Below are positions 1 through 64,000 of a stretch of 64,000 nucleotides of DNA, one piece after another. Within the stretch, counting starts at the first letter, position 1, and each line of letters opens with the position of its first letter. Location: assembly GCF_016026235.1 (NCBI RefSeq), contig NZ_CP065613.1. One strand, written 5' to 3'. The notes beneath the pieces were generated by a model. The model worked only from the letters and a program-made list of their open reading frames with translations, searched no databases and was not told where the DNA came from. The translations under genes were made by a program, and so were the position numbers. This DNA is from Escherichia coli. GTDB taxonomy: Bacteria > Pseudomonadota > Gammaproteobacteria > Enterobacterales > Enterobacteriaceae.

Positions 1-322
1 TTTCTTTACTGATACTGTCTTTTGTATCGACATAAATGTTATTCTCATTCCAGAATAAGAGGAAGTTTTTGTTACAGGAGTAGAGGCCAGTTAAGCAGAG
101 TACGATTATTAGCAAGAATAGTATGGCTTTGTAGCGCATTTACATTCCTTTCAGTATGTTACGTTCACAAAGTGAGTTTCTTTTCTTTATATAAACCACA
201 GCAATAATTAAACCCACTCTACGGTAAGCTTATTTTAATAATGAAGGATTATCTGCACGCTACCGCCGTGCCAGGAAAAATATCAGCAGGTATATAACGG
301 TAACTTATTCATTACCGTTAAT

Positions 323-358
323 CCCGGCAGCGTAGAAAAAACGCTGCCGGGTTATTTA
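323..358 (+). terminator. Putative rho-independent (possibly bidirectional) terminator between the upstream + strand transcript and yhjJ
   Basis: Inverted repeat CCCGGCAGCG (323-332) / CGCTGCCGGG (342-351) with an A-rich loop, followed by TTATTTATT; directly abuts the yhjJ stop at 359-361. Confidence 0.5.
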
Positions 359-1855
359 TTACTGCGCGGGTGGAATATCCGAAACTTCAGGATGGACGTC
401 ATCCGTGGCTACGGATGTCGTCACAGCCGCAGTCGATGGGGCCATGATTTGATCCCAGACCGCCTGCAACGCTTTCATGTTAAATTCCGGCTCGCCTTTC
501 GGCTGCAGCAGTATTAACGCCATATCATTCGACAACTGCTGACGCAGATCCTGATTTAACATCTCCACCGTCAGGCTGTTAAGGAAATCCTGCCGCAGTT
601 TCTGATACTGCTCCGGCGCGATATCGACGACCTGATTTTGCAACGAACGCATCCGCTGACCCATCAGAATATCGGTATCAGCCCGCGCATAGGCGGCAAA
701 CAGTTTCTGCAGCTCCAGTTTCTTTTGCGCCACTAACGCATTGAACTCTTCTTCCGGCAGACCTTTATCGCGAACCTTCGCCAGTTCACGCGCCACCAGA
801 TTAAGGTTGCTGTTCAGCTTGTCGTTTGGTGATTCGATGTTGATGGCACACTGCGCACGCAGATACAGCACACGGCAGTCAAATCCAAGACCGATGTCTT
901 TGCTGTTACTGGCGCTTAACGCTTGCTGAACATGCCAGAACAGCGCCTCACGGGCCAGGTCCGCACGCCAGTAGCGCAGCAGTGCGGCTGATTCACGAAT
1001 CGGCTGCCACGGCGTATCCCACATGATAGATAACCGGTCCTGACGCACCGCGTCAGTCATAATACTCACCGCTTCCGCACGCAGCGGAGAAAGCGTCGGC
1101 ACCGGAGCCGGTGTTTCACGTTTGCCTTTCAGTTCGCCAAACGTTTTGTTGATTTGGTCGACAACCGAGCGCGCATCCACGTTTCCCACCACCAGCAGCG
1201 TCATTGCATCCGGGGTGTACCATTTCTGATAGAAATCTTTAATCTTTTCCGCTTCAACGGGTTGTTTCAGCGGATCGGCAGGATCGTGACCTAACAAGGT
1301 TGACCCTTTCAGACGATAGCGCCACCAGCCCTCTTTAGTATCGGCAGGCCAGGTTGCCACCATGTCCTGACTTTGCAGCGCGTGGTTGATGGTTTCTGGC
1401 GTGATAGTCAGTTTGCCAGTGGCATTTGCCAGATAAGAGAGCGCCTCTTTCAGCAAATCGTTACGGTTATTGGGCAAACTCAGATTAAACAGCGTGGTGT
1501 CATAAGAGACAATTACCGGCGGCATCGGGCGTTTAGGGTCGATCCCCTGCTGCCACAATGAACGCGCCTGTGCTGCGTCAAGGCCACCGCTTTGCGTTAG
1601 CGCAATACGAGGGATGGCGTGACTGTAACCGCTCTGTTGTGTACTTTCGGCGAGCGAACCGGTATTAACCAGCAGGCGAATTTCAACACGATCGCTGGGA
1701 CGCTGGGGGGTGGTCAGCACTTGCCACTGTAAACCGTTGGAAAGCGTCCCCTGTTGCCATGCTGGATCAGGCTGGAGCGCATCTGCCTGCACATAGCCAG
1801 CAGTGGCCATCATCAGCAAACCGCCCGCTAAAAGTCGAATTTTTGTGCCCTGCAT
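359..1855 (-). CDS. yhjJ: Predicted M16-family zinc peptidase (periplasmic, signal peptide)
   Basis: 498-aa ORF matching my recollection of E. coli YhjJ in length and sequence; sits upstream of dctA as in K-12. Confidence 0.85.
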   Translation of the reverse strand: MQGTKIRLLAGGLLMMATAGYVQADALQPDPAWQQGTLSNGLQWQVLTTPQRPSDRVEIRLLVNTGSLAESTQQSGYSHAIPRIALTQSGGLDAAQARSLWQQGIDPKRPMPPVIVSYDTTLFNLSLPNNRNDLLKEALSYLANATGKLTITPETINHALQSQDMVATWPADTKEGWWRYRLKGSTLLGHDPADPLKQPVEAEKIKDFYQKWYTPDAMTLLVVGNVDARSVVDQINKTFGELKGKRETPAPVPTLSPLRAEAVSIMTDAVRQDRLSIMWDTPWQPIRESAALLRYWRADLAREALFWHVQQALSASNSKDIGLGFDCRVLYLRAQCAINIESPNDKLNSNLNLVARELAKVRDKGLPEEEFNALVAQKKLELQKLFAAYARADTDILMGQRMRSLQNQVVDIAPEQYQKLRQDFLNSLTVEMLNQDLRQQLSNDMALILLQPKGEPEFNMKALQAVWDQIMAPSTAAVTTSVATDDVHPEVSDIPPAQ

Positions 1856-2035
1856 GTGAACCCCTGATCAACTATCCTGGTAATAAAAAAACTGCCCGTT
1901 GTCGGTCAGTCTAAATGACGTTAAAAACACTTCGTGTTAGACCGCAAGAACATGAAAATGTCACGGAAGAAGTGAAATAAACCTGAACTCACCCAGGTGG
2001 TAAGTTCAGGCACAGGGGTCAATTATGCGCAAACA

Positions 2036-2061
2036 CCCGCACTCGGGGAAGGGAGTGCGGG
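2036..2061 (-). terminator. Candidate dctA terminator hairpin
   Basis: Inverted repeat CCCGCACTC / AGTGCGGG just downstream of the dctA stop; the T-run on the minus strand is weak. Confidence 0.35.
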
Positions 2062-2075
2062 CATAAGTGATGAGA

Positions 2076-3398
<1,323 letters not shown>

Positions 3399-3544
3399 TT
3401 ATGGGGTACCTGCGGCCTTAAAATAACACCCAGACAACATCACAGAAATGTACCTGGATCATAATTGAAACAAAAAGGTTAAAAAGTTTGAGCTGGCTCG
3501 CACAAACCAGCACTTTTTAAAGTTTTGTAATCAGTTTGGGGTAG

Positions 3545-5533
3545 CTACTTTTCTTCCAGGTAACTCTCTTCGAAGATTTCAATAGGGAGTGGACGAGCAA
3601 AAAGGAAGCCCTGGGCAATACCAACGCCCGCTTTTGCCAGCCAGTCGCGTTGTGCTTCAGTCTCCACGCCTTCGGCAATCATTTGTAAGTTCAGGCTCTG
3701 CGCCAGCATGATAATTGCAGCAATCATGCTGCTATCTTCCGGCAAGCCTTCAACAAACATTTTGTCGATTTTCAGAACGTCGATTGGCAACGATTTCATA
3801 TGCTGCAGCTGACGCAGCCCTGCGTAGCCCATGCCGAAATCATCCAGCGCCACCCGAACTCCGGCATTACGCAGCGGACGGAGGATTGCCACCGCAGCAT
3901 GAGGGTCGTCAATACGTCGGCTTTCTGTCACTTCCAGAATCAGTGTTCCCGGCTGAATGCGATAGCGGGTTAACAGTTCCAGCATATCCGCCACCATATT
4001 CGGGTGCATCAGTTGCAGCGCAGAGAGGTTTACCGACAAGGGCAGCATAATGCCGCGCTCTTGCCAGGCTGCAAGCAATCGACAGGACTCTTCCAGCACC
4101 CAGTGACCGACGGTAACCATCAGCCCACAGCACTCAATGCGATCGATTAAGCCATCCGGCAGGTCCCAACTGCCATCCGGTTGCTGGATACGCAGTAACA
4201 CTTCCGCACTGACCAGTTTACCGCTGGTCATCTCGACCTGTGGCTGTAACCAAATAGCAAACTGATGATTTTCCAGTGCATTAAGGATATCGCTCTCTTC
4301 CGTCAACCGCTTCTGGGCGGCTTCCATCTGCTGCGGATCAAAGAACTGAATCTGATTCTTGCCTTTATGGCGAGCGGTAAATGCCGCAGAAATAGCGCGA
4401 CTGTAAAGCTGTTCGGCGGTGAGATCGCCGTAGAACATCGCCACGCCAATGCTACAGTGCGGACGGAGTTGAATACGTTCAATCGGCAGGCGCTCGCTCA
4501 TGATAGTGAGCACTTGCTGACCCAAAGTGATTGCGTGCCACGGTTCCTGTACACCGTTGGCAATGACAGCAAAGTCATAACCGCTAATCTGCGCGAGGAT
4601 CATACGTGGCGACAGTACCGATTTGAGTTTTTCCACCAGCGTCAGCAGCAGAATTTCTCGTTGCGCCTCTTTCAGCACGCCCGCAGTATCACGCAGGGTT
4701 TCACAGGTGATGATCATCAGCGCGGTGGTTTGTTTACGCGCGACAACCTGCTCCAGCATCTCCATCAGCAAGGCTTTGTTCGGCAAATCCGACACCGGGA
4801 AGCGCATCGCATTTTCGTTCTGTTCTTCATAATGGCGCTGCAGCAATTGCTGGTTGAGGTTGTAACTGCGCACCAACATACCGATTTCATCGTCCTGATG
4901 CAGACGCGGTAATGCCAGTTGGTGACCAACAAGCTCCTGGGCTGGGATGGCGTTAAGTTCGCGAGCAATATTGCGTAACGGATGCAAAATCAGGCGGTTA
5001 ATGCACCAGCTAATCGCCACCGTCAATATTAACGACAAAAGTAAGTAAATGGTCACTAACGTTGAGAGGGTGCTCATCACGAACTTATACATACGGAAGG
5101 AATCCGCCTGTAGTACCAGATAGGCAATTGGCTGCGGGTTTGCCGGACGTTCGAGCGAGTAAACGCCCAGCGAGATTTGAACCGGTAGCTCAAACAGGCG
5201 AGTAACCATTACCGGCACCGGGCGCTCTGGAATAAAACTTTTACGCAGCGCCTGGAACTGGTTGGGCAGCACTACATCGGCACGGCTGACCACGCCTGCC
5301 GGTTTAATGCTGGCAAGAATAGCTTCCGCTTCGGGAATATCACCTTTCAAAATGGCTGAAGATAAAGGTTCGCGGACAGAGCGAGCAATGCTTTCCAGTT
5401 GCGTAGCCGTGTTATAGCGATTCTGCTGGACCAGATGGAACAGCAAAACGGTGCAAAAAATAAAAACGAACACCAGGACAACGGCTGCCACCATTGCCAT
5501 CTGCTTGATTGTTAACGAGCGACTTACGCGCAA
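3545..5533 (-). CDS. pdeK: c-di-GMP phosphodiesterase, membrane-anchored with degenerate GGDEF and EAL domains
   Basis: 662-aa ORF with an N-terminal TM segment and a C-terminal EAL-type region (ELxR-like, DDFGxGYAGL motifs visible); sits between dctA and bcsC as yhjK/pdeK does in K-12. Confidence 0.85.
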
Positions 5534-5614
5534 ATTGTCTCCCCCCGGAAATCCCAGATTGCCGCCCGAGTATACCCGATCGCAGCGGCATTAAGAGAGG
5601 CGCTATCTGAAAAC

Positions 5615-8600
5615 TTACCAGTCGGCGTAAGGTATCAGCGGCTGCGGCGGTAAATCCATGTCACCCTGCCATCCGGCGGCGGAATAACGTACGTAGAGCA
5701 GGAAATGGCTGGGTGCGTAATCTTTCGCCTGCTGGATATCAATTGCCGTGCCAACAAACCAGTTGGAAGTAACACGTCGTTCAAGTAATGCCCGCGCCGT
5801 GTAGCCGAAGCCCTGACTGCTGCCGCCATCGTTGGATTGCCGCGCAGCTTCTTCCTGCCAGTCGGTCGGGATCAGATTCATCAGCGGATAACGCGGCATG
5901 GTTTTGGTGCGTGAATGCGACCACGAGCCAGACGCCCCCAACTCCCACGACCAGTTTTCCGTGCGCTCCCGCCACATCACCGGTATGGCAAACGACAGGT
6001 ATTCCTGCGGACTGTAGTAACCGCCCTGACCGAGTGAGTAGCCACTCAGATCTTTGTCGTAATGCCAGATCATGTTGTTCAGGCCGATTGTGACGCGGCG
6101 ATTGTTCTGGTTAATGACCTTATAGTAATAGCCCGTCATCCAGCGCACGCGCCAGTTATCTTCGACATTTTTACCGGTTAACTGGTCGCCACTAAGCGAT
6201 GCCCAGACGCCGTTTGCTTCACCTTTATCGTAGCTCAGACTTAGCCCCACACCGTCGGCACGTACGCCACCCCATTTTTTCCCGGTATTGCTCGGGGAGT
6301 CTTTTTGCCCACCAAAGGCCAGCAAAGAACTGGAGATGGGCCGACGGTGGGCGTTAACGGTGTAACCCAGCGGCCCGATATCATCGCTGTAACTGATGCC
6401 GCCGACCACATCCACCACGTTGAAGCCCATCGGCGTGGTACCGATATCCCAGCTCCAGACGTCATTTCGCCAGCCGACCGCCACGCTGGCACCGGAATCC
6501 GACTGGCTGCGGTTGCCGCTACAGTCCTGTAATGTACAGGTGCCCCAGTTATCATCCCATTTACCATCGGCATTAGTGGAGAAACTGCCGACGTTCATAT
6601 TGACGAAATCACTGCGAAAGAACATCCGCCCGTCAGAATACGGCGCATCCACCTGCAACATGGTAGTGTGCGCTTTCAGATCGGAGTAACCACCGGTGCC
6701 GCTCGAACCCCAGTAATCATGCTCGAGGGTGACGTTAAGATCCTGCTGGCGATAGAGGTCCGCCGCATCGCTGCGCACGCCGCGTTTCAGCCAGTCATCT
6801 TTCTCGTCGTTACGGGTCAGTCGGGTAAAGGTGTCGTTATCCTGCGGACGCGTCGTGGTCACACCGGATGCGACCATGGCGTCTTTGTAGGTTTCCAGCG
6901 CCTGCTTTGGATCGCCCGCCTGCGCTTCAAACTTCGCACCATCACGCAGTACCATCGCACTTTCCATCGACGGCGGCTGAGATTTTGCCTGCGGGATCAA
7001 CTTATTAAACGTCTGCTGCGCCGCTGCGGTATCGCCAAGCTGCGCCTGCGCCAGCGCCACGCGCCGCTGTGTGTTCAGCGAGGCGTTATCGGTAGCGGGC
7101 AGTTTCGCCAGCTGGCTACGTGCCGCAGCTGTGTCACCGGCAGCAATATCCACTTCCGTCAGCCCCAGAATGGCATCGGCGTTAGTTGGCTCCCGCGTCA
7201 GGACATTCTGATACGCAGCGCGGGCGGCGGTGTAATCACGTCGCTGCTGCGCCCAGTCAGCCAGCGTGAGGTCAATACGCGTGGAAGGTGGTTGCTGGCG
7301 CAGCATCGCTTCCGCTTCTGCCTCTTTGCCGCTTTCTCGCAGGCGGTTAGCGGTTTCCAGCACCTGATCGCTTTGCAGTCGATTAACCAGCTCCTGAATA
7401 TTGCTGTTCCACTGCGCACGCGGCAGGCTGTTGATATGCGCCAGCGCCGCTCTGTCCTGGTCATGACCAGAGAGGTACAGCCCGTAAGCGTAAACCTGCT
7501 CCGGGTCGTTCGACTTCTGCTGCGCCAGATTGCGCATTAACGTATCGGCCTGGCTGCGTTGTCCGGCCTGCCAGAGATCCTGCGAAAGTCGGTAAGTAAT
7601 CCATACGCTGCCGGGGTCCAGCGCCAGTCGTTGCCGCTGAAGTGCTGCCGCCTGCGCCCATTTGCCCTGGTTTTCCAGTGCCTCTGCCTGCTGTGCCAGA
7701 CGGTCGTTTTGCAGGCTGCGTTCGATATCATCAATGCTACGCCGCTGACTGGCAGAGAGCGAGGCGATAAACGCTTCAGCTTTTTCTGGCGATTGCTGGC
7801 GGTAAATATTTGCCAGCCCGCGCACGGCGTTAGTGTTGCCGCTGTCCATACGCAAGGTCTGCTGATAATAACGTTCGGCGGCGGGATAATCTTTTCGCGC
7901 CATCGCCACATCGCCCAGCCCCAGCACTGCATAACTGTCGGTGTTATCGACATTACGCGCCTGCTGGAACAGGCGTTCTGCCCGGTCAGGATTATTGGCT
8001 TTCAGCGCAGCATCGCCCTGCTGGATCGCCAGCCAGTAGCGGTTTACTTTCAGCAGACTGTTCCATTTGTCGTTGTTGCTGCTGTGCGGGTCCAGTGCGA
8101 GGGCTTTTTCCAGATTCGCCACTGCATTGGCGCGATCGCCTTTCTGAGAATACGCCTGGCCCAGCGCCCCCAGAGCTTCACTGTCTTTCGGGTTCGCCCG
8201 CACCGCCTGTTGTAGTTCGGGAATGGCTTTACCCGCCATACCAGAGTCCACCGCCGCTAAACCTTGCGCACGAGCGCGGAAAGCAGGATCGGCCAGCTGT
8301 TTTTGCTGTTCTGCCAGTTGCGATTGCGCAGCCGCCACGCTATCGCCATCACTAAAGATCGAGAGATATTTTTTCAGCGCCGACACACTGGCATCACTGA
8401 CGGGCATGTCTTTAATCTGCCCGTACCAGATTTTAGAGGCCCCTTCGCGCCCGGCGTTCGATTTTGCCATCTGTTCCAGGACGGCAAAACCTTCGTCACG
8501 GCGATCGCTACTAAACAGCAATAGCGCCAGATTGTTTTGCAGGCCCGTATTGCCCGGTGCATCCGCATTGATGCGTTTTAACTGATTAATCGCTTCGCCA

Positions 8601-9088
8601 CGGCGAGCCGGAATTTTCGCCACCGTACTCCAGTACTCGACAGCAATGTCACCTTCCGGCGGCGCACCGTTGAACAGTTTGTTGTAACTCGCCACAGCTT
8701 CTTCTGCATGACCGGTCGTCGCCTGCAATCGTGCCTGTTGCAGTGCCTGACGACCATCCGGCGTGGAAAGTAGCATCGTAGTCCGCGACGATTTATACGC
8801 ATTTGAACTCGGCGCTAACTGCGACAGCCGATCGAGCTGTTTTTGCGCGCCATCAATATCGCCCTGACGTAACAAAGAACGGAAACGGGCGGCAACGACG
8901 TCCGGGTTATTCGGATCAATAAGTTCCAGCCGATACAACGACTGTTGCACCAGGTCTTCACGATGGGTCGCTTCGCCTAACCGAACTTGCTCCAGCAACT
9001 GTTGCTGAGCGGTTGGTGCTGCCTCGACCATCGGCATGACGGCCAGACCGAGGGAAAGCGTGAATATGTTTAGTGTGAATTTGCGCAT
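5615..9088 (-). CDS. bcsC: Cellulose synthase operon protein C (TPR-repeat periplasmic scaffold plus outer-membrane beta-barrel)
   Basis: 1157-aa ORF with a signal peptide, many TPR-like repeats and a C-terminal beta-barrel-like region; last gene of the bcsRQABZC cluster. Confidence 0.93.
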
Positions 9089-10176
9089 TCCTGGCCCCAG
9101 TCAGGTAATAACTCACCTTTTGTCGAGAAGCGGAAACGGTGTTGATCCCAGCCTTGTCCAAACAGGGTCAGCACATAGTTGTAATAGGCATCGCTGCCGG
9201 GAAAGTTATCGGCCACGCGCTGGCGCTGAACGGCCTGCGCATCGCGGTTTTGTAAAAAGGGCAGCATGGCGGCAGAAAAACCGACCGGTCCTTTACCCTG
9301 CGCTTTCCCCGTAGCCACATCCACTTTTTCCGGCGGATAACCGTTTTTCTCAGTGAATGTCGCCATCGGTTTAAACCGGTTGAGCATCCGCGCTTTCTGC
9401 GGATCGCTGTCAGGCATCATGCCTACCCACATGTAAACGCGGATAGCGTCGTAGCTGCTGATCAATGTTTTTTCGGCTTTTAGCTGCCAGCCTTTGTCTT
9501 TCTCATAGCGCACCCAGTCTGGCGAAAAGCCTTTCGGGGCGGTTTCCAGCAATAAACGTTGATTGGTTTCGCGCAGCGTAGTCCACGGCGCGCCAAAGCG
9601 GGTGAAATACTGCGCCAGCGTCGGCGGCAGGTAGCTGGGGTTAAAACGCCAGCTGTTATCCTCAGCAAAACCCACTTTGCCCGGTAACAACATGGAACCC
9701 AGCCCAAGCACCGTCACCACTTCCTCCCGCGCAATACGTTTTAGCAACGCGCTGCCGATGTCGGTATAACGCTGCTCTTTCCACAAACGACCCGCCTCCA
9801 GCAACGACCAGGCCATCCAGACATCACCATCGGAGGCCGAATTGCTGTCCAGCACTTCCCACTTACTGTTCTCTTTCTTGCCCCACAGCCAGGCGGGCAA
9901 ACGTTCTTTTAAAGAACCCTGAGCAAGATTGTTCTGCGTCCAGTCGAGAATATTATCGAAAGCTGCACGGTCGTTAGCCGCCAGGGCAAAGAACATGCCG
10001 TAACTTTGCCCTTCAGAGGTGGTGATTTTGCGCGCGTCGCTGGAGTCGATGACGCGCCCTTCCTGACTGATGTAATCCTTTTTAAACTGCTCCCAGGCAG
10101 GCCAGGTACAGGCTGCCTGAACACTAAAGGCAGCCAACAGCAGCATCGTCACGAGTCCACTACGCAACACATTCAT
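9070..10176 (-). CDS. bcsZ: Endo-1,4-beta-glucanase (GH8 cellulase) of the cellulose synthesis operon
   Basis: ORF track gives 370 aa; the canonical start MNVLRSG (ATG verified at 10174-10176) gives 368 aa. Overlaps the bcsC start by 19 nt. Confidence 0.92.
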
Positions 10177-10182
10177 CTTCAA

Positions 10183-12522
10183 TTACTCGTTATCCGGGTT
10201 AAGACGACGACGACTAATAATTCGCAGCAGACGCCACAGTACCCATGCCAGCAATATCACACTGATAGCCGCCAGCACCGCCAGCAGAATCGGATGGTTT
10301 GCCAGCGCATACCACAAGCGCTCGAACCACGGCAGATGACCTACGTAATAAACGTCGCCAACACGTAGGCTGTTGATACCGGACTCGCGGATCACCGCGA
10401 CCGAACCGAACATGGTGGCGCGTTTGCCGCTATCGTTCACCGCATCGTTAAGCATTTCATAACCGCGAGGGCTATCTGCCAGCAGCGCAATCACGCTGCG
10501 CTGGTCGTTATATGGCGACTGGAAGCCAATCACCGCCGCCATCGCACCGGAAGAGGTCAGCGTTGACTGGGTTTCTGCCGCGCGATCGCTCTCGTCCGGC
10601 ACAATGCCGGGGAACGGGGTCTGGCGCATCGGTGTTTTCACCCAGCTTTCGGTCGCCTGCACCAATAGGTCGATCTGCTTATCGTCTTTCAGTTTGTCCG
10701 GGATACCACCGATGATCATGATGTCGGCATCTTTGCCCTGAATGGTGCTGCCATCATCGGTCACCGTCAGATTAATCGCCGGGAAGCCCGTCTGTGCGCC
10801 GATAAAACCAACAGTATTCAGCAAGGTTTCCATCTGTGCTTCGTTAGGCGTTTTCGGCATCACGGTGATGGTTTGCGACAGATCCGCCATCCGGCTGAAC
10901 GGGAAGCCCGCGTTAGCAAAGGCGCGTAGATCCGGCATCGGGATGAAGTGGTAATACTTCGAGAAGTCGATGGTGGAATCGTCACCAATCACCACATGAT
11001 TCTGCACCGGCTGGAAGGTAATACAGTTATCCACCGAACCGCCCGGCATCGGGTTCATATACTCAAAGTCGAAGCGCAGCTGGTTGGTCGCGCCCAGTTT
11101 CAGCGCCGGAATAGAGACATCCGTTTTGCCATCCAGCAAACCTTGTAATACCGGAATCCGCAGCAGCAGGCGATTCGCCTCCTGTTTGCTGCTCAGGTTG
11201 AAGGATTGCAGGAACTGGTTATTCAGGCTGATATCCATCCGCGAACTGTCTTTCACCGGCGGCATGGTGTAGCGGTAATTAATATCCATATCAATGCCGG
11301 TACTGCGCATCAGGTAGAGATCTGGCGGCAGGTTTAGCGAAACGTTAATCGCTGCTGGCTCAAGACCGCTGGATTGTAACTGTTCTTCATAGGTTTTCAG
11401 TTCACCAAAGGTGACCGGACGATCGGTACGCACCCAGTTCGGCGCATCGTACGGCTTACGCGGTAGCAGCGGTTTCACTTCATTCACTACCACGCTTTCA
11501 CCACGGAACAGAATGTTACCCTGAGCGATACCTTTCGCTGCCTGCAACAGGTCTTTGTGGTCACGACCAAACACCACCAGCAGTTTGATGTAAGGATTCT
11601 GCGGATGGTTAATCATCTCAATCACCGGGGCTTTTACCGCCGGATGATCGCGCAGGAAGTCCGGCCGTTTGTCGTTGGTTGCAAAGACAATGGCATTGCG
11701 ATCCGGCAGTTGGTTATAGAGTACCGGGAAGTTCTGCCCACGCCAGCCAGAACGCGAACCAAACCACGAGGCGACAATGGCAGAGGCTTGTTGCAGCCCA
11801 ACATCCGGCGCACCCGCAAAGACCATCGGCAAGGTGTTGGTGCGGTTATCACGCGGATCAAAGAATGGCACCGGGAAGTGTGACAGGTCATTCTTCACAT
11901 TCAGGGTCTGATAGGTCAGATCCAGTCCACTGCTCCGCCCAACATCCAGCCAAAGCGTGGTGCTGGCCGGGTTTTCGCACACGTCCTGATAATGGCCGAC
12001 AAACTCCAGCCGCACACGGTTGAAGTCGGTAATAAACAGTGGGTTAATGGGCATTTGCGCCAGCGTTTTTTTACCCAACTGTTCTTTGGTCACTGGCAGC
12101 ACGCCCATCAGCTCATCATTGAGATAAACCTTTAACTGCGACTGGACAGGCAGTAACGATGGCGATGGCGTGTATTCGAGGTTGAGCATCGCCTTCGTCA
12201 CCACTTCATCGCTGCGCATACCAAACTCAATGCTGCCGTTCGGGTTAATGCCACGTAGCACCATGCTGCCCGGCGGCGGTGCAATTTGCGCAAAGGTCAG
12301 CTTCACATCACGCGAAGGACCGTTCTGCGCCACGACTGGCGCATCAGCGCCCTGCACGCCCGGCATCACTTGCCCCACCTGCGGATTTTGTTCCGTCTGG
12401 GCGGCTACAGCTGGCTCAGCATTGATCAGTGGTTGCGTTGCTGGCGTCGCCTGCGTCATGAAAGAGGGGAACGCACTCATCCCCATAGCCACTGCACAAA
12501 TCCAGAATAGTTTTCTTTTCAT
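10183..12522 (-). CDS. bcsB: Cellulose synthase periplasmic subunit B (c-di-GMP-regulated)
   Basis: ORF track gives 808 aa; trimmed to the MKRKLFW start (ATG verified at 12520-12522) gives 779 aa, matching E. coli BcsB. Confidence 0.93.
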   Translation of the reverse strand: MKRKLFWICAVAMGMSAFPSFMTQATPATQPLINAEPAVAAQTEQNPQVGQVMPGVQGADAPVVAQNGPSRDVKLTFAQIAPPPGSMVLRGINPNGSIEFGMRSDEVVTKAMLNLEYTPSPSLLPVQSQLKVYLNDELMGVLPVTKEQLGKKTLAQMPINPLFITDFNRVRLEFVGHYQDVCENPASTTLWLDVGRSSGLDLTYQTLNVKNDLSHFPVPFFDPRDNRTNTLPMVFAGAPDVGLQQASAIVASWFGSRSGWRGQNFPVLYNQLPDRNAIVFATNDKRPDFLRDHPAVKAPVIEMINHPQNPYIKLLVVFGRDHKDLLQAAKGIAQGNILFRGESVVVNEVKPLLPRKPYDAPNWVRTDRPVTFGELKTYEEQLQSSGLEPAAINVSLNLPPDLYLMRSTGIDMDINYRYTMPPVKDSSRMDISLNNQFLQSFNLSSKQEANRLLLRIPVLQGLLDGKTDVSIPALKLGATNQLRFDFEYMNPMPGGSVDNCITFQPVQNHVVIGDDSTIDFSKYYHFIPMPDLRAFANAGFPFSRMADLSQTITVMPKTPNEAQMETLLNTVGFIGAQTGFPAINLTVTDDGSTIQGKDADIMIIGGIPDKLKDDKQIDLLVQATESWVKTPMRQTPFPGIVPDESDRAAETQSTLTSSGAMAAVIGFQSPYNDQRSVIALLADSPRGYEMLNDAVNDSGKRATMFGSVAVIRESGINSLRVGDVYYVGHLPWFERLWYALANHPILLAVLAAISVILLAWVLWRLLRIISRRRLNPDNE

Positions 12523-12532
12523 CGCGTTATCA

Positions 12533-21443: not shown

Positions 21444-22715
21444 ATGCAGCACAACACACTACCGAAACACGATCAGAAATTGCCGTTTACACGCTACGAC
21501 TTCGGCTGGGTTTTATTATGCATAGGCATGGCGATTGGTGCCGGAACCGTGCTGATGCCAGTACAAATTGGCTTGAAGGGAATTTGGGTATTTATTACCG
21601 CAGCGATCATTGCTTATCCTGCCACCTGGGTAGTGCAGGACATTTATTTAAAAACCCTTTCTGAAAGCGATTCCTGTAATGACTACACCGATATTATCAG
21701 TCATTACCTGGGGAAGAACTGGGGAATTTTCCTCGGGGTTATCTACTTTTTGATGATTATCCACGGGATTTTTATCTACTCTCTCTCCGTGGTTTTCGAC
21801 AGCGCCTCGTACCTGAAAACCTTCGGTTTAACCGATGCCGATCTTTCACAATCTCTACTTTATAAAGTCGCCATTTTCGCCGTACTGGTGGCGATTGCGT
21901 CTGGTGGTGAACGATTACTGTTTAAGATTTCTGGGCCAATGGTGGTGGTCAAAGTAGGGATTATTGTCGTGTTCGGTTTTGCGATGATCCCGCACTGGAA
22001 TTTCGCCAATATAACCGCCTTCCCGCAAGCCTCCGTCTTTTTCCGCGATGTCCTGCTTACCATTCCATTTTGCTTCTTTTCTGCGGTATTTATTCAGGTA
22101 CTTAACCCAATGAATATTGCCTATCGTAAACGGGAAGCAGATAAAGTACTGGCAACCCGGCTCGCGCTGCGTACCCACCGAATTAGTTATATCACGCTCA
22201 TCGCGGTGATACTGTTTTTTGCCTTTTCGTTTACCTTCTCAATTAGCCACGAAAAAGCCGTTTCTGCCTTTGAACAAAATATCTCGGCACTGGCACTGGC
22301 CGCGCAGGTGATCCCTGGACATATCATTCATATCACCTCTACGGTGCTGAATATCTTTGCCGTACTGACCGCATTCTTTGGCATTTATCTCGGTTTCCAC
22401 GAGGCCATTAAAGGCATTATTCTCAATCTGTTAAGCCGAATTATTGATACCAAGAAAATTAACTCACGCATGCTGACTCTGGCGATCTGCACTTTTATCG
22501 TCATTACGTTGACGATTTGGGTTTCGTTTCGTGTATCGGTGCTGGTGTTCTTTCAGTTGGGAAGCCCGTTATATGGCATTGTGTCGTGCCTCATTCCGTT
22601 TTTCCTGATCTATAAAGTCGCACAACTGGAAAAACTTCGCGGATTTAAAGCCTGGCTGATTCTGCTTTACGGCATTTTGCTATGCTTGTCGCCACTGTTG
22701 AAGCTGATTGAGTAA
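21444..22715 (+). CDS. yhjV: Predicted amino-acid/serine-type inner-membrane transporter
   Basis: ORF track gives 444 aa; trimmed to the [11 protein letters not shown] start (ATG verified at 21444) gives 423 aa, matching E. coli YhjV. Multi-pass hydrophobic protein. Confidence 0.88.
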
Positions 22716-22744
22716 ACCGGAGCGCATGGCCCCGGTTTTGTGAG

Positions 22745-23745
22745 TTAACGCTGCGGATTTTCATCCTGATCAACAGCAAAACAAGCTACCAGTTGACCGC
22801 CGTAGTCTTTTAGCTGCGGCTGCAACTGGGTGCAGGGGCCGAAGCGCCGACGACAGCGGGCGTTAAACGCGCAGCCCGGCGGTGGATTCAGCGGGCTTGG
22901 TAGTTCACCGGTGAGTTTGATGCGCTCGCGGCGATCGTCCGGGTTCAGGCGTGGTGTAGCGGAAAGTAGCGCCTGAGTGTACGGATGACGCGGGTTATTG
23001 AAGATTTGGTCTTTCATTCCCTTCTCCACGCAGCGGCCCAGGTACATCACCATCACGTCATCGGCAATGTGCTCCACCACCGACAGGTCGTGGGAGATAA
23101 AGACATAAGAAAGCCCCAGTTCCTGCTGTAAATCCATCATCAGATTCAGCACCTGCGCACGCACTGAGACATCCAGCGCGGAAACCGGCTCATCGGCAAT
23201 CACCACATCCGGGTCGAGCATCAGACCTCGGGCAATGGCGATACGCTGACGCTGACCGCCGGAGAACATATGCGGATAGCGGTCATAGTGCTCGGTTTTC
23301 AGGCCGACTTTCGCCATCATCGACAGGGCTTTTTCCCGACGCTGTTCTTTGCTTAAGCTGGTGTTGATCAGCAGCGGCTCTTCAAGAATTTGCCCGACTT
23401 TTTTACGCGGATTCAGCGAACCGTAAGGGTTCTGGAAGACAATCTGGATTTTCTGCCGACGCAGCTTCTGCGCCTGCGGATCGTGCTTAAGCAGATCCTG
23501 CCCCTGGTAATACAGCTCGCCGCCGGTGGGCGTTTCAATCATCGTCAGCAACCGACCGAGGGTCGATTTACCGCAGCCAGATTCGCCCACTACCGCCAGC
23601 GTTTTGCCACGTTCAAGGTTAAACGAAACGCCATCCAGCGCTTTAACCAGACGTTCCGGCGCGAACATGCTTTTCTTCACCGGATAATGTTTTTTCAGGT
23701 CGATAGCCTGCAACAGCGGTTGTTGCGAGGTGGCCTCATGCGTAC

Positions 23746-23749
<4 letters not shown>
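22745..23749 (-). CDS. dppF: Dipeptide ABC transporter ATP-binding protein
   Basis: 334-aa ORF with Walker A (GESGCGKST), ABC signature (FSGGQRQR) and Walker B motifs; last gene of the dppABCDF operon. Confidence 0.93.
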
Positions 23750-24729
<980 letters not shown>

Positions 24730-24739
24730 CTCGAACCTC

Positions 24740-25642
24740 TTACTGCTTCAGTTTGGGATCGAGCGCGTCACGCAGACCGTCACCCATCAGGTTAAATGCC
24801 AGCACCGTCAGCAGGATCGCCAGACCAGGGAAGGTCACGACCCACCAGGCGCTTTGCGCGAACTGCAACACGTCAGAGAGCATGGTGCCCCACTCTGGTG
24901 TTGGCGGCTGCGCCCCCATGCCGAGGAAACCAAGAGCAGCCATATCGAGAATGGCGTTAGAGAAACCGAGCGACGCCTGAACAATCAGAGGCGCAAGGCA
25001 GTTCGGGAAGATGTTAATAAACATCTGACGCATCGCCCCGGCACCTGCCACGCGAGACGCGGTAACGTAATCGCGGTTAACTTCCACCAGCACGGCGGCG
25101 CGGGTTAAGCGCACATAGTGCGGCAAGGCAACAAAGGTCAGCGCCAGCGCGGCGTTACCAATCGACGGGCCGAAAATCGCCACCAGCACCAGTGCCAACA
25201 GCAGACTTGGCAGCGCCAGCATGATATCGACCACGCGCATGATGATGTTATCGACCAGGCCGCCAAAGTAACCGGCGATCAGGCCGAGAATAACGCCCAT
25301 AATCAGCGATAACACCACCACCAGACAGCCAACCAGCAGCGATAAACGCGCGCCGTACATCAGCCGCGACAGCACATCACGGCCTACGTCATCGGTGCCC
25401 AGCAAGTGCGCCATGCTGCCGCCTTCCTGCCAGGCGGGCGGGGCAAGCAGCGCATCGCGGAATTGTTCCGCCGGGTTATAGGGAGCAATCCAGTTGGCAA
25501 AGATCGCGATAAACAGCACGATGACGACGTAAACCAGCCCGACGACCGCGCCTTTGTTGCGTTTAAAATAGTGCCAGAACTCCTGTAACGGGGTCATCGG
25601 CACCGGTGCGCTAATCACTTTATTTTCAGTAACCTGTGACAT
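24740..25642 (-). CDS. dppC: Dipeptide ABC transporter permease
   Basis: 300-aa hydrophobic ORF; matches DppC. Confidence 0.92.
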
Positions 25643-25651
25643 GATGTCCCC

Positions 25652-26671
25652 TTACTTCTTATGACGAATACGCGGGTTCACCACGCCGTACAGCAGATCG
25701 ACCAGCAGATTGACGAGGATAATCATCGTCGCCACCAGCAATACGCCGCCCTGCACTACCGGATAGTCGCGGCGTTGCAGTGCGTCAATCAACCAGCGCC
25801 CCAGACCGGGCCACGAGAAGATGGTTTCGGTCAGAATCGCCCCCGCCAGCAATGTTCCCACCTGGAGGCCGATAACGGTCACTACCGGCAGCATCGCGTT
25901 ACGCAGCGCATGGACGATAATCACCCGCATGCGGGTCAACCCTTTGGCGCGCGCGGTGCGGATGTAATCTTCACCCAGCACTTCCAGCATCGAGGAGCGT
26001 GTCATACGCACAATGACCGCCAGCGGAATAGTACCCAGCACAATGGCGGGCAAGATCATATGGGCGACGGCATCGATAAAGTTACCGTCTTCACCCCAGA
26101 TGGCGGTGTCGATCAGCATAAAACCGGTTAACGGATTGGAATCATCGAGGAACACCATATCGCTCACGCGACCGGAGACGGGTGTCAGGTTCCAGTGCAC
26201 CGAAACCAGCATGATCAGCATCATGCCCCACCAGAAGATAGGCATTGAATAACCTGTCAGCGCCAGGCCAACCGCTGTGTGATCGAAAATGGAACCGCGT
26301 TTAACCGCAGCCAGCACACCAACCGGAATACCGACTGCCGTAGCAAAAATCATCGCGCAGACGCCAAGTTCCAGCGTGGCCTGAAAGCGCGGCACGAACT
26401 CTTCCCATACTGGAATTCGGCTTTTCATTGAAATGCCTAGATCGCCATGCATAACGCCCCAAATGTAATGGAGATACTGCTGCCACATCGGTTTATCTAA
26501 GCCGAGTTCAGCCAGCAGCTGCGCGTGACGCTCTGGGGAGATCCCACGCTCGCCCGCCATGATCATCACCGGATCGCCCGGGATCATGTGGACAAAGGCA
26601 AATGTGAGAAGGGTAATACCGATAAACGTGGGGATGACGAGTCCCAAACGTCGGAGAATAAACTGCAACAT
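25652..26671 (-). CDS. dppB: Dipeptide ABC transporter permease
   Basis: ORF track gives 381 aa; trimmed to the MLQFILRRLG start (ATG verified at 26669-26671) gives 339 aa, matching DppB. Confidence 0.92.
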   Translation of the reverse strand: MLQFILRRLGLVIPTFIGITLLTFAFVHMIPGDPVMIMAGERGISPERHAQLLAELGLDKPMWQQYLHYIWGVMHGDLGISMKSRIPVWEEFVPRFQATLELGVCAMIFATAVGIPVGVLAAVKRGSIFDHTAVGLALTGYSMPIFWWGMMLIMLVSVHWNLTPVSGRVSDMVFLDDSNPLTGFMLIDTAIWGEDGNFIDAVAHMILPAIVLGTIPLAVIVRMTRSSMLEVLGEDYIRTARAKGLTRMRVIIVHALRNAMLPVVTVIGLQVGTLLAGAILTETIFSWPGLGRWLIDALQRRDYPVVQGGVLLVATMIILVNLLVDLLYGVVNPRIRHKK

Positions 26672-26821
26672 AACCCGGATTCTCTGTAGTGACCCGCAGC
26701 CTGGAACTGCGTGTCTGTATTGCTCACAAATCAATTCCCGCCCAGGTCGGGCAGGGAATGAAGTATTGCTGCCGGATGGCGCTGCACGCAGAGGCACAGC
26801 GCCACCGGGTATGGCTTTTAA

Positions 26822-28429
26822 TTATTCGATAGAGACGTTTTCGAAGTGATGTTTGCCTAATGGATCAACCACATAGCCTTTAACTTCTTTGCGTACCGGT
26901 TCAAACACGGTGGAGTGAGCGATGATCAGTGCCGGAGCCTGATCGTGCATCACCACCTGCGCTTGCTTGTACAGTTCAACGCGTTTGTTATGGTCGTCGG
27001 TAGCACGCGCCGGTTGAATCAGATCTTCAAACGGTTTGTAGCACCATTTTGAGTAGTTGGAGCCTTGTTCAGAGGCGGCGCAGCTGAACAGAGTGGCGAA
27101 GAAGTTATCCGGGTCCCCGTTATCGCCAGTCCAGCCCATCATTACCGTCTGGTGCTCGCCATCTTTCGCACGCTTGAGGTACTCACCCCATTCGTAGGTG
27201 ACAATTTTGGCCTGCACGCCGACTTTCGCCCAGTCAGCCTGAATCATCTCCGCCATGCGGCGAGCGTTCGGGTTATACGGACGTTGTACCGGCATCGCCC
27301 ACAGGTCGATGGAGAAACCTTTTTCCAGACCCGCTTCTTTCAGCAAGGCTTTCGCTTTTTCAGGATCGTAGGTGTAGTCCTGAACGTCGTCGTTATAGCC
27401 CCACATGGTTGGCGGGATCAGGTTTTTCGCTGATACGCCCGCGCCCTGATAAACCGCTTTGATGATCGCGTCTTTGTTCACCGCGTAGGTCAGAGCCTGG
27501 CGAACTTTCACGTCATCGAGTGGTTTTTTCTGCACGTTATACGAGAGATAACCGACGTTCAGCCCCGGCATTTCCATCAGATTGATGGATTTATCCTGCT
27601 TCATGCGAGCAATATCTGCCGGGTTCGGGTACGGCATCACCTGGCATTCATTCTTCTGCAATTTAGCGTAACGCACGGAAGCGTCAGGGGTAATAGAGAA
27701 GACCAGCGTATCGATCTGCGGTTTGGTGCCCCAGTAGCCATCAAACGCTTTGTAGCGGATACGGGAATCTTTTTGATACTGCTGTAACTGGAACGGACCG
27801 GTACCGATTGGGTTGAGGTCCAGTTTTTCCGGTGTACCAGCTTTCATCATCGCGTCAGCATATTCTTTTGACAGAATAGAGGCGAAGTCCATTGCCAGAT
27901 CAGCGAGGAACGGCGCTTCCGGTCGAGTCAGCACAAACTGAACGGTGTTGTCGTCCACCTTTTTCACTTCGCTGATCAGCTCTGGCAAGCCCATGCCTTC
28001 GAAGTATTCGTAGCTGCCGCCAGATACTTTATGGTACGGGTTTTGCGCGTTTTTCTGACGATCAAACGAGAACACCACGTCATCGGCGTTCATTTCGCGC
28101 GTCGGTTTGAATTCTTTATTGTCGTGCCACTTCACACCTTTACGCAGATGGAAGGTGTAGGTTTTACCGTCTTCGCTGACTTCCCACTTTTCAGCGAGGC
28201 CCGGGATCACTTCAGTGGTGCCGATTTTAAATTCAACCAGGCGGTTATAAAGCGGTACGGAAGAGGCGTCATAGGTGGTACCGGAGGTAAACAGCTGCGG
28301 GTTAAACCCTTCCGGAGATCCTTCTGAGCAATAAACCAGAGTTTTAGCCTGAACACTTGCTGCGACGGTCATAGCCACCAGGCTGAGACCAAGCTTCAGC
28401 ATCCCTGACTTTTTCAAGGAAATACGCAT
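26822..28429 (-). CDS. dppA: Periplasmic dipeptide-binding protein
   Basis: 535-aa ORF with a signal peptide (MRISLKKSGMLKLGLSLVAMTVAASVQA); matches DppA. Confidence 0.94.
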   Translation of the reverse strand: MRISLKKSGMLKLGLSLVAMTVAASVQAKTLVYCSEGSPEGFNPQLFTSGTTYDASSVPLYNRLVEFKIGTTEVIPGLAEKWEVSEDGKTYTFHLRKGVKWHDNKEFKPTREMNADDVVFSFDRQKNAQNPYHKVSGGSYEYFEGMGLPELISEVKKVDDNTVQFVLTRPEAPFLADLAMDFASILSKEYADAMMKAGTPEKLDLNPIGTGPFQLQQYQKDSRIRYKAFDGYWGTKPQIDTLVFSITPDASVRYAKLQKNECQVMPYPNPADIARMKQDKSINLMEMPGLNVGYLSYNVQKKPLDDVKVRQALTYAVNKDAIIKAVYQGAGVSAKNLIPPTMWGYNDDVQDYTYDPEKAKALLKEAGLEKGFSIDLWAMPVQRPYNPNARRMAEMIQADWAKVGVQAKIVTYEWGEYLKRAKDGEHQTVMMGWTGDNGDPDNFFATLFSCAASEQGSNYSKWCYKPFEDLIQPARATDDHNKRVELYKQAQVVMHDQAPALIIAHSTVFEPVRKEVKGYVVDPLGKHHFENVSIE

Positions 28430-29047
28430 TATTCTGCTCCAATTGTGATGTTTGTTGTTTTAACCCTTTGCAGTGGGTTGTCGCTGCCTGACCTTTTTTG
28501 TTTTTTGCCCGGTCGGGTCAACGTTATGAGGTGGGGATGCCGTACTAATTAACATCAGTGTAACAGTGCGGATCCTCCATAAAATGCCCCTCGTGACCTA
28601 CAATCTGTCAACAGAATGTGAAAACGTCAATACAGCCAACCGGGATTTACACCAACGGTGAGAATCCACAAACAAAGATTAAAAAAACTTCAAACAGCTA
28701 TTTGCAGCAGAGAAATTTGTGCTACTCCAACATGACCAGAACAATCAGCTTAATATTTAGCAACATTTGGTGATTAAGTTTTATGCATTTAATGAAAAAA
28801 ATCTGAGGAAAAGGTGGATATCTGAGCGATTAATACCATGAACGCTAAAACGCACAGCGGAAAATGCCAGCGCCAGCCATAAGTAACGCAAAAAAAGATT
28901 TAAGCAAATATAAAAAAAGACAATGGTTTCTGTCACAAATCCGTTAATGGATAGTGAGATATGGGGCGCAAATTTGGCAGGGAAATGTGTGGTGTGTAGG
29001 TCGAATAAGGCGGTCGCGCCGCATCCGACAATAAGTGCGGTGCCGTT

Positions 29048-29083
29048 GCCTGATGCGACGCTGACGCGTCTTATCAGGCCTAC
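29048..29083. repeat. REP (repetitive extragenic palindrome) element
   Basis: GCCTGATGCGACGCTGACGCGTCTTATCAGGCCTAC, a canonical enterobacterial REP palindrome. Confidence 0.7.
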
Positions 29084-29140
29084 GTCGAGTCGAACCTCCC
29101 TGCCCCCGGAGGTTCTCATCCTCATGGGTTGCAGAAAGCA

Positions 29141-29168
29141 AAAAACCAGCCCGTAGGCTGGTTTTTCT
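29141..29168 (-). terminator. Rho-independent terminator downstream of tRNA-Pro
   Basis: On the minus strand: hairpin CCAGCC-TACG-GGCTGG followed by TTTTT, immediately 3' of the tRNA. Confidence 0.65.
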
Positions 29169-29172
29169 AAAT

Positions 29173-29249
<77 letters not shown>

Positions 29250-29340
29250 AATGCGGGGCGCATCTTACTGCGCAGATACGCCCTCGTCAATCCCTTAATA
29301 GCAAAATGCCTTTTGATCGGCGAGAAAGTCAGCAGGCCTC

Positions 29341-31032
29341 TTAGTTAGCCGCTGCCTCTTTTGTCTGCGGGATGTGACACCAGTTGTTGTTTTCGTTAAT
29401 TCCACCATCCGGTGAAGTATAGCCAAGACAACCCATGATGGTGTCGTACAGCTCTACGTGACGGCGTGGCACTTTCATGTCGGCTGCTTTTTTCAGCTGC
29501 GCAAACGCCTGCGCATTGACCGGATTTTCCAGATATTTATCTGACATCCAGACCATCATCGGTACGCGGAACTGCTCCGGCGGTGCCAGTTCACGCGGCG
29601 TGCCGTGCAGGTGCTCGCGTTCATTAATTGACTCGCCGTGGTCAGCTGCGTAGAACACAATCGCTTTCTTATCGCGAACCTGATCAATCACACTGGAGAT
29701 AAAGTGATCCACATAGGTCACCGAGTTGTCATAGGAGTTGATCATCTGCGCTTTGGTACATCCGCTATCAACACCAATACATTCCGGCTTCCACTGCGCA
29801 AAGCTGCGCGGGTAACGCTGGGTGTAGTTAAAGTGCGAACCTTTGGTATGCAGAATGATCAGATGCTTACCATCCGGGTTGCGCCCCAGCGGTTGCTGCA
29901 TTTCGTCTACCAGCAACATATCATCTACCGGCTTGCCACGGTTACGTGGCTCCGCACCAATCTGTTCACGGTAAGCAATATTGTCCGCCATCGTATTGCT
30001 GTAGAACCACATTTCGCTCTGCATAGCGTAGAGGTCAGAACTGAATCCTAACTGCTTCAGTACCGCGAAAATGTTCTGTTCTTTTAATGTGCGCTGCGGA
30101 TTATCTTCCGCGCCCCCCTGACGTACAAACATGCAACGCAGAGAGAGTTTGGTTGCGGTATCACAGGAGTAACCACGGAACGCCGCCAGATTTTTCTCCT
30201 GGGCCAGCTTCGGCGTGGTATTACGCTCATAGCCGAAAATGCCCATATGGTCCCAACGCGTGGTTTCACCGATGATAAACACGACATAAGTGTCATTAAC
30301 ATTTTGCGGTGCCTGATAAGTGAATTTCTTCGCCGGGTTAAGCAATGAATTATTATCGGAAGATTCATCGACCCGCGCCCAGGCGTACAGCCCCAACGCA
30401 GAAAGCCAGTTTGATGGCAGATAAGAGTTCGCTACGACACCGCCATAACTCGGCAAATCAACGCCGGTCGCCCTCTCCACTTTCTTCTGCTGGATATCCA
30501 GCAAACGAATCGGTGCCCAAACCATAATTCCCGCCAGTACGACGACCGCCAGGCTGCGAATACGCTGCCCTGGGGTTCGCAGTTGTCGGAGCAAGGTGTA
30601 GCGACAGCGGTTATTCCAGATAAGGATAAGAGGCAATGCGCTAACGGCGATTAACCAGAGAATAAAGTTCAGACCAACAACTTCTTTTGACAGGTCGATA
30701 TCGGTGGTCATGACGGAAGCGATGATGCCATAACCAATGACCACATTAAGGAAGGTCATGTAATAGCTGGCACCTGCGGAAAAGAGCACAACCAGCGATG
30801 CCAGAATACGCCAGCTGCGGCGGCCAAACAGCGAAAGAAGACGTAGTAAAAAGAAGGTCACCAGTACGGTGGCGGCCAGTTCAACAACAGCAGAAATGCC
30901 TTTCCAGACGGTAAAATCGTGCGCATAGCTGCCGAAGCGGCGGTAAAAAACCGCGCCATTCATAAAAAGGCCAATATAGATTGCAAGCAAAAAGCTCAGC
31001 TTCTGCTGTGTAATCGATTTGATGTATCTCAT
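29341..31032 (-). CDS. eptB: Kdo2-lipid A phosphoethanolamine transferase
   Basis: ORF track gives 574 aa; trimmed to the MRYIKSITQQ start (ATG verified at 31030-31032) gives 563 aa, matching EptB (YhjW). N-terminal TM helices and a sulfatase-like C-terminal domain. Confidence 0.9.
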   Translation of the reverse strand: MRYIKSITQQKLSFLLAIYIGLFMNGAVFYRRFGSYAHDFTVWKGISAVVELAATVLVTFFLLRLLSLFGRRSWRILASLVVLFSAGASYYMTFLNVVIGYGIIASVMTTDIDLSKEVVGLNFILWLIAVSALPLILIWNNRCRYTLLRQLRTPGQRIRSLAVVVLAGIMVWAPIRLLDIQQKKVERATGVDLPSYGGVVANSYLPSNWLSALGLYAWARVDESSDNNSLLNPAKKFTYQAPQNVNDTYVVFIIGETTRWDHMGIFGYERNTTPKLAQEKNLAAFRGYSCDTATKLSLRCMFVRQGGAEDNPQRTLKEQNIFAVLKQLGFSSDLYAMQSEMWFYSNTMADNIAYREQIGAEPRNRGKPVDDMLLVDEMQQPLGRNPDGKHLIILHTKGSHFNYTQRYPRSFAQWKPECIGVDSGCTKAQMINSYDNSVTYVDHFISSVIDQVRDKKAIVFYAADHGESINEREHLHGTPRELAPPEQFRVPMMVWMSDKYLENPVNAQAFAQLKKAADMKVPRRHVELYDTIMGCLGYTSPDGGINENNNWCHIPQTKEAAAN

Positions 31033-31286
31033 GCAAACAAACCCTGGACAAACAGGTGATAACACCCTGCTTAGCGGCTTTTCAGGCCCAGCAGGGGAAA
31101 AGTGCGGAGGTAGTCAGATAAGTAAAATCTACACGCGCGAATAAGTAGACCACAGCAAAGGGAAAAAGTGTGGGGAAAGAGTGTGCATGAAGCACAAATT
31201 TACAAAAGTGCAAGTCCGGAATAGACCATTTTAACGGATTAACGACTATTCAGAGATAGGTTGGGCCAGGATGCTGGCCCAGTAGC

Positions 31287-31817
31287 TTACTCATAGGTGA
31301 TGGAAAAATTGACAAGGGCATTCGCTGTGCCACCAGTGGCCTGAGTGTTGACGACCACATAGCTCGCCTTGTAGTGAAGCGACGTGGTTTCGCCATCAAT
31401 CGCCCATTCAATCGGCGTTCCGCCGGAGCCTTTGGGAACTTGCTGCGTTCCTTTATCGTCCTCTATCTTCAACGCAACACCCGTTGCGCCACCAGCCTCA
31501 AGGGCGAACATGGAATCATCATCGCTGTCCGGCTGACTGTCCATCTCAACGGTCGCTTTGGAGATCCCATCGCAGTCTTTGAGTTCAAGAGTGAAATCTT
31601 TCTTACTCAACACCGTACCGACTGTGGCAGGTTTTGGCAGCATCATAGTGCCCATATCAACTTCGAGATCGCTTTTTTCAAGCTCACAGGCTTTCGTGGT
31701 GATGGTAATCGAGAAATGAATATCTCCTGCCGGGCCAAGATCCGTTGCCGCAATCACCCCGCAGGCAACCAGACTCAAACTGGCGATGCCAGTATGCAGC
31801 AATCGTTTGAATTTCAT
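31287..31817 (-). CDS. lpfE: Fimbrial minor subunit (LpfE-like), chaperone-usher pilus
   Basis: 176-aa ORF with a signal peptide and a C-terminal fimbrial-subunit-like motif (ALVNFSITYE); last gene of a five-gene fimbrial cluster whose sizes and order match lpfABCDE. Confidence 0.7.
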   Translation of the reverse strand: MKFKRLLHTGIASLSLVACGVIAATDLGPAGDIHFSITITTKACELEKSDLEVDMGTMMLPKPATVGTVLSKKDFTLELKDCDGISKATVEMDSQPDSDDDSMFALEAGGATGVALKIEDDKGTQQVPKGSGGTPIEWAIDGETTSLHYKASYVVVNTQATGGTANALVNFSITYE

Positions 31818-31821
31818 GGCC

Positions 31822-32901
31822 TCACTCCATTTCCAGATATATGGTCGTTACGCCTTCAAATGTCCCGGCTTTCGGTGCTTTACCCGTCGTGCTGATCGGT
31901 AAGGCCAGCAGTCGAATCGCGGCATTGCGGTGAGTCGCCGAATCCAGGCTGCTCAAATCTAATAACGTAGTGCTGTTTGCATCATTTGGTACCAGAATTT
32001 TGCCGCTGGAATCTTTCACCAGCACGCCAATATCGGGGTTGCCCATATCCACTGCCCTGGGGTCGTCAGCATTGGTTGCTCCCTCAAGGCGCAACGCAAC
32101 CTTGATACCATCAGAGATATTGTTGCAATCGAAGCTGAGGTTAATTTCTTGCTCTGTCGCACCTTCAGGCATTTGCCCTTGCCTGTTTTTAAACGCTGAG
32201 GAGGGAAATTCACCAAATGGCACATCCAGAACCGTGCCGGGTTTAATTTCGCAATCCTGGGTAATGGTGACGCGGCCCTGAATAGATACGGAAGATATGG
32301 GTATTGTTCCGTAATCTTTATTTGTTTTGGAGGCATACAGTTCGGCAATTAACGTGGGGGGAATGACTGAATCGCCGATAAAGGGTTTAGTAATCAAGAA
32401 AGAAAGTAATCCTCCTCCGCCCATATACGGAGTAGTGATGACTTTATTACAGCCCGTTACCTGAAGCGCCTGTTGACCTTTAAAGGGGACAAAACCATAT
32501 TGCCCCGAACTTACCTGAATTTTTGTAGATACAGACAGTTCCTCAGTTAAGTAATAATACTTAAAACCACCGATATCCTTGGTTATTGTTGCTATGCCGC
32601 TAACCCCTTGTATTAGAGTATCTTTTTCAGTTTTATAAGAATCAGGGCATTCACAAATTAGCGATACCTTTTGTCCATTCGACCAGTTCATTACATCCGT
32701 TAAAACCGTACCTGCGACGTTTTTACTTGCATCGGGAACACCAACATCCACATCGACATTATAGTGATAAGTCGTGCCATCCGCGGGGGTACACGGCCCC
32801 CAGGCATCTCCGGCAAATGCCTTACCAGAAAATCCGAATACGCATCCTAATAAAGATAATGCTATTGCCACATTCATTTCGCTCTCCTTGCTTACTGGCA
32901 A
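31822..32901 (-). CDS. lpfD: Fimbrial adhesin / tip subunit (LpfD-like)
   Basis: 359-aa ORF with a signal peptide (the true start may be the internal MNVAIALSLLG) and a C-terminal subunit motif (TTIYLEME). Confidence 0.65.
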   Translation of the reverse strand: MPVSKESEMNVAIALSLLGCVFGFSGKAFAGDAWGPCTPADGTTYHYNVDVDVGVPDASKNVAGTVLTDVMNWSNGQKVSLICECPDSYKTEKDTLIQGVSGIATITKDIGGFKYYYLTEELSVSTKIQVSSGQYGFVPFKGQQALQVTGCNKVITTPYMGGGGLLSFLITKPFIGDSVIPPTLIAELYASKTNKDYGTIPISSVSIQGRVTITQDCEIKPGTVLDVPFGEFPSSAFKNRQGQMPEGATEQEINLSFDCNNISDGIKVALRLEGATNADDPRAVDMGNPDIGVLVKDSSGKILVPNDANSTTLLDLSSLDSATHRNAAIRLLALPISTTGKAPKAGTFEGVTTIYLEME

Positions 32902-35465
32902 TTGGCCGAAACAGGAATAATTCCGCCCTGTTTTAATTCCAGGGATAATTTATAAGGCGCCACGCATTGCTGCGACGCGTCATTACCCCATTTAATCAGT
33001 ACCCGCCCTTCCTCTGGCATCCCGCTAATATAGAGCTGCCCTTCTTCACCGACGATGCTGCTCACCTCATTTTGTTTATCGGTGATTAAGGTTGCTGTTG
33101 CCCCGAAAGGCACCGGACTGCCCGCGGAACGGAGCAGCGTCATTAATACGCGGTAACCAACACGGGTATCAAAACGCGCTCTGACAATCGCTCCACGCGT
33201 CGGCACCACTTTCTGGAATGCATTTTCAACGTCAACATCGTCACCCAACGAATCGCTACGCAGTGAGATTTCGTTTTCACGATAAGGCGTGGCGTAAGGC
33301 ACAACCGCGTTACCCATCCAGTCGACCTGCACACCGCCGTTATTCACCACGCGGGCATTGCGCGCGCCGGGTACGGAGATGAGCGTCATGGTTTCGCCTA
33401 GCGGCTGGGAAAGCGTGACGCCTTCGCTGTGAACGATCACGCCGCCGCGAACGCTGTAGTTGAGCTGCCGGTAATCTTTCCCGTAGCTATAGCCTACGTT
33501 GACATTACCGGACCCACCCTGATAGCCAACGTTAGCATTACCGCTATTACCCACGCCGTTGCTGGCGTAACCTTCCTGAACACTGTAGCTCAGGTTGCGA
33601 TCCTCAAGCAGCGTGCCGCTGACCCCAACCTGTTGATTTGTGCGACCATCCTGGTCGGTCGTCACGCGATAGTTACTCCAGGCCCGGCCCAGCGGAACGG
33701 AAATATTGAAAGACCACAAACGATCGCTATCATCCCATTCCGGGCTTTTATTCCAGCTATACGCAATACTGTAACTGACCTTGCCAATACGTCCGTTATA
33801 ACCCGCCGATATCGTGTTCTGTTTACCTGCGTCGTTCCAGTAATCCTGCTGCGTTAAATTTAAATAAACAGAGCCATACGCCCCTAATTGCTGCGTCAGG
33901 TTACCCTGTATTTCGCTGCGCTTGTGATAACGGTTATAGTCGCTGTCGGCATCACTGCGCACATCGGTGGCTTCCTGGAAGGTATAGAAACCGCTGGTAG
34001 AGTATCGATAGCCCGCGAGGCGGAAATCGGTGCCGCTTTCGAAGCTCTTGGAATATAAGAAACGATAAGATTGTCCCTGGCTATCGCGATCGTTATTCAG
34101 TTCGCTTTTCGCCTGCGTAACATCGATGGAAATCGCCCCGATATAACCAAAGTTCTTCCCTATACCTAACGCAAACGCATTGTAATTATTAGAGATTAAT
34201 GCACCGCCGTAGGCGGTCATCCCCCACGGTAAACCATAAATCAGATCAAGCTGCCCGAAACGCGGCGAGCCGCTGTCATAATTCCCGGCCTGATATTCAC
34301 CCGCGGCAAAGCTATATTTGAGATGGCCTTCACGCTGGAAAATAGGCACCGATGAGAACGGTTGAATAAAGCGTTGTTCGCTGCCATCCGCTTCTTTAAT
34401 AATGACCGTGAGGTCACCGCTGTTTGCGGTAGGGTAAAGATCGTTTATTTCAAAGGCTCCGGGCTGCACATAGGTGCGATAAATAACGTAGCCGTTTTGT
34501 TCAACACTGACTTCAGCATTACTTTTGGCGATCCCACGAACGATGGGCGCAAAGCCTCGCTGGCTGTCGGGCAGCATCTCTTCATCGGAGGCTAACATCG
34601 CGCCACGCATCTGAACGCTGTCAAAAATATCCCCCGCGGTCGCCGTATCTCCCATTGTTAATTGCGCTTTGAAAGGCACGATGGCACGGCTAAGCGACGT
34701 ACCGATATTATCCCACTGCGCTTTGCAGCCGGAATGGCTCCAGGTACTGTAATTACGTAACCGCCACGCGCCAAGGTTCAGGCCGCTGCGTAAGTTGAGG
34801 TAGTAGCTGTCGCTCTTTAGCGTATCGTTGCCATCATCATGATGAACGGTGCCATTATCATCGACATAACTGCTGGAAGAACCCGAGGAGTCATATTCAC
34901 TGTTGCTCCCGCTAAAACTGTAATCCAGCAATAATGCCGGGATACCTTCGTCCCATAAAGATTCCGGCACCGTGCCGCGCGCCACCTGGTGCATCGCAGC
35001 CTGAGGGAAACTTAATACCAGCTTTTGTTCACTGAAGTCGAAATGGCTTGAGGCCTGGGGAATGATTTCGTCAAACGGCACGCAGGCTTCGGCAGGCACC
35101 AGATTGAGGGCCGGAAAGCTTTCAACGCGCACGCCCATCTCTGCCAGTTGCGTCCGGCTAAGGCAAGGCACAAGGGATTCCCCCATCGCTTTGCGCTGTG
35201 CTTCTGTGGCCTCTTTAAATTCCAGTGTGCGGGTTTCCATTCTCTGTTCATTGACGTAAACAGAGACACGATAGATGCCGGGTAACTGCTGTTCCTGGCC
35301 TTTTTCGAACATCGTTAAATCGACATGCTGGCCCACACCCTGAACGTCCTCCAGGAATTTGGGGTTAAACTTTCCGGCATGTGCAGAAAACGTGCTGGCA
35401 ACAGCAACCGCCACCACAGAGATAGAAAAGGAAGAAAAAGTACGTGAAACGGTCTTCCGTGACAT
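32892..35465 (-). CDS. lpfC: Outer-membrane fimbrial usher (LpfC-like), intact
   Basis: 857-aa uninterrupted ORF with a signal-peptide-like N-terminus and a usher-like central region. Confidence 0.8.
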   Translation of the reverse strand: MSRKTVSRTFSSFSISVVAVAVASTFSAHAGKFNPKFLEDVQGVGQHVDLTMFEKGQEQQLPGIYRVSVYVNEQRMETRTLEFKEATEAQRKAMGESLVPCLSRTQLAEMGVRVESFPALNLVPAEACVPFDEIIPQASSHFDFSEQKLVLSFPQAAMHQVARGTVPESLWDEGIPALLLDYSFSGSNSEYDSSGSSSSYVDDNGTVHHDDGNDTLKSDSYYLNLRSGLNLGAWRLRNYSTWSHSGCKAQWDNIGTSLSRAIVPFKAQLTMGDTATAGDIFDSVQMRGAMLASDEEMLPDSQRGFAPIVRGIAKSNAEVSVEQNGYVIYRTYVQPGAFEINDLYPTANSGDLTVIIKEADGSEQRFIQPFSSVPIFQREGHLKYSFAAGEYQAGNYDSGSPRFGQLDLIYGLPWGMTAYGGALISNNYNAFALGIGKNFGYIGAISIDVTQAKSELNNDRDSQGQSYRFLYSKSFESGTDFRLAGYRYSTSGFYTFQEATDVRSDADSDYNRYHKRSEIQGNLTQQLGAYGSVYLNLTQQDYWNDAGKQNTISAGYNGRIGKVSYSIAYSWNKSPEWDDSDRLWSFNISVPLGRAWSNYRVTTDQDGRTNQQVGVSGTLLEDRNLSYSVQEGYASNGVGNSGNANVGYQGGSGNVNVGYSYGKDYRQLNYSVRGGVIVHSEGVTLSQPLGETMTLISVPGARNARVVNNGGVQVDWMGNAVVPYATPYRENEISLRSDSLGDDVDVENAFQKVVPTRGAIVRARFDTRVGYRVLMTLLRSAGSPVPFGATATLITDKQNEVSSIVGEEGQLYISGMPEEGRVLIKWGNDASQQCVAPYKLSLELKQGGIIPVSANCQ

Positions 35466-35493
35466 TGAGCAATTTCTCCTGAAAAGGTATTAA

Positions 35494-36192
35494 TCAATCA
35501 ACATTTTTAGTCATCATTTCCGCTGACGATCCAAAGTCATTGATAGTGTTATATTTAATCTTCGAAACGCTACCTGCCCCAGCGGGTAATGTAATATTTA
35601 ATGACCCTTTTGCGGGTACCATGCCGGCTTTTTCAATTTCTTTGTCATTCGCAAAAAATTGATTAAAGGTAATATTAAAAACGGTGGGGTTATCGACACG
35701 GATCTGATTACCGCTACGCGTAAATCGCAGTTCGTTTGGCGCGGTTTTTACATCACCCTGTAACCCTGCCGGGCGATAAAACAGTTTGATGCGGGTGCGA
35801 ACAGCAATCTGTAATACATTTTTGTTTTCGCTGTCGTCACTTTTAGACGGAATGGCTTTCACATTAACCCAGTAGACCGATTCGCGATCCTGCGGCAGGC
35901 CAGGGGTGGTATTTACAATACGCAATATATTGTTTTTTCCAGGATCGAGCCTGAACAACGGCGGGGTAATTATAAACGGTGTTTTTTTGCTGCCCGCGGC
36001 ATCATCCACCCAGGACTGGATCAGAAACTCTTCCGTCTTACTTTTATTCTGTACGGTCAGCGAGGCTTCTTTCTTACTGCCATCATAAATCACACGGGTA
36101 GCACTAAGCCCAACGCCCCCCGCCAGAACTGACTGGGAGAGGAACAGAGACAGAGCCAACGCAACAAATTTACTTTTCATCATTCGATCCAT
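35494..36192 (-). CDS. lpfB: Periplasmic fimbrial chaperone (PapD-like; LpfB-like)
   Basis: 232-aa ORF with a signal peptide; size and position typical of a PapD-family chaperone. Confidence 0.8.
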   Translation of the reverse strand: MDRMMKSKFVALALSLFLSQSVLAGGVGLSATRVIYDGSKKEASLTVQNKSKTEEFLIQSWVDDAAGSKKTPFIITPPLFRLDPGKNNILRIVNTTPGLPQDRESVYWVNVKAIPSKSDDSENKNVLQIAVRTRIKLFYRPAGLQGDVKTAPNELRFTRSGNQIRVDNPTVFNITFNQFFANDKEIEKAGMVPAKGSLNITLPAGAGSVSKIKYNTINDFGSSAEMMTKNVD

Positions 36193-36244
36193 GAATTTTG
36201 ACGACTAATGGCGGCAATTACGCCGCCATGGGTAAAACAGACGA

Positions 36245-36781
36245 TTACTCGTAAGACAGGTTGAAATCGACCTGCGCATTGCCGTAACCGGTCGTTACCG
36301 TTGCCAGAGTTGAAACGTAGTTGGCGGTAAAGTAGAGAACCGTCTGGCCTTTACTCAGATCAACACTTGCTTTACCACCGTTAAGAGCGACCAGGGTGTT
36401 GCTGTTATCATAAATACCGATACCAACACCTTTCGCCGCACCGGCTTCAGTACTAACAGAAATCAGATCAGATTGATCTGCATCACCGACACCGCTAAAG
36501 CTCACATTGGCTTTTTTCATCGTAGTGGTATCGCAGTCTTCCAGTTTAATTTCGAAGGGTTTTGCCGGGGATTTATCACCAACCGCAGCAAATACAGATT
36601 TTTGTACCTGACCCAACACAACTTCCTGATTCTGAGAGTCAACGGACAGTACGCAAGGTGAATCCACGATCTCGCCTGTAAATTTAACCGTGCCGTCACC
36701 AGACTCTGCTGCGAATACAGTGCCAGAAGTTAACGCCAGTGCGGTTAAGGCAAAAACGACCTTTTTCATGAAAAACTCCAT
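36245..36781 (-). CDS. lpfA: Major fimbrial subunit (LpfA-like)
   Basis: 178-aa ORF with a signal peptide (MKKVVFALTALALTSGTVFA), a conserved Cys pair and a C-terminal GYGNAQVDFNLSYE motif; strongly resembles the Salmonella/E. coli LpfA I recall. Confidence 0.8.
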   Translation of the reverse strand: MEFFMKKVVFALTALALTSGTVFAAESGDGTVKFTGEIVDSPCVLSVDSQNQEVVLGQVQKSVFAAVGDKSPAKPFEIKLEDCDTTTMKKANVSFSGVGDADQSDLISVSTEAGAAKGVGIGIYDNSNTLVALNGGKASVDLSKGQTVLYFTANYVSTLATVTTGYGNAQVDFNLSYE

Positions 36782-37082
36782 TTAAAAAATTACATTAAAA
36801 AGAAAATCTTGATGTATCAAAATCGACAACTTTGAAGGAAGGATTATACAATTAAATACGAATAATAAAATTATACGAATAATATATTAATAGCACATCC
36901 AATTTTAAATCTTAAAAAAAATCATTGCGTTACATTTTTACATAAAAAGCTATCGTTTATTTTTAGGAATAAATAAATATAAAATATCAATTAAACAAAA
37001 CAAAAACATTCACCACACAAATAATAAGATAAAATATTTTCATTTTTATTCTTTAAAATGTAATAAAAAAGGAGGATTTCCT
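36782..37082 (-). promoter_or_regulatory. Extremely AT-rich upstream region of the lpf operon (probable promoter / nucleoid-protein-bound region)
   Basis: About 300 bp that are overwhelmingly A/T, directly upstream of lpfA. Specific promoter elements not resolved. Confidence 0.4.
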
Positions 37083-38376
37083 CTGAGGGATCCCCAGAAA
37101 ATTTAGTAAACCATTATCATATTGGTATACCGTTGCTGTAGAACTTTCAGCCCTGCGTCAAGTGACAGTGTGTTTAGTATGAGTGGAGAATGTCGAATCA
37201 CATTCTCCGCCAGTTTTAATAACGAGATGACTCGCCTGTGCTTCACTGTATTTGCCTGATATTTATGATGTATCCCTTTGTTTTCCAGGCTGAAACCGCT
37301 TAACCACATAATGATACTGGCTAATGTTGCGATCAGACTCAATACCGTGACCCGCCCGGATGAATGACTGGCACCAAACCGTAGTCCAAATCCCCAGCGA
37401 GGATTTTTTTCATCCCTGAAATTTTGCTCAATTTGCATTCTACGGCTGTATAATTTCATTACCTGTTTTGGCGAGAACTCAGTACTGTTTGTGAAAATAA
37501 ACCATGGTGATTTCCCGGCAGTACGAGCTTTAGCCGTCACCGATGGTCTGGTTGCTCTTTCCTTCGAGCGTTTAAATCTACGACCTTTAGGCTTACTTTT
37601 ATAAAGATAAAAATGCCCTTCATGTTGTGCATTTTTATCTCGACCCAGCAGGCCTTCACCTAAATAAATTGCTGTCGTTGATGCTTTTGTGCCTGAGTCC
37701 GACACCTTTTCCCAGCCATTACCAACATTGTAATAATGATTGCCCAGTACCCGGCAAATATAGGTCCAGCCACGGGAGCGGAGCTGTTGGAACCATCGCC
37801 CCTGAAAACCGGCATCTGTAATAACAATGACATCAGTCCCGGGGGAAAAGCACTCAGCAAGCGATTCCAGAAAACGCTCATGTACATCTGCATTCGCTGT
37901 CTGTGATGATGGAACGACACAACTCATCAACGGTAAAGAACGCCCGTCACATGCCAGGCTTGCCCGCAAAAGCTGAAAACGAGAGGCATGATAAGCACTC
38001 CAGTCAATGAGTATCACAACACGAGACATTCCCCGCGTAATCTTTTGGGTAATTCGCTGAAAAATGGTGGAAACCTCATTTTGCAAATGTCGATTCCCCA
38101 ACAGTCGATCCACCCGCTTTATTTTGTTTTTAACTGATGCCGTACCGGTTAAATGACGCCCGATACTGGTAAGTGTGAGGGAAGCGCCATTTATTACAGC
38201 ATTAGTTGCGTCAATCAGTGATTTTTGACGGTAAAGATGCAAAGGGGCCAGTATGTTGTTAAGGAAATTTTGGCATAATGAACGTGCAGGCATAGTGGTG
38301 ATCTCCTTGAAATTGTTAGCACAATCAATTAGATCACATCTCACTATGCCTGTCTTGTTTTCTGGGGATTCCTCAG
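37083..38376 (-). mobile_element. IS10-like insertion sequence (IS4 family), about 1.29 kb, with imperfect terminal inverted repeats and flanking direct repeats
   Basis: Left end CTGAGGGATCCCCAGAAAA (37083-) and right end, reverse-complemented, CTGAGGAATCCCCAGAAAA resemble the IS10 termini I recall (CTGAxGAATCCCC). Flanked by AGGATTTCCT at 37073-37082 and 38377-38386, so the boundary is uncertain by 1 bp. Confidence 0.8.
37103..38293 (-). CDS. IS4-family (IS10-like) DDE transposase
   Basis: ORF track gives 443 aa from 38434; the likely real start is the ATG at 38291-38293, inside the IS (MPARSLCQNF..., 396 aa). Motifs shared with IS10 transposase: IKRVDRLLGNRHL, VITDAGF, YSRRMQIEQNFRD. Confidence 0.8.
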   Translation of the reverse strand: MPARSLCQNFLNNILAPLHLYRQKSLIDATNAVINGASLTLTSIGRHLTGTASVKNKIKRVDRLLGNRHLQNEVSTIFQRITQKITRGMSRVVILIDWSAYHASRFQLLRASLACDGRSLPLMSCVVPSSQTANADVHERFLESLAECFSPGTDVIVITDAGFQGRWFQQLRSRGWTYICRVLGNHYYNVGNGWEKVSDSGTKASTTAIYLGEGLLGRDKNAQHEGHFYLYKSKPKGRRFKRSKERATRPSVTAKARTAGKSPWFIFTNSTEFSPKQVMKLYSRRMQIEQNFRDEKNPRWGFGLRFGASHSSGRVTVLSLIATLASIIMWLSGFSLENKGIHHKYQANTVKHRRVISLLKLAENVIRHSPLILNTLSLDAGLKVLQQRYTNMIMVY

Positions 38377-38417
38377 AGGATTTCCTCCCCCTTTCGTTCA
38401 AAATCTGTAGTTTCTGG

Positions 38418-39620
38418 CTAAATATGCGCCTCACGCAATACTTTCTGCTCTGGCTGACGAATCGTCGTAGAAAGCGCCAATGACAGAATCAGCAGAGCAA
38501 AGATGACGTAGAACGTCACATAGAAGCCGCCAAACAGTGAGGCAATAATCGAACCACAAATGCTACCGATACCGAAACCGAGGTAAATCACACCGTAGTT
38601 TTTCGCCAGGTTATTGAGGCCGAAGAACTCACTGACCAGTGACGGAAAGACGGTAATAGTGCCGCCAAAGTTAAATGCCACGCAGGCAATCGCTGCAAAG
38701 AACATCACTGCATTCAATGGTGCAAACAGCAGGGCCGCCATACCCACCAGCGAAATTACCTGACCAATGGTGATAACACGGATACGGGCGATTTTGTCAG
38801 ACAGAATGCCCAGCACCAGACGACCTGAAAGGTTAGCAATAGAAATAACCGTTACTGCGTTGGCTGCGGAAATTGCATCAAGATGCGCCAGGCTCTGAGC
38901 AATATCTTTCGCCACACCAATCACATACAGACCGCTCATGCAGGCAGTAAGGAACATCACCGCTAACATCCAGTACTGCGGTTTACGCATCGACTCTGCC
39001 AGCGTGTAATCTTTCTCCACTACGCCATTGCTGGTTTTCACTTCCTGTTTTGGTGCGTCTTTCATTAACGTTGCGCCGAAAACAATCATCACCAGCGCAA
39101 TCGCTCCCCAAATCACAAAGGTTTTTTCCAGACCGACCGTTTCCAGCAGCTGCGTGTCGATAAATTTGAAACCCAGGCTACCCAGACCATAAGAACCGAT
39201 AGCGAACGCGGAGATCAGACCTTTACGCTCCGGGAACCACTTCACGCAGTTAGAGAGCGTCAGCAGGTAACCCGCGCCATCCGCCAGACCGACCAGCACA
39301 CCGGCGCTTAACCACAGCATCATCAGGTTGTCAGAATGCGCTGTCAGGAAGAACCCTAATCCCAGCAAAATGCCGGAAGCGATGGTGACGCGTTTAACAC
39401 CAAAACGTTCCTGCAATTTGCCCGCAACAGAAGACGAAATTGCCAGCCCCAGACTTAACAAGCCGAAAGAGAAAGCGACCTGGCTTACCGGCGCATCCAG
39501 CTTGGCGGAAAGCGCGCCGTTAAACAGGCTCCAGGTATAAACCGACCCCAGCGCAAACTGGGTAATGATAGTACCGATGAGTGTCAGCCAGCGGGTACGC
39601 TGATAATTTGAAGGTGTCAT
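38418..39620 (-). CDS. yhjX: MFS-family transporter (putative oxalate/formate antiporter-like)
   Basis: ORF track gives 415 aa; trimmed to the MTPSNYQRTRW start (ATG verified at 39618-39620). Multi-pass MFS-like protein matching YhjX. C-terminus not checked against a reference. Confidence 0.85.
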   Translation of the reverse strand: MTPSNYQRTRWLTLIGTIITQFALGSVYTWSLFNGALSAKLDAPVSQVAFSFGLLSLGLAISSSVAGKLQERFGVKRVTIASGILLGLGFFLTAHSDNLMMLWLSAGVLVGLADGAGYLLTLSNCVKWFPERKGLISAFAIGSYGLGSLGFKFIDTQLLETVGLEKTFVIWGAIALVMIVFGATLMKDAPKQEVKTSNGVVEKDYTLAESMRKPQYWMLAVMFLTACMSGLYVIGVAKDIAQSLAHLDAISAANAVTVISIANLSGRLVLGILSDKIARIRVITIGQVISLVGMAALLFAPLNAVMFFAAIACVAFNFGGTITVFPSLVSEFFGLNNLAKNYGVIYLGFGIGSICGSIIASLFGGFYVTFYVIFALLILSLALSTTIRQPEQKVLREAHI

Positions 39621-39848
39621 GGCAGTATTCCTGCAGTAATAAAAAGGAAAAATCTCTGCCGACAACCATAACGAAGTGCACTTTATGCCTGGGGAAAAAC
39701 GGCATGAAATGCCATCAGAACGGAATGAAATGCCTTAGTTCAGGAATGAATGACGCGACAATTATTCACCAAATTTATTATTTGGTAAGTTAGCACCCAC
39801 TATCGCCACAACTATTGTTATCCAATGGTTTCAATTGTGATTGTTACG

Positions 39849-40547
39849 TTAAAATCTGGCACTAACCCCCATCGTATACAGATAATCGCTATTGTTAGTG
39901 GTATTTTCTGCCTGAGATAGCGCGGCATAGGCGGCAATATTTTGATTGAGCAACATATCAGCGCCTACGGTGACATCCAGCCAGTTGCCGTTCTGGTTTG
40001 TCGCCGTCATCCGGCTCAGGCCTGATTGCGCCTTCCAGATATTCTCGCCAAATTGCTGGTTATAGCTGATTTGCGCCCAGGGTCGGAGATCGCCAAGCCG
40101 GGAGTCAACACGCCAGCCTAAGGTACTCACGCTGGCATGCCATAACGGATCGGTCAGCGTGGTAGTACTGTCGCCAAACTCGTTATACATCGAGGTGGTT
40201 GTGCCATCGTAATGTAATGCCGCGACCGGGCCAGTTGTAACCTGTTCATATAAAGGAAAATTCCAGCCCATACTCATACTGCTGGTCACATCCACAGGGG
40301 TTTCTTCCGCCAGATTGACTTCCAGTCCCAGCGCCCTTTGGCTACTTTGAATACGTTGCGACAAAATATCGTTGTAATCAGGTTGATGATCACTATCCCA
40401 GGTGTAACGCTCTGTGGAATGCCCGGGTTGCGTATCAACGATATATTCTTGTTGCCAGGCGTAAGCTGTGTTGAGAAAAAAGGCACTGATTACCACACTC
40501 GCCAGCAGGCTTAGCTGCCAGCGACCACCGCTTTTTTTTATGATCAT
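39849..40547 (-). CDS. yhjY: Putative outer-membrane protein / lipase-like autotransporter beta-domain protein
   Basis: ORF track starts at a GTG (40553); the first ATG is at 40545-40547 (MIIKKSGGRWQ...). Signal peptide; C-terminal F. Matches YhjY. Confidence 0.8.
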   Translation of the reverse strand: MIIKKSGGRWQLSLLASVVISAFFLNTAYAWQQEYIVDTQPGHSTERYTWDSDHQPDYNDILSQRIQSSQRALGLEVNLAEETPVDVTSSMSMGWNFPLYEQVTTGPVAALHYDGTTTSMYNEFGDSTTTLTDPLWHASVSTLGWRVDSRLGDLRPWAQISYNQQFGENIWKAQSGLSRMTATNQNGNWLDVTVGADMLLNQNIAAYAALSQAENTTNNSDYLYTMGVSARF

Positions 40548-40704
40548 TAACACGACTCCAGGGAAGAGCCGAATTCGGCAATATTATTGTCATTGTATGA
40601 AGGATATCGGGCATAGTAGCCCTGTATTAAATATTGACTTTTTCACCGATGCGTCAAGAAAAGCGGCTGAAATTTTTACGATCGGGTACATAGCGAGGGA
40701 AAGT

Positions 40705-41268
40705 ATGGAACGTTGCGGCTGGGTGAGTCAGGACCCGCTTTATATTGCCTACCATGATAATGAGTGGGGCGTGCCTGAAACTGACAGTAAAAAACTGTTC
40801 GAAATGATCTGCCTGGAAGGGCAGCAGGCTGGGTTATCGTGGATCACCGTCCTCAAAAAACGCGAAAACTATCGCGCCTGCTTTCATCAGTTCGATCCGG
40901 TGAAGGTTGCCGCAATGCAGGAAGAGGATGTCGAAAGACTGGTACAGGACGCCGGGATTATCCGCCATCGCGGGAAAATTCAGGCAATTATTGGTAATGC
41001 GCGGGCGTACCTGCAAATGGAACAGAACGGCGAACCGTTTGCCGACTTTGTCTGGTCGTTTGTAAATCATCAGCCACAGGTGACACAAGCCACAACGTTG
41101 AGCGAAATCCCCACATCTACGCCCGCCTCCGACGCCCTATCTAAGGCACTGAAAAAACGTGGTTTTAAGTTTGTCGGTACCACAATCTGTTACTCCTTTA
41201 TGCAGGCATGTGGGCTGGTGAATGATCATGTGGTTGGCTGCTGTTGCTATCCGGGAAATAAACCATGA
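40705..41268 (+). CDS. tag: 3-methyladenine DNA glycosylase I
   Basis: ORF track gives 266 aa; trimmed to the MERCGWVSQDPLYIAYHDNEWG start (ATG verified at 40705) gives 187 aa, matching Tag. Confidence 0.92.
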   Translation: MERCGWVSQDPLYIAYHDNEWGVPETDSKKLFEMICLEGQQAGLSWITVLKKRENYRACFHQFDPVKVAAMQEEDVERLVQDAGIIRHRGKIQAIIGNARAYLQMEQNGEPFADFVWSFVNHQPQVTQATTLSEIPTSTPASDALSKALKKRGFKFVGTTICYSFMQACGLVNDHVVGCCCYPGNKP

Positions 41269-41705
41269 TTAGGGAAGCGCAACGTTCAGAACTCCCCGCG
41301 ATCCTCGAACTGTGGCTGGAAAGTACAACCTGGGGCCATCCCTTTATAAAAGCGAATTACTGGCGCGAGTGCATTCCACTGGTGCGGGATGCCTATCTTG
41401 CCAACGCACAAAACTGGGTCTGGGAAGAAGACAGTAAGCTTCTCGGTTTTGTCAGCATTATGGAAGGCCGATTTCTGGCAGCGATGTTTGTCGCACCGAA
41501 GGCCGTCAGGCGCGGTATTGGTAAGGCGCTGATGCAGTATGTGCAACAGCGCCATCCCCATCTGATGCTGGAGGTTTATCAAAAAAATCAACCGGCGATA
41601 GATTTTTACCAGGCGCAGGGTTTTCACATTGTCGATTGCGCATGGCAGGATGAAACCCAACTACCCACCTGGATTATGAGCTGGCCGGTGGTTCAAACGC
41701 TGTAA
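41265..41705 (+). CDS. yiaC: GNAT-family N-acetyltransferase
   Basis: 146-aa ORF overlapping the tag stop by 4 nt; matches YiaC. Confidence 0.88.
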
Positions 41706-44007
41706 GTGTCAGTTCCGGGCCGTTGTATTTTTCTAGCCATGCCAGCGCCGTATTACCCGCACAGCCATTCCCCAGCCGCGAGCTGGGGAGATCTTTGGTC
41801 AGCACGTTCACTGCGCCGTTTTTACAAATACCGTCAGCGGTTAAATCCAGATCCGGCCATGCCCCTTCGTGAATGCAAATCACGCCAGGTTTAATTCCCT
41901 CGCTAATGACCGCTCCGGCAAGAATTTGCCCGCGTGAGTTCCACAGCCGAACAGTATCGCCATCTTGTATGCCGCGCGCCTGGGCATCGTCAGGATGAAT
42001 GGTGACAGGCTCACGGTTTGCCACCGCGTACAATTCGCGCAGAGAACTGTAATTCAGCTGGCTGTGCAGACGATGCGCCGGATGAGCAGAAAGTACCTGT
42101 AACTGTTCCGGTTCGGCATTGCCCTGCCATTCGTCCGGCACCAGCCACATTGGATGCCCCGGGCAATCCGGATAAGCGTAATCGGCAATACGCTGCGAGA
42201 AGATTTCAATCTTACCGCTGGCGGTTTTTAATGGATGCGCCTGCGGATCGCGGCAAAAATCAGCGAAGCGAATAAACCGCTCGCTGTCCGGGTTTTCCGG
42301 CATCTCAATTAACTGATTGGCTTGCCAGAACTCAGCAAATGGCGGCAATTCAACCTGCTGGCTTGCCCCGCGCTGTCGGGCAACGTTATAAAACGTTTCC
42401 AGCCATTGCAGCTCACTTTTTCCTTCCGTAAAACGTGCATAACCGCCCTTCTCCCAGCGTTCACTTAACTCGGCAAAAACATCAAAATCATTACGCGCTT
42501 CATAGCGTGGCGGCACCACTTGCTTCATCGGCACCAGATGCTGATTACTGTAATCACCGGTCATGGTGAGATCATTACGCTCAAAAGAGGTAGTCGCAGG
42601 CAGAACGATATCCGCGTGTTTTGCCGCCGCCGTCCAGAAGCATTCAGAGATCACCACCAGCTCCGGTTTTTGCCAGGCACGGATCAGGCGATTGGTATCC
42701 TGATGATGAGTAAAGTTGGCACCGCCCGCCCACCAGATAAAACGAATATCCGGGAAATGTCGGTTCATACCGTTGTGTTGATATGCGCCACCAGGGTTTT
42801 CCAGTGCTTCAACAATGCGGGCGACAGGGATTTTATCTACCGCATCGCAGCCACCCGGCAAGCTGCCCTGCATGGAAGAGAGTACCGCAGCGCGCCGCGT
42901 GGGGTTACCACCATTGGCAAAATGGTAAGAAAGACCAAAACCGCCGCCGGGTGTGCCGATTTGCCCCAACATTGCTGCCAGCGTGACGATCATCCAGTGT
43001 TTTTGCTCACCAAACTGTTGGCGCTGCATTCCCCAGCCTGCCATCAGCATGGTGGTATTTTGGTGGAAAATAGCCGCCAGCTCGCGGATTTTCGCTGCGC
43101 CAACACCACAAATCTCTGCCGCCCATTCGGCGTTTTTCGCTATTCCGTCACTCTCGCCCAGCAAATAAGAGGCGAAGACGGCATAACCTGTGGTGCAACG
43201 CGCCAGAAACGCTTCGTCGTGCCAACCATTTTCCACCAGCGTATGGGCGATCCCCAGCATCAGCGCAACATCGGTGCCCATGTGCGGTGCCACCCACTCC
43301 ATTTTATCGCCAAAGAAATCGACGGTTTCCGATCGCATTGGATCAATGCAGATCAGCTTTTTCCCGCTGTCCCGCAGTGCAGAAAAGTAAGAAAGCCCCT
43401 GCTCATCGGATGCATTCCACGCAATTTTCAGCGTATTGAGTGGGTTAGCACTCCACAGCACCACGACATCGCTATGTTCCAGCACCAGCGGCCAACTGGT
43501 CTGCTGTTGATAAACTTCACTACCACCCACGACATACGGCATGATCGCCTGTGCCGCGCCGGTCGAATAATCCCCCAGATGCCCGGTATAACCGCCTGCC
43601 AGCGCCATATAGCGTTGTAATAATGTCGAGGCCTTATGCAGCACGCCGTTTGAACGCCAGCCGTAGGAACCAGCAAAAATCGATGCCGGACCATAAGCCT
43701 CACGAATGCGTTTATGTTGTTGGTGAATAAGATCCAGCGCCTCATCCCAACTCACGCGAACAAATTCATCCTGCCCACGAATGCCTTGCGGGTTTTCCGG
43801 TGACGCGAGAAAGCCTTTGCGCACCATTGGAAATCGTACCCGCGTATTGCTGTGAACCTGGTCGCGAACCGCGCTCTGCAAGGAGTTTTCCATTCCTGTG
43901 GCTAACGCGCCACGCGAGCTAAACACGGTTTCGCCGTCGGTTTCAACCAGCATGGGCCCCCAATGGGCGGCAGTCAGAACGGAATATCGTGAGGATGAGT
44001 TGGCCAA
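41674..44007 (-). CDS. bisC: Biotin sulfoxide reductase (molybdopterin oxidoreductase)
   Basis: 777-aa ORF matching BisC; its 3' end overlaps yiaC convergently by 32 bp. Confidence 0.93.
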
Positions 44008-44159
44008 ACCGAAGACTCCTGAAAGGTTAGATGTATTGAGCAGTTAAATATTACTTACAAATTTCCGAGTATTCCCAGGAATAATCTTCATGTTCACGCG
44101 GCATAATCTCCCGCCACGGAACCCGTGGCAAAGAATAAAAAGGTTATTAAGGATTAACA

Positions 44160-44819
44160 ATGAAGAAACGTGTTTATCTTATTGCCGCCGTAGTGAGTGG
44201 CGCTCTGGCGGTATCTGGCTGCACAACTAACCCTTACACCGGCGAACGCGAAGCAGGTAAATCTGCTATCGGCGCAGGTCTGGGCTCTCTCGTGGGCGCG
44301 GGTATTGGTGCGCTCTCTTCTTCGAAGAAAGATCGCGGTAAAGGCGCGCTGATTGGCGCAGCAGCAGGCGCAGCTCTGGGCGGCGGCGTTGGTTATTACA
44401 TGGATGTGCAGGAAGCGAAGCTGCGTGACAAAATGCGCGGCACTGGTGTTAGCGTAACCCGCAGCGGGGATAACATTATCCTCAATATGCCGAACAACGT
44501 GACCTTCGACAGCAGCAGCGCGACCCTGAAACCTGCGGGCGCTAACACCCTGACCGGCGTGGCAATGGTGCTGAAAGAGTATCCGAAAACGGCGGTTAAC
44601 GTGATTGGTTATACCGACAGCACGGGTGGTCACGACCTGAACATGCGTCTCTCCCAGCAACGTGCGGATTCCGTTGCCAGCGCGTTGATCACCCAGGGCG
44701 TGGACGCCAGCCGCATCCGTACTCAGGGCCTTGGCCCGGCTAACCCAATCGCCAGCAACAGCACCGCAGAAGGTAAGGCGCAAAACCGCCGTGTAGAAAT
44801 TACCTTAAGCCCGCTGTAA
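44160..44819 (+). CDS. yiaD: OmpA-family outer-membrane lipoprotein
   Basis: 219-aa ORF with a lipoprotein signal (LAVSGC), a glycine-zipper region and a C-terminal OmpA-like domain; matches YiaD. Confidence 0.9.
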   Translation: MKKRVYLIAAVVSGALAVSGCTTNPYTGEREAGKSAIGAGLGSLVGAGIGALSSSKKDRGKGALIGAAAGAALGGGVGYYMDVQEAKLRDKMRGTGVSVTRSGDNIILNMPNNVTFDSSSATLKPAGANTLTGVAMVLKEYPKTAVNVIGYTDSTGGHDLNMRLSQQRADSVASALITQGVDASRIRTQGLGPANPIASNSTAEGKAQNRRVEITLSPL

Positions 44820-44922
44820 TCCCTTTCATGCCAGGTGATGCAGAAATCACCTGGCATTCTTCAGTTTTCCTTCATCATATTTCAGGCTAAGGTGATCGCC
44901 TTATCAGTGAATGGAGAGAAGC

Positions 44923-45897
44923 ATGAAGCCGTCCGTTATCCTCTACAAAGCCTTACCTGATGATTTACTGCAACGCCTGCAAGAGCATTTCACCGTTCAC
45001 CAGGTGGCAAACCTCAGCCCACAAACCGTCGAACAAAATGCAGCAATTTTTGCCGAAGCTGAAGGTTTACTGGGTTCAAACGAGAATGTAGATGCCGCAT
45101 TGCTGGAAAAAATGCCGAAACTGCGTGCCACATCAACGATCTCCGTCGGCTATGACAATTTTGATGTCGATGCGCTTACCGCCCGAAAAATTCTGCTGAT
45201 GCACACGCCAACCGTATTAACAGAAACCGTCGCCGATACGCTGATGGCGCTGGTGTTGTCTACCGCTCGTCGGGTTGTGGAGGTAGCAGAACGGGTAAAA
45301 GCAGGCGAATGGACCGCGAGCATAGGCCCGGACTGGTACGGCACTGACGTTCACCATAAAACACTGGGCATTGTCGGGATGGGACGGATCGGCATGGCGC
45401 TGGCACAACGTGCGCACTTTGGCTTCAACATGCCCATCCTCTATAACGCGCGCCGCCACCATAAAGAAGCAGAAGAACGCTTCAACGCCCGCTACTGCGA
45501 TTTGGATACTCTGTTACAAGAGTCAGATTTCGTTTGCCTGATCCTGCCGTTAACTGATGAGACGCATCATCTGTTTGGCGCAGAACAATTCGCCAAAATG
45601 AAATCCTCCGCCATTTTCATTAATGCCGGACGTGGCCCGGTGGTTGACGAAAATGCACTGATCGCAGCATTGCAGAAAGGGGAAATTCACGCCGCCGGGC
45701 TGGATGTCTTCGAACAAGAGCCACTGTCCGTAGATTCGCCGTTGCTCTCAATGGCCAACGTCGTCGCAGTACCGCATATTGGATCTGCCACCCATGAGAC
45801 GCGTTATGGCATGGCCGCCTGTGCCGTGGATAATTTGATTGATGCGTTACAAGGAAAGGTTGAGAAGAACTGTGTGAATCCGCACGTCGCGGACTAA
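44923..45897 (+). CDS. ghrB: Glyoxylate/hydroxypyruvate reductase B (2-ketoaldonate reductase)
   Basis: ORF track starts at 44911; trimmed to the MKPSVILYK start (ATG verified at 44923) gives 324 aa. NAD-binding GxGxxG (GIVGMGRIG) present. Confidence 0.92.
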
Positions 45898-45916
45898 GCC
45901 GCGACTGCGTGGAGTA

Positions 45917-45945
45917 AAGCCCGATAATCGCTCGGGCTTTTACTC
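45917..45945. terminator. Putative bidirectional terminator between ghrB and yiaF
   Basis: Hairpin AAAGCCCGA-taatcgc-TCGGGCTTT followed by a T-rich tract, between convergent genes. Confidence 0.5.
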
Positions 45946-45946
45946 T

Positions 45947-46657
45947 TTATTGGGTTGCAGTAACTGCTGTAGTCCAGGCCTGATTAAACGCCTGATGTTG
46001 TGCCGGTAATGGCGCAATCAGTTTGTTATATTCACTTGCCTGCTGTGAAGTCGGGAACTGGATGCCATTTGCTACAAAGCTCACCTGAGTACCTTGTTGG
46101 GCAATGTAGTCTCCAACCATCACCAGTTGTTGCGTGAAAGTTTGTGCCGCCGGAATCAACGGTTGCAATGCATCAGCTGGCGTCGTTACCACTTTGGTGA
46201 ATGCCTGATCAAAGACCGGTTTCAGGTCATCACTCTGTTTTAGCGCAGAGTGCGCAGCATCGGCCTGCAACTTCGCATTTTGCAGTTGTTGCGCCAGCAC
46301 ACCCAGCGAACCATTCATTTCACGCAGCGGACCGCTTTGCGTAACGTAATCCTGCGGTACGCGAATTGCGTTAACGCTGTCTACAACCGGGCGCAGACCG
46401 GAATCCATCGCCTGATTCACCTGCTGAGAATAACCATACAGAATCGCGTAATCAGAGACAAAAGGACCAAACTGTTTTTTCTGATCGGCAGTCAGGGTTG
46501 GTAGACGTTCACCGCTACGCATCACTGTATTCTGCAGGAAGTCGATAAACGCTTTACGCTGATCGCCTTCTTTATCAAAACACCCACTCAGGCTAACTAC
46601 CATTAATAACGCCGCAAGAGGCGCAAACCAGCGAGAGCAGGACTTTCCTGTCGCCAT
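45947..46657 (-). CDS. yiaF: Putative lipoprotein
   Basis: ORF track gives 276 aa; trimmed to the MATGKSCSRWFAPLAALLMVVSLSGC start (ATG verified at 46655-46657) gives 236 aa, matching YiaF. Confidence 0.85.
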   Translation of the reverse strand: MATGKSCSRWFAPLAALLMVVSLSGCFDKEGDQRKAFIDFLQNTVMRSGERLPTLTADQKKQFGPFVSDYAILYGYSQQVNQAMDSGLRPVVDSVNAIRVPQDYVTQSGPLREMNGSLGVLAQQLQNAKLQADAAHSALKQSDDLKPVFDQAFTKVVTTPADALQPLIPAAQTFTQQLVMVGDYIAQQGTQVSFVANGIQFPTSQQASEYNKLIAPLPAQHQAFNQAWTTAVTATQ

Positions 46658-47090
46658 TTTCTTACTCCTTTCACCCAAAAAAAGCGCACAACGACACACG
46701 CGTGTCTGACGTGACAAGGATAGTCCAGGACAGGCTTGCAGGATACCCTTTCTACGTAATCTTCCTGGTAAAATCATGGAGAAAATGAAACAAGGTTAAT
46801 TTGTTGTTTCATTGTTAAAAAATGATATTGCCGTTGCCTTTTTTGTAGCCCGAGATTTACGCCTTCGCAGAACGTTAGATTTTCGAAATCTTTACAAACC
46901 GGGAGTGGTAAGAAATATATCGGCATTTATCAGATCGTTAGGTGGCTATAAGTCACGCTAAATGACTGGCTGAATCGAATCATAGCCAGAGCATGCCCTG
47001 ACTTCACCCCGCTGTGTCTGCTTTTCCCGACTATTCTTAATGAGCTTCGATGCAATTCACGATCCCGCAGTGTGATTTGAGGAGTTTTCA

Positions 47091-47381
47091 ATGGAATATA
47101 AAGATCCAATGCATGAGCTGTTGAGCAGCCTGGAACAGATTGTTTTTAAAGATGAAACGCAGAAAATTACCCTGACGCACAGAACAACGTCCTGTACCGA
47201 AATTGAGCAGTTACGAAAAGGGACAGGGTTAAAAATCGATGATTTCGCCCGGGTTTTGGGCGTATCAGTCGCCATGGTAAAGGAATGGGAATCCAGACGC
47301 GTGAAGCCTTCAAGTGCCGAACTAAAATTGATGCGTTTGATTCAAGCCAACCCGGCATTAAGTAAGCAGTTGATGGAATAG
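47091..47381 (+). CDS. yiaG: HTH (XRE-like) transcriptional regulator
   Basis: 96-aa ORF matching YiaG. Confidence 0.85.
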   Translation: MEYKDPMHELLSSLEQIVFKDETQKITLTHRTTSCTEIEQLRKGTGLKIDDFARVLGVSVAMVKEWESRRVKPSSAELKLMRLIQANPALSKQLME

Positions 47382-47465
47382 ACTTTTATCCACTTTATTG
47401 CTGTTTACGGTCCTGATGACAGGACCGTTTTCCAACCGATTAATCATAAATATGAAAAATAATTG

Positions 47466-47494
47466 TTGCATCACCCGCCAATGCGTGGCTTAAT
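47466..47494 (+). promoter_or_regulatory. cspA promoter (-35 TTGCAT, 17-bp spacer, -10 CTTAAT)
   Basis: Hexamers with canonical spacing, positioned so that transcription would start near 47503, which gives the known 159-nt cspA leader. Confidence 0.6.
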
Positions 47495-47502
47495 GCACAT
47501 CA

Positions 47503-47661
47503 ACGGTTTGACGTACAGACCATTAAAGCAGTGTAGTAAGGCAAGTCCCTTCAAGAGTTATCGTTGATACCCCTCGTAGTGCACATTCCTTTAACGCTTC
47601 AAAATCTGTAAAGCACGCCATATCGCCGAAAGGCACACTTAATTATTAAAGGTAATACACT
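47503..47661 (+). promoter_or_regulatory. cspA 159-nt 5' UTR (cold-box / RNA thermosensor leader)
   Basis: The sequence from ACGGTTTGACGTACAGACC to the ATG matches the cspA leader I recall, including the cold-box motif TGACGTACAGA; the ATG lies exactly 159 nt downstream. Confidence 0.75.
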
Positions 47662-47874
47662 ATGTCCGGTAAAATGACTGGTATCGTAAAATGGTTCAAC
47701 GCTGACAAAGGCTTCGGCTTCATCACTCCTGACGATGGCTCTAAAGACGTGTTCGTACACTTCTCTGCTATCCAGAACGATGGTTACAAATCTCTGGACG
47801 AAGGTCAGAAAGTGTCCTTCACCATCGAAAGCGGCGCTAAAGGCCCGGCAGCTGGTAACGTAACCAGCCTGTAA
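47662..47874 (+). CDS. cspA: Major cold-shock protein CspA
   Basis: 70-aa [73 protein letters not shown], which matches CspA as I recall it. Confidence 0.97.
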
Positions 47875-47901
47875 TCTCTGCTTAAAAGCACAGAATCTAA
47901 G

Positions 47902-47931
47902 ATCCCTGCCATTTGGCGGGGATTTTTTTAT
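47902..47931 (+). terminator. cspA rho-independent terminator
   Basis: Hairpin ATCCCTGCC-ATTT-GGCGGGGAT (one G·U pair) followed by TTTTTTTA. Confidence 0.7.
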
Positions 47932-48061
47932 TTGTTTTTCAGGAAATAAATAATCGATCGCGTAATAAAATCTAGTATTATTTTTGTGAAAAATAAATTT
48001 GGGTGCAATGAGAATGCGCAACGCCGTAAGAAAGGCGGGAATAACTTCCCGCCGAAGACTC

Positions 48062-48214
48062 TTACTCTTTTAAATTGCAGGCTAAAAATGCCGCCAGCTC
48101 ATAACTCCCCTGTTTAATATGCAATTCACACAGTGAATCTCTTATCATCCAGGTGAAAAATAAAAGCGTGAAACAAATCACTATTAAAGAAAGTAATCTA
48201 TATTTCTGCGGCAT
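48062..48214 (-). CDS. hokA: Hok-family type I toxin (HokA)
   Basis: 50-aa peptide MPQKYRLLSLIVICFTLLFFTWMIRDSLCELHIKQGSYELAAFLACNLKE (ATG verified at 48212-48214); the ORF-track 70-aa entry is an in-frame upstream extension. No IS element nearby. Confidence 0.85.
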   Translation of the reverse strand: MPQKYRLLSLIVICFTLLFFTWMIRDSLCELHIKQGSYELAAFLACNLKE

Positions 48215-48502
48215 TCCCAGCCCCCTGTGTTGATTTCCAACGAGTAAGAGGCTAACCTTATGGTGTTCAGGCATAGGGTAGCCTCACTTTGATTTATAGT
48301 CAGGTGGGGCTTTTCTCTGTCTGCCTTTCGGTGAATACCTGAGACAAACAGTCTCAAGCACCCGTGGCTATTCTAGCTTAATAAGTTTGTTTCTTCTCCT
48401 TGATATAATCCTAAAAAAACCTCATAAAATTAATATATGAGATAATCTTTATTCAGCAGAAGATTATTAAAGGTTGCTGTATTATTTAGCGATAATAAAA
48501 AA

Positions 48503-48527
48503 AGCCTGCCAGATGGCAGGCTTTTTA
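48503..48527. terminator. glyS rho-independent terminator (bidirectional hairpin)
   Basis: AGCCTGCC-AGAT-GGCAGGCT flanked by A-run and T-run, 13-20 bp downstream of the glyS stop. Confidence 0.7.
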
Positions 48528-48539
48528 ATAACGGCGTTA

Positions 48540-50609
48540 TTACTGCAACAGCGAAATATCCGCAACGCGCAGGAACAGTTCGCGCAGTTTCTCCAGCATG
48601 GTCAGACGGTTGATACGCAATTCTTTGTCATCAACCATTACCATCACTTTATCGAAGAAAGCATCAACCGGTTCACGCAGCTCAGCCAGTTCGACCAGCG
48701 CATCCTGGTAACGACCTTCCGCAAAGTACGGCTCCAGCTTGTCACGTAGCACCACAACCTGCATCGCCAGTTTAATTTCTTCCGGCTCTTTCAGGGTAGA
48801 GGCATTCACGCGATCGCTCAGCACTTCGTCAGATTTCGCCAAAATGTTGGAGACACGCTTGTTCGCCGCCGCCAGTGCAGCAGCTGCTTCAAGGGTACGG
48901 AAGTGCGATACCGCTTTCATGCGGGCATCGAAATCAGCCGGACGAGTCGGACGACGCGCCAGTACCGCCTGGATGGTGTCAACGGTATAACCTTCGTCCT
49001 GATACCAGGCGCGGAAGCGACCGAGCATAAAGTCGATAACATCATCAACTACGTTGGCATTAGTCAGCTTATCGCCATACAGACGCACCGCTTCTTCGGT
49101 TAGCGTTTGCAGATCAAGGTTGAGGTTCTTCTCAACGATAATTCGCAGCACGCCAAGTGCGGCACGACGCAGCGCAAACGGGTCTTTGTCGCCTTTCGGA
49201 TGCTGACCGATACCGAAGATACCCGCCAGAGTATCCATCTTATCAGCAATCGCCAGCGCACAAGCTACCGGGTTGGACGGCAGGTCATCACCGGCAAAGC
49301 GCGGCTGATACTGCTCATTCAGCGCGACGGCTACGTCTTCCGCTTCGCCATCGTGACGCGCGTAGTGCATCCCCATAACGCCCTGGGTGTCGGTGAACTC
49401 GAAGACCATGTTGGTCATCAGGTCACACTTAGACAGCAGGCCCGCACGGGTTGCGTGGTTAACGTCAGCGCCAATCTGTTCGGCGATCCAGCCAGCCAGC
49501 GCCTGGATGCGGTCAGTCTTGTCACGCAGCGTACCCAGCTGTTGCTGGAACAGCACGGTTTGCAGGCGCGGCAGGTTATCTTCCAGACGTTTTTTGCGGT
49601 CGGTGTTGAAGAAGAACTCGGCATCAGCCAGACGTGGACGAACGACTTTCTCGTTACCAGAGATAATTTGCTGCGGATCTTTCGATTCGATGTTGGCAAC
49701 GAAGATAAAGTTCGGCAGCAGTTTGCCGTCGTTCGCATACACCGGGAAGTACTTCTGGTCACCTTTCATGGTGTAAACCAGGGCTTCAGCCGGCACCGCG
49801 AGGAATTTCTCTTCAAATTTCGCGGTTAGAACGACCGGCCACTCCACCAGCGAAGCCACTTCTTCCAGCAGGCTTTCGCTTAAGTCAGCGTTACCGCCAA
49901 TCTTACGCGCTGCTTCTTCGGCATCGGCTTTAATCTTCGCTTTACGTTCTTCGTAATCGGCGATGACTTTCCCGCGCTCACGCAGAATTTCCGGATACTG
50001 ATCGGCGTTGTCGATGGTGAATTCCGGTTCGCCCATAAAGCGGTGGCCGCGAATCACGCGATCGGACTGAATGCCCAGAATGGTTGCCGGAATGACTTTG
50101 TCGCCCAGCAGCAGGGTCACGGTGTGCACCGGACGCACGAAGTGCACGTCGCTTGCACCCCAGCGCATCAGTTTCGGAATCGGCAGTTTCGCCAGCGAAG
50201 TCGCAACCATATTCGGCAGCAGTGCTTCGGTGCTTTCGCCCTTCACGTGGGCGCGATACAGCAGCCATTCGCCTTTATCGGTAGTCAGACGCTCAGCCTG
50301 GTCAACGGTAATACCGCAACCACGCGCCCAACCTTCTGCCGCTTTGCTCGGTTTGCCTTCAGCGTCGAACGCCTGGGCAATCGCCGGGCCGCGTTTTTCG
50401 ATTTCACGATCCGGTTGCGCTTCCGCCAGGTTAGCTACTTTCAGCGCCAGACGACGCGGAGCAGCAAACCATTGAACGGTGCCGTGTGCGAGGCCTGCGT
50501 TATCCAGCTCCGCAGTAAAGTTCGCAGCAAAGGACTCTGCCAGGCTGCGCAGTGCTTTTGGTGGCAGCTCTTCAGTGCCGATTTCCACCAGAAAAGTTTT
50601 CTCAGACAT
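48540..50609 (-). CDS. glyS: Glycine--tRNA ligase beta subunit
   Basis: 689-aa ORF matching GlyS. Confidence 0.95.
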
Positions 50610-50618
50610 AGCCGCCTC

Positions 50619-51530
50619 TTACTTATCTTTGTTGCACATCGGGAAGCCGAGGGCTTCACGGGAAGCGTAATATGCTTCTGCCACTGCTTTGGTCAGGGTG
50701 CGAATGCGCAGAATGTAGCGCTGACGCTCGGTGACGGAGATGGCTTTACGCGCATCCAGCAGGTTGAAGCTGTGGGCGGCTTTCAGAATACGCTCGTAAG
50801 CTGGCAGCGGCAGCGGATTTTCCAGCGCCAGCAGCTGCTGCGCTTCTTTCTCGTACTGCTCAAAGCAGGTGAACAGGAAGTCCACATCCGCGTATTCGAA
50901 GTTGTAAGTGGACTGCTCCACTTCGTTCTGATGGAACACGTCGCCGTAGGTGGTTTTACCCAGCGGGCCGTCGCTCCAGACCAGGTCGTAAACGCTGTCT
51001 ACGCCCTGAATGTACATGGCCAGACGTTCCAGACCGTAGGTGATCTCGCCGGTAACCGGTTTACACTCCAGACCACCAACCTGCTGGAAGTAAGTGAACT
51101 GCGTCACTTCCATGCCGTTTAGCCACACTTCCCAGCCCAGTCCCCAGGCACCCAGCGTCGGGTTTTCCCAGTTATCTTCCACGAAACGGATATCGTGGAT
51201 AGTCGGGTCCATGCCCAGCTCTTTCAGAGAACCAAGGTACAGCTCCTGAATATTGTCCGGCGATGGCTTAATGACCACCTGGAACTGATAGTAGTGCTGT
51301 AAACGGTTGGGGTTTTCGCCGTAGCGACCATCGGTCGGGCGACGAGAAGGCTGAACATAAGCAGCCGCCATCGGTTCTGGCCCCAGCGCGCGCAGACAGG
51401 TCATTGGGTGAGAGGTTCCCGCGCCGACTTCCATGTCCAATGGTTGAACAATGGTGCAGCCCTGGCGAGCCCAGTAATCCTGTAAGGTCAGGATCAAGCC
51501 CTGGAAGGTCCTGGTATCAAACTTTTGCAT
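50619..51530 (-). CDS. glyQ: Glycine--tRNA ligase alpha subunit
   Basis: 303-aa ORF matching GlyQ; 9-bp spacer to glyS. Confidence 0.95.
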
Positions 51531-51624
51531 ATTATTTCGTGCTGGATACGTGTGGATTTAAAGGAAGGGATCAGTATACCCGCTGGATGGAAGATATACA
51601 GTACGAAACGTGAAAAAGCAGGGC

Positions 51625-51924
51625 TTAACGCATGGAAAGATGCAAAAAATGGCCATCTGCGTCAAAAGAACAGACAAACTGCTCTTTACGGAAGGTATAA
51701 CCGCGCATTTCATAGCTTCCCTGGAACTGTTCGAAGGCGGTGACGTCGATTTTTTGCTCGCCGGTGTTATAACGTTTTGCCGCCTGATCCTTGCATAACG
51801 CTTCCATATTCAACGAACGCAGAGGATCAACCTTTACCCGTTGTGCTTTCTGCACGGGTGACGGTGTAGAACAACCCACTAGCACCATAAGCGCCATTGC
51901 CGGAAAGAAAGAGTTCATCATCAT
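51625..51924 (-). CDS. ysaB: Putative lipoprotein
   Basis: ORF track gives 110 aa; trimmed to MMMNSFFPAMALMVLVGC (ATG verified at 51922-51924) gives 99 aa with a lipobox. Confidence 0.8.
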   Translation of the reverse strand: MMMNSFFPAMALMVLVGCSTPSPVQKAQRVKVDPLRSLNMEALCKDQAAKRYNTGEQKIDVTAFEQFQGSYEMRGYTFRKEQFVCSFDADGHFLHLSMR

Positions 51925-52098
51925 TAAATTACCGTCTGGTTTGCAGGTGAGTCTCATTATTTATATCGGTATAGTGGCTGATATCTTACGAATTTCCTTA
52001 AGCCTCTATAAGCTGTAGTGTTAAAACTCAGATTATTCCAGTGCGCCAACTGAATGATTTATCGGTCAGACTTTTTTTAACCAGATACAGAGACACAG

Positions 52099-53094
52099 AT
52101 GCAGCCCAAAATTTACTGGATTGATAACCTGCGAGGGATAGCGTGTTTAATGGTGGTGATGATTCACACCACTACCTGGTATGTGACCAATGCTCATAGT
52201 GTTAGCCCCGTCACCTGGGATATCGCCAATGTTCTGAACTCTGCCTCTCGTGTCAGCGTGCCGCTATTTTTCATGATTTCCGGCTATCTCTTTTTTGGCG
52301 AACGCAGCGCCCAGCCGCGCCATTTCTTGCGTATCGGCTTATGTCTGTTTTTTTATAGCGCAATCGCGCTGCTCTACATTGCACTGTTTACCTCCATTAA
52401 TGTGGAGTTAGCGCTGAAAAACCTGCTGCAAAAGCCAGTGTTTTACCACTTATGGTTTTTCTTCGCGATTGCGGTGATTTATCTGGTTTCACCGCTGATT
52501 CAGGTGAAGAACGTCGGCGAAAAAATGTTGCTGGTGCTAATGGTGGTGATTGGTATCATCGCTAACCCAAACACCGTGCCGCAGAAAATCGACGGTTTTG
52601 AATGGCTGCCAATTAACTTATATATCAATGGCGATACTTTTTACTACATTCTGTATGGCATGTTGGGCCGCGCTATAGGGATGATGGACACACAGCATAA
52701 AGCACTGTCGTGGGTGAGCGCCGCACTGTTTGCGACGGGAGTTTTTATTATCTCTCGCGGGACATTATATGAATTGCAGTGGCGCGGAAATTTTGCCGAT
52801 ACCTGGTATCTTTACTGTGGGCCGATGGTTTTTATCTGCGCAATCGCGCTATTGACTCTGGTTAAAAACACGCTGGATACGCGTACCATTCGCGGACTTG
52901 GCTTAATCTCCCGCCATTCGTTGGGTATATACGGATTCCACGCCTTGATTATCCATGCGCTGCGCACCCGGGGAATTGAGCTTAAAAATTGGCCAATACT
53001 GGATATTATTTGGATTTTTTGCGCGACGTTGGCAGCGAGTTTGTTACTTTCTATGCTGGTACAACGAATCGACAGAAACAGATTAGTGAGTTAA
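52099..53094 (+). CDS. wecH: O-acetyltransferase (acyltransferase-3 family, inner membrane)
   Basis: 331-aa multi-pass ORF matching WecH (YiaH). Confidence 0.88.
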
Positions 53095-53100
53095 GTAAAA

Positions 53101-53126
53101 GCCCGGTCACATTGGACTGACCGGGC
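53101..53126. terminator. Putative bidirectional terminator between wecH and yiaA
   Basis: Hairpin GCCCGGTCA-cattggac-TGACCGGGC between convergent genes; T-run on the minus-strand side. Confidence 0.45.
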
Positions 53127-53135
53127 TTACGTGAG

Positions 53136-53576
53136 TTATTCGCTGTATTCTTCCTGGGTAACCTGTGTTTCTTTTGGTGGGTTTATTCCGGCATCACGAA
53201 TATTTTTCTGCACCGCTACTGCACCAAACAAGCTTAAGAAGAAAGCCAGTCCATAAAAACCTTTTTCGCTGAGTAATAATGTCGCATTCCACAGACCTAC
53301 CATCAGTAATGCAACAGAGATAATAAAGACAGTCAGGCAGGTCATATAATAAATGGAAGTGGTCGGTATGCCTTCATACTTGTCCCGAACGGTCTTTTGA
53401 TAAGACGCCGCAGAAAACAGTCCTAATACCAGTACGGCAAAATAATATCCTTTTTCATTTAACTGCATCTCTGCATTCCATAGCCCTAACAGATAGGTAA
53501 CGATACCACCAACGAGAGCTATCCATGACACAATACTAAAGGCCGGTGAATAGGTTGATATTTTGTTGTCCATCAC
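53136..53576 (-). CDS. yiaA: Inner-membrane protein (YiaA/YiaB family)
   Basis: 146-aa ORF with four predicted TM segments; matches YiaA. The start may be the second Met. Confidence 0.85.
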
Positions 53577-53952
53577 AGTATTCCTTTCATTCCTGAATGT
53601 GTAAGAGCTTTATGTTGCTCATACCGAGCGAAACAAACGCATTTGACCAAACAAGCAGACAAAAAAGGCGATGGGGTAGATCACCATTTCATAAGCATTG
53701 ATAGGTGCATTTAAAACACCGATAAACAAGAGACCGATAGTGATTAACGCAACTAACTGGCAAATATGGGTAAAAAAATTATCCAGTTGCCCGAGTTTTT
53801 CTGCGCGAAGATATGCATAGTTGCCAAAAGTTGCTGTCATTAACACGCCAAGAAAATAGCCTTTTCCACTCAACAATGGGCATGAGATCCATAGCCCGGT
53901 AATGCTGCCAACTTACTGATTTAGTGTATGATGGTGATTTTAAGGTGCTTGC

Positions 53953-54228
53953 GTGGCTTCCATTTCCATCAGATGTCCTTCCTGCTCCGCTACTGAAGGC
54001 GTGGTGCGTAACGGCAAAAGCACTGCCGGACATCAGCGCTATCTCTGCTCTCATTGCCGTAAAACATGGCAACTACAGTTCACTTACACCGCCTCTCAGC
54101 CCGGTACGCACCAGAAAATCATTGATATGGCCATGAATGGCGTCGGATGTCGCGCCAGTGCACGCATTATGGGCGTTGGCCTCAACACGGTTTTACGTCA
54201 CTTAAAAAACTCAGGCCGCAGTCGGTAA
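53953..54228 (+). CDS. insA: IS1 InsA (transposition inhibitor / N-terminal part of the InsAB' transposase)
   Basis: 91-aa [46 protein letters not shown]..., matching IS1 InsA. Confidence 0.92.
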
Positions 54229-54650
54229 CCTCGCGCATACAACCGGGCAGTGATGTGATTGTCTGCGCTGAAATGGACGAACAGTGGGGCTACGTCGGTG
54301 CTAAATCACGTCAGCGCTGGCTGTTTTACGCGTATGACAGGATACGGAGGACGGTTGTGGCGCACGTCTTCGGTGAACGCACTCTGGCCACACTGGAGCG
54401 TCTTCTGAGCCTGCTGTCGGCCTTTGAGGTCGTGGTATGGATGACGGATGGCTGGCCGCTGTATGAATCACGCCTGAAGGGAAAGCTGCACGTTATCAGC
54501 AAGCGTTACACTCAGCGCATTGAGCGACATAATCTGAATCTGAGACAACATCTGGCAAGGCTGGGACGGAAGTCACTGTCGTTCTCAAAATCGGTGGAGC
54601 TGCATGACAAGGTCATCGGGCATTATCTGAACATAAAACACTATCAGTAA
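54147..54650 (+). CDS. insB: IS1 InsB frame (expressed as the InsAB' transposase by -1 frameshift)
   Basis: 167-aa ORF in the -1 frame relative to insA, containing the IS1 transposase catalytic region; coordinates are the ORF-track frame, not a verified initiation site. Confidence 0.85.
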
Positions 54651-54905
54651 GTTGGAGTCATTACCCCATAGCCCAACCAGATAAACCAGCGCCCCGACAA
54701 CAAATAATAGTTTTGCCACAGTCTTTGAGGTTTTCATAACGATCTCCATATCTACCAGCGATACATTACGAGTAACCAACGAAAGACAAAACTGAAAAAT
54801 GCCATTAACAAATGATTTTCAGAATAAATTCATACTAAATATTAATTAATTACTGAGATATATAGATGTGAATTATCCCCCACCCGGTCAGGCAGGGGAT
54901 AACGT

Positions 54906-56360
54906 TTACGCCATTAATGGCAGAAGTTGCTGATAGAGGCGACGGAACGTTTCTCGTCGTGGCTGATAAGCGGCATAACGCTGCGCATCTGGTAGATGCG
55001 ACTGTTCTAACGGTAGCTGCGGCAACAACTCAATGAGCGATTTCTCTGGATTCGCCGCAATCTGCGCCAGCCTTGCTGCGCCCAGTGCTGGCCCCACATC
55101 CCCCCCCGTACGGTAATCGAGCTGCTGACCGCTGATATCCGCCAGCATCTGACGCCAGTACTCACTACGCGCACCGCCACCAATCAACGTAACACTTTGC
55201 GGTTTAATGCCGCAGGCATGCACGACATCCATGCCATCTGCCAGCGCATAACCCACGCCTTCCAGCACTGCTCGCGCCAGTTCATTGGGGCCATGTTGAT
55301 GAGTCAAACCAAAGAAAACCCCTTTCGCCTGGGGATTATTGTGTGGTGTACGCTCGCCGGAAAGATAAGGCAGAAACCAAACTGGCTCGGCACTTTCATC
55401 AGCCTGTTGAGCTGCAGCGATTAAAGCTGGGACATTGCTCAGGCCGGTTAATTTCGCGGCCCAATCCAGACACGACGCTGCACTCAGCATTACAGACATT
55501 AAATGCCAACGCTGCGGTAGCGCATGGCAAAAGCTGTGTACGGCGCTTTCTGGCTTGCTTAAGAACCCTTCGCTGACAGCAAAATAGACCCCCGACGTCC
55601 CCAGCGATAACATTGCCTGATTAGCATCAACCATTCCCACACCAACTGCACCAGCTGCATTGTCGCCACCGCCTGCGACAACTGGCACCGTCGCCATACC
55701 CCACGCTTTCGCAACTTCAGGTAACAAAGCACCAGTAATTTCGCTGCCTTCGTATAATGCGGGCATCTGGTCACGAGATAAGTCGCAAGCCTGCAGCATG
55801 ACGTCACTCCAGTCACGCTTTGCGACATCCAGCCACATGGTGCCAGCTGCGTCAGACATATCGCTGGCAAACTCCCCCGTCATACGCAGACGCAAGTAAT
55901 CTTTCGGTAATAATACTTTGTCGATTTGACGGAATATCTCCGGCTCATGCCGCTGAACCCATAGCAATTTAGGCGCAGTAAATCCGGGCATCATCAGGTT
56001 GCCGGTAATCACCCGCGATAGCGGAACTCGCGCTTCCAGCAAAGCGCACTCTTGCGCACAGCGCCCGTCGTTCCACAAAATGGCAGGGCGCAAGACCCGT
56101 TGTTGAGCATCCAGTAAGGTTGCTCCGTGCATCTGGCCGGCAATACCCAATGCTTTAACGTCCTGCAGAGAATGCTGATCGCCCAGAGCTTTCATTGCGC
56201 GATCAGTTGCCTGCCACCACTGTTCCGGGTCTTGTTCCGACCAGAGTGGATGCGGGCGCGAAACGGTTAGCTTTTCCGTTTGCGAAGCAACCACCTCACC
56301 CTGCTCGTTGAGCAAAATAACTTTTACGCCCGAGGTGCCAAGATCTATCCCGATATACAT
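54906..56360 (-). CDS. xylB: Xylulokinase
   Basis: 484-aa ORF matching XylB (FGGY kinase). Confidence 0.95.
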   Translation of the reverse strand: MYIGIDLGTSGVKVILLNEQGEVVASQTEKLTVSRPHPLWSEQDPEQWWQATDRAMKALGDQHSLQDVKALGIAGQMHGATLLDAQQRVLRPAILWNDGRCAQECALLEARVPLSRVITGNLMMPGFTAPKLLWVQRHEPEIFRQIDKVLLPKDYLRLRMTGEFASDMSDAAGTMWLDVAKRDWSDVMLQACDLSRDQMPALYEGSEITGALLPEVAKAWGMATVPVVAGGGDNAAGAVGVGMVDANQAMLSLGTSGVYFAVSEGFLSKPESAVHSFCHALPQRWHLMSVMLSAASCLDWAAKLTGLSNVPALIAAAQQADESAEPVWFLPYLSGERTPHNNPQAKGVFFGLTHQHGPNELARAVLEGVGYALADGMDVVHACGIKPQSVTLIGGGARSEYWRQMLADISGQQLDYRTGGDVGPALGAARLAQIAANPEKSLIELLPQLPLEQSHLPDAQRYAAYQPRRETFRRLYQQLLPLMA

Positions 56361-56431
56361 ATCGATCGTTCCTTAAAAAAATGCCCGGTATCGCTACCGA
56401 TAACCGGGCCAACGGACTGCACAGTTAGCCG

Positions 56432-57754
56432 TTATTTGTCGAACAGATAATGATTTACCAGATTTTCCAGTTGCTCCTGGCGACCACTCTGATGCACCGG
56501 AGACAAATTATGTTCCTGAGCATATTTGGCTAAATCTGCCAGTGACATTTGGCCTTTCAGGATTTGCTGGCCTAATTCGCTATTCCAGCCGGAATAACGC
56601 TGCGCGATGCGTTTATCCAGCTCGCCATCTTCAATCATGCGCGCTGCAATTTTCAGCGCCAGTGCCATCGTATCCATCGCGCCGATATGACCGTAAAACA
56701 GATCATATTTATCAGTACTTTGACGACGTACTTTGGCATCGAAGTTCAGACCACCGGTGGTGAAACCGCCTGCTTTGAGAATTTCATACATCACCAGCGC
56801 ATTCTCTTCCACACTGTTCGGGAACTGGTCGGTGTCCCAGCCCAGTTGCGCATCGCCACGGTTGGCGTCGACAGAACCGAACAGGCCAAGCGCAATGGCA
56901 GTGGCTATTTCATGATGGAAAGAGTGACCTGCCAGCGTCGCGTGGTTAGCTTCAATGTTCAGTTTAATCTCTTTTTCCAGACCAAACTGTTTCAGGAAGC
57001 CATAGACCGTCGCGGCATCGTAATCATATTGATGTTTGGTCGGTTCTTGCGGTTTCGGTTCGATAAGCAACGTGCCCTGGAAACCGATTTTATGTTTATG
57101 CTCAACCACCATCTGCATAAAGCGGCCCAGTTGTTCACGCTCCTGACGCAAGTCGGTATTTAACAGCGTTTCGTAACCTTCACGACCGCCCCACAGGACA
57201 TAGTTTTCACCGCCCAATTTATGGGTTGCTTCCATCGCTGTAACAACTTGCGTTGCCGCCCAGCTGAAGACTTCAGGATCTGGGTTCGTCGCCGCACCCG
57301 CGCCGTAGCGAGGGTTTGTAAAGCAGTTGGCGGTTCCCCACAGCAGCTTCACGCCGCTCTCTTCTTGCTTGCCTGCCAGGACATCAACCATTTGCGCAAA
57401 ATTATTGATGTACTCTTTTAACGACGCGCCCTCAGGGGAAACATCCACATCGTGGAAGCAATAAAATGGCACATGTAACTTGTGGAAAAACTCAAATGCG
57501 ACATCTGCTTTACGCTTCGCCAACGCCAGTGCCTCACCAGGCTGCTGCCACGGACGATTAAACGCCCCCACACCAAACATATCCGCCCCGTTCCAGCAGA
57601 AGGTGTGCCAGTAGCAGGCGGCAAATCGCAAGTGCTCTTCCATACGCTTACCCAACACCAGTTCGTCGGGATTGTAGTGACGGAATGCTAACGGGTTTGA
57701 GGATTTTGAGCCTTCATAACGAACGCGATCGAGCTGGTCAAAATAGGCTTGCAT
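56432..57754 (-). CDS. xylA: Xylose isomerase
   Basis: ORF track gives 444 aa; trimmed to the [15 protein letters not shown] start (ATG verified at 57752-57754) gives 440 aa, matching XylA. Confidence 0.95.
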
Positions 57755-58119
57755 ATTGAACTCCATAATCAGGTAATGCCGCGGGTGATGGATGATGTCG
57801 TAATATTGGGCACTCCCTTTCAGTTGCTCAATTATGTTATTTCACACTGCTATTGAGATAATTCACAAGTGTGCGCTCGCTCGCAAAATAAAATGGGATG
57901 ATGAAACTGGGTAATTCCTCGAAGAGAAAAATGCAATAAGTACAATTGCGCAACAAAAGTAAGATCTCGGTCATAAATCAAGAAATAAACCAAAAATCGT
58001 AATCGAAAGATAAAAATCTGTAATTGTTTTCCCCTGTTTAGTTGCTAAAAATTGGTTACGTTTATCGCGGTGATTGTTACTTATTAAAGCTGTCCTCTAA
58101 CTACAGAAGGCCCTACACC
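57755..58119. promoter_or_regulatory. Divergent xylAB / xylFGHR control region (expected XylR and CRP operator sites)
   Basis: 365-bp AT-rich intergenic region between divergent xylA and xylF. Assignment rests on the known regulation of the xyl regulon; individual sites not resolved. Confidence 0.5.
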
Positions 58120-59112
58120 ATGAAAATAAAGAACATTCTACTCACCCTTTGCACCTCACTTCTGCTTACCAACGTTGCGGCACACGCCAAAGAAGTCAAA
58201 ATAGGTATGGCGATTGATGATCTCCGTCTTGAACGCTGGCAAAAAGATCGAGATATCTTTGTGAAAAAGGCAGAATCTCTCGGCGCGAAAGTATTTGTAC
58301 AGTCTGCAAATGGCAATGAAGAAACACAAATGTCGCAGATTGAAAACATGATAAACCGGGGTGTCGATGTTCTTGTCATTATTCCGTATAACGGTCAGGT
58401 ATTAAGTAACGTTGTAAAAGAAGCCAAACAAGAAGGCATTAAAGTATTAGCTTACGACCGTATGATTAACGATGCGGATATCGATTTTTATATTTCTTTC
58501 GATAACGAAAAAGTCGGTGAACTGCAGGCAAAAGCCCTGGTCGATATTGTTCCGCAAGGTAATTACTTCCTGATGGGCGGCTCGCCGGTAGATAACAACG
58601 CTAAGCTGTTCCGCGCCGGACAAATGAAAGTGTTACAACCTTACGTTGATTCCGGAAAAATTAAAGTCGTTGGTGACCAATGGGTTGATGGCTGGTTACC
58701 GGAAAACGCATTGAAAATTATGGAAAACGCGCTAACCGCCAATAATAACAAAATTGATGCTGTAGTTGCCTCAAACGATGCCACCGCAGGTGGGGCAATT
58801 CAGGCATTAAGCGCGCAAGGTTTATCAGGGAAAGTAGCAATTTCCGGCCAGGATGCGGATCTCGCAGGTATTAAACGTATTGCTGCCGGTACGCAAACTA
58901 TGACGGTGTATAAACCTATTACATTGCTGGCAAATACTGCCGCAGAAATTGCCGTTGAGTTGGGCAATGGTCAGGAACCAAAAGCAGATACCACACTGAA
59001 TAATGGCCTGAAAGATGTTCCCTCCCGCCTCCTGACACCGATCGATGTGAATAAAAACAACATCAAAGATACGGTAATTAAAGACGGATTCCACAAAGAG
59101 AGCGAGCTGTAA
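58120..59112 (+). CDS. xylF: D-xylose ABC transporter periplasmic binding protein
   Basis: ORF track gives 356 aa; trimmed to MKIKNILLTLCTSLLLTNVAAHA (ATG verified at 58120) gives 330 aa, matching XylF. Confidence 0.94.
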   Translation: MKIKNILLTLCTSLLLTNVAAHAKEVKIGMAIDDLRLERWQKDRDIFVKKAESLGAKVFVQSANGNEETQMSQIENMINRGVDVLVIIPYNGQVLSNVVKEAKQEGIKVLAYDRMINDADIDFYISFDNEKVGELQAKALVDIVPQGNYFLMGGSPVDNNAKLFRAGQMKVLQPYVDSGKIKVVGDQWVDGWLPENALKIMENALTANNNKIDAVVASNDATAGGAIQALSAQGLSGKVAISGQDADLAGIKRIAAGTQTMTVYKPITLLANTAAEIAVELGNGQEPKADTTLNNGLKDVPSRLLTPIDVNKNNIKDTVIKDGFHKESEL

Positions 59113-59189
59113 GCGTTACGCCCCGGCGCGGAGCGGGGGCGTGATTTCTCTCCATGCCGCGTGAATGAATTGGCTTAGGTGGAGTCGTT

Positions 59190-60731
59190 ATGCCTTATCT
59201 ACTTGAAATGAAGAACATTACCAAAACCTTCGGCAGTGTGAAGGCGATTGATAACGTCAGCTTGCGGTTGAATGCTGGCGAAATCGTCTCACTCTGTGGG
59301 GAAAATGGGTCTGGTAAATCAACGCTGATGAAAGTGCTGTGTGGTATTTATCCCCATGGCTCCTACGAAGGCGAAATTATTTTTGCGGGAGAAGAGATTC
59401 AGGCGAGTCACATCCGCGATACCGAACGCAAAGGTATCGCCATCATTCACCAGGAATTGGCCCTGGTGAAAGAATTGACCGTGCTGGAAAATATCTTCCT
59501 GGGTAACGAAATAACCCACAATGGCATTATGGATTATGACCTGATGACGCTACGCTGTCAGAAGCTGCTCGCACAGGTCAGTTTATCCATTTCACCTGAT
59601 ACCCGCGTTGGCGATTTAGGGCTTGGGCAACAACAACTGGTTGAAATTGCCAAGGCACTTAATAAACAGGTGCGCTTGTTAATTCTCGATGAACCGACAG
59701 CCTCATTAACTGAGCAGGAAACGTCGGTTTTACTGGATATTATTCGCGATCTACAACAGCACGGTATCGCCTGTATTTATATTTCGCACAAACTCAACGA
59801 AGTCAAAGCGATTTCCGATACGATTTGCGTTATTCGCGACGGACAGCACATTGGTACGCGTGATGCTGCCGGAATGAGTGAAGACGATATTATCACCATG
59901 ATGGTCGGGCGAGAGTTAACCGCGCTTTACCCTAATGAACCACATACCACCGGAGATGAAATATTACGTATTGAACATCTGACGGCATGGCATCCGGTTA
60001 ATCGTCATATTAAACGAGTTAATGATGTCTCGTTTTCCCTGAAACGTGGCGAAATACTGGGTATTGCCGGACTCGTTGGTGCCGGACGTACCGAGACCAT
60101 TCAGTGCCTGTTTGGTGTGTGGCCCGGACAATGGGAAGGAAAAATTTATATTGATGGCAAACAGGTAGATATTCGTAACTGTCAGCAAGCCATCGCCCAG
60201 GGGATTGCGATGGTCCCCGAAGACAGAAAGCGCGACGGCATCGTTCCGGTAATGGCGGTTGGTAAAAATATTACCCTCGCCGCACTCAATAAATTTACCG
60301 GTGGCATTAGCCAGCTTGATGACGCGGCAGAGCAAAAATGTATTCTGGAATCAATCCAGCAACTCAAAGTTAAAACGTCGTCCCCCGACCTTGCTATTGG
60401 ACGTTTGAGCGGCGGCAATCAGCAAAAAGCGATCCTCGCTCGCTGTCTGTTACTTAACCCGCGCATTCTCATTCTTGATGAACCCACCAGGGGTATCGAT
60501 ATTGGCGCGAAATACGAGATCTACAAATTAATTAACCAACTCGTCCAGCAGGGTATTGCCGTTATTGTCATCTCTTCTGAATTACCTGAAGTGCTCGGCC
60601 TTAGCGATCGTGTACTAGTGATGCATGAAGGGAAACTAAAAGCCAACCTGATAAATCATAACCTGACTCAGGAGCAGGTGATGGAAGCCGCATTGAGGAG
60701 CGAACATCATGTCGAAAAGCAATCCGTCTGA
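59190..60731 (+). CDS. xylG: D-xylose ABC transporter ATP-binding protein (tandem ABC domains)
   Basis: 513-aa ORF with two Walker A / ABC-signature sets (GENGSGKST ... LSGGNQQK); matches XylG. Confidence 0.94.
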
Positions 60732-61890
60732 AGTGAAATTGGCCGTACCGACATCCGGTGGCTTCTCCGGGCTGAAATCACTGAATTTGCAGGTCTTCGT
60801 GATGATTGCAGCTATCATCGCAATCATGCTGTTCTTTACCTGGACCACCGATGGTGCCTACTTAAGCGCCCGTAACGTCTCCAACCTGTTACGCCAGACC
60901 GCGATTACCGGCATCCTCGCGGTAGGAATGGTGTTCGTCATAATTTCTGCTGAAATCGACCTTTCCGTCGGCTCAATGATGGGGCTATTAGGTGGCGTCG
61001 CGGCGATTTGTGACGTCTGGCTAGGCTGGCCTTTGCCACTTACCATCATTGTGACGTTGGTTCTGGGACTGCTTCTCGGTGCCTGGAACGGATGGTGGGT
61101 CGCGTACCGCAAAGTCCCTTCATTTATTGTCACTCTCGCGGGCATGTTGGCATTTCGCGGCATACTCATTGGCATCACCAACGGCACGACTGTATCCCCC
61201 ACCAGCGCCGCGATGTCACAAATTGGGCAAAACTATCTCCCCGCCAGCACCGGCTTCATCATTGGCGCGCTTGGCTTAATGGCTTTTGTTGGTTGGCAAT
61301 GGCGCGGAAGAATGCGCCGTCAGGCTTTGGGTTTGCAGTCTCCGGCCTCTACCGCAGTAGTCGGTCGCCAGGCTTTAACCGCTATCATCGTATTAGGCGC
61401 AATCTGGCTGTTGAATGATTACCGTGGCGTTCCCACTCCTGTTCTGCTGCTGACGTTGCTGTTACTCGGCGGAATGTTTATGGCAACGCGGACGGCATTT
61501 GGACGACGCATTTATGCCATCGGCGGCAATCTGGAAGCAGCACGGCTCTCCGGGATTAACGTTGAACGCACCAAACTTGCCGTGTTCGCAATTAACGGAT
61601 TAATGGTAGCCATCGCCGGATTAATCCTCAGTTCTCGACTTGGCGCTGGTTCACCTTCTGCGGGGAATATCGCCGAGCTGGACGCAATTGCAGCATGCGT
61701 GATTGGCGGCACCAGCCTGGCTGGCGGTGTCGGGAGCGTGGCTGGAGCGGTAATGGGGGCATTTATCATGGCTTCACTGGATAACGGCATGAGTATGATG
61801 GATGTACCGACCTTCTGGCAGTATATCGTTAAAGGTGCGATTCTGTTGCTGGCAGTATGGATGGACTCCGCAACCAAACGCCGTTCTTGA
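60709..61890 (+). CDS. xylH: D-xylose ABC transporter permease
   Basis: 393-aa hydrophobic ORF overlapping the xylG 3' end by 23 nt; matches XylH. Confidence 0.93.
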
Positions 61891-61967
61891 TTTTGATAAA
61901 AATTTTCTCAAAGCCGGTAACGTATTACCGGTTTTGAGTTTTTGCATGATTCAGCAGGAAAAGAACC

Positions 61968-63146
61968 ATGTTTACTAAACGTCACCGCATCACATTACTG
62001 TTCAATGCCAATAAAGCCTATGACCGGCAGGTAGTAGAAGGCGTAGGGGAATATTTACAGGCGTCACAATCGGAATGGGATATTTTCATTGAAGAAGATT
62101 TCCGCGCCCGCATTGATAAAATCAAGGACTGGTTAGGAGATGGCGTCATTGCCGACTTCGACGACAAACAGATCGAGCAAGCGCTGGCTGATGTCGACGT
62201 CCCCATTGTTGGGGTTGGCGGCTCGTATCACCTTGCAGAAAGTTACCCACCCGTTCATTACATTGCCACCGATAACTATGCGCTGGTTGAAAGCGCATTT
62301 TTGCATTTAAAAGAGAAAGGCGTTAACCGCTTTGCTTTTTATGGTCTTCCGGAATCAAGCGGCAAACGTTGGGCCACTGAACGCGAATATGCATTTCGTC
62401 AGCTTGTCGCCGAAGAAAAGTATCGCGGAGTGGTTTATCAGGGGTTAGAAACCGCGCCAGAGAACTGGCAACACGCGCAAAATCGGCTGGCAGACTGGCT
62501 ACAAACGCTGCCACCGCAAACCGGGATTATTGCCGTTACTGACGCCCGGGCGCGGCATATTCTGCAAGTATGTGAACATCTACACATTCCCGTACCGGAA
62601 AAATTATGCGTGATTGGCATCGACAACGAAGAACTGACCCGCTATCTGTCGCGTGTCGCCCTTTCTTCGGTCGCTCAGGGCGCGCGGCAAATGGGCTATC
62701 AGGCGGCAAAACTGTTGCATCGATTATTAGATAAAGAAGAAATGCCGCTACAGCGAATTTTGGTCCCACCAGTTCGCGTCATTGAACGGCGCTCAACAGA
62801 TTACCGCTCGCTGACCGATCCCGCCGTTATTCAGGCCATGCATTACATTCGTAATCACGCCTGTAAAGGGATTAAAGTGGATCAGGTACTCGATGCGGTC
62901 GGGATCTCGCGCTCCAATCTTGAGAAGCGTTTTAAAGAAGAGGTGGGTGAAACCATCCATGCCATGATTCATGCCGAGAAGCTGGAGAAAGCGCGCAGTC
63001 TGCTGATTTCAACCACCTTGTCGATCAATGAGATATCGCAAATGTGCGGTTATCCATCGCTGCAATATTTCTACTCTGTTTTTAAAAAAGCATATGACAC
63101 GACGCCAAAAGAGTATCGCGATGTAAATAGCGAGGTCATGTTGTAG
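61968..63146 (+). CDS. xylR: Xylose operon transcriptional activator (AraC/XylS family)
   Basis: 392-aa ORF with a periplasmic-binding-protein-like N-domain and a C-terminal AraC-type HTH; matches XylR. Confidence 0.93.
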   Translation: MFTKRHRITLLFNANKAYDRQVVEGVGEYLQASQSEWDIFIEEDFRARIDKIKDWLGDGVIADFDDKQIEQALADVDVPIVGVGGSYHLAESYPPVHYIATDNYALVESAFLHLKEKGVNRFAFYGLPESSGKRWATEREYAFRQLVAEEKYRGVVYQGLETAPENWQHAQNRLADWLQTLPPQTGIIAVTDARARHILQVCEHLHIPVPEKLCVIGIDNEELTRYLSRVALSSVAQGARQMGYQAAKLLHRLLDKEEMPLQRILVPPVRVIERRSTDYRSLTDPAVIQAMHYIRNHACKGIKVDQVLDAVGISRSNLEKRFKEEVGETIHAMIHAEKLEKARSLLISTTLSINEISQMCGYPSLQYFYSVFKKAYDTTPKEYRDVNSEVML

Positions 63147-63161
63147 CGATGATGAGAATTG

Positions 63162-63243
63162 TCGGCGTCGCATCAGGTAACTCAGCACAACCACCTGATG
63201 CGATCAAAAGCCTTATCCGACCGACAAGTCGGATAAGGCTCGA
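63162..63243. repeat. REP-type palindromic repeat cluster between xylR and bax
   Basis: GCGTCGCATCAGGT ... CACCTGATGCGA and GCCTTATCCGACC-GACAAG-TCGGATAAGGC palindromes, typical of REP/BIME elements. Confidence 0.6.
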
Positions 63244-63253
63244 GGAAATACAA

Positions 63254-64000
63254 TTACATATGCGCCGCGATTAACCGTTGGTTATCCTGGTACATTGCGA
63301 ACAGGTAGTTGTTATAACTCTTCCCTTTGGTCGAGTAGCCCTTCAGCTTGTGAATCATCGCTGTGGCAGTCACTTCCTGATCCGCTTTACGCAGCTGCGC
63401 ACGCGATTTACGGAACGAAGAGTAAGCCGGGTGCGTATTGAGGTTAGTGACATAGGCGCTCACCGATTCTTTGACAGAACTAAACTGTGAGTACCCTTTC
63501 ACTTTACCCGGCGCATTGGTACAACGTCCTTTCATGCATTTCATGCCGAAAAGATTGTTGTTGTTGCGCGCCAGCTTCGACGTTCCCCAACCGCTTTCTG
63601 CTGCAGCCATCGTCGCCACCATACTGGTGGGGATAATGTCTACGCGTTCAAGCAAGGTATTCCACGGGATTTTTCGCGTATTACCAGACCACTTCACCTT
63701 GTAGCGTTTGGCGATGTCTTTCAGACGCGCACGCTCAGCAGGTGACCATTGGCCCTGATACTGTTTTGAAATCAGCCAGTTACGTTCTGCAGTAATGGCT
63801 GCATTTTGGCTGGTAATGTAAGGCATTACGGTCCGGAGAAACGCCTTTTTCCTTGGTGTTCCGGAAGGGTATTTTCGCAAATCAGGAAGTGAACTACTCT
63901 TTGCACTATTGCGAGAATACTCTTGTTTACTGCTTACCTGTTTATTACTAGCTTTAGTTAAGTGGGACTTTTGACTCGCTGTTGTTGTGTGCGTCTTCGC
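63254..64000 (-). CDS. bax: Putative glucosaminidase / amidase-domain protein Bax (5' end beyond the window)
   Basis: ORF track gives 208 aa from a TTG at 63880, but the frame stays open on the minus strand to the window edge (no in-frame stop across 63881-64000), so the gene is truncated by the window and not by mutation. Confidence 0.8.
   Translation of the reverse strand, partial: AKTHTTTASQKSHLTKASNKQVSSKQEYSRNSAKSSSLPDLRKYPSGTPRKKAFLRTVMPYITSQNAAITAERNWLISKQYQGQWSPAERARLKDIAKRYKVKWSGNTRKIPWNTLLERVDIIPTSMVATMAAAESGWGTSKLARNNNNLFGMKCMKGRCTNAPGKVKGYSQFSSVKESVSAYVTNLNTHPAYSSFRKSRAQLRKADQEVTATAMIHKLKGYSTKGKSYNNYLFAMYQDNQRLIAAHM

Follow-up and report, generated by a model that had tools for sequence, protein, structure and literature searches.

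The window, that is, the whole 64,000-nt stretch of DNA analyzed here, matches E. coli FDAARGOS_943 (NZ_CP065615.1) at 100% identity, its first base falling on record position 4112926. At this place RefSeq annotates a 531-bp coding sequence on the minus strand (4112534–4113064), which encodes the 176-aa 'hypothetical protein' WP_038339137.1. The window border cuts this gene: its first part occupies window positions 1–139, and the gene runs for another 392 nt beyond the window start. The features of the region are as follows.

1–139, minus strand: first 46 codons of WP_038339137.1, an open frame and RefSeq coding sequence with its ATG at 139–137
145–150, minus strand: AAGGAA, Shine-Dalgarno-like, with the AGGA core 6 nt before the ATG
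22–207, plus strand: spurious 61-aa open reading frame (ORF) with a TTG start, from a mechanical ORF listing
140–322, no strand assigned: AT-rich upstream leader of the WP_038339137.1 gene (34.4% G+C), lying 5′ of the ATG at 139
140–202, no strand assigned: gene-proximal leader, common only to cassette-less alleles (TUM13936, 23CRST013 type)
203–358, no strand assigned: conserved yhjJ-proximal arm of an island, present in 200 of 200 island-bearing genomes
295–320, no strand assigned: hairpin 2, stem of 9–10 bp (AACGGTAA...TTACCGTT), folding on both strands
323–360, plus strand: hairpin 1 and T-tract, built like an intrinsic terminator of rightward transcription (terminator scan and folding)
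359–1855, minus strand: yhjJ, a core E. coli gene for an M16 metallopeptidase, whose stop codon is the right boundary of the island

The minus-strand frame opened by the ATG at 139–137 begins MRYKAILFLLIIVLCLTGLYSCNKNF..., and its fuller reading through base 1 is MRYKAILFLLIIVLCLTGLYSCNKNFLLFWNENNIYVDTKDSISKE; all 176 codons are present in the parent record. This ATG is the first possible start, because an in-frame TAA (142–140) stands immediately before it. A minimal ATG–TAA start–stop pair, in frame directly before the ATG of the gene (window 145–137, minus strand; GGAATGTAAATG), was also observed and is probably incidental. The frame was intact in all five alleles read, namely those of FDAARGOS_943, TUM13936, GF4-3, the common type represented by L005, and E. 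coli 042, in which the protein has 194 aa. Comparison of the window's allele with two divergent alleles yielded a dN/dS of 0.15 (dN = 0.09, dS = 0.61–0.63), with 44 synonymous and 36–39 non-synonymous differences. With its open frame, start codon, ribosome-binding site, purifying selection and homologues elsewhere, the minus-strand gene shows all the marks of a protein-coding gene; it is real and under purifying selection.

These results overturn the central claim of the original prediction, which had found no assignable gene in positions 1–322. The minus-strand frame is open from the ATG at 139–137 to base 1, and a RefSeq coding sequence covers 1–139 on that strand. The ORF list behind the prediction omitted ORFs running off the source sequence and only the plus strand had been considered, which together account for the gene-less appearance of the stretch. 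The claim is therefore an edge artefact: the window border cuts a minus-strand gene. A general caution follows, as a window edge can conceal a gene on the opposite strand, and ordinary coding DNA then resembles an unexplained AT-rich stretch.

Other parts of the prediction agreed with our data. The G+C content of window 1–322 is 34.8% vs 51.0% for the whole 64-kb window, which bears out the AT-richness described for the first ~320 bp, and in a G+C profile only 0.64% of 322-bp windows were as AT-rich. All three plus-strand frames do stop within the first 60 nt (one stop per frame, at nt 10–12, 56–58 and 33–35, the latest being that at 56–58). The frame at 22–207, the sole plus-strand ORF of at least 20 aa in window 1–322, runs antisense to the real minus-strand gene, is unannotated in all records and is closed in the GF4-3 allele.

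Several observations were made elsewhere in the window. Other 322-bp stretches with a G+C content of 38% or less lie at about 16.0–16.9, 28.6, 36.6–37.3, 47.9–48.7 and 57.7–58.5 kb, with a minimum of 19.6%; by annotation, they correspond to the bcsR–bcsE divergent spacer, the IS1/dppA junction, lpfA–lpfB, the upstream region of prepilin peptidase/rpsJ, and the interior of secY–rpmJ. The dppA gene (26819–29203) is interrupted by IS1A and appears in the annotation as two pseudogene halves, and three identical type I toxin genes of the Ldr family are arranged in tandem at 19892–20965 with a spacing of 483 bp. Two copies of the ISEc60 (IS4-like) transposase gene, at 37875–39065 and 63789–64000 (with 63491–63715), bracket a segment that starts with slyX and fkpA, takes in the rps/rpl operons and ends at a truncated mscL; the first copy connects this segment directly with the lpf fimbrial operon beside eptB. 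Since the slyX/fkpA–rps/rpl and lpf/eptB-side regions are ~240 kb apart in K-12, the bracketed segment looks like an IS-mediated inversion or rearrangement.

To place the region in the species, we compared it with complete E. coli genomes. Homology to 5,422 of the 5,426 genomes starts only at window position 358, the yhjJ stop. In typical E. coli, kdgK and yhjJ are convergent and are separated by a 95-bp spacer, unrelated in sequence, that carries a minus-oriented terminator. In FDAARGOS_943, 4,056 bp take the place of this spacer, reaching from one stop codon to the other, and window 1–357 lies inside the replacement. The two arrangements share the position between convergent genes and a hairpin after the yhjJ stop; unlike the K-12-type spacer, however, the 4.06 kb found here contain three genes and a plus-oriented terminator. 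The refutation that had been looked for in an alignment with K-12, namely that the stretch is the upstream gene's conserved 3′ flank, was thus not obtained, the K-12-type spacer being an unrelated 95 bp.

The three genes are, in order, those for a DUF3142 protein (plus strand), a 680-aa TPR-annotated protein (plus strand) and WP_038339137.1 (minus strand), and the 3′ ends of the last two overlap by 23 bp. Pfam gave only sub-threshold TPR matches for the 680-aa protein; across the island and the cassette neighbours described below, searches of Pfam, NCBIfam, PADLOC and PHROGs recovered only DUF3142, weak TPR and, in one GF4-3 gene, TriTu. Literature searches on DUF3142, TriTu and kdgK with yhjJ turned up nothing relevant apart from one incidental mention of DUF3142. 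We also observed that the TPR-like gene (L001 9589–11631, upstream of the window) starts within the last 14 bp of the DUF3142 gene, and that its protein starts with a lipoprotein-type signal, ...LISANVNAC, as read in the GF4-3 copy. The G+C content is 49.7% in the DUF3142 gene, 45.7% in the TPR gene, 36.7% in the WP_038339137.1 gene and 34.4% in the leader, and 56% and 54% in the flanking core genes kdgK and yhjJ.

At sensitive settings, the gene and the 203–358 arm were each present in 200 of the 5,426 complete E. coli genomes (3.7%). The arm occurs in a single copy per genome, always on the chromosome and at one locus, E. coli 042 and an ST69 strain included. At near-identity, window 1–360 was recovered from three complete genomes, one of which matched only 203–360. 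An atypical composition is thus combined with a patchy distribution at a fixed locus, which identifies the replacement as a genomic island. No integrase, tRNA or IS was found in the island annotation. Neither direct nor inverted repeats bound the island, so there is no support for its being a transposon or integrative element. One explanation put forward originally, a strain-specific insertion remnant, is essentially right about the insertion: this is evident from homology that begins only at 358 and from the presence of 1–360 in three genomes, but the island is intact and holds an intact gene under purifying selection, which is not what a remnant would look like. WP_038339137.1 has already been annotated in RefSeq as a hypothetical protein, and since the cut gene lies in an island that just a few percent of the strains of this species possess, the finding is an ordinary feature of the accessory genome.

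Alignment of the island-bearing alleles revealed, in other strains, a cassette of 1.5–1.7 kb, consisting of four small minus-strand genes located between what are window positions 149 and 203 here. Window 3–149 corresponds in the alignment to the start of the gene in the other forms, and 203–418 to their yhjJ-proximal arm; window 150–202 has no BLAST match in cassette-bearing alleles and aligns with TUM13936 and 23CRST013. Five structural forms were distinguished.

Common form (L005): DUF3142–TPR and, between yhjJ and the gene, four additional small genes on the minus strand (141, 84, 159 and 100 aa)
042 form (E. coli 042): all five minus-strand genes of the common form, with DUF3142–TPR cleanly missing (3.29 kb)
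GF4-3 form (GF4-3): a cassette that differs in part and encodes a TriTu immunity protein (PF24689, E = 7.5e-17)
Window form (FDAARGOS_943, TUM13936): no cassette
23CRST013 form (23CRST013): cassette absent and window 203–247 likewise missing, but with the 140–202 leader

The island of E. coli 042 and ~190 further genomes (EC042_RS20345–20365, 'hypothetical proteins') occupies the same locus as that of the window, with an arm ~92% identical and an orthologue 73–84% identical to WP_038339137.1 at the protein level. It differs from the window form in the four additional small minus-strand genes between 149 and 203 and, in 042, in the absence of DUF3142–TPR. The window's allele is common to only 2–3 complete genomes and Escherichia sp. 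E1V33. In the GF4-3 cassette (L003 6528–7958), TriTu is accompanied by unannotated or uncharacterized small ORFs of 86, 100 and 159 aa. In E. coli 042, the homologue runs into kdgK, sharing 29 bp with its 3′ end, and its C-terminus is distinct and longer, giving 194 aa in total. The Escherichia C-terminus may have arisen from a junction with DUF3142–TPR; in the 042 comparison (L014 4725–6953 vs L013 1136–4421), the difference is a clean 3.29-kb indel that ends at the TPR stop.

The lack of the four-gene cassette, which most island-bearing strains possess, raises the question of whether the minus-strand gene is a decaying foreign pseudogene and the region junk left by a deletion. Such a history would also suit the C-terminus, which past ~residue 150 shows no likeness to that of the Bacteroidota homologues and is modeled with less confidence. 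Decay is nevertheless very unlikely, as the frame is intact in five of five alleles (four aligned plus the 194-aa version of 042), dN/dS is 0.15, the Shine-Dalgarno sequence is kept and the invariant core motifs of the family are retained.

We then turned to the DNA between the gene and yhjJ. The strong terminator hairpin that had been placed before yhjJ was confirmed: its stem (hairpin 1, 323–351) comprises 10–11 bp, nine of them G–C, with a 7-nt loop and is followed by TTATTTATTA; over the whole feature to position 360, its tail on the plus strand reads TTATTTATT. The second hairpin (295–320) precedes it. On either strand, the tandem hairpins (295–351) fold at −35.6 kcal/mol vs −14.2 ± 3.0 kcal/mol for shuffled sequences (z = −7.2). 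The plus strand at 323–360 has the makeup of an intrinsic terminator, the only canonical one that the terminator scan detected in the region. No minus-strand terminator serving yhjJ appeared in the same scan; the minus tails read AUUAACGG and AUAUACCU, with no U-tract. The stem of hairpin 2 is kept across six alleles save for a G–U change in TUM13936 and a mismatch in GF4-3, other changes falling in the loop. The arm (203–358) is ~92% identical in nearly all 200 genomes, with 197 of them in the 90–95% band and a few matching only from window position 248.

A small RNA had been suggested for this region, and the hairpins lend themselves to such a reading, with a plus-strand transcript lying within ~200–360 and ending at the 323–351 hairpin and its U-tract. 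Its appeal is that the only canonical intrinsic terminator of the region is plus-oriented, that the arm (~92%) is better conserved among the variants than the adjacent coding sequence (75–85%), and that the hairpin stems are largely kept, loops being variable. However, when the region was searched with cmscan, flanks included, none of 4,227 Rfam families matched at E ≤ 1 on either strand. Standard and looser sigma-70 scans of both strands of 140–322 found no convincing or conserved promoter, and consensus scans no promoter-like site on the plus strand between 57 and 322; a weak minus-strand −10 candidate at 253–248 is not conserved among the alleles either. Moreover, no compensatory change occurred among the six sequence variants available, and the conservation gradient is equally well explained by linkage to the 96–97% identical yhjJ flank. 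We therefore consider a small RNA highly improbable, and the suggestion of a small RNA locus is not upheld.

The same terminator bears on another early proposal, that the stretch is the 3′ UTR of the upstream gene. The TPR gene, the nearest on the plus strand, ends 369 bp before the window and the gap is mostly occupied by the minus-strand gene, so the proposal fails as the main explanation. In its wider form, the proposal makes the whole region an extended 3′ UTR, or read-through tail, belonging to the convergent DUF3142–TPR operon and ending at the plus-strand terminator, with the minus-strand ORF as a chance feature. Between the TPR stop and 323–360, the scan showed no terminator-like site, and plus-strand transcripts plausibly cross window 1–322; read-through of the DUF3142–TPR operon up to this terminator is possible. 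Yet the minus-strand ORF is conserved at a dN/dS of 0.15 and has homologues in a second phylum, and E. coli 042 keeps both the gene and the hairpins without DUF3142–TPR. An antisense tail may thus exist but does not account for the sequence, and we give the wider form very little credence.

As the U-tract of hairpin 1 is present on the plus strand only, the tandem hairpins probably stop convergent transcripts from the kdgK/DUF3142–TPR side before these enter yhjJ in antisense. Transcripts of yhjJ itself would be terminated weakly by the pair. The WP_038339137.1 gene is probably expressed via read-through from yhjJ, a weak putative promoter in the AT-rich leader, or both, and the five-gene array of other strains may be expressed by the same route. 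H-NS usually silences foreign DNA that is as AT-rich as this. Taken together, these data make us confident that window 1–322 is the right edge of an acquired, strain-variable island, holding the start of a real gene for a 176-aa protein, its AT-rich leader and tandem hairpins.

To characterize the protein, we searched 5.8 billion proteins and obtained 168 homologues of WP_038339137.1 at E ≤ 1e-3. A 40-sequence alignment contained 19 invariant columns, including a YGEND...Y..F(R/K)QFK...H core. Nothing in Pfam reached its cut-off (the only hit, Staphopain_pro, scored 14.9 bits vs a cut-off of 27), NCBIfam, PADLOC and PHROGs gave no match at E ≤ 0.01, and a profile search of PDB sequences yielded no relative. 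The family is thus uncharacterized and without a Pfam or NCBIfam model. An AlphaFold (AF2) model built with the alignment (mean pLDDT 85.4, pTM 0.77) consists of an N-terminal helix (residues 2–26) followed by an eight-stranded beta-sandwich. Past ~residue 150, where the Escherichia proteins diverge from the conserved C-terminus of the Bacteroidota homologues, model confidence falls. Compared with transthyretin-like and TssJ-like beta-sandwich lipoproteins, WP_038339137.1 shows 3–10% identity, and the scores reflect a shared general fold only.

Window 1–139 encodes a positively charged, hydrophobic N-terminus that ends in a lipobox-like LTGLYS-C, followed by the start of the beta-sandwich. The relaxed PROSITE lipobox rule (PS51257-type) requires a positive n-region and a hydrophobic h-region and then [LVI][ASTVI][GAS]-C. 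The MRYKAILFLLIIVLCLTGLYS-C of WP_038339137.1 fits this rule, with an unusual Y at −2. An allele with 82% identity is named 'Lipoprotein' in one UniRef entry. Lipidation is nevertheless uncertain because of this Y, because the TUM13936 allele has N at the −2 position and because the Bacteroidota homologues have no Cys at the lipobox position. From its sequence, the N-terminus would target the protein to the envelope either as a lipoprotein or via an uncleaved signal anchor, the two being equally possible, and the transthyretin-like beta-sandwich of the model would then lie outside the cytoplasm. WP_038339137.1 is therefore predicted to be a membrane-anchored beta-sandwich protein.

The distribution of homologues suggests where the gene came from. 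Named homologues above ~70% identity all belong to Escherichia/Shigella, E. whittamii and Escherichia sp. E4742 among them. Those that follow, with ~50–57% identity, are metagenomic or come from Riemerella, Tenacibaculum, Aureispira and Cyclobacteriaceae; all named homologues outside Escherichia/Shigella are Bacteroidota, an assignment that we checked here for Riemerella and Aureispira. Eight of the nine non-Escherichia homologue loci with computed composition have a G+C content of 30–35%. Por_Secre_tail, a sorting domain of type IX secretion, occurs in neighbours of the homologues in Aureispira and one metagenome contig. In an exact-pattern scan of 100,044 species genomes (one genome per species), the hairpin arm was found in Escherichia sp. 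E1V33 only, so at this stringency it is not the native spacer of another sampled species. The E1V33 locus carries the homologue and is colinear with that of FDAARGOS_943 at 95% identity over 6.7 kb. We infer that the gene was transferred from a low-G+C, Bacteroidota-like donor, and the AT-richness of the region would result from this foreign origin (36.7% vs 54–56% G+C in the flanking core genes). The presence of homologues in E. whittamii, Escherichia sp. E4742 and E1V33 would also be compatible with presence of the gene in the Escherichia ancestor and its loss from most E. coli.

The genomic neighbourhoods of the Bacteroidota homologues point to a possible function. In Tenacibaculum, the homologue is part of an array of small genes, all in one orientation and variable between strains, with SMI1_KNR4, DUF1963 and DUF6794; the array looks like an immunity-gene island. 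In three Tenacibaculum sp. assemblies (L015, L019 and L020; about 2400–12000), this array comprises 10–15 co-oriented genes downstream of a yebC-like gene and includes a thioredoxin-like protein; the possibility that the three homologues are paralogues was rejected, as they represent the same locus in three assemblies. A metagenome (JGI) contig holds a homologue in a similar array with SMI1_KNR4, and the Aureispira homologue adjoins ankyrin proteins, a tyrosine recombinase and IS elements. Overall, homologues stand beside known immunity-type families in four lineages, E. coli GF4-3 with its TriTu gene included, the contexts of four others were uninformative, and no cognate toxin was found.

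Orphan immunity-gene arrays of polymorphic toxin/type VI systems, for example the acquired interbacterial defence clusters of Bacteroidales, have reportedly been described (Zhang et al. 2012; Ross et al. 2019). The E. coli locus resembles such arrays in that its genes are small, co-oriented, strain-variable and low in G+C, sit at a hot spot and in one allele include TriTu. The Bacteroidota homologues do so in adjoining SMI1_KNR4, DUF1963 or ankyrin genes, with a tyrosine recombinase near that of Aureispira. Unlike them, the E. coli locus has no toxin gene nearby and no recombinase or secretion-system gene, and the protein matches no immunity family described so far (below cut-off in Pfam; no match in NCBIfam, PADLOC or PHROGs at E ≤ 0.01). 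By analogy, WP_038339137.1 might be an orphan immunity-type protein against an envelope-acting toxin, a speculative assignment that we think is rather unlikely to hold. More doubtful still is the broader idea that the gene founds an undescribed envelope-anchored beta-sandwich immunity family passed from Bacteroidota to Escherichia, and that kdgK–yhjJ would be a hot spot that collects orphan immunity genes, TriTu included, against contact-dependent or secreted toxins of gut competitors.

In summary, this study documents a small accessory island at kdgK–yhjJ that exists in several structural forms, and biologically it adds little. Should WP_038339137.1 turn out to be an immunity protein, kdgK–yhjJ would neatly illustrate how interbacterial defence genes are acquired across phyla.

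Follow-up and report, generated by a model that had tools for sequence, protein, structure and literature searches.

The founding long polar fimbriae are those of Salmonella enterica Typhimurium, which are encoded by the five genes lpfABCDE and regulated by phase variation. The lpf1 operon of E. coli is a long-studied colonisation factor and serves to type EHEC and EPEC strains. In the O157:H7 strains EDL933 and Sakai it constitutes O-island 141 (lpfABCC'DE) at the eptB/yhjW-yhjX site, and in EDL933 the annotated lpfC is a pseudogene interrupted by a TAG stop. The published O157 name lpfABCC'DE handles the operon as fimbrial despite the split usher. The fibre of the O157:H7 orthologue helps the bacteria to adhere in the intestine and to interact with Peyer's patches and M cells (PMC4636846, PMC5357955, PMC8565820). 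Other E. coli carry divergent lpf operons between eptB and yhjX (e.g. WP3-W18-CRE-03; E2348/69 type). These form a separate deep lineage, with lpfAB at 60–80% identity found in approximately 780 complete genomes.

We identified a series of five ORFs on the minus strand (31287-36781) of the window, a 64,000-nucleotide stretch of E. coli DNA, encoding in order a major fimbrial subunit, a PapD-type chaperone, an outer-membrane usher, a two-domain adhesin and a minor subunit. We are highly confident that this is an intact E. coli lpf1 operon (lpfA1-lpfB-lpfC-lpfD-lpfE, O-island 141 type) for a type-1-like chaperone-usher fimbria, lying in an island of approximately 5.9 kb between eptB and yhjX. 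The genes present, their order and integrity, their orthology and their location are all observed here, and the fibre itself is predicted from the genes. The five products match Pfam families with E-values from 5e-19 to 1.5e-215 and the NCBIfam Lpf models with E-values from 2e-87 to 0, values that chance does not explain. An Lpf model is the top NCBIfam match for each of the five, and four score above the curated cut-offs. RefSeq labels on 99.9%-identical DNA read lpfA1, lpfB, lpfC, fimbrial protein and lpfE. The operon, annotated as lpfA1/B/C/E, is carried by about 421 of 5,426 complete RefSeq E. coli genomes. It is an already known feature, and the NCBI pipeline annotates exactly this operon. 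A preliminary description of the locus had recognized five co-directional fimbrial genes of the Lpf family at the lpf1 site of O157:H7. All of this is borne out, although LpfD falls below its own cut-off and the description had missed that the genes lie on the minus strand.

The gene lengths given there (178, 232, 857, 359 and 176 aa) are correct as longest ORFs, but the likely products are 174, 228, 857, 351 and 176 aa. The major subunit gene lpfA1 (36245-36769, minus strand) has a longest ORF extending to 36781. However, the start at 36769 is the RefSeq start in near-identical loci, and a GGAG lies 8–9 nt upstream of it. LpfA1 matches Pfam Fimbrial (2e-30) and NCBIfam LpfA (339.9 compared with a cut-off of 221), is identical to RefSeq WP_021557309.1 ('LpfA1') and shares 99.4% identity with the EDL933 protein. 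The chaperone gene lpfB (35494-36180, minus strand; longest ORF 35494-36192) likewise takes the RefSeq start of near-identical loci, at 36180. Its product is identical to WP_000836896.1, scores 436.9 against NCBIfam LpfB (cut-off 360) and contains both domains of a periplasmic PapD-type chaperone: PapD_N (positions 1-125 of 126, 2e-46) and PapD_C (1-60 of 63, 6e-07). The minor subunit gene lpfE (31287-31817, minus strand) encodes a protein matching Pfam Fimbrial (5e-19) and NCBIfam LpfE (291.3, cut-off 169). LpfA and LpfE each consist of one Fimbrial domain.

The usher gene lpfC (32892-35465, minus strand) is a single uninterrupted ORF of 857 codons with zero internal stops, as had been described. 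LpfC scores 1716 against its NCBIfam model (cut-off 1271), and the PapC_N, Usher (1-549 of 549) and PapC_C matches in Pfam are all full-length. Codon 368 (34362-34364) is CAA, encoding glutamine, whereas EDL933 has TAG. However, the uninterrupted usher is not a distinguishing trait because this is the ordinary state outside O157:H7; the usher is intact in every non-O157 locus sampled.

The adhesin gene lpfD (31822-32877, minus strand) has a longest ORF of 31822-32901, and the RefSeq start in near-identical loci is 32877. The protein consists of an N-terminal receptor-binding domain and a C-terminal pilin domain. The Pfam Fimbrial domain is confined to the C-terminal ~150 residues (approximately 198-349 of 351), and the full-length sequence matches the fimbrial protein structure PDB 5AFO (residues 26-350, E = 3e-66), which we take to be the LpfD structure of AIEC LF82. 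Against the NCBIfam LpfD equivalog the score is 329.8, which is under the cut-off of 412 and approximately three times that of the next family. The gene is named 'fimbrial protein' by RefSeq in every lpf1 locus examined.

Compared with EDL933 lpf1, the operon shows 93.4% DNA identity over 100% of its 5,495 bp, and the two share the chromosomal site and the gene order. Amino-acid identities are 99.4% (A), 95.6% (B), 98.2% (C), 88.3% (D) and 93.8% (E). The lower value for LpfD includes a 300-nt block (32416-32715, residues ~55-155 of the receptor-binding domain) in which identity is 71%. Within the operon, it is the receptor-binding domain that is mosaic and diverges fast. Consequently the binding specificity is not transferable from O157:H7 or Salmonella, and carriers may differ in their host or tissue tropism. 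The divergent lpf operons are more distant, with approximately 75% DNA identity and amino-acid identities of 89% (A), 77% (B), 75% (C), 51% (D) and 57% (E), and the only divergent locus examined (L005) has the same insertion site and gene order. The Salmonella operon, which also has the same order, was compared through the NCBIfam models only (PRK152xx, which we assume to be derived from the Salmonella proteins); LpfA, LpfB, LpfC and LpfE match over their full length and above the cut-offs, and LpfD falls under.

The domain architecture of the five products is common to all type-1-like (gamma-1) fimbrial operons, and the Fim, Bcf and Stg models give significant though far weaker matches. The cluster might on this basis belong to another fimbrial family (type 1/Fim, Stg, Bcf, or the lpf2/OI-154 locus) and be Lpf-like in gene sizes only. 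However, the Lpf models score two- to three-fold or more above the next family for every gene (LpfC 1716 compared with 903; LpfA 340 compared with 113), and these scores, together with the EDL933 identity and the shared site, refute an assignment that we consider to have virtually no chance of being correct. A best match to a different family, which had been named as an outcome that would overturn the Lpf identification, was not found for any of the genes. Type 1 fimbriae (fimAICDFGH), whose models are the second-best matches, share the domain set and the mechanism of assembly inferred here. However, gene order and number differ, the operon described here is without the fimB/fimE invertible switch, and LpfD is not FimH (90.6 bits compared with a cut-off of 472). 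No evidence contradicting the lpf1 identification arose.

The island is flanked by core genes. Downstream of the operon lies eptB (29341-31032, minus strand; NCBIfam Kdo2-lipid A phosphoethanolamine transferase, score 1154), the product of which is 99.8% identical to EDL933 EptB. Upstream lies an intact yhjX (38418-39620, minus strand; 400 aa; NCBIfam oxalate/formate antiporter-family MFS), the product of which is identical to that of strain EC2641. The final codons of yhjX mark the island junction. In K-12 the eptB-yhjX gap is an empty site of 323 bp, which agrees with its earlier description as short. Homology to K-12 stops at 31215 and restarts at 38424, and the insert therefore spans 31216-38423. 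These 7,208 bp comprise a 5,904-bp lpf island and 1,304 bp corresponding to an insertion sequence with one copy of its target duplication. The suggested comparison of composition shows that the G+C content of the operon (49.4%) is below that of the rest of the window (51.5%), and that the GC3 of lpfA, lpfB and lpfD (0.44–0.46) is below that of the flanking genes (0.58–0.61). A foreign origin is weakly supported by these values.

The eptB-yhjX gap holds more than the five genes that had been said to occupy it. A 1,292-bp ISEc60 element of the IS4 family (37084-38375, minus strand), which the preliminary description overlooked, lies 314 bp upstream of lpfA and separates it from yhjX. No such element is present upstream of lpf1 in EDL933. 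The boundaries were defined by comparison with the IS-free EC2641 locus and by the 18-bp terminal inverted repeats, and four other ISEc60 copies have the same length. The transposase gene (37103-38293) has the same direction as yhjX and lpf; its product matches the NCBIfam IS4 transposase model (1e-107) and is named 'IS4-like element ISEc60 family transposase' by RefSeq. The element is bordered by direct repeats of 12 bp, one on the lpf side (37072-37083, GAGGATTTCCTC on the plus strand) and one on the yhjX side (38376-38387), and EC2641 has a single copy. Together these repeats represent the halves into which the intrinsic terminator hairpin of yhjX has been split. The intact hairpin in EC2641 (AAAGGGGGAGGAAAUCCUCCUUUUUU) folds at -14.6 kcal/mol, whereas neither half in the window folds better than shuffled sequence. 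All five ISEc60 copies compared lie in GGrGAnnTCyCC-like palindromes, and the element is found in the terminator because the hairpin matches its preferred palindromic 12-bp target.

The ISEc60 insertion is a lineage-specific secondary event that disrupted neither the lpf genes nor the native region controlling them. The lpfA-ISEc60-yhjX arrangement is absent from all complete RefSeq genomes. In the nearest genome, FDAARGOS_943, which has ISEc60 at 36 places, the lpfA-IS-slyX and IS-yhjX junctions are approximately 250 kb apart, which we read as an inversion between IS copies. The draft assemblies GCA_001907395.1 and SRR1118464 share the allele, and their contigs either extend into the element or are broken there.

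The element could have rewired expression of the operon through loss of the yhjX terminator and perhaps also through an outward promoter of its own. Read-through from yhjX or the transposase gene into lpfABCDE would place the fimbrial genes under a new signal and allow partial escape from H-NS. In K-12, yhjX is strongly inducible and pyruvate-responsive. The common direction of yhjX, the transposase gene and lpf fits such read-through, as does the split terminator. The stretch from yhjX to lpfA yielded no strong minus-strand terminator, and one weak promoter-like match (37142-37113, 9 of 12) is directed at lpfA. However, promoter-like matches are not in excess in the region (14 compared with 11.5 ± 3.5 in shuffled sequences), the target preference of the element accounts by itself for the insertion site, and transcripts would still have to cross an untranslated, AT-rich and H-NS-bound leader of approximately 330 nt. 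We consider rewiring improbable. If it has taken place, an IS would have altered the regulation of an adhesin in an E. coli lineage whose IS elements are expanding. The insertion in any case provides a natural experiment on whether loss of the yhjX terminator changes lpf expression.

The native regulatory region of lpf1 (36770-37083, minus strand) is fully retained. Its 314 bp have a G+C content of only 19.7%. Aligned with seven other lpf1 loci, the region is near-identical to six, EDL933 among the strains that share it, and has one substitution unique to the window. It contains weak sigma-70-like matches at 36909-36879 and a T8 tract at 36914-36921, the length of which ranges between T6 and T9 in different strains. 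We also considered phase variation of the Dam/GATC or invertible-switch type; no GATC site was found when the 314-bp sequence was read by eye.

Intact reading frames alone do not prove that lpf is expressed. Operons of the lpf type are typically silent in culture. The operon described here may be intact on paper but cryptic, with fimbriae never made, either through permanent silencing by H-NS where an anti-silencer such as Ler is lacking or through insulation by the IS. The low G+C content upstream of lpfA is typical of H-NS targets, and in O157:H7 H-NS acts on the region upstream of lpf1 to repress the operon tightly, with expression depending on Ler as anti-silencer (PMC8565820, PMC5357955). 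The closest lineage is IS-rich, and the operon has decayed in close relatives, with a frameshift in lpfD in EC2641 and IS600 within the operon in two O145:H28 strains. However, all five ORFs in the window are full length against the family profiles and identical or nearly so in L011 and L012, two independent assemblies, the upstream control region is whole, and an operon that is silent in culture is not necessarily silent in the gut. We therefore regard a permanently cryptic operon as possible but rather unlikely.

Two hairpins may influence the mRNA. The 64-nt spacer between lpfA and lpfB contains a GC-rich 9-bp stem-loop (36208-36229, minus strand), and the fold of 36175-36255 on this strand has an energy of -23.1 kcal/mol (z = -2.5). 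By analogy with other chaperone-usher operons, we infer that it is a putative intercistronic mRNA stabiliser or attenuator favouring excess major subunit. A second hairpin, an 8-bp GC-rich stem without a U-run (31262-31281, minus strand; -15.5 kcal/mol, z = -2.8), directly follows the lpfE stop codon and resembles in alignment the hairpin following yhjX in K-12. A consensus terminator scan missed both the post-lpfE hairpin and the split yhjX hairpin, which emerged through alignment and folding.

An intact lpf1 operon of this kind is expected to assemble its fibre as established chaperone-usher systems do. As published for the orthologue in O157:H7, transcription would begin within the 314-bp region of ~20% G+C upstream of lpfA and stay silenced by H-NS until Ler or another anti-silencer lifts the repression. 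The stem-loop following lpfA probably raises the ratio of LpfA to the accessory proteins. All Lpf subunits would be exported by Sec, and LpfB would then cap each of them in the periplasm via donor-strand complementation. The two-domain adhesin LpfD would be the first to engage the usher LpfC, followed by LpfE, the minor subunit and a probable adaptor, and finally by many copies of LpfA. Donor-strand exchange would polymerise the subunits into a surface fibre tipped by LpfD.

The lpfA1 allele was examined in silico with the primers lpfA1-3-F and lpfA1-3-R of the Torres 2009 typing scheme, for which a 244-bp product is expected. The primers yield a 244-bp amplicon, the reverse primer matching exactly and the forward primer with one central mismatch. 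Alleles 1-3, 1-4 and 1-5 are all candidates. The lpfA1-1 primers (PMC3417533) have no match in 13 loci, the divergent locus L005 included. An O157-type lpfA1 together with an intact usher is found outside the O157/O55:H7 clade, which is relevant to how far lpfA1-3 can serve as a marker specific for EHEC1. The EDL933 LpfA1 protein itself is also present in one ETEC isolate.

The analysis confirms a fimbrial operon at 31287-36781 and supports its interpretation as lpf1 (long polar fimbriae 1; lpfABCDE), a feature that is already known and routinely annotated. The ORF list of the window contains five closely packed ORFs running in one direction, as claimed in the preliminary description, all on the minus strand: lpfA (36245-36781), lpfB (35494-36192), lpfC (32892-35465), lpfD (31822-32901) and lpfE (31287-31817). 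The sizes given there (178, 232, 857, 359 and 176 aa) were found, but they are lengths of the longest ORFs; the RefSeq annotation of 99.9%-identical DNA uses internal starts, with products of 174, 228, 857, 351 and 176 aa. The ATG of lpfA at 36769 has a correctly spaced GGAG 5' of it. The operon does lie between eptB (29341-31032, minus strand), its downstream neighbor, and yhjX (38418-39620, minus strand) upstream, but the five genes share this gap with an insertion sequence, ISEc60, located between lpfA and yhjX.

All five genes are full length compared with family profiles. Pfam identifies one Fimbrial domain each in LpfA and LpfE, PapD_N and PapD_C in LpfB, and full-length PapC_N, Usher and PapC_C domains in LpfC. 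The Fimbrial domain of LpfD is confined to the C-terminal ~150 residues, which is the signature of a two-domain adhesin. The best NCBIfam match is an Lpf model for every product and none falls in another fimbrial family. LpfA (score 339.9, curated cut-off 221), LpfB (436.9, 360), LpfC (1716, 1271) and LpfE (291.3, 169) exceed their cut-offs. LpfD scores 329.8, below its cut-off of 412, but this remains its best match, with the runner-up family StgD at 102. Residues 26-350 of LpfD align with the solved structure 5AFO (E = 3e-66), which is named only 'FIMBRIAE' in the PDB record and which we take to be LpfD of adherent-invasive E. coli.

The operon is found at a coverage of at least 80% in 421 of 5,426 complete RefSeq E. 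coli genomes (megablast), chromosomal in every case, and is annotated there as lpfA1, lpfB, lpfC, 'fimbrial protein' and lpfE. Over the full 5,495 bp, DNA identity is 93.4% to O157:H7 strains, among them EDL933 and 86-24, and amino-acid identity to EDL933 is 99.4% for LpfA, 95.6% for LpfB, 98.2% for LpfC, 88.3% for LpfD and 93.8% for LpfE. The O157:H7 island (OI-141; PMC5357955) had been correctly assigned to this site, as the EDL933 operon also lies between eptB and yhjX. Another fimbrial family has next to no chance of being correct, refuted by the NCBIfam matches, the identity to EDL933 and the shared site. The lpfA1-3 typing primers of Torres 2009, as reproduced in PMC3417533, yield in silico a product of the expected 244 bp. 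Only the forward primer departs from the window, at one central position; the reverse primer is exact, as are both primers in EDL933.

The eptB–yhjX spacing in K-12 MG1655 is 323 bp, in agreement with the short gap first described. K-12 homology stops at 31215 and restarts at 38424, within the last yhjX codons, where the island junction falls. The yhjX product has 402 aa ending in AHGSL in K-12 compared with 400 aa ending in AHI in the window. By folding, a GC hairpin was identified 3' of lpfE (GGGCCAGcatcCTGGCCC; 31262-31281); it resembles the yhjX terminator hairpin of K-12 (GGGCCAattaaCTGGCCC; approximately 6690-6710 of the K-12 locus), and the motif AGCTACTGGGC occurs just before both. A 9-bp GC stem-loop lies between cistrons 3' of lpfA (36208-36229).

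The EDL933 annotation marks lpfC, which contains an internal stop, as a pseudogene, and the title of a cited publication gives the O157 operon as lpfABCC'DE. Codon 368 is TAG in EDL933 and CAA (Gln; 34362-34364) in the window, where the usher is, as first described, one uninterrupted ORF of 857 aa. An intact usher is not special. The gene is also annotated as intact in O55:H7 DEC5D, O145 RM9873-C1, ETEC L7_E1373, Z1322HEC0005, 33F4, EC2641, FDAARGOS_943 and the divergent WP3-W18-CRE-03, and within the loci sampled only O157:H7 has the stop codon. Decay of other kinds includes a frameshifted lpfD in EC2641 and IS600 within the operon in two O145:H28 strains. The LpfA1 accession of ETEC L7_E1373 is that of EDL933 (WP_000758167.1), so the O157-type major subunit is not confined to the EHEC1 clade, which bears on lpfA1-3-based typing. 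That an lpfA1 of O157 type occurs beside an intact usher in strains outside the O157 clade is a small addition.

The chaperone-usher gene set is complete in the window. Based on established chaperone-usher biology, Sec export would be followed by donor-strand complementation by LpfB and ordered assembly at LpfC, in which LpfD would enter first to form the tip, LpfE would serve as adaptor and LpfA would build the shaft. PMC8565820 and PMC5357955 describe repression of the O157:H7 orthologue by H-NS and de-repression by Ler, and the orthologue is associated with colonisation and with M cell and Peyer's patch interaction (PMC4636846, PMC5357955). That the operon is intact but cryptic is possible, though we consider it rather unlikely.

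The complete 314-bp region between the insertion sequence and the lpfA start (19.7% G+C) is near-identical in six of the seven other lpf1 strains aligned, with Z1322HEC0005 much more divergent, and has one substitution unique to the window. A T tract approximately 150 bp upstream of the lpfA start (36914-36921) varies in length: T8 in the window and EC2641, T7 in O157:H7, O55:H7 and 33F4, T6 in O145 and T9 in ETEC L7. This variation may be simple polymorphism or reflect a slippage-prone regulatory spacer.

Sliding-window identity along the operon is mosaic, with some blocks 100% identical to ETEC L7 (31816-33900) or to Z1322HEC0005 (35416-36300). The 300 nt at 32416-32715, encoding LpfD residues ~55-155 inside the receptor-binding domain, are 71-72% identical to O157:H7, O55:H7 and 33F4 and 91-94% identical to O145, ETEC L7 and Z1322. 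These blocks point to recombination among lpf1 alleles and a fast-diverging adhesin domain; the mosaic domain is a further small addition. WP3-W18-CRE-03, the only such genome examined, carries a more distant lpf lineage at the identical site (~75% DNA identity; LpfD 51% and LpfE 57% identical to the window proteins). Some lpfAB homologue occurs in 1,209 of the 5,426 genomes (sensitive blastn), ~780 of them at 60-80% identity, including E2348/69. G+C content is 49.4% in the operon and 51.5% in the remainder of the window. GC3 is 0.44-0.46 in lpfA, lpfB and lpfD compared with 0.58-0.61 in eptB, yhjX and dppA, and is near core values in lpfC and lpfE; this composition fits an island that is old and partly ameliorated.

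ISEc60 (IS4 family, 1,292 bp), which the preliminary description does not mention, occupies 37084-38375; its transposase is encoded on the minus strand at 37103-38293 (NCBIfam 1e-107; RefSeq name ISEc60). Comparison with the IS-free strain EC2641 sets its bounds and a 12-bp target duplication (37072-37083 and 38376-38387). The target is a hairpin and T-run directly 3' of the yhjX stop (AAAGGGGGAGGAAAUCCUCCUUUUUU), folding in EC2641 at -14.6 kcal/mol (z = -2.4), and we read it as the intrinsic terminator of yhjX. After insertion neither half (38376-38417, 37050-37083) folds better than shuffled sequence. Because ISEc60 split this likely terminator, yhjX in the window has no recognisable terminator ahead of the element, also a small addition. 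With yhjX, the transposase gene and lpf co-directional, loss of the terminator makes IS-mediated read-through or rewiring of lpf plausible, and a weak promoter-like match is its one further support. Such matches are, however, no commoner there than in shuffled sequence, and we regard this reading as quite improbable.

The four ISEc60 copies examined from elsewhere, all in different genomes from the window's, have the same length of 1,292 bp; clean 12-bp duplications flank the window copy and three of these, the fourth (locus L016) having none. All five copies lie in an imperfect palindrome of the form GGrGAnnTCyCC, which resembles the ends of ISEc60. These sites suggest that ISEc60 is highly selective for its target, with a possible preference for terminator-like hairpins, and target preference alone would explain the position of the window copy. 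Among complete genomes only FDAARGOS_943, the one nearest to the window and with 36 places matching ISEc60, shares the lpfA-IS junction. There slyX replaces yhjX on the far side of the element and the IS-yhjX junction is ~250 kb away, implying a probable inversion between IS copies. Over 25777-38380, the stretch compared, dppA is intact in the window and split by IS1A in FDAARGOS_943. The drafts GCA_001907395.1 and SRR1118464 have the window's allele, their contigs entering or ending at the element.

An IS1 copy (53898-54666) between yiaA and xylB, 91% identical to the FDAARGOS_943 IS1A, appears to truncate yiaB at its 5' end; an ORF of 85 aa (53619-53876) remains. Between dppA and eptB are ordinary core features, Rfam naRNA4/CssrE (28999-29080, plus strand; 66.9 bits) and a tRNA (29176-29249, minus strand), which is proK tRNA-Pro in the RefSeq annotation of matching loci.

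Follow-up and report, generated by a model that had tools for sequence, protein, structure and literature searches.

A complete ISEc60 copy in the apical loop of the yhjX terminator hairpin, upstream of the lpf operon of Escherichia coli

Introduction

IS10 is usually found as the arms of Tn10, has NGCTNAGCN as its target and GATCAAAT as the -10 element of its inward promoter, and carries an outward promoter that is able to activate neighbouring genes. According to De Palmenaer et al. (2008, PMC2266710), an element of the IS4 family has one transposase ORF, duplicates roughly one helical turn of target DNA, and encodes a transposase with a DDE triad spaced D(60~110)D(100~150)E and the motif Y-(2)-R-(3)-E-(6)-K, while the IS10 subgroup is characterized by a length of 1200–1350 bp, 5'-CT ends and 9-bp direct repeats (Table 1, PMC2266710). 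IS186, which also belongs to the IS4 family, enters a highly specific palindromic target, 5'-GGGG(N6/N7)CCCC-3', in either orientation at the same site and duplicates a core of 6–7 bp located between the G and C runs (PMC5009759). Extragenic palindromes, which are neutral sites, are entered by ISRm22 (IS4 family), IS1397, ISKpn1, IS621 and ISPpu9/10 (PMC1525189, PMC2266710); except for ISRm22, the ISs that target REP sequences or palindromes belong to the IS3 and IS110 families (PMC1525189).

Here we describe an IS10-like element located between lpfA and yhjX in a 64-kb window (the whole stretch of E. coli DNA analysed). It shows the features of the IS4 family, with DDE spacing in the published range, the YREK signature, one ORF and a 10-bp duplication, as well as the size and ends of the IS10 subgroup (1294 bp, CTGAG at both ends). 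However, its duplication of 10 bp departs from the 9-bp direct repeat of that subgroup.

Results

Extent and identity of the element

The element, its ends and its immediate surroundings comprise the following features.

37083–38376, minus strand (orientation according to the transposase gene): ISEc60, complete 1294-bp IS, 100% identical to annotated copies
37083–37101, plus strand: transposase-distal inverted repeat CTGAGGGATCCCCAGAAAA, holding the Dam site GATC at 37089–37092
38358–38376, minus strand: transposase-proximal inverted repeat CTGAGGAATCCCCAGAAAA, without GATC
37073–37082: left copy of the 10-bp target-site duplication AGGATTTCCT, exact repeat
38377–38386: right copy of the 10-bp target-site duplication AGGATTTCCT, exact repeat
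36245–36769, minus strand: lpfA1, start 314 bp from the IS; heads an lpfABCDE operon that appears intact, from ORFs and homologous RefSeq loci
38418–39620, minus strand: yhjX (MFS transporter), from the ORF and the RefSeq annotation of the identical WP_038341559.1

Over all 1294 bp the element is a 100% match to RefSeq copies labelled 'IS4-like element ISEc60 family transposase', and copies of the same sequence are present on chromosomes and plasmids of E. coli CFSAN029787, RMDEC332/364, VL46 and FDAARGOS_943. The name ISEc60 is that of the RefSeq/PGAP annotation of identical copies (after ISfinder); in the literature searched it is mentioned by only two papers, outside their titles and abstracts. 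Judged by its sequence, the element is the catalogued ISEc60, an ordinary known mobile element and not a new one.

Reading of the sequence gives CTGAGGGATCCCC at 37083–37095 and its near-complement GGGGATTCCTCAG at 38364–38376, and the terminal inverted repeats extend over 19 matched nucleotides with one mismatch. Across the whole 64-kb window the 19-nt end pattern is found only twice, at these two termini, whereas 100 shuffles gave an expectation of 0.00. This search found no second ISEc60 copy in the window, and no long inverted or direct repeats touching the ISEc60 region were present there. The GATC-bearing distal end is also seen in IS10A, ISSfl1 and a relative from Pantoea. The exact repeat around ISEc60 is in fact 12 nt long, its copies spaced 1304 bp apart, since a flanking G and C happen to equal the bases at the IS tips. 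Comparison of more than 10 other copies sets the true ends as CTGAG...CTCAG, and therefore the IS measures 1294 bp and the duplication 10 bp.

Removal of the IS together with one copy of the duplication reconstructs an empty site, which is present letter for letter in E. coli EC2641, whose flanks are 99.9% identical. EC2641 carries one copy of AGGATTTCCT and lacks exactly 1304 bp and nothing more; in the other lpf-positive genomes compared, the flank matches likewise span about 1304 bp less than the query. The exact empty site in EC2641 and the 10-bp duplication prove a simple insertion.

The yhjX stop codon (38418–38420) is 41 bp away from the right end of the IS; the left end is situated upstream of lpfA, at a distance of 302–314 bp according to which start codon is taken. 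The transposase gene, yhjX and lpfA are all on the minus strand. These observations bear out the original prediction in its description of a 1294-bp element with IS10-type termini (12/13 positions shared with IS10A at each end), of an identical 10-mer on both sides, of a simple transposition and of the distances to the two genes, and the comparison with genomes lacking the IS that it had proposed is provided by EC2641. Its suggestion of a distinct family member is right as well, although that member was already catalogued, as ISEc60.

Transposase

37103–38293, minus strand: transposase gene, 396 aa plus stop; ATG at 38291–38293, Shine-Dalgarno AAGGAG at 38303–38308

ISEc60 carries a single, uninterrupted transposase ORF. 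At 1191 nt, its CDS is as long as the one that RefSeq annotates in other ISEc60 copies, and its protein is identical to WP_001111632.1, as it is in many identical copies. It is matched by NCBIfam NF033591 (IS4 family; E 8.5e-108) and by Pfam DDE_Tnp_1 (E 2.8e-20). Residues D97, D160 and E289 fall in the alignment columns of the IS10A catalytic motifs, and YSRRMQIEQNFRDEK, which carries the Y-2-R-3-E-6-K motif, aligns with YAKRMQIEETFRDLK of IS10A. The transposase is 52% identical to that of ISSfl1 and 36% to that of IS10A/ISVsa5, the latter in an alignment spanning 93% of the protein (E 4e-64). In a spread sample of plasmid matches, the named element that follows ISSfl1 is IS10A/ISVsa5. The view that the transposase shares IS10 motifs yet has clearly diverged is thus upheld.

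Leader hairpin and candidate promoters

38287–38352, both strands: long hairpin, from folding and covariation
38328–38356, minus strand: candidate inward promoter (pIN-like); -35 AAGACA at 38351–38356, 17-bp spacer, -10 TCTAAT at 38328–38333
38271–38279, plus strand: candidate outward promoter (pOUT-like); extended -10 TGgCATAAT, read from the sequence

On the minus strand, the hairpin encloses the Shine-Dalgarno sequence and the AUG of any transposase mRNA started outside the IS (fold of -37.9 kcal/mol, z -5.8). On the plus strand, it appears as an RNA-OUT-like antisense stem-loop (-32 kcal/mol, z -4.6) followed by UCUUGUUUUCU at 38353–38363, a U-tract. Double (compensatory) changes are found in 6 of the 9 pairs of the outer stem among 37 relatives, a count confined to the outer stem, the inner stem being structurally unaligned in the MAFFT leader alignment; for the inner stem, compensation shows on visual inspection and when single sequences are folded. 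Because the 3' arm of the outer stem reaches over the start codon and the codons that follow it, coding accounts for part of its conservation. The same leader fold is present in every relative, IS10A included. The Rfam RNA-OUT model (RF00240) scores 16.8 bits (E 9.1) here, below its gathering score of 41, with an alignment that is full-length and in the homologous position, 38286–38356 on the plus strand.

A GATC at 38332–38335 overlaps the candidate inward -10, and the xxGACA and GATCTAxT blocks of this promoter are kept in the relatives. The predicted outward start falls near 38286, where the RNA-OUT model alignment begins, and the candidate convergent transcripts are predicted to overlap by about 36 nt, compared with about 35 nt in IS10-type RNA-IN/RNA-OUT control. 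Because a generic sigma-70 promoter scan listed neither candidate, we infer both from homology. The GATC of the distal end (37089–37092) and that of the inward -10 (38332–38335) are conserved in nearly all relatives.

By homology with IS10 and IS50, the two GATC sites may confer Dam dependence, the RNA-OUT-like transcript of the leader hairpin may act as an antisense regulator, and read-through transcripts would be silenced translationally by the fold-back hairpin.

The split yhjX terminator

38377–38394, minus strand: yhjX-side half of the split terminator, AAAGGGGGAGGAAATCCT; T-run lost
37065–37082, minus strand: lpf-side half of the split terminator, AGGAAATCCTCCTTTTTT; T-run kept, most of the 5' stem lost

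Analysis of the EC2641 empty site reveals an intrinsic terminator of yhjX, AAAGGGGGAGGAAATCCTCCTTTTTT, with a hairpin and a T-run on the yhjX strand and a fold of -14.6 kcal/mol when intact. ISEc60 splits the apical loop of this terminator. In the junction fold, the lpf-side half is left single-stranded or pairs with the IS end, without restoring the terminator stem; on visual inspection, this remnant allows at most a 4-bp GAGG/CCTC stem. The AT-rich region upstream of lpf is untouched, the IS lying at the far end of the original intergenic space, about 300 of whose 344 bp are on the lpf side. The literature searched yielded no usable information on a mapped lpf promoter or on H-NS/Ler sites.

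With its terminator gone, yhjX transcription would enter the IS and cross the transposase gene in sense orientation, and in such yhjX-derived transcripts the fold-back hairpin should leave the transposase untranslated. Transcription may also run on toward lpfA past the weakened terminator remnant, so that the loss of the terminator opens a possible route of transcription through the IS to the lpf fimbrial operon. Neither the terminator hairpin as the target nor the read-through of yhjX into the IS had been noticed in the original prediction.

Copies in other genomes

Among 5426 complete E. coli genomes, near-full-length ISEc60 is limited to 14, while 267 genomes have a match of any kind; EIEC genomes are among those with copies. 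The highest load, 38 places, is on the chromosome of FDAARGOS_943. Relatives at 82–99.6% identity include several that are frameshifted, and tandem pairs exist elsewhere, for example as IS-TSD-IS-TSD on pCFSAN029787_01.

No complete RefSeq E. coli genome searched has the intact lpfA-IS-yhjX arrangement, and none exceeds 98.4% identity to the left 25 kb of the window when the full length of that part is compared. Among these genomes the insertion site is otherwise occupied only in FDAARGOS_943, where both the lpfA and the yhjX junctions are present letter for letter, parted by a 254-kb inversion. The common junctions point to shared ancestry, and the insertion serves as a lineage marker for the two strains. 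The inversion separating lpf from yhjX is IS-mediated and shows that ISEc60 copies act as recombination substrates.

Target preference of the clade

Other ISEc60 copies are flanked by 10-bp (sometimes 11-bp) GGGnnnnCCC duplications inside GC-stem hairpins, and the targets seen are mostly single-copy terminator hairpins. We reconstructed 28 target sites of the clade, a few of which are the same site in different records and from which many of the 38 chromosomal copies of FDAARGOS_943 were left out. The duplication measures 10 bp in 24 of them, 11 bp in two and 9 bp in two. In 71% of the 28 sites the duplication lies at the centre of a perfect stem 5 bp or more in length, against 3.7% of 11,400 random flank positions. 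The preference of the clade for palindromes is thus well supported. The duplication may correspond to the 4-nt loop together with 3 bp of stem on each side, with half-sites GGG/CCC, GGC/GCC, CCC/GGG or CGC/GCG according to subclade. Three sites hold ISEc60 in both orientations, in different strains, and one site may therefore be struck independently both ways round.

It is possible, and we put it forward only tentatively, that target choice in the ISEc60/ISSfl1 clade depends on structure or symmetry, with insertion at the tips of GC-stem hairpins, most of which are intrinsic terminators. We found no description of such a 'safe harbour' strategy based on terminator loops for this clade in the literature searched. 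If true, such targeting would explain how 38 copies can accumulate in one genome with little gene disruption.

Discussion

The locus is best explained by one intact, probably active ISEc60 that entered the apical loop of the yhjX terminator in a single cut-and-paste insertion and duplicated 10 bp, a reading to which we assign a probability of roughly 0.93. By homology with IS10 and IS50, its DDE transposase would excise the element through hairpin intermediates and make a staggered attack on the symmetric GGG-N4-CCC target. As a catalogued IS at a neutral intergenic position, the locus itself is of small consequence.

A different emphasis, which we regard as doubtful, would place the main meaning of the insertion in regulation, either through an outward promoter reading antisense into the 3' end of yhjX, as the original prediction had proposed, or through lpf being driven or derepressed. 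The transposase-proximal end does face yhjX, with the candidate extended -10 TGgCATAAT pointing outward, and IS10 can switch on genes next to it from such a promoter; moreover, the yhjX terminator is destroyed and the genes are co-oriented, so that read-through toward lpfA is geometrically possible. However, an outward transcript would meet the -32 kcal/mol hairpin and the U-tract within the IS, and because of this RNA-OUT-like structure most such transcripts should end before yhjX. The region upstream of lpf is intact with the IS at its far end, and the choice of target is accounted for by the general preference for hairpin loops rather than by selection at this locus. The geometry of the proposed antisense transcription thus stands, and its reach into yhjX is improbable for most transcripts.

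It is less likely still that the copy is a dead relic, in which the duplication would mark an old event and neither present activity nor a regulatory role would remain. Many E. coli genomes do keep only ISEc60-like fragments, as the numbers of genomes with any match and with a near-full-length copy show, and frameshifts occur among the diverged relatives. Here, however, the intact ORF specifies WP_001111632.1, the protein that many identical copies also encode, both copies of the duplication are perfect, the inverted repeats are preserved at both ends, and the presence of up to 38 copies in one genome indicates recent expansion.

That ISEc60 serves as one arm of a composite transposon of the Tn10 type, or of a larger mobile unit, as the usual occurrence of IS10 in Tn10 and the known tandem ISEc60 pairs might suggest, is highly improbable and is ruled out within the 64-kb window, which holds a single pair of ends, this one copy and no long repeats involving the region, whose duplication brackets exactly 1294 bp, and from which EC2641 differs by exactly 1304 bp; the larger composite that the original prediction had named as speaking against it was accordingly not seen.

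Comparison with known systems

From the annotated ISEc60 copies, the present one shows no difference within the element, and its transposase and inverted repeats are alike. With IS10 (IS10R/IS10A) it shares a similar size (1294 bp vs 1328 bp), a single ORF, termini of the form CTGA..(G/A)ATCCCC that agree with IS10A at 12 of 13 positions at each end, the aligned DDE and Y-2-R-3-E-6-K residues and a start-codon hairpin that doubles as an antisense stem-loop. In both elements, GATC is found in the distal end only and over the inward -10, which reads GATCTAAT in ISEc60 vs GATCAAAT in IS10; the candidate -10 of ISEc60 is positionally analogous to that of IS10. However, amino acid identity is only 36% and the duplication is 10 bp instead of 9 bp, which rules out canonical IS10. 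The leader of ISEc60 is also about 25 bp shorter, and its target, a GGG-N4-CCC hairpin loop, is unlike that of IS10.

The closer relatives are ISSfl1 of the Shigella flexneri virulence plasmid (52% aa identity), whose 13-nt termini are identical to those of ISEc60, and an unnamed IS of Pantoea stewartii, whose 13-nt termini are nearly identical. Both have the same leader hairpin and insert into hairpin loops with 9–10-bp duplications, but they belong to other subclades, with half-sites CCC..GGG or GGC..GCC compared with GGG..CCC in ISEc60.

Like IS186, ISEc60 can occupy the same site in either orientation. In contrast to IS186 as described, it duplicates 10 bp, including three base pairs of the stem on each side. 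ISEc60 resembles the ISs that target REP sequences or palindromes in entering extragenic palindromes, but its targets seen here are mostly single-copy terminator hairpins and not a repeated REP family. Targeting of terminator loops by this clade, should it hold, would extend palindromic targeting of the IS186 type to the relatives of IS10.

Identity and structure of the element

The element at positions 37083–38376 of the window (minus strand) is ISEc60, a known insertion sequence which has been placed by ordinary transposition in the loop of the yhjX terminator. Over its 1294 bp it shows 100% identity to elements with a transposase that RefSeq calls "IS4-like element ISEc60 family transposase" (WP_001111632.1). 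Identical copies are present in E. coli CFSAN029787, RMDEC332, RMDEC364, VL46 and FDAARGOS_943, on the chromosome and on large plasmids. Full-length ISEc60 is rare (14 of 5426 complete genomes), with up to 38 places on the chromosome of one genome. The transposase matches NCBIfam NF033591 (IS4 family; E 8.5e-108) as well as Pfam DDE_Tnp_1, and is 36% identical to the transposases of IS10A and ISVsa5 and 52% identical to those of ISSfl1 and an unnamed Pantoea stewartii IS. Its nearest relatives in species-representative genomes are those of Yersinia artesiana and Candidatus Erwinia dacicola (86%) and Buttiauxella (73%). The original prediction of an IS10-like but distinct element holds, the element being already catalogued as ISEc60. 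The main features are as follows.

From 37083: transposase-distal tip CTGAGGGATCCCC, read directly from the sequence
Up to 38376: transposase-proximal tip GGGGATTCCTCAG, near-perfect inverted partner of CTGAGGGATCCCC, likewise read directly
37073–37082 and 38377–38386, on both sides of ISEc60: 10-bp target duplication AGGATTTCCT
ATG at 38293, minus strand: transposase ORF of 396 aa with AAGGAG upstream, the sole long ORF of ISEc60

The inverted repeats are 19 nt in length with one mismatch, and within the 64 kb the 19-nt end pattern is confined to these two ends (0.00 expected from shuffles). The exact direct repeat found by repeat search is a 12-mer (spacing 1304 bp) rather than a 10-mer because the base outside each copy of the duplication equals the base at the IS tip. 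Comparison of more than 10 other copies in different flanks sets the true tips at CTGAG...CTCAG, and therefore the IS is 1294 bp and the duplication 10 bp long. The structure described earlier is thus borne out by the sequence at 36800–38800.

Deleting the IS in silico, together with one copy of the repeat, yields a sequence that is present letter for letter in E. coli EC2641, a genome with 99.9% identity to the window in the flanks. In the remaining lpf-positive genomes among the listed matches, the flanks align over a span about 1304 bp below that of the query. This comparison with IS-free relatives confirms a simple in-situ transposition. A composite transposon is excluded, since the 64-kb window contains neither a second ISEc60 copy nor a long repeat touching this region.

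Elsewhere in the window, three tandem copies (96–98% alike, 483-bp period) occupy 19811–21076, between two ORFs. Over this stretch the best-matching E. coli genomes give a two-part alignment and lack 482 bp, which suggests one extra 483-bp unit in the window. No tRNA gene was found in window 18000–23000.

Comparison with IS10

In the alignment with IS10A, residues D97, D160 and E289 and the Y-2-R-3-E-6-K of ISEc60 share its columns. The 13-nt termini of ISEc60 are identical to those of ISSfl1 and, at either end, share 12 of 13 positions with IS10A. In all four elements compared (ISEc60, IS10A, ISSfl1 and the Pantoea IS), the distal end carries GGATCC with a Dam site inside while the proximal end carries AATCC without one (4/4 each). 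Such distal/proximal GATC asymmetry is the basis of Dam control in IS10. ISEc60 has all the traits by which the IS4 family is defined in PMC2266710, together with the size, ends and YREK of the IS10 subgroup; however, the duplication is 10 bp in ISEc60 and nearly all of its relatives, in contrast to the 9 bp of that subgroup.

Disruption of the yhjX terminator

At the empty site, the apex of AAAGGGGGAGG-AAAT-CCTCCTTTTTT (yhjX strand) consists of the 10 duplicated bases; this sequence begins about 20 nt past the yhjX stop codon. The hairpin is terminator-like by scan and folds with −14.6 kcal/mol; the yhjX terminator has therefore been cut in two by the IS. The yhjX-side half (window 38377–38394) keeps most of the hairpin and has lost the T-run, while in the lpf-side half (window 37065–37082) the T-run remains and most of the 5' stem is gone. 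A fold of the junction does not restore the terminator stem. As yhjX, the transposase gene and lpfA all lie on the minus strand, transcription from yhjX across the IS toward lpfA is geometrically possible. Apart from this, the AT-rich region upstream of lpf is unaltered, and lpfABCDE appears to be intact.

Putative regulation at the proximal end

The proximal end of ISEc60 appears to have a regulatory layout of the IS10 type, made up of the following features.

Proximal end: AAGACA, −35-like, inward candidate, of which xxGACA is kept in relatives
17 bp past AAGACA, proximal end: GATCTAAT, −10 candidate, from direct sequence reading
38287–38352: hairpin of 66 nt, whose 3' half holds the Shine-Dalgarno and start codon
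38271–38279, plus strand: TGgCATAAT, extended −10, outward candidate
Directly past the hairpin, plus strand, within the IS: UCUUGUUUUCU

A generic promoter scan reported neither the inward nor the outward candidate, and thus we infer this anatomy. The −10 of the IS10 inward promoter is overlapped by GATC, and GATCTAAT matches it in position. Folding of the hairpin gives −37.9 kcal/mol for the mRNA strand (z −5.8) and −32 kcal/mol for its complement (z −4.6). Among 37 aligned relatives, compensatory double changes are seen in 6 of the 9 outer-stem pairs, one of which is AU 13, CG 12 and UA 7 times, and the hairpin recurs in single-sequence folds of every relative and of IS10A. RNA from the putative inward promoter would be without the 5' arm and translatable, whereas RNA arriving from outside (here yhjX) would mask its start codon by folding back. 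Hiding the start codon by fold-back is the strategy of IS10, which ISEc60 probably shares.

On the plus strand, TGgCATAAT would launch an antisense RNA at about 38286. A full-length alignment of the Rfam RNA-OUT model (RF00240) lies at window 38286–38356 (plus strand), homologous in position to the IS10 antisense RNA, and begins at the predicted antisense start; its score is well below threshold (16.8 bits, E 9.1). An outward promoter reading into yhjX had been proposed. The extended −10 provides an outward candidate; however, the hairpin followed by UCUUGUUUUCU inside the IS should limit antisense transcription into yhjX to read-through.

ISEc60 copies in related genomes

The sole relative carrying the same IS without matching repeats is FDAARGOS_943 (NZ_CP065615.1; 3.896 Mb and 4.150 Mb), and its rearrangement accounts for this. 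The order there is lpfC-lpfB-lpfA-ISEc60-slyX at one place and, 254 kb off in the opposite strand, slyD-ISEc60-yhjX. Both IS copies match the window exactly, as do the junctions facing lpfA and yhjX, and a separate 10-bp duplication marks the slyD/slyX side. As read from these junctions, the same insertion was inherited, and a 254-kb inversion between inverted ISEc60 copies (lpfA/yhjX and slyD/slyX) then parted the lpf operon from yhjX.

In the same genome, the ISEc60 between iprA and ampH measures 2212 bp from end to end; inserted between its transposase gene and its proximal end is an IS5-family element whose own transposase is of the programmed-frameshift type. Plasmid pCFSAN029787_01 (NZ_CP011417.1, ~64.3–66.9 kb) holds a direct tandem pair, GGTAAATCCC-IS-GGTAAATCCC-IS-GGTAAATCCC, with exactly the 10-bp duplication between the copies, so that the central repeat is bracketed by two IS ends.

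Target choice

Other ISEc60 copies occupy the following sites.

slyD/slyX terminator: GGGAATCCCC
ibs/sib hairpin: GGGGAAACCC
CS1-type fimbrial operon, hairpin between the pilin and usher genes: GGGCTACCCC
Plasmid leading-region hairpin: GGGATTTTCC
iprA-ampH spacer: GGGATAACCA

At three of these (the CS1-type fimbrial operon, the plasmid leading region and iprA-ampH), ISEc60 is found in either orientation, depending on the strain, and the duplicated bases are the same. This suggests that hot spots were hit independently or that the IS inverted in situ. Across the ISEc60/ISSfl1 clade we rebuilt 28 target sites, a few of which are one site in different records. A perfect stem of at least 5 bp is centred on the duplication in 71% of them, against 3.7% of 11,400 random flank positions, and many have T-runs. 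The duplicated half-sites vary by subclade (GGG/CCC, GGC/GCC, CCC/GGG and CGC/GCG). Judged from these sites, target choice is a property of the element: throughout the clade, insertions fall at the apex of hairpins with GC stems, many being intrinsic terminators, and duplicate 10 bp.

Two plasmids have an 11-bp duplication at the homologous plasmid leading-region hairpin GGCGGGGATTTTCCCCGCC and a third has one of 10 bp, so the stagger varies somewhat. On the CFSAN029787 chromosome, two adjacent ibs/sib repeat units each carry an ISEc60 copy in the same hairpin GCGGGGTTTCCCCCGC; the two copies are 1.6 kb apart.

The clade-wide preference for terminator hairpin loops is the one lead worth keeping, the rest of the locus being of low interest. 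No description of hairpin targeting for the ISEc60/ISSfl1 clade was found in the literature searched. The IS4-family element IS231A prefers GGG(N)5CCC. Also within this family, IS186 targets GGGG(N6/7)CCCC in either orientation (PMC5009759) and ISRm22 uses REP sequences as insertion sites (PMC1525189). Since palindromic targeting is known in this family, the pattern of the ISEc60 clade is at most a variant of known behaviour.

Follow-up and report, generated by a model that had tools for sequence, protein, structure and literature searches.

A known cspA cold-shock unit of Escherichia coli, traced from promoter to terminator

The window analysed here is a stretch of 64,000 nucleotides of Escherichia coli DNA. 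We put the probability at about 99% that positions 47466-47931 of it are the standard chromosomal cspA cold-shock gene of this species, with all of its known control elements, and no observation speaks against this identification. The unit is a textbook case, already known, and it adds nothing new to biology. It matters only as a control: a complete known regulatory unit could be recognised, and its parts placed to the base, from raw sequence. The earlier note on this DNA had recorded it as a positive control, and that use is valid, as the unit is identical to K-12 bar one silent base.

The locus was aligned to that of K-12 MG1655 (NC_000913.3), as the earlier note had proposed. No base differs in the promoter, in the leader of 159 nt, in the 3' UTR or in the terminator, so that the divergence of the leader is zero, and there is no mismatch from the yiaG stop through the promoter and 5' UTR (47381-47661). 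The CspA protein is identical to K-12 NP_418012.1 at 70/70 residues. The sole difference within the unit is one synonymous change in the ORF, at 47748 (+), where the base is C here and T in K-12 (GAC vs GAT, the third position of Asp29). The elements of K-12 cspA (b3556) are otherwise the same here: promoter, UP region, leader, cold box, upstream box, Shine-Dalgarno, downstream box, protein, 3' UTR, terminator and gene order. Sequence identity, anatomy, family match and conservation are in this sense observed directly.

The family match was made with the Rfam model RF01766 (cspA thermoregulator), a covariance model that takes in both sequence and structure. It matches 47502-47929 with 501 bits (E = 3e-142), well beyond what chance would give, where the gathering score is 78 bits, and the match covers model positions 1-428 of 428 with no non-canonical pairs flagged. 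This match already settles membership in the cspA thermoregulator family. A long 5' UTR with a cold box defines the leaders of cold-inducible csp genes (PMC6719143), and the unit has a 159-nt UTR (about 145-160 nt in the group), a cold box near the 5' end and a downstream box immediately past the start codon.

The product of the ORF carries a Pfam CSD domain (113.5 bits, E = 4e-33), scores 172 bits on the NCBIfam CspA model NF007679 (cut-off 130), and has the CspA chains 2L15 and 1MJC as its top PDB matches. The name in the databases is another matter. Most RefSeq (PGAP) records call the identical sequence [quoted passage not shown] (e.g. L002 3283-3495), and the protein does reach 124 bits on the CspE equivalog NF049933, whose cut-off is 120. 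Taken at face value, these names would make the unit cspE, a constitutive antiterminator gene with a short leader and without a thermosensor. However, the curated K-12 record names the identical protein CspA, the CspA model scores much higher than the CspE model, the CspA chains lead the PDB matches, and a 159-nt leader that carries a cold box is the distinguishing mark of cold-inducible csp genes, whereas cspE lacks both the cold box and the downstream box (PMC6719143). On these four grounds the cspE identity was rejected as extremely improbable. Some of the matching records do carry the name cspA. The RefSeq name "cspE" is probably a systematic mislabel, an annotation artefact and not biology, and it probably arises because the barely passing "equivalog" NF049933 takes precedence over the "subfamily" model NF007679. 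Users of these annotations should be warned that most RefSeq E. coli genomes call cspA "cspE".

The survey of conservation covered 5426 complete E. coli genomes. The cspA unit has a match in 5422 of the 5426; of the 5423 matching records, 5410 reach 99% identity to it or more. Among the 5875 matching places, a single one is not chromosomal. The gene order around the unit, yiaF-yiaG-cspA-hokA/sokA-glyS, as read from ORFs, Pfam domains and annotation, is that of K-12 and of other E. coli including strain E2865. This context bears on whether the unit could be an engineered cspA cassette, such as a fragment of a pCold-type vector, in place of the native locus. Cold-inducible vectors widely use the cspA promoter and leader (PMC9800685), but here the unit has native flanks on both sides, with yiaG upstream and, on the downstream side, ysaE, hokA/sokA and glyS; its CspA ORF and its terminator are the native ones, both unbroken, and 5874 of the 5875 matching places lie on chromosomes. 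A disrupted ORF, a missing terminator and a plasmid or vector context were looked for at the locus, and none was seen. The vector cassette, which we consider vanishingly improbable, was rejected on its flanks and context.

The core promoter lies on the plus strand, as do all parts of the unit given below. The earlier note had reported correctly spaced -35 and -10 hexamers, and the sequence and coordinate check agrees: the -35 is TTGCAT at 47466-47471, the 17-bp spacer is 47472-47488, and the -10 is CTTAAT at 47489-47494, with both hexamers identical to K-12. Within the spacer, one base upstream of the -10, is a TG at 47486-47487, which we take to be an extended -10. The hexamers are weak. They match the sigma-70 consensus at 3/6 (-35) and 4/6 (-10) positions, too few for the rule of a generic sigma-70 consensus scan, which passed over the cspA promoter. 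Upstream of the -35, at 47440-47465, is the AT-rich UP element region TTAATCATAAATATGAAAAATAATTG. These predicted sigma-70 features, the UP element, the TG and the 17-bp spacing, are all present and are kept in the paralogs. The identification of the hexamers as the cspA promoter is supported by identity with the experimentally mapped K-12 promoter and by conservation among the cold-inducible paralogs, not by consensus strength.

The earlier note had also called the unit complete from the promoter on. This holds for the stretch from core promoter to terminator; the control elements upstream of it had been omitted. The bounds given, 47466 and 47931, are the first base of the -35 and a position two bases beyond the T run of the terminator. 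The UP element is needed for cspA transcription according to Mitta et al. 1997 (cited in PMC6386945), and FIS and H-NS footprints on the cspA promoter extend from -90 to +20 (PMC4877382), which also describes a GC-rich discriminator between the -10 and +1. Because the UP element and the footprints reach upstream, the functional unit starts before 47466, roughly at 47413-47440. Just 3' of the yiaG stop is an inverted repeat, GGTCCTG-ATGA-CAGGACC followed by GTTTT (47408-47432), identical in K-12. The repeat probably serves to terminate yiaG transcription and would thereby shield the cspA promoter; with only 4 T in its tail, it was not listed by the terminator scan. YiaG itself, encoded directly upstream of cspA at 47091-47381 (+), has an HTH_3 domain and, as a separate observation, a sub-threshold resemblance to the MqsA antitoxin's C-terminal domain (26 bits, cut-off 30).

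The promoter and leader were aligned with the upstream regions of K-12 cspG, cspB and cspI, giving a mean column identity of about 70%. In the promoter, the positions invariant in all four are AAA.TAA at 47456-47462 (UP), TTGC at 47466-47469 (-35), TG at 47486-47487 and TTAAT at 47490-47494 (-10). In the leader they are GGTTTG at 47505-47510, which belongs to the leader's first hairpin and takes in the beginning of the cold box, and GCC.AA.GGC at 47625-47634. In the coding sequence they are the ATG and then AAAATGACTGGT (47671-47682). The longer motif GGTTTGA..ACAGAC is kept in the leaders of cspA, cspB and cspG (ACAGAC being common to cspB and cspG). As invariant blocks falling on named elements, these make up a phylogenetic footprint that supports the hexamers of the earlier note.

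The same alignment shows how alike the cold-inducible paralogs are. All three share with cspA an AT-rich upstream region, a TTGC -35, a TG-n-TTAAT -10, a long leader, the GCC.AA.GGC upstream box and the downstream box AAAATGACTGGT; the cold-box region is present in the cspB and cspG leaders but absent from that of cspI, as aligned here. With the architecture, the long leaders and several motifs in common, and with 128.6 bits for the protein on the NCBIfam CspG model, one could suppose that the unit is cspB, cspG or cspI. But the CspG score is below its cut-off of 144 while the CspA score of 172 is above its cut-off of 130, the 70% column identity with the paralogs compares with 0 leader differences from K-12 cspA, and the neighbours are yiaG and hokA/glyS, whereas cspB, cspG and cspI are found at other genomic loci (the Qin prophage and the cspH-cspG locus). 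The K-12 alignment and the gene order led us to reject a paralog identity, which has next to no probability, and the unit is read below as cspA.

The 5' untranslated leader runs from the A at +1 (47503) to 47661, which is 159 nt, as the earlier note had it. PMC6719143 puts the cspA 5' UTR, with its cold box, at 159 bases, and the Gualerzi/Giuliodori laboratory uses a 160-nt leader (PMC6386945). With the alternative +1 at 47502, where the Rfam model starts, the leader has 160 nt and the mRNA 428 nt. The cold box TGACGTACAGA, also claimed by the earlier note, is an exact match at 47509-47519 (+7 to +17), within the 5'-terminal hairpin of the leader. The Rfam consensus has it as its first hairpin, and so do all folds predicted for the full-length mRNA. 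Further down, at 47625-47637, GCCGAAAGGCACA forms a small GCC/GGC hairpin 5' of the Shine-Dalgarno that is paired in the Rfam consensus, and it is the "upstream box" (Yamanaka et al. 1999, cited in PMC6386945). The Shine-Dalgarno AAGG is at 47649-47652, 9 nt upstream of the ATG; its pairing partner, both in the Rfam consensus and in the folds predicted here, is CCUU (47588-47591).

The coding sequence occupies 47662-47874, with its ATG at 47662 and its TAA at 47872-47874, and encodes 70 amino acids, which bears out the 70-codon ORF of the earlier note. Inside it, at 47674-47687, is the downstream box ATGACTGGTATCGT, conserved in the paralogs. The terminator hairpin that had been claimed is likewise there: the terminator scan places a Rho-independent terminator at 47899-47929, with a 12-pair stem (47899-47926, 6 G-C) and a 4-nt loop. 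The run of seven T (47923-47929) is started by the last four bases of the stem, and three bases extend past it. The Rfam consensus, whose last position is 47929, also shows the terminator as paired, and the K-12 copy is identical.

The unit had also been called an RNA thermosensor. The cspA mRNA is indeed so described (PMC9947658, PMC6386945), with the correction that the sensor is the fold of the whole mRNA and not the leader alone. In these accounts the mRNA takes a cold form and a 37 deg C form. In the cold form the translation-initiation region is more accessible, 30S binding is about 2.5-fold better and translation is efficient. At 37 deg C the form is more closed, and the progress of the ribosome along it is aided by CspA (PMC9947658, PMC6386945). 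Temperature-dependent folding that alters ribosome access and translation has been shown experimentally for the identical K-12 sequence by Giuliodori et al. 2010, as summarised in PMC9947658. For the unit in the window, we take temperature-dependent folding, translation and stability from the literature or infer them.

The expected course of events would then be as follows. Transcription would start from the sigma-70 promoter, where the AT-rich UP element and the extended -10 TG may compensate for the weak hexamers, and would give a monocistronic mRNA of about 427-428 nt ending at the hairpin and T-run terminator. The whole transcript would fold according to temperature. From published experiments, the form made or folded in the cold should bind 30S better and be efficiently translated; that taken at 37 deg C should be more closed, less well translated and short-lived. 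A downshift in temperature would lead to strong accumulation of the 70-aa RNA chaperone CspA, which in turn would help ribosomes progress on the 37 deg C form. CspA would also exert feedback through the cold-box region.

This behaviour sets cspA apart from the zipper RNA thermometers such as ROSE and fourU. In both cases a cis-acting mRNA structure makes translation temperature-dependent. The zippers, however, are short hairpins that melt on warming and free the Shine-Dalgarno, whereas in cspA the whole transcript of roughly 428 nt takes alternative folds, and low temperature favours the more translatable of them (PMC9947658); mRNA stability contributes as well.

The cspA mRNA was folded with the nearest-neighbour model of ViennaRNA at temperatures between 10 and 42 deg C. 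The prediction is of two global folds of almost equal energy, set apart by long-range helices that join leader nt 26-70 to coding nt of about 190-270. Near 20 deg C they change places in stability, with a gap of only about 1 kcal/mol: the low-temperature fold is favoured by -0.7 kcal/mol at 10 deg C and disfavoured by +1.2 kcal/mol at 37 deg C. An opening of the Shine-Dalgarno and AUG in the cold was sought over the same 10-42 deg C range, and both stay paired with a probability of at least 0.98, in a helix with nt 74-93 that is predicted at every temperature. The folding is therefore weakly supportive: it is compatible with a temperature-sensitive fold, without reproducing the reported change in ribosome access. 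The ribosome-binding site is paired in both predicted folds, and the ribosome-access step rests on published probing and translation experiments. The caveat for in-silico work is that equilibrium folding alone fails to show the cold form with its ribosome-binding site exposed, as experiments describe it. The 5' fragments of 87, 137 and 187 nt are published co-transcriptional intermediates of cspA mRNA, and at 15 deg C their MFE folds have few pairs in common with either predicted fold of the full-length mRNA.

The C at 47748, the single base that differs from K-12, is the Rfam consensus base. The exact allele of the window occurs in about a third of genomes, as read from an evenly spaced ranking of the matches. 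It is conceivable that this Asp29 C/T polymorphism, which splits E. coli into roughly one third and two thirds and sits inside the structured coding part, subtly tunes the folding of the cold form or the binding of CspA. None of the predicted folds pairs this position, and between the structures of the C and T alleles the base-pair distance is 0 and the energies are about 0.5 kcal/mol apart. Because the predicted structures are the same for both alleles, such tuning is very unlikely.

Downstream of the unit, on the minus strand, is an intact hokA/mokA/sokA type I toxin-antitoxin locus at 48062-48400 (-), which encodes a 50-aa HokA (Pfam HOK_GEF) and is matched by the Rfam "sok" model, over its full length, at 48212-48363. 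An IS150 interrupts the K-12 copy of this locus and is lacking in the genome here; about 38 bp (roughly 48247-48285 here) are missing from the K-12 flanks at the point of insertion. Overlapping hokA in antisense is the small ORF ysaE, 48014-48073 (+), which has 19 aa here and 23 aa in K-12, being shorter because a CAA is TAA. In the RefSeq record of strain E2865 the 60-nt ysaE ORF is annotated as a hypothetical protein.

For the part of the window from 40000 to 60000, none of the 5426 complete E. coli genomes does better than 99.4% identity, and this best match comes in 5 pieces, unlike the cspA unit, which is 100% identical in many genomes. This suggests that the flanks of cspA come from a mosaic or less-sampled lineage. 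Repeated elements in 40000-60000 lead to a median of 10 matching places per genome.

Two further features were seen elsewhere in the window. Three tandem matches to the Rfam rdlD antitoxin RNA lie at 20051-21082 (+), about 483 bp apart, and suggest a triplicated ldr/rdl type I toxin-antitoxin array; K-12 presumably has a single ldrD/rdlD at the corresponding locus. A match to Rfam naRNA4, a REP-derived nucleoid-associated RNA, at 28999-29080 (+) adjoins a tRNA-Pro(CGG) at 29173-29249 (-).

Follow-up and report, generated by a model that had tools for sequence, protein, structure and literature searches.

Does a hokA locus that carries no insertion sequence (IS) represent an unusual state in Escherichia coli, and could such a locus be a functional chromosomal hok/sok module? 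The question was raised by an earlier note on the window, by which we mean the whole 64,000-nucleotide stretch of DNA that was analysed. The note had remarked on the absence of an IS beside hokA and had proposed a functional module, provided that the flanking regulatory RNA elements were intact. We have computed the ORFs, family matches, element positions, two folds, conservation and IS polymorphism of the locus. The window very probably holds an ancestral, uninterrupted chromosomal hokA/mokA/sokA type I toxin-antitoxin allele, for which a mechanism of the plasmid R1 type is the most likely one.

The hokA coding region and its flanks

The hokA/sokA interval comprises ~570 bp between the cspA and glyS terminators (47932-48502). 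On one side are the cspA CDS (47662-47874), the cspA terminator hairpin (47899-47926) and a match to the Rfam model of the cspA thermoregulator (RF01766, 47502-47929); on the other side are the glyS CDS (50609..48540, with its stop at 48540) and the glyS terminator (48499-48526). The HokA ORF, MPQKYRLLSLIVICFTLLFFTWMIRDSLCELHIKQGSYELAAFLACNLKE, consists of 50 amino acids and a stop codon and is located at 48214..48062 on the minus strand; the earlier note had correctly reported it, leaving the strand unstated. O104:H4 and E. coli C share one and the same RefSeq HokA protein, WP_001135738.1. HokA matches the Pfam family HOK_GEF (PF01848) with 81.9 bits (cutoff 22, E=2.3e-23) and, at about 50 amino acids, is a small hydrophobic toxin of the Hok/Gef type. 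The region 48363..48212 matches the whole of the Rfam model RF01794 (124.9 bits, gathering score 59, E ~1e-28), which is named "sok" but is written in the hok-leader sense.

The longest stop-free stretch in the interval, 73 codons, is mok/hok itself. The mokA ORF (70 codons, 48274..48062, minus strand) contains the hokA ORF in the same frame, and the mokA product would therefore be an N-terminally extended HokA. From its sequence, mokA appears to be an overlapping upstream frame with its own Shine-Dalgarno (SD) sequence, as GAGG is found 4 nt before the ATG and the frame is open into hokA. No IS element is present within 47930-48500, and the interval is collinear from end to end with IS-free genomes, in agreement with what had been claimed for the flanks between the two terminators.

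Several other features were noticed close to the locus. The CDS at 47662-47874 encodes CspA (the homolog of K-12 b3556, with the cspA thermoregulator leader), and the PGAP label for the identical protein WP_000014594.1 is "cspE" in many RefSeq genomes. Opposite the 3′ end of hokA, on the plus strand, is a small ORF (48014-48073) for which RefSeq gives a hypothetical protein of 19 aa, WP_212591412.1; this homolog of K-12 ysaE (23 aa) is shorter in the window allele. An extended -10-like motif, TGATATAAT (48402-48410, plus strand), lies upstream of the hokA promoter and divergent from it, and aims at the bidirectional glyS terminator ~110 nt away. The end of that terminator is covered by a sub-threshold Rfam match to STnc370 (38 bits, gathering score 54) at 48462-48532. 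The motif and this match could reflect either a small transcript or chance; the sub-threshold Rfam matches at both terminators (STnc370 and leader families) were treated as terminator look-alikes.

Two further RNA loci are found elsewhere in the window. Three tandem ldr/rdl type I toxin-antitoxin units occupy 19895-21103, with Rfam rdlD matches at 20051-20116, 20534-20599 and 21017-21082 on the plus strand, each opposite a minus-strand ORF with the 35-aa Ldr sequence MTLAELGMAFWHDLAAPVIAGILASMIVNWLNKRK at its end; in E. coli C, this locus shows a single ldrD. A match to naRNA4 (RF02564, 66.9 bits) at 28999-29080 on the plus strand is located beside a tRNA gene on the minus strand (29176-29249), which is tRNA-Pro by synteny with E. 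coli C.

Element map of the hokA mRNA and the sokA antisense gene

A putative hokA -10 box, TAGAAT (48375..48370, minus strand), can be read from the sequence 7 nt before the presumed +1 at 48363, and the -35 position is occupied by GAGAAG, a poor match to the consensus. The full-length hokA mRNA would be ~374 nt long (47990..48363, minus strand). We infer its 5′ end from the start of the Rfam match and from homology with the R1 +1, and its 3′ end, a few nucleotides past the fold-back element, is placed solely by analogy with R1; no obvious intrinsic terminator was seen at this 3′ end.

Numbered from +1, all on the minus strand, the mRNA begins with the translational activator tac at its 5′ end (GGGUGCUUGAGA, nt 1-12, 48363..48352) and is predicted to form an early metastable hairpin at nt 8-24 (48356..48340). 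The ucb, or anti-SD box, was assigned from its pairing in the folds (AAAGCCCCAC, nt 51-60, 48313..48304). It is followed by the mok SD GAGG (nt 79-82, 48285..48282), the mok AUG (nt 90-92, 48274..48272) and dcb (UUAGCCUC, nt 109-116, 48255..48248), the last of which was taken from the Rfam consensus helix. The dcb is complementary to the mok SD region GAGGCUA and overlaps the sokA -10 box on the opposite strand. Further downstream are an SD-like AGGGGG for hok (nt 138-143, 48226..48221), the hok AUG (nt 150-152, 48214..48212) and the hok stop codon (nt 300-302, 48064..48062). Past the coding region, a terminator-like match consists of the GC-rich 3′ hairpin GGCGGGAAGUUAUUCCCGCC followed by UUUCUU (nt 311-330, 48053..48034). 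By analogy with R1, where a hairpin is found at the truncated end (PMC9841398), this hairpin is predicted to form the 3′ end of the processed hokA mRNA. The fold-back inhibitory element, fbi (UCUCAUUGCACCC, nt 351-363, 48013..48001), is complementary to tac.

A putative sokA promoter is located on the plus strand at 48230..48258 and consists of a -35 box TTGATT (48230-48235), a 17-nt spacer and a -10 box TAACCT (48253-48258). In an alignment anchored by the invariant block GTAAGAGGC, it falls exactly on the sok promoter of R1 (TTGCGC, 17 nt, TATCCT). The sokA promoter is unchanged in 7 E. coli alleles, and the sok promoter of Klebsiella has the same geometry, with TACTCT. It scores 7/12 matches in a generic scan, the same as the R1 sok promoter. 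Neither the hokA nor the sokA promoter was picked up by the generic sigma-70 scan; both were retained as putative assignments because the two promoters are aligned with those of R1 and are conserved.

The predicted SokA RNA is ~55 nt long (48265..48320, plus strand, with a presumed 5′ end) and would begin with a 5′ tail over the mok ATG, to be followed by a long hairpin (48281-48310) and then by a U tract. The complementarity of this RNA to the region where mok translation starts is complete, and its fold has a free energy of -27.6 kcal/mol (z = -4.6). The predicted 3′ end is also where the annotated sokA pseudogene of K-12 ends; the sok target has been given as 52 bp (PMC3562002). These features point to a cis-encoded antisense Sok gene, the expression of which, like the 3′ processing of the hokA mRNA, we infer.

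Predicted folding and the switch on 3′ truncation

The full-length 374-nt hokA RNA has a minimum free energy (MFE) of -139.8 kcal/mol (z = -8.3 versus shuffled sequences). In this predicted structure, tac (nt 1-12) is base-paired with fbi (nt 351-363), and the mok SD is sequestered by pairing with ucb. An R1-type hok mRNA folded likewise shows the same full-length architecture. The fbi is the best 3′ partner of the mRNA 5′ end (duplex ΔG of -18.9 kcal/mol), and the long-range tac/fbi pairing is predicted in both the MFE and the consensus structures. Once the hokA RNA is truncated past the 3′ hairpin (48363..48028), tac and ucb form a stem in the MFE structure, in which the SD-ucb helix is no longer present. 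In silico, the truncation would thus convert an SD-closed form into an SD-open form, as expected of a ucb/dcb switch, and a tac/ucb switch on 3′ truncation is the published activation switch (PMC9841398).

Complementarity between tac and fbi is found in 9 of the 9 hok loci examined, and the pairing covaries between subfamilies: GAGA/UCUC in hokA, GAGG/CCUC in the hokD type and GGCGC/GCGCC in R1. The consensus fold of seven sequences (six E. coli alleles and the Klebsiella ortholog) has the same architecture throughout. Compensatory pairs make up 4 of 126 in this fold, two of them in the 3′ hairpin (in Klebsiella); covariation among hokA orthologs is sparse because the sequences are 79-100% identical.

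It is also evident that the hokA locus and R1 hok/sok (parB) share the order of their elements, namely a weak hok promoter, tac, ucb, mok SD, dcb, hok, 3′ hairpin and fbi. In both, the promoter of the antisense Sok overlaps dcb. Their predicted full-length folds agree, and hokA too is predicted to switch its fold on truncation (PMC9841398). The two systems differ in several respects. R1 Hok and HokA have the family motif in common but are clearly diverged in sequence, and mok is in frame with hok in the hokA locus whereas it is out of frame in R1. Unlike R1, hokA is chromosomal and reportedly does not stabilise plasmids; post-segregational killing, for its part, defines the plasmid systems and not membership in the hok/sok family. 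Among the chromosomal relatives, hokC/sokC (gef) and hokB/sokB have leaders homologous to that of hokA, with an identical 5′ end, GGGTGCTTGAG, and share with it the theme of IS disruption, but they differ from hokA in chromosomal site and in toxin sequence. Both cysteines are directly encoded in HokA, whereas hokB, hokC, hokD and hokE partly need A-to-I editing (bioRxiv 10.1101/2025.08.07.668861; PMC12214031).

Conservation of the locus in E. coli and Klebsiella

In the published genome of E. coli C (NZ_CP020543.1), hokA/sokA is found at the same position (cspA-hokA-glyS), without an IS and with an identical HokA. The E. coli C DNA is the same as that of the window over 48019-48387, which covers the -10 box, tac, ucb, mok, sok, hok and the 3′ hairpin. 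Between the promoter and fbi, the two differ at a single place, 48018-19 in the 3′ UTR spacer, where a substitution and a 1-nt indel are found (GCGCAA versus GC-TAA). Two further substitutions are located 3′ of fbi (47991 and 47977), and a few differences lie upstream of the hokA promoter.

Among six diverse E. coli alleles, the sok promoter, the mok ATG, tac, ucb, dcb and the 3′ hairpin are invariant. The -10 box TAGAAT is replaced by TGGAAT in two E. coli alleles and is kept in Klebsiella. Klebsiella pneumoniae has a syntenic glyS-hokA ortholog (~79% identical), which retains the -10 box, the 5′ end, the in-frame mok, the sok promoter geometry and fbi. Since this ortholog is collinear, the locus must be old and the arrangement in the window ancestral. 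Comparison of the window with six other E. coli alleles, E. coli C and Klebsiella revealed no inactivating point mutations, neither in the sok promoter nor in the hok translation signals, where the earlier note had expected that disruptive changes would speak against an intact module. The mok, sok and fold-back elements, which that note had left unlocated, could all be placed and appear to be intact, with a predicted fold similar to that of R1.

One B2-like allele, KE21, was found to carry several changes in these elements (alignment columns 119, 256, 452 and 465). One nucleotide is missing immediately upstream of the hok ATG, so that mok and hok are in different frames, and a G-to-A change in fbi abolishes the C6-G pair. 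The best 5′-3′ duplex in KE21 is weaker, with a shifted partner (ΔG of -13.8 versus -18.9 kcal/mol).

IS150 alleles and the frequency of the uninterrupted state

K-12 MG1655 has the same gene and the same flanks, and its HokA differs at 2 residues (G35E and N47K). In agreement with the earlier note, an IS150 accompanies hokA there: the order is cspA, ysaE, hokA, a mokA pseudogene, IS150 (3720633-3722075), a 35-nt sokA pseudogene and glyS. The 3′ part of sokA and the 5′ part of the hokA leader are kept to the right of IS150, which parts hokA from its promoter, unlike in the window. The K-12-type IS150 is 1,443 bp long and replaces 39 bp of the window sequence (48247-48285), with the left junction after 48246 and the right junction at ~48286. 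With these 39 bp, the allele has lost the -10 box of sokA and the 5′ end of Sok as well as the ATG and SD of mok. Alignment with the window shows no target-site duplication at the K-12-type IS150. On this sequence comparison, the K-12-type allele is not a simple insertion, and either a deletion next to the element or recombination between two copies of IS150 is implied. An IS150 together with a 39-bp deletion and without a target-site duplication indicates that the window represents the undisturbed state.

A second class of IS150 alleles is independent of the K-12 type; the element is in the opposite orientation and has a clean 3-bp duplication, CTT (48287-48289). Both target sites are unoccupied in the window (48246..48289, with the K-12-type site at 48246/~48286 and the second at CTT 48287-48289), and the window is collinear across both insertion points, so it is not an IS-inactivated allele of the K-12 type.

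We then asked how common the uninterrupted state is. The uninterrupted 151-bp core (48190-48340) was found in 2,789 of 5,424 complete E. coli genomes (51%), including UTI89, O157:H7, O111 and O104:H4; a longer, 681-bp query gave a similar figure, with 2,830 genomes uninterrupted. The K-12-type junction is present in 1,662 complete E. coli genomes (~31%) and the second IS150 junction in up to 1,145 (~20%); added together, the three classes slightly exceed the number of genomes, as the second junction also occurs elsewhere in some genomes, including on plasmids. In one strain, an IS1 is located between cspA and the hokA 3′ end. The IS-free state is therefore that of the majority. It had also been described earlier, in E. 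coli C, the ECOR strains and AIEC NRG857c (PMC7337300, PMC7232551, PMC3562002), the last of which was noted as IS-free in PMC7232551. As the majority state, the ancestral state judged by Klebsiella, and one already on record, the absence of an IS does not deserve the attention that the earlier note had given it. It is K-12 that is the atypical reference at hokA, so the lack of the K-12 insertion is no signal. The locus itself is ordinary and already known: intact hokA/sokA outside K-12 has been known since 1999, when it was cloned and tested, and is routinely annotated by RefSeq.

Recurrence of IS150-family elements in hok leaders

The junction of the second class (…GCCTCACTT/TGTACTGACCCC…) is found not only in ~20% of E. 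coli genomes but also, as an exact match, in Klebsiella pneumoniae strain 176. Strain 176 carries ISKpn8 at the junction, an element with 94.7% identity to IS150 over 1,444 bp. Sixty bp further on in Klebsiella, at the equivalent of the sok -35 box, is an ISKpn28 (IS481-like), and the two elements enclose 65 bp of the Klebsiella hokA leader (mRNA nt 73-137). The whole set, ISKpn8, leader fragment and ISKpn28, recurs on several plasmids of Klebsiella, which looks as though the composite had left the chromosomal hokA site.

A related insertion has been observed in laboratory-evolved E. coli B, where IS150 was found at 16,972 in hokC in three lineages (PMC5419217). The REL606 position 16,972 aligns within 1-2 nt of the second-class site in hokA. 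Another entry in the table of that paper, REL606 1,272,468 given as trg/mokB, falls in chaB, probably because columns were shifted, so only the hokC sites were used. Taken at the level of aligned sequences, these results suggest that one homologous position in hok leaders, in the region of the Sok hairpin and the mok SD, may be a target hot spot for IS150-family elements. A stronger reading, that the hokA leader is a specific target of this family and that the intact locus is a selectively maintained module, recurrently switched off by site-directed insertion, strikes us as doubtful. Recurrent IS150 insertions at hok/ldr have already been published; the identity of the site across genera may not have been.

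Mechanism and the question of function

In R1, the mRNA undergoes 3′ exonucleolytic processing and the Sok-mRNA duplex is cleaved by RNase III (PMC9841398). If the same mechanism, which we take from the R1 literature, operates at hokA, the weak promoter would give rise to the ~374-nt mRNA, in which tac would pair with fbi and ucb would hide the mok SD. This closed mRNA would be translationally inert and would not bind Sok. Slow trimming of the 3′ end to the GC hairpin would strip fbi, upon which tac would shift to ucb and the mok SD and ATG would become exposed. The constitutive, unstable SokA would then pair with the exposed mok region, leading to decay of the hokA mRNA; without SokA, translation of mok would drive the synthesis of HokA, a membrane-depolarising peptide.

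What is known of function comes from the literature. According to the citation in PMC3562002, hokA/sokA was characterised from E. coli C by Pedersen and Gerdes in 1999. A preprint that cites this study (bioRxiv 10.1101/2025.08.07.668861) states that E. coli C hokA gave no post-segregational killing and no activation by rifampicin, and PMC7337300 likewise speaks of post-segregational killing as not having been obtained with E. coli C hokA. Chromosomal hok mRNAs are also said to be translated poorly in vitro (PMC7337300). Given the negative tests in E. coli C and the poor translation in vitro, the last step, the release of the toxin, may therefore not occur, and the module is probably kept silent under laboratory conditions. 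Of the earlier proposal of a functional hok/sok module, the part that concerns structure holds, as the elements are there and the module appears to be structurally intact; the part that concerns function is not supported, as structure by itself does not prove function and killing was reportedly not seen with the near-identical E. coli C allele.

The same results from E. coli C raise the possibility that the locus is structurally complete but functionally dead, a relic with a weak promoter, poor translation signals or over-stable folds, and we consider this quite possible, at somewhat less than an even chance. Besides the reported lack of post-segregational killing and of rifampicin activation in a near-identical allele, the poor hokA -35 hexamer and the tolerance of IS disruption in about half of E. 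coli would fit such a relic. A relic would be expected to decay, however, and the conservation of the promoters, start codons, tac, ucb, dcb, fbi and the ORF between Escherichia and Klebsiella, at ~79% identity, argues against it. The HokA coding sequence is moreover toxic on overexpression (bioRxiv 10.1101/2025.08.07.668861), and a chromosomal copy of R1 hok becomes lethal once the Sok promoter is removed (PMC9841398), which indicates that a single-copy hok locus is able to kill. The opposite possibility, an active and beneficial module that serves persistence, growth arrest or phage defence and responds to another trigger, with IS150 as a recurrent off-switch, seems unlikely to us. It would account for the retention of the locus beside glyS in two genera with all RNA elements conserved, and for the recurrence of IS150-family insertions at one leader position; translational activation may also need signals yet to be identified (PMC7337300), and induction of hokB by (p)ppGpp has been reported (PMC12214031). 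Yet about half of E. coli genomes have no working copy of hokA and no known phenotype, and IS150 insertions in hok/ldr during laboratory evolution were classed as inactivating redundant functions (PMC5419217). An effectively inert locus and an active one with another trigger are both compatible with the ancestral, uninterrupted hokA/mokA/sokA allele as the explanation of the sequence.

A different alternative concerns the origin of the IS-free state, which might be secondary if an ancestral IS150 had been lost by excision and the site repaired. The occupied alleles are indeed very common (1,662 genomes with the K-12 junction and up to 1,145 with the second junction), but no duplicated CTT or other scar is found at 48287-48289, and the window is collinear with the alleles of E. 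coli C, B2, O157 and Klebsiella. Nor could excision from a K-12-type allele restore the 39 bp (48247-48285) that are missing there. With these 39 bp held in the window and no footprint left, we have rejected an origin by excision as highly improbable.

The ancestral, uninterrupted allele, with an R1-type mechanism, thus remains our preferred explanation of the locus. The present analysis provides a coordinate map of every hokA/sokA regulatory element, and the population figures (~51% intact, ~31% K-12-type and ~20% at the second site) could be useful for testing whether single-copy chromosomal hok loci are really silent.

Follow-up and report, generated by a model that had tools for sequence, protein, structure and literature searches.

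IS1 has been described as a 768-bp insertion sequence with imperfect inverted repeats (IRs) of ~ 30 bp, an A6C motif with a role in frameshifting, and target duplications of 8 or 9 bp; its promoter overlaps the left inverted repeat (IRL) in part (PMC12428005). The targets of IS1 are loosely conserved and AT-biased, with 9-bp duplications making up as much as 78% of events in a large experimental set, and the element is documented to accept GC-rich targets too (PMC10359306). The IS1F variant differs from the consensus IS1 by 73 mismatches and was found experimentally to add essentially no transposition in K-12 (PMC12428005). The copy analyzed here lies in a 64-kb stretch of Escherichia coli DNA, hereafter the window, and almost certainly arose when an intact IS1F-type IS1 transposed once, in a simple event, into yiaB on the chromosome of an E. 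coli strain.

The element occupied positions 53898-54665 (plus strand), exactly 768 bp, and was the sole IS1 copy in the window. It aligned end to end with IS1 copies of other genomes, its first bases being GGTAATGCTGCC and its last GGAGTCATTACC. The inverted-repeat search located imperfect terminal repeats of 23 nt, 87% complementary, namely IRL at 53898-53920 (GGTAATGCTGCCAACTTACTGAT) and IRR at 54643-54665 (ATCAGTAAGTTGGAGTCATTACC), both given in plus-strand coordinates. A promoter-like site, CTGCCA-16-TATGAT, was placed by the promoter scan at 53905-53932, where it overlaps IRL in the position of the described weak insA promoter. The insA gene (53953-54228, plus strand), which encodes the repressor, has 91 codons from a GTG start and carries a zinc-ribbon and an HTH domain. 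The A6C slippery motif AAAAAAC (54204-54210, plus strand) is embedded, in the insA frame, in TTAAAAAAC at 54202, and a programmed − 1 frameshift there leads to InsAB′. The InsAB′ coding region (53953-54650, plus strand) specifies 232 residues after the frameshift and contains no internal stops, the insB′ frame being open to 54650. Both insA and insB′ are transcribed opposite to yiaB. InsAB′ scored 245 bits against the NCBIfam model of IS1 family transposases (NF033558, cutoff 100), and 248, 95 and 70 bits against PF03400, PF12759 and PF03811, respectively; the Pfam domains matched were DDE_Tnp_IS1, HTH_Tnp_IS1 and Zn_ribbon_InsA. RefSeq labels copies identical to this element as “programmed frameshift” or “IS1 family transposase”. 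An earlier note on this DNA had claimed a 768-bp IS1 within yiaB, and the extent, the transposase profiles and the IRs all agree with that claim.

Both ends of the element are directly abutted by a perfect direct repeat of 9 bp, CCATAGCCC, recovered by the repeat search at 53889-53897 on the left and at 54666-54674 on the right. On the minus strand the duplication reads GGG CTA TGG, i.e. Gly-Leu-Trp, in frame in both yiaB fragments, as the earlier note had stated. The left copy provides codons G22-L23-W24 of the 3′ fragment (53619-53897, minus strand), which comprises codons 22-113 and the stop, resumes with GLWISCPLLSGKG and is split from the promoter and the start codon. The right copy provides the last three codons (22-24) of the 5′ fragment (54666-54737, minus strand), which starts at the ATG at 54737 and encodes codons 1-24 (peptide MKTSKTVAKLLFVVGALVYLVGLW). 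The chance that a given 9-mer recurs at one given position is ~ 4^-9 = 4e-6. The window holds three copies of CCATAGCCC, compared with 0.51 expected from shuffles; the third, at 53478-53486, belongs to the paralogue yiaA, in which it forms the homologous codons for G-L-W.

Removing IS1 together with one copy of the repeat left 984 bp that were 100% identical to the yiaA-yiaB-xylB locus of E. coli GF3-3 (NZ_CP053259, L002 3001-3984), in which yiaA, yiaB (WP_000858193.1) and xylB are annotated as intact. The reconstructed yiaB ORF has 113 codons for amino acids and scored 169.8 bits with the NCBIfam YiaB model NF008492 (cutoff 130) and 44 bits with PF05360, which upholds the placement of the insertion after codon 24. 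The window and GF3-3 were colinear, with 99.3-99.6% identity over 3.5 kb on each side of the site, and the window was also colinear on both sides with EC2641, the closest long match. The check set in advance, whether the two flanks are contiguous in uninterrupted yiaB alleles, found them contiguous, exactly so over 984 bp in GF3-3, and the claim was not refuted. Neither junction has been altered since insertion, in line with the earlier reading of a simple transposition with unrearranged junctions.

The same reconstruction bears on whether the element might mark a rearrangement breakpoint, produced by recombination between IS1 copies, by an adjacent deletion or inversion, or by a resolved cointegrate. 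IS1-associated deletions are indeed common at yiaAB in other strains, e.g. from the yiaB 5′ end to xylF in H10407/SEC470, and IS1 with an adjacent deletion, lacking matching flanks, was also found in YZLc1-3, EC17CM6, ZH177, 730V1, DS26-1 and the clonal group typified by GZ04-0086. In the window, however, the identical 9-mer stands on both flanks, the rejoined flanks form the exact empty site, and on neither side is there a break in synteny with reference genomes. We therefore regard a breakpoint as highly improbable, and the rearrangement reading was dropped as effectively refuted by the exact 984-bp empty site. Equally little credence is due to an assembly artefact, in which the assembler would have put a repeated IS1 into yiaB. 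IS1 is a multi-copy element, present in E. coli at a median of 11 places per genome, and repeats of this kind are a well-known cause of misassembly, but misplacement would not give a perfect 9-bp duplication, of a length typical of IS1, exactly at the termini of the element.

Simple transposition thus remains our explanation, and the events would have followed established IS1 biology. The InsAB′ transposase would cut the two strands at CCATAGCCC with a stagger of 9 bp, the IS1 ends would be joined to these cuts, and gap repair would then duplicate the 9 bp. No evidence contradicts this explanation. We must also note that CCATAGCCC is 67% GC, whereas IS1 usually prefers AT-rich 8-9-mers, which counts slightly against the simple explanation; the surrounding gene, however, has only 41-44% GC, and GC-rich targets of IS1 are documented (PMC10359306).

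The insertion follows codon 24, inside the first two-helix YiaAB domain, for which Pfam matched residues 6-51, and it splits YiaB within the first predicted transmembrane helix. The 5′ fragment continues for 26 codons into IS1, up to a stop at 54585-54587, and the predicted product is consequently a chimeric peptide of 50 residues. Since the 3′ fragment has neither start codon nor promoter, the allele is presumably null, yielding at most the 50-residue chimera. The paralogous yiaA (53136-53573, minus strand), located downstream of yiaB, is an uninterrupted ORF with 197.8 bits in the NCBIfam YiaA model (cutoff 150), so the earlier description of it as intact was correct. In an Lrp ChIP/RNAP study, yiaB and yiaA were treated as separate transcription units, yiaA having its own promoter (PMC10127797). 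Polarity on yiaA may therefore be limited, and yiaA probably keeps its own promoter in the window. On the upstream side, 168 bp separate the end of xylB from the start codon of yiaB and ~ 240 bp separate it from IS1, and xylB should be unaffected. Scans of the surroundings for promoters, terminators and Rfam families returned no RNA elements and no terminators at the insertion point, and the only promoter-like site there was the one in IRL. In the literature searched, we found no phenotype of yiaB loss and, on yiaB with IS1 or on yiaA/yiaB function, nothing relevant except the transcription units mentioned above.

To estimate how widespread the allele is, the whole interrupted locus, with IS1 in both orientations, was used as a megablast query, and the junctions of every high-coverage match were mapped. 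The exact yiaB::IS1 allele, in either IS1 orientation, was found in none of the 5,426 complete RefSeq E. coli genomes. Exact-junction scans of GTDB representative genomes and metagenome contigs likewise gave no matches. The failure to find the allele, the lack of divergence between the duplication copies and the 100% identity of the element to other copies jointly suggest a recent, strain-specific event; as judged from these sequence comparisons, the insertion looks strain-specific and is probably recent. Its absence from the 5,426 complete genomes makes the allele usable as a strain-specific marker.

The same segment has been hit by IS1 in other strains. Within ~ 1 kb of yiaA-yiaB, other genomes carry IS1 at no fewer than 16 distinct duplication sites, and at several deletion junctions. 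In GF3-3 (L002) coordinates, where the site of the window is 3490-3498, simple insertions in the orientation of the window were mapped with 8- or 9-bp duplications at 2785, 2839, 2980, 3014, 3050, 3067, 3141 and ~ 3337, and further at 3573-3581 (duplication CTACCATCG, L005), 3649 and 3696. Those in the opposite orientation were at 3269, 3604, 3618 and 3681. IS1A, IS1B and other variants are represented, in both orientations, and the presence of different variants between the wecH end and the xylB end indicates that the insertions were independent. In PEC41 and JSWP021 (yiaB::IS1A), the small AT-rich gene pair is likewise interrupted by IS1 in simple events with 8- or 9-bp duplications. The insertions of PEC41, JSWP021 and H10407 differ from that of the window in coordinates, in IS1 variant and sometimes in orientation, and none of them shares its junctions.

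Several of these loci deserve separate mention. In the enterotoxigenic strains H10407/SEC470 (L011 3003-3770), the left end of an IS1A lies in yiaB 4 bp from the insertion point of the window, and to the right of this IS1A a deletion has removed the yiaB 5′ end together with xylB, xylA and the beginning of xylF; from the loss of xylB, xylA and the xylF start, a xylose-negative strain is predicted. In E. coli O19:H7 730V1 (L018 1501-2282), an IS1B has its right end directly at the yiaA copy of CCATAGCCC, in the register of the window, with 243 bp deleted on the side opposite to the 9-mer; this junction may reflect a shared micro-target or a coincidence. Three micro-sites in the yiaA-yiaB-xylB genes and intergenic regions were used more than once, with strain, IS1 variant and orientation differing between the insertions, at L002 3141-3149, 3649-3656 and 3576 (window ~ 53540, ~ 54825 and ~ 54752, respectively). 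Several yiaAB deletions end exactly at reused micro-sites, a pattern that suggests that a pair of resident IS1 copies recombined. Two IS1 copies are present in YZLc1-3, and EC17CM6 has the one-copy deletion.

Such clustering raised the question of a hotspot. Control queries were built identically (498 bp + IS1 + 495 bp) from three other regions of the window and evaluated at coverage ≥ 80%. IS1 was present in or near yiaAB (44% GC in the flanks) in 18 genomes, in comparison with 9 for xylA-xylF (42-43% GC), 32 for cspA-hokA (42% GC) and 3 for yhjY-tag (49% GC), counts that include clonal relatives and allow only a rough comparison. The segment from the wecH end to the xylB end has 40-44% GC, versus 53-58% in glyS/glyQ upstream and xylB downstream. 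A special IS1 hotspot at yiaAB was dropped as an explanation, as AT-rich control regions bear a similar load and yiaAB is no outlier. Given this comparable load, we ascribe the yiaAB hits to the known AT bias of IS1 and not to a hotspot. The distribution fits a load that follows AT-richness and dispensability, with the regional AT preference of IS1 as the parsimonious reading.

These counts also speak to the idea that the insertion was not neutral, either because loss of the YiaA/YiaB membrane proteins was selected or because the 9-mer encoding G-L-W is a sequence-specific hotspot. The number of duplication sites and deletion junctions around yiaA-yiaB, the IS1B end of 730V1 in identical register at the paralogous 9-mer, and the IS1A end of H10407 so close to the site of the window all speak for this idea. 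Yet the control counts are comparable, with a load that follows AT content, clonal relatives are included in the genome counts, and the literature searched gives no phenotype of yiaB loss. Moreover, the coincidence at the paralogous 9-mer was recognized post hoc and has a chance of ~ 2% under a uniform model. We consider selection or a sequence-specific hotspot quite improbable. A bolder version, in which CCATAGCCC and yiaA-yiaB form a true IS1 micro-hotspot determined by sequence or structure and the intact IS1F-type element is an active master copy, is also unlikely in our view. If the micro-hotspot were real, independent strains would be converging on a yiaA/yiaB knockout, and if the master copy were real, there would be an active IS1F lineage, although work in K-12 dismissed IS1F as immobile.

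The wider neighbourhood contains other traces of mobile elements and deletions. A second insertion sequence, of 1,292 bp and the IS4 family, is located at 37084-38375 (“IS4-like element ISEc60 family” in RefSeq), in the interval that separates yhjX from lpfA and ~ 30 bp downstream of the stop codon of yhjX. This element has terminal inverted repeats of ~ 18 nt and a perfect 12-bp duplication, GAGGATTTCCTC, at 37072-37083 and 38376-38387. EC2641, the closest genome, is without it, and among the 5,426 complete E. coli genomes only 14 had full-length copies, in some cases on large plasmids. The Rfam scan placed rdlD-type antitoxin RNA genes at 20051, 20534 and 21017 (window 20051-21082), a tandem array of three with a spacing of 483 bp, which implies a triplicated ldr/rdl toxin-antitoxin cassette; the equivalent locus of K-12 presumably has a single ldrD-rdlD. 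In EC2641 (L019 1995-4709), an IS1B stands in place of ~ 15 kb of the window (6501-21655), the deletion starting inside bcsC and reaching a transporter gene that is truncated; this is one more IS1-associated deletion in the vicinity.

The yiaB insertion is an ordinary, textbook event of a kind already known, and its general importance is small. It offers a clean example of gene inactivation by IS1, and one more case of IS1 in the dispensable, AT-rich yiaA-yiaB pair. What the analysis adds to the earlier note is modest, namely the IS1F type, the absence of the allele from the collections searched, and the repeated IS1 hits in yiaA-yiaB.

Compared with the described IS1 elements, the copy in the window shares its family, its length, the insA-A6C-insB′ order, the IRs and the 8-9-bp duplication with IS1A/IS1E (the “consensus” IS1) and IS1B of K-12. 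At the nucleotide level it was 91.4% identical to a copy of the IS1A type and 91.0% to one of the IS1B type, and its InsAB′ had 94% amino-acid identity to that of an IS1A-type copy. IS1A and IS1B, at ~ 91% nucleotide identity, also differ in the second triplet of IRL, reading GGTGATG where the window has GGTAATG. The IS1F of K-12 MG1655 (NC_000913.3 4518472-4519239; L020 4473-5240) is much closer, with 763/768 identical positions (99.35%). It is likewise 768 bp long with GGTAATG...CATTACC termini, and it and the window copy are both ~ 9% diverged from IS1A/IS1B. Four of the five nucleotide differences between the two are coding changes, and InsAB′ of the K-12 copy carries H34P (in the CxxC...HC zinc ribbon), T52K, W163stop and S208L. 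The insB7 gene of K-12 IS1F is annotated as a pseudogene and the copy is defective, whereas in the window all frames are open and the A6C site is present. These four changes damage InsAB′ and would explain, in a simple way, the immobility of IS1F reported in K-12.

Many E. coli genomes have copies 100% identical to that of the window at other, unrelated loci, next to RHS, hchA, yjfZ and other genes. Their presence beside unrelated genes implies, without proving, that the intact IS1F-type variant is mobile in nature. Judging from sequence, the IS1F lineage, defective in K-12, would thus appear to exist in wild E. coli in a form that is intact and evidently mobile.
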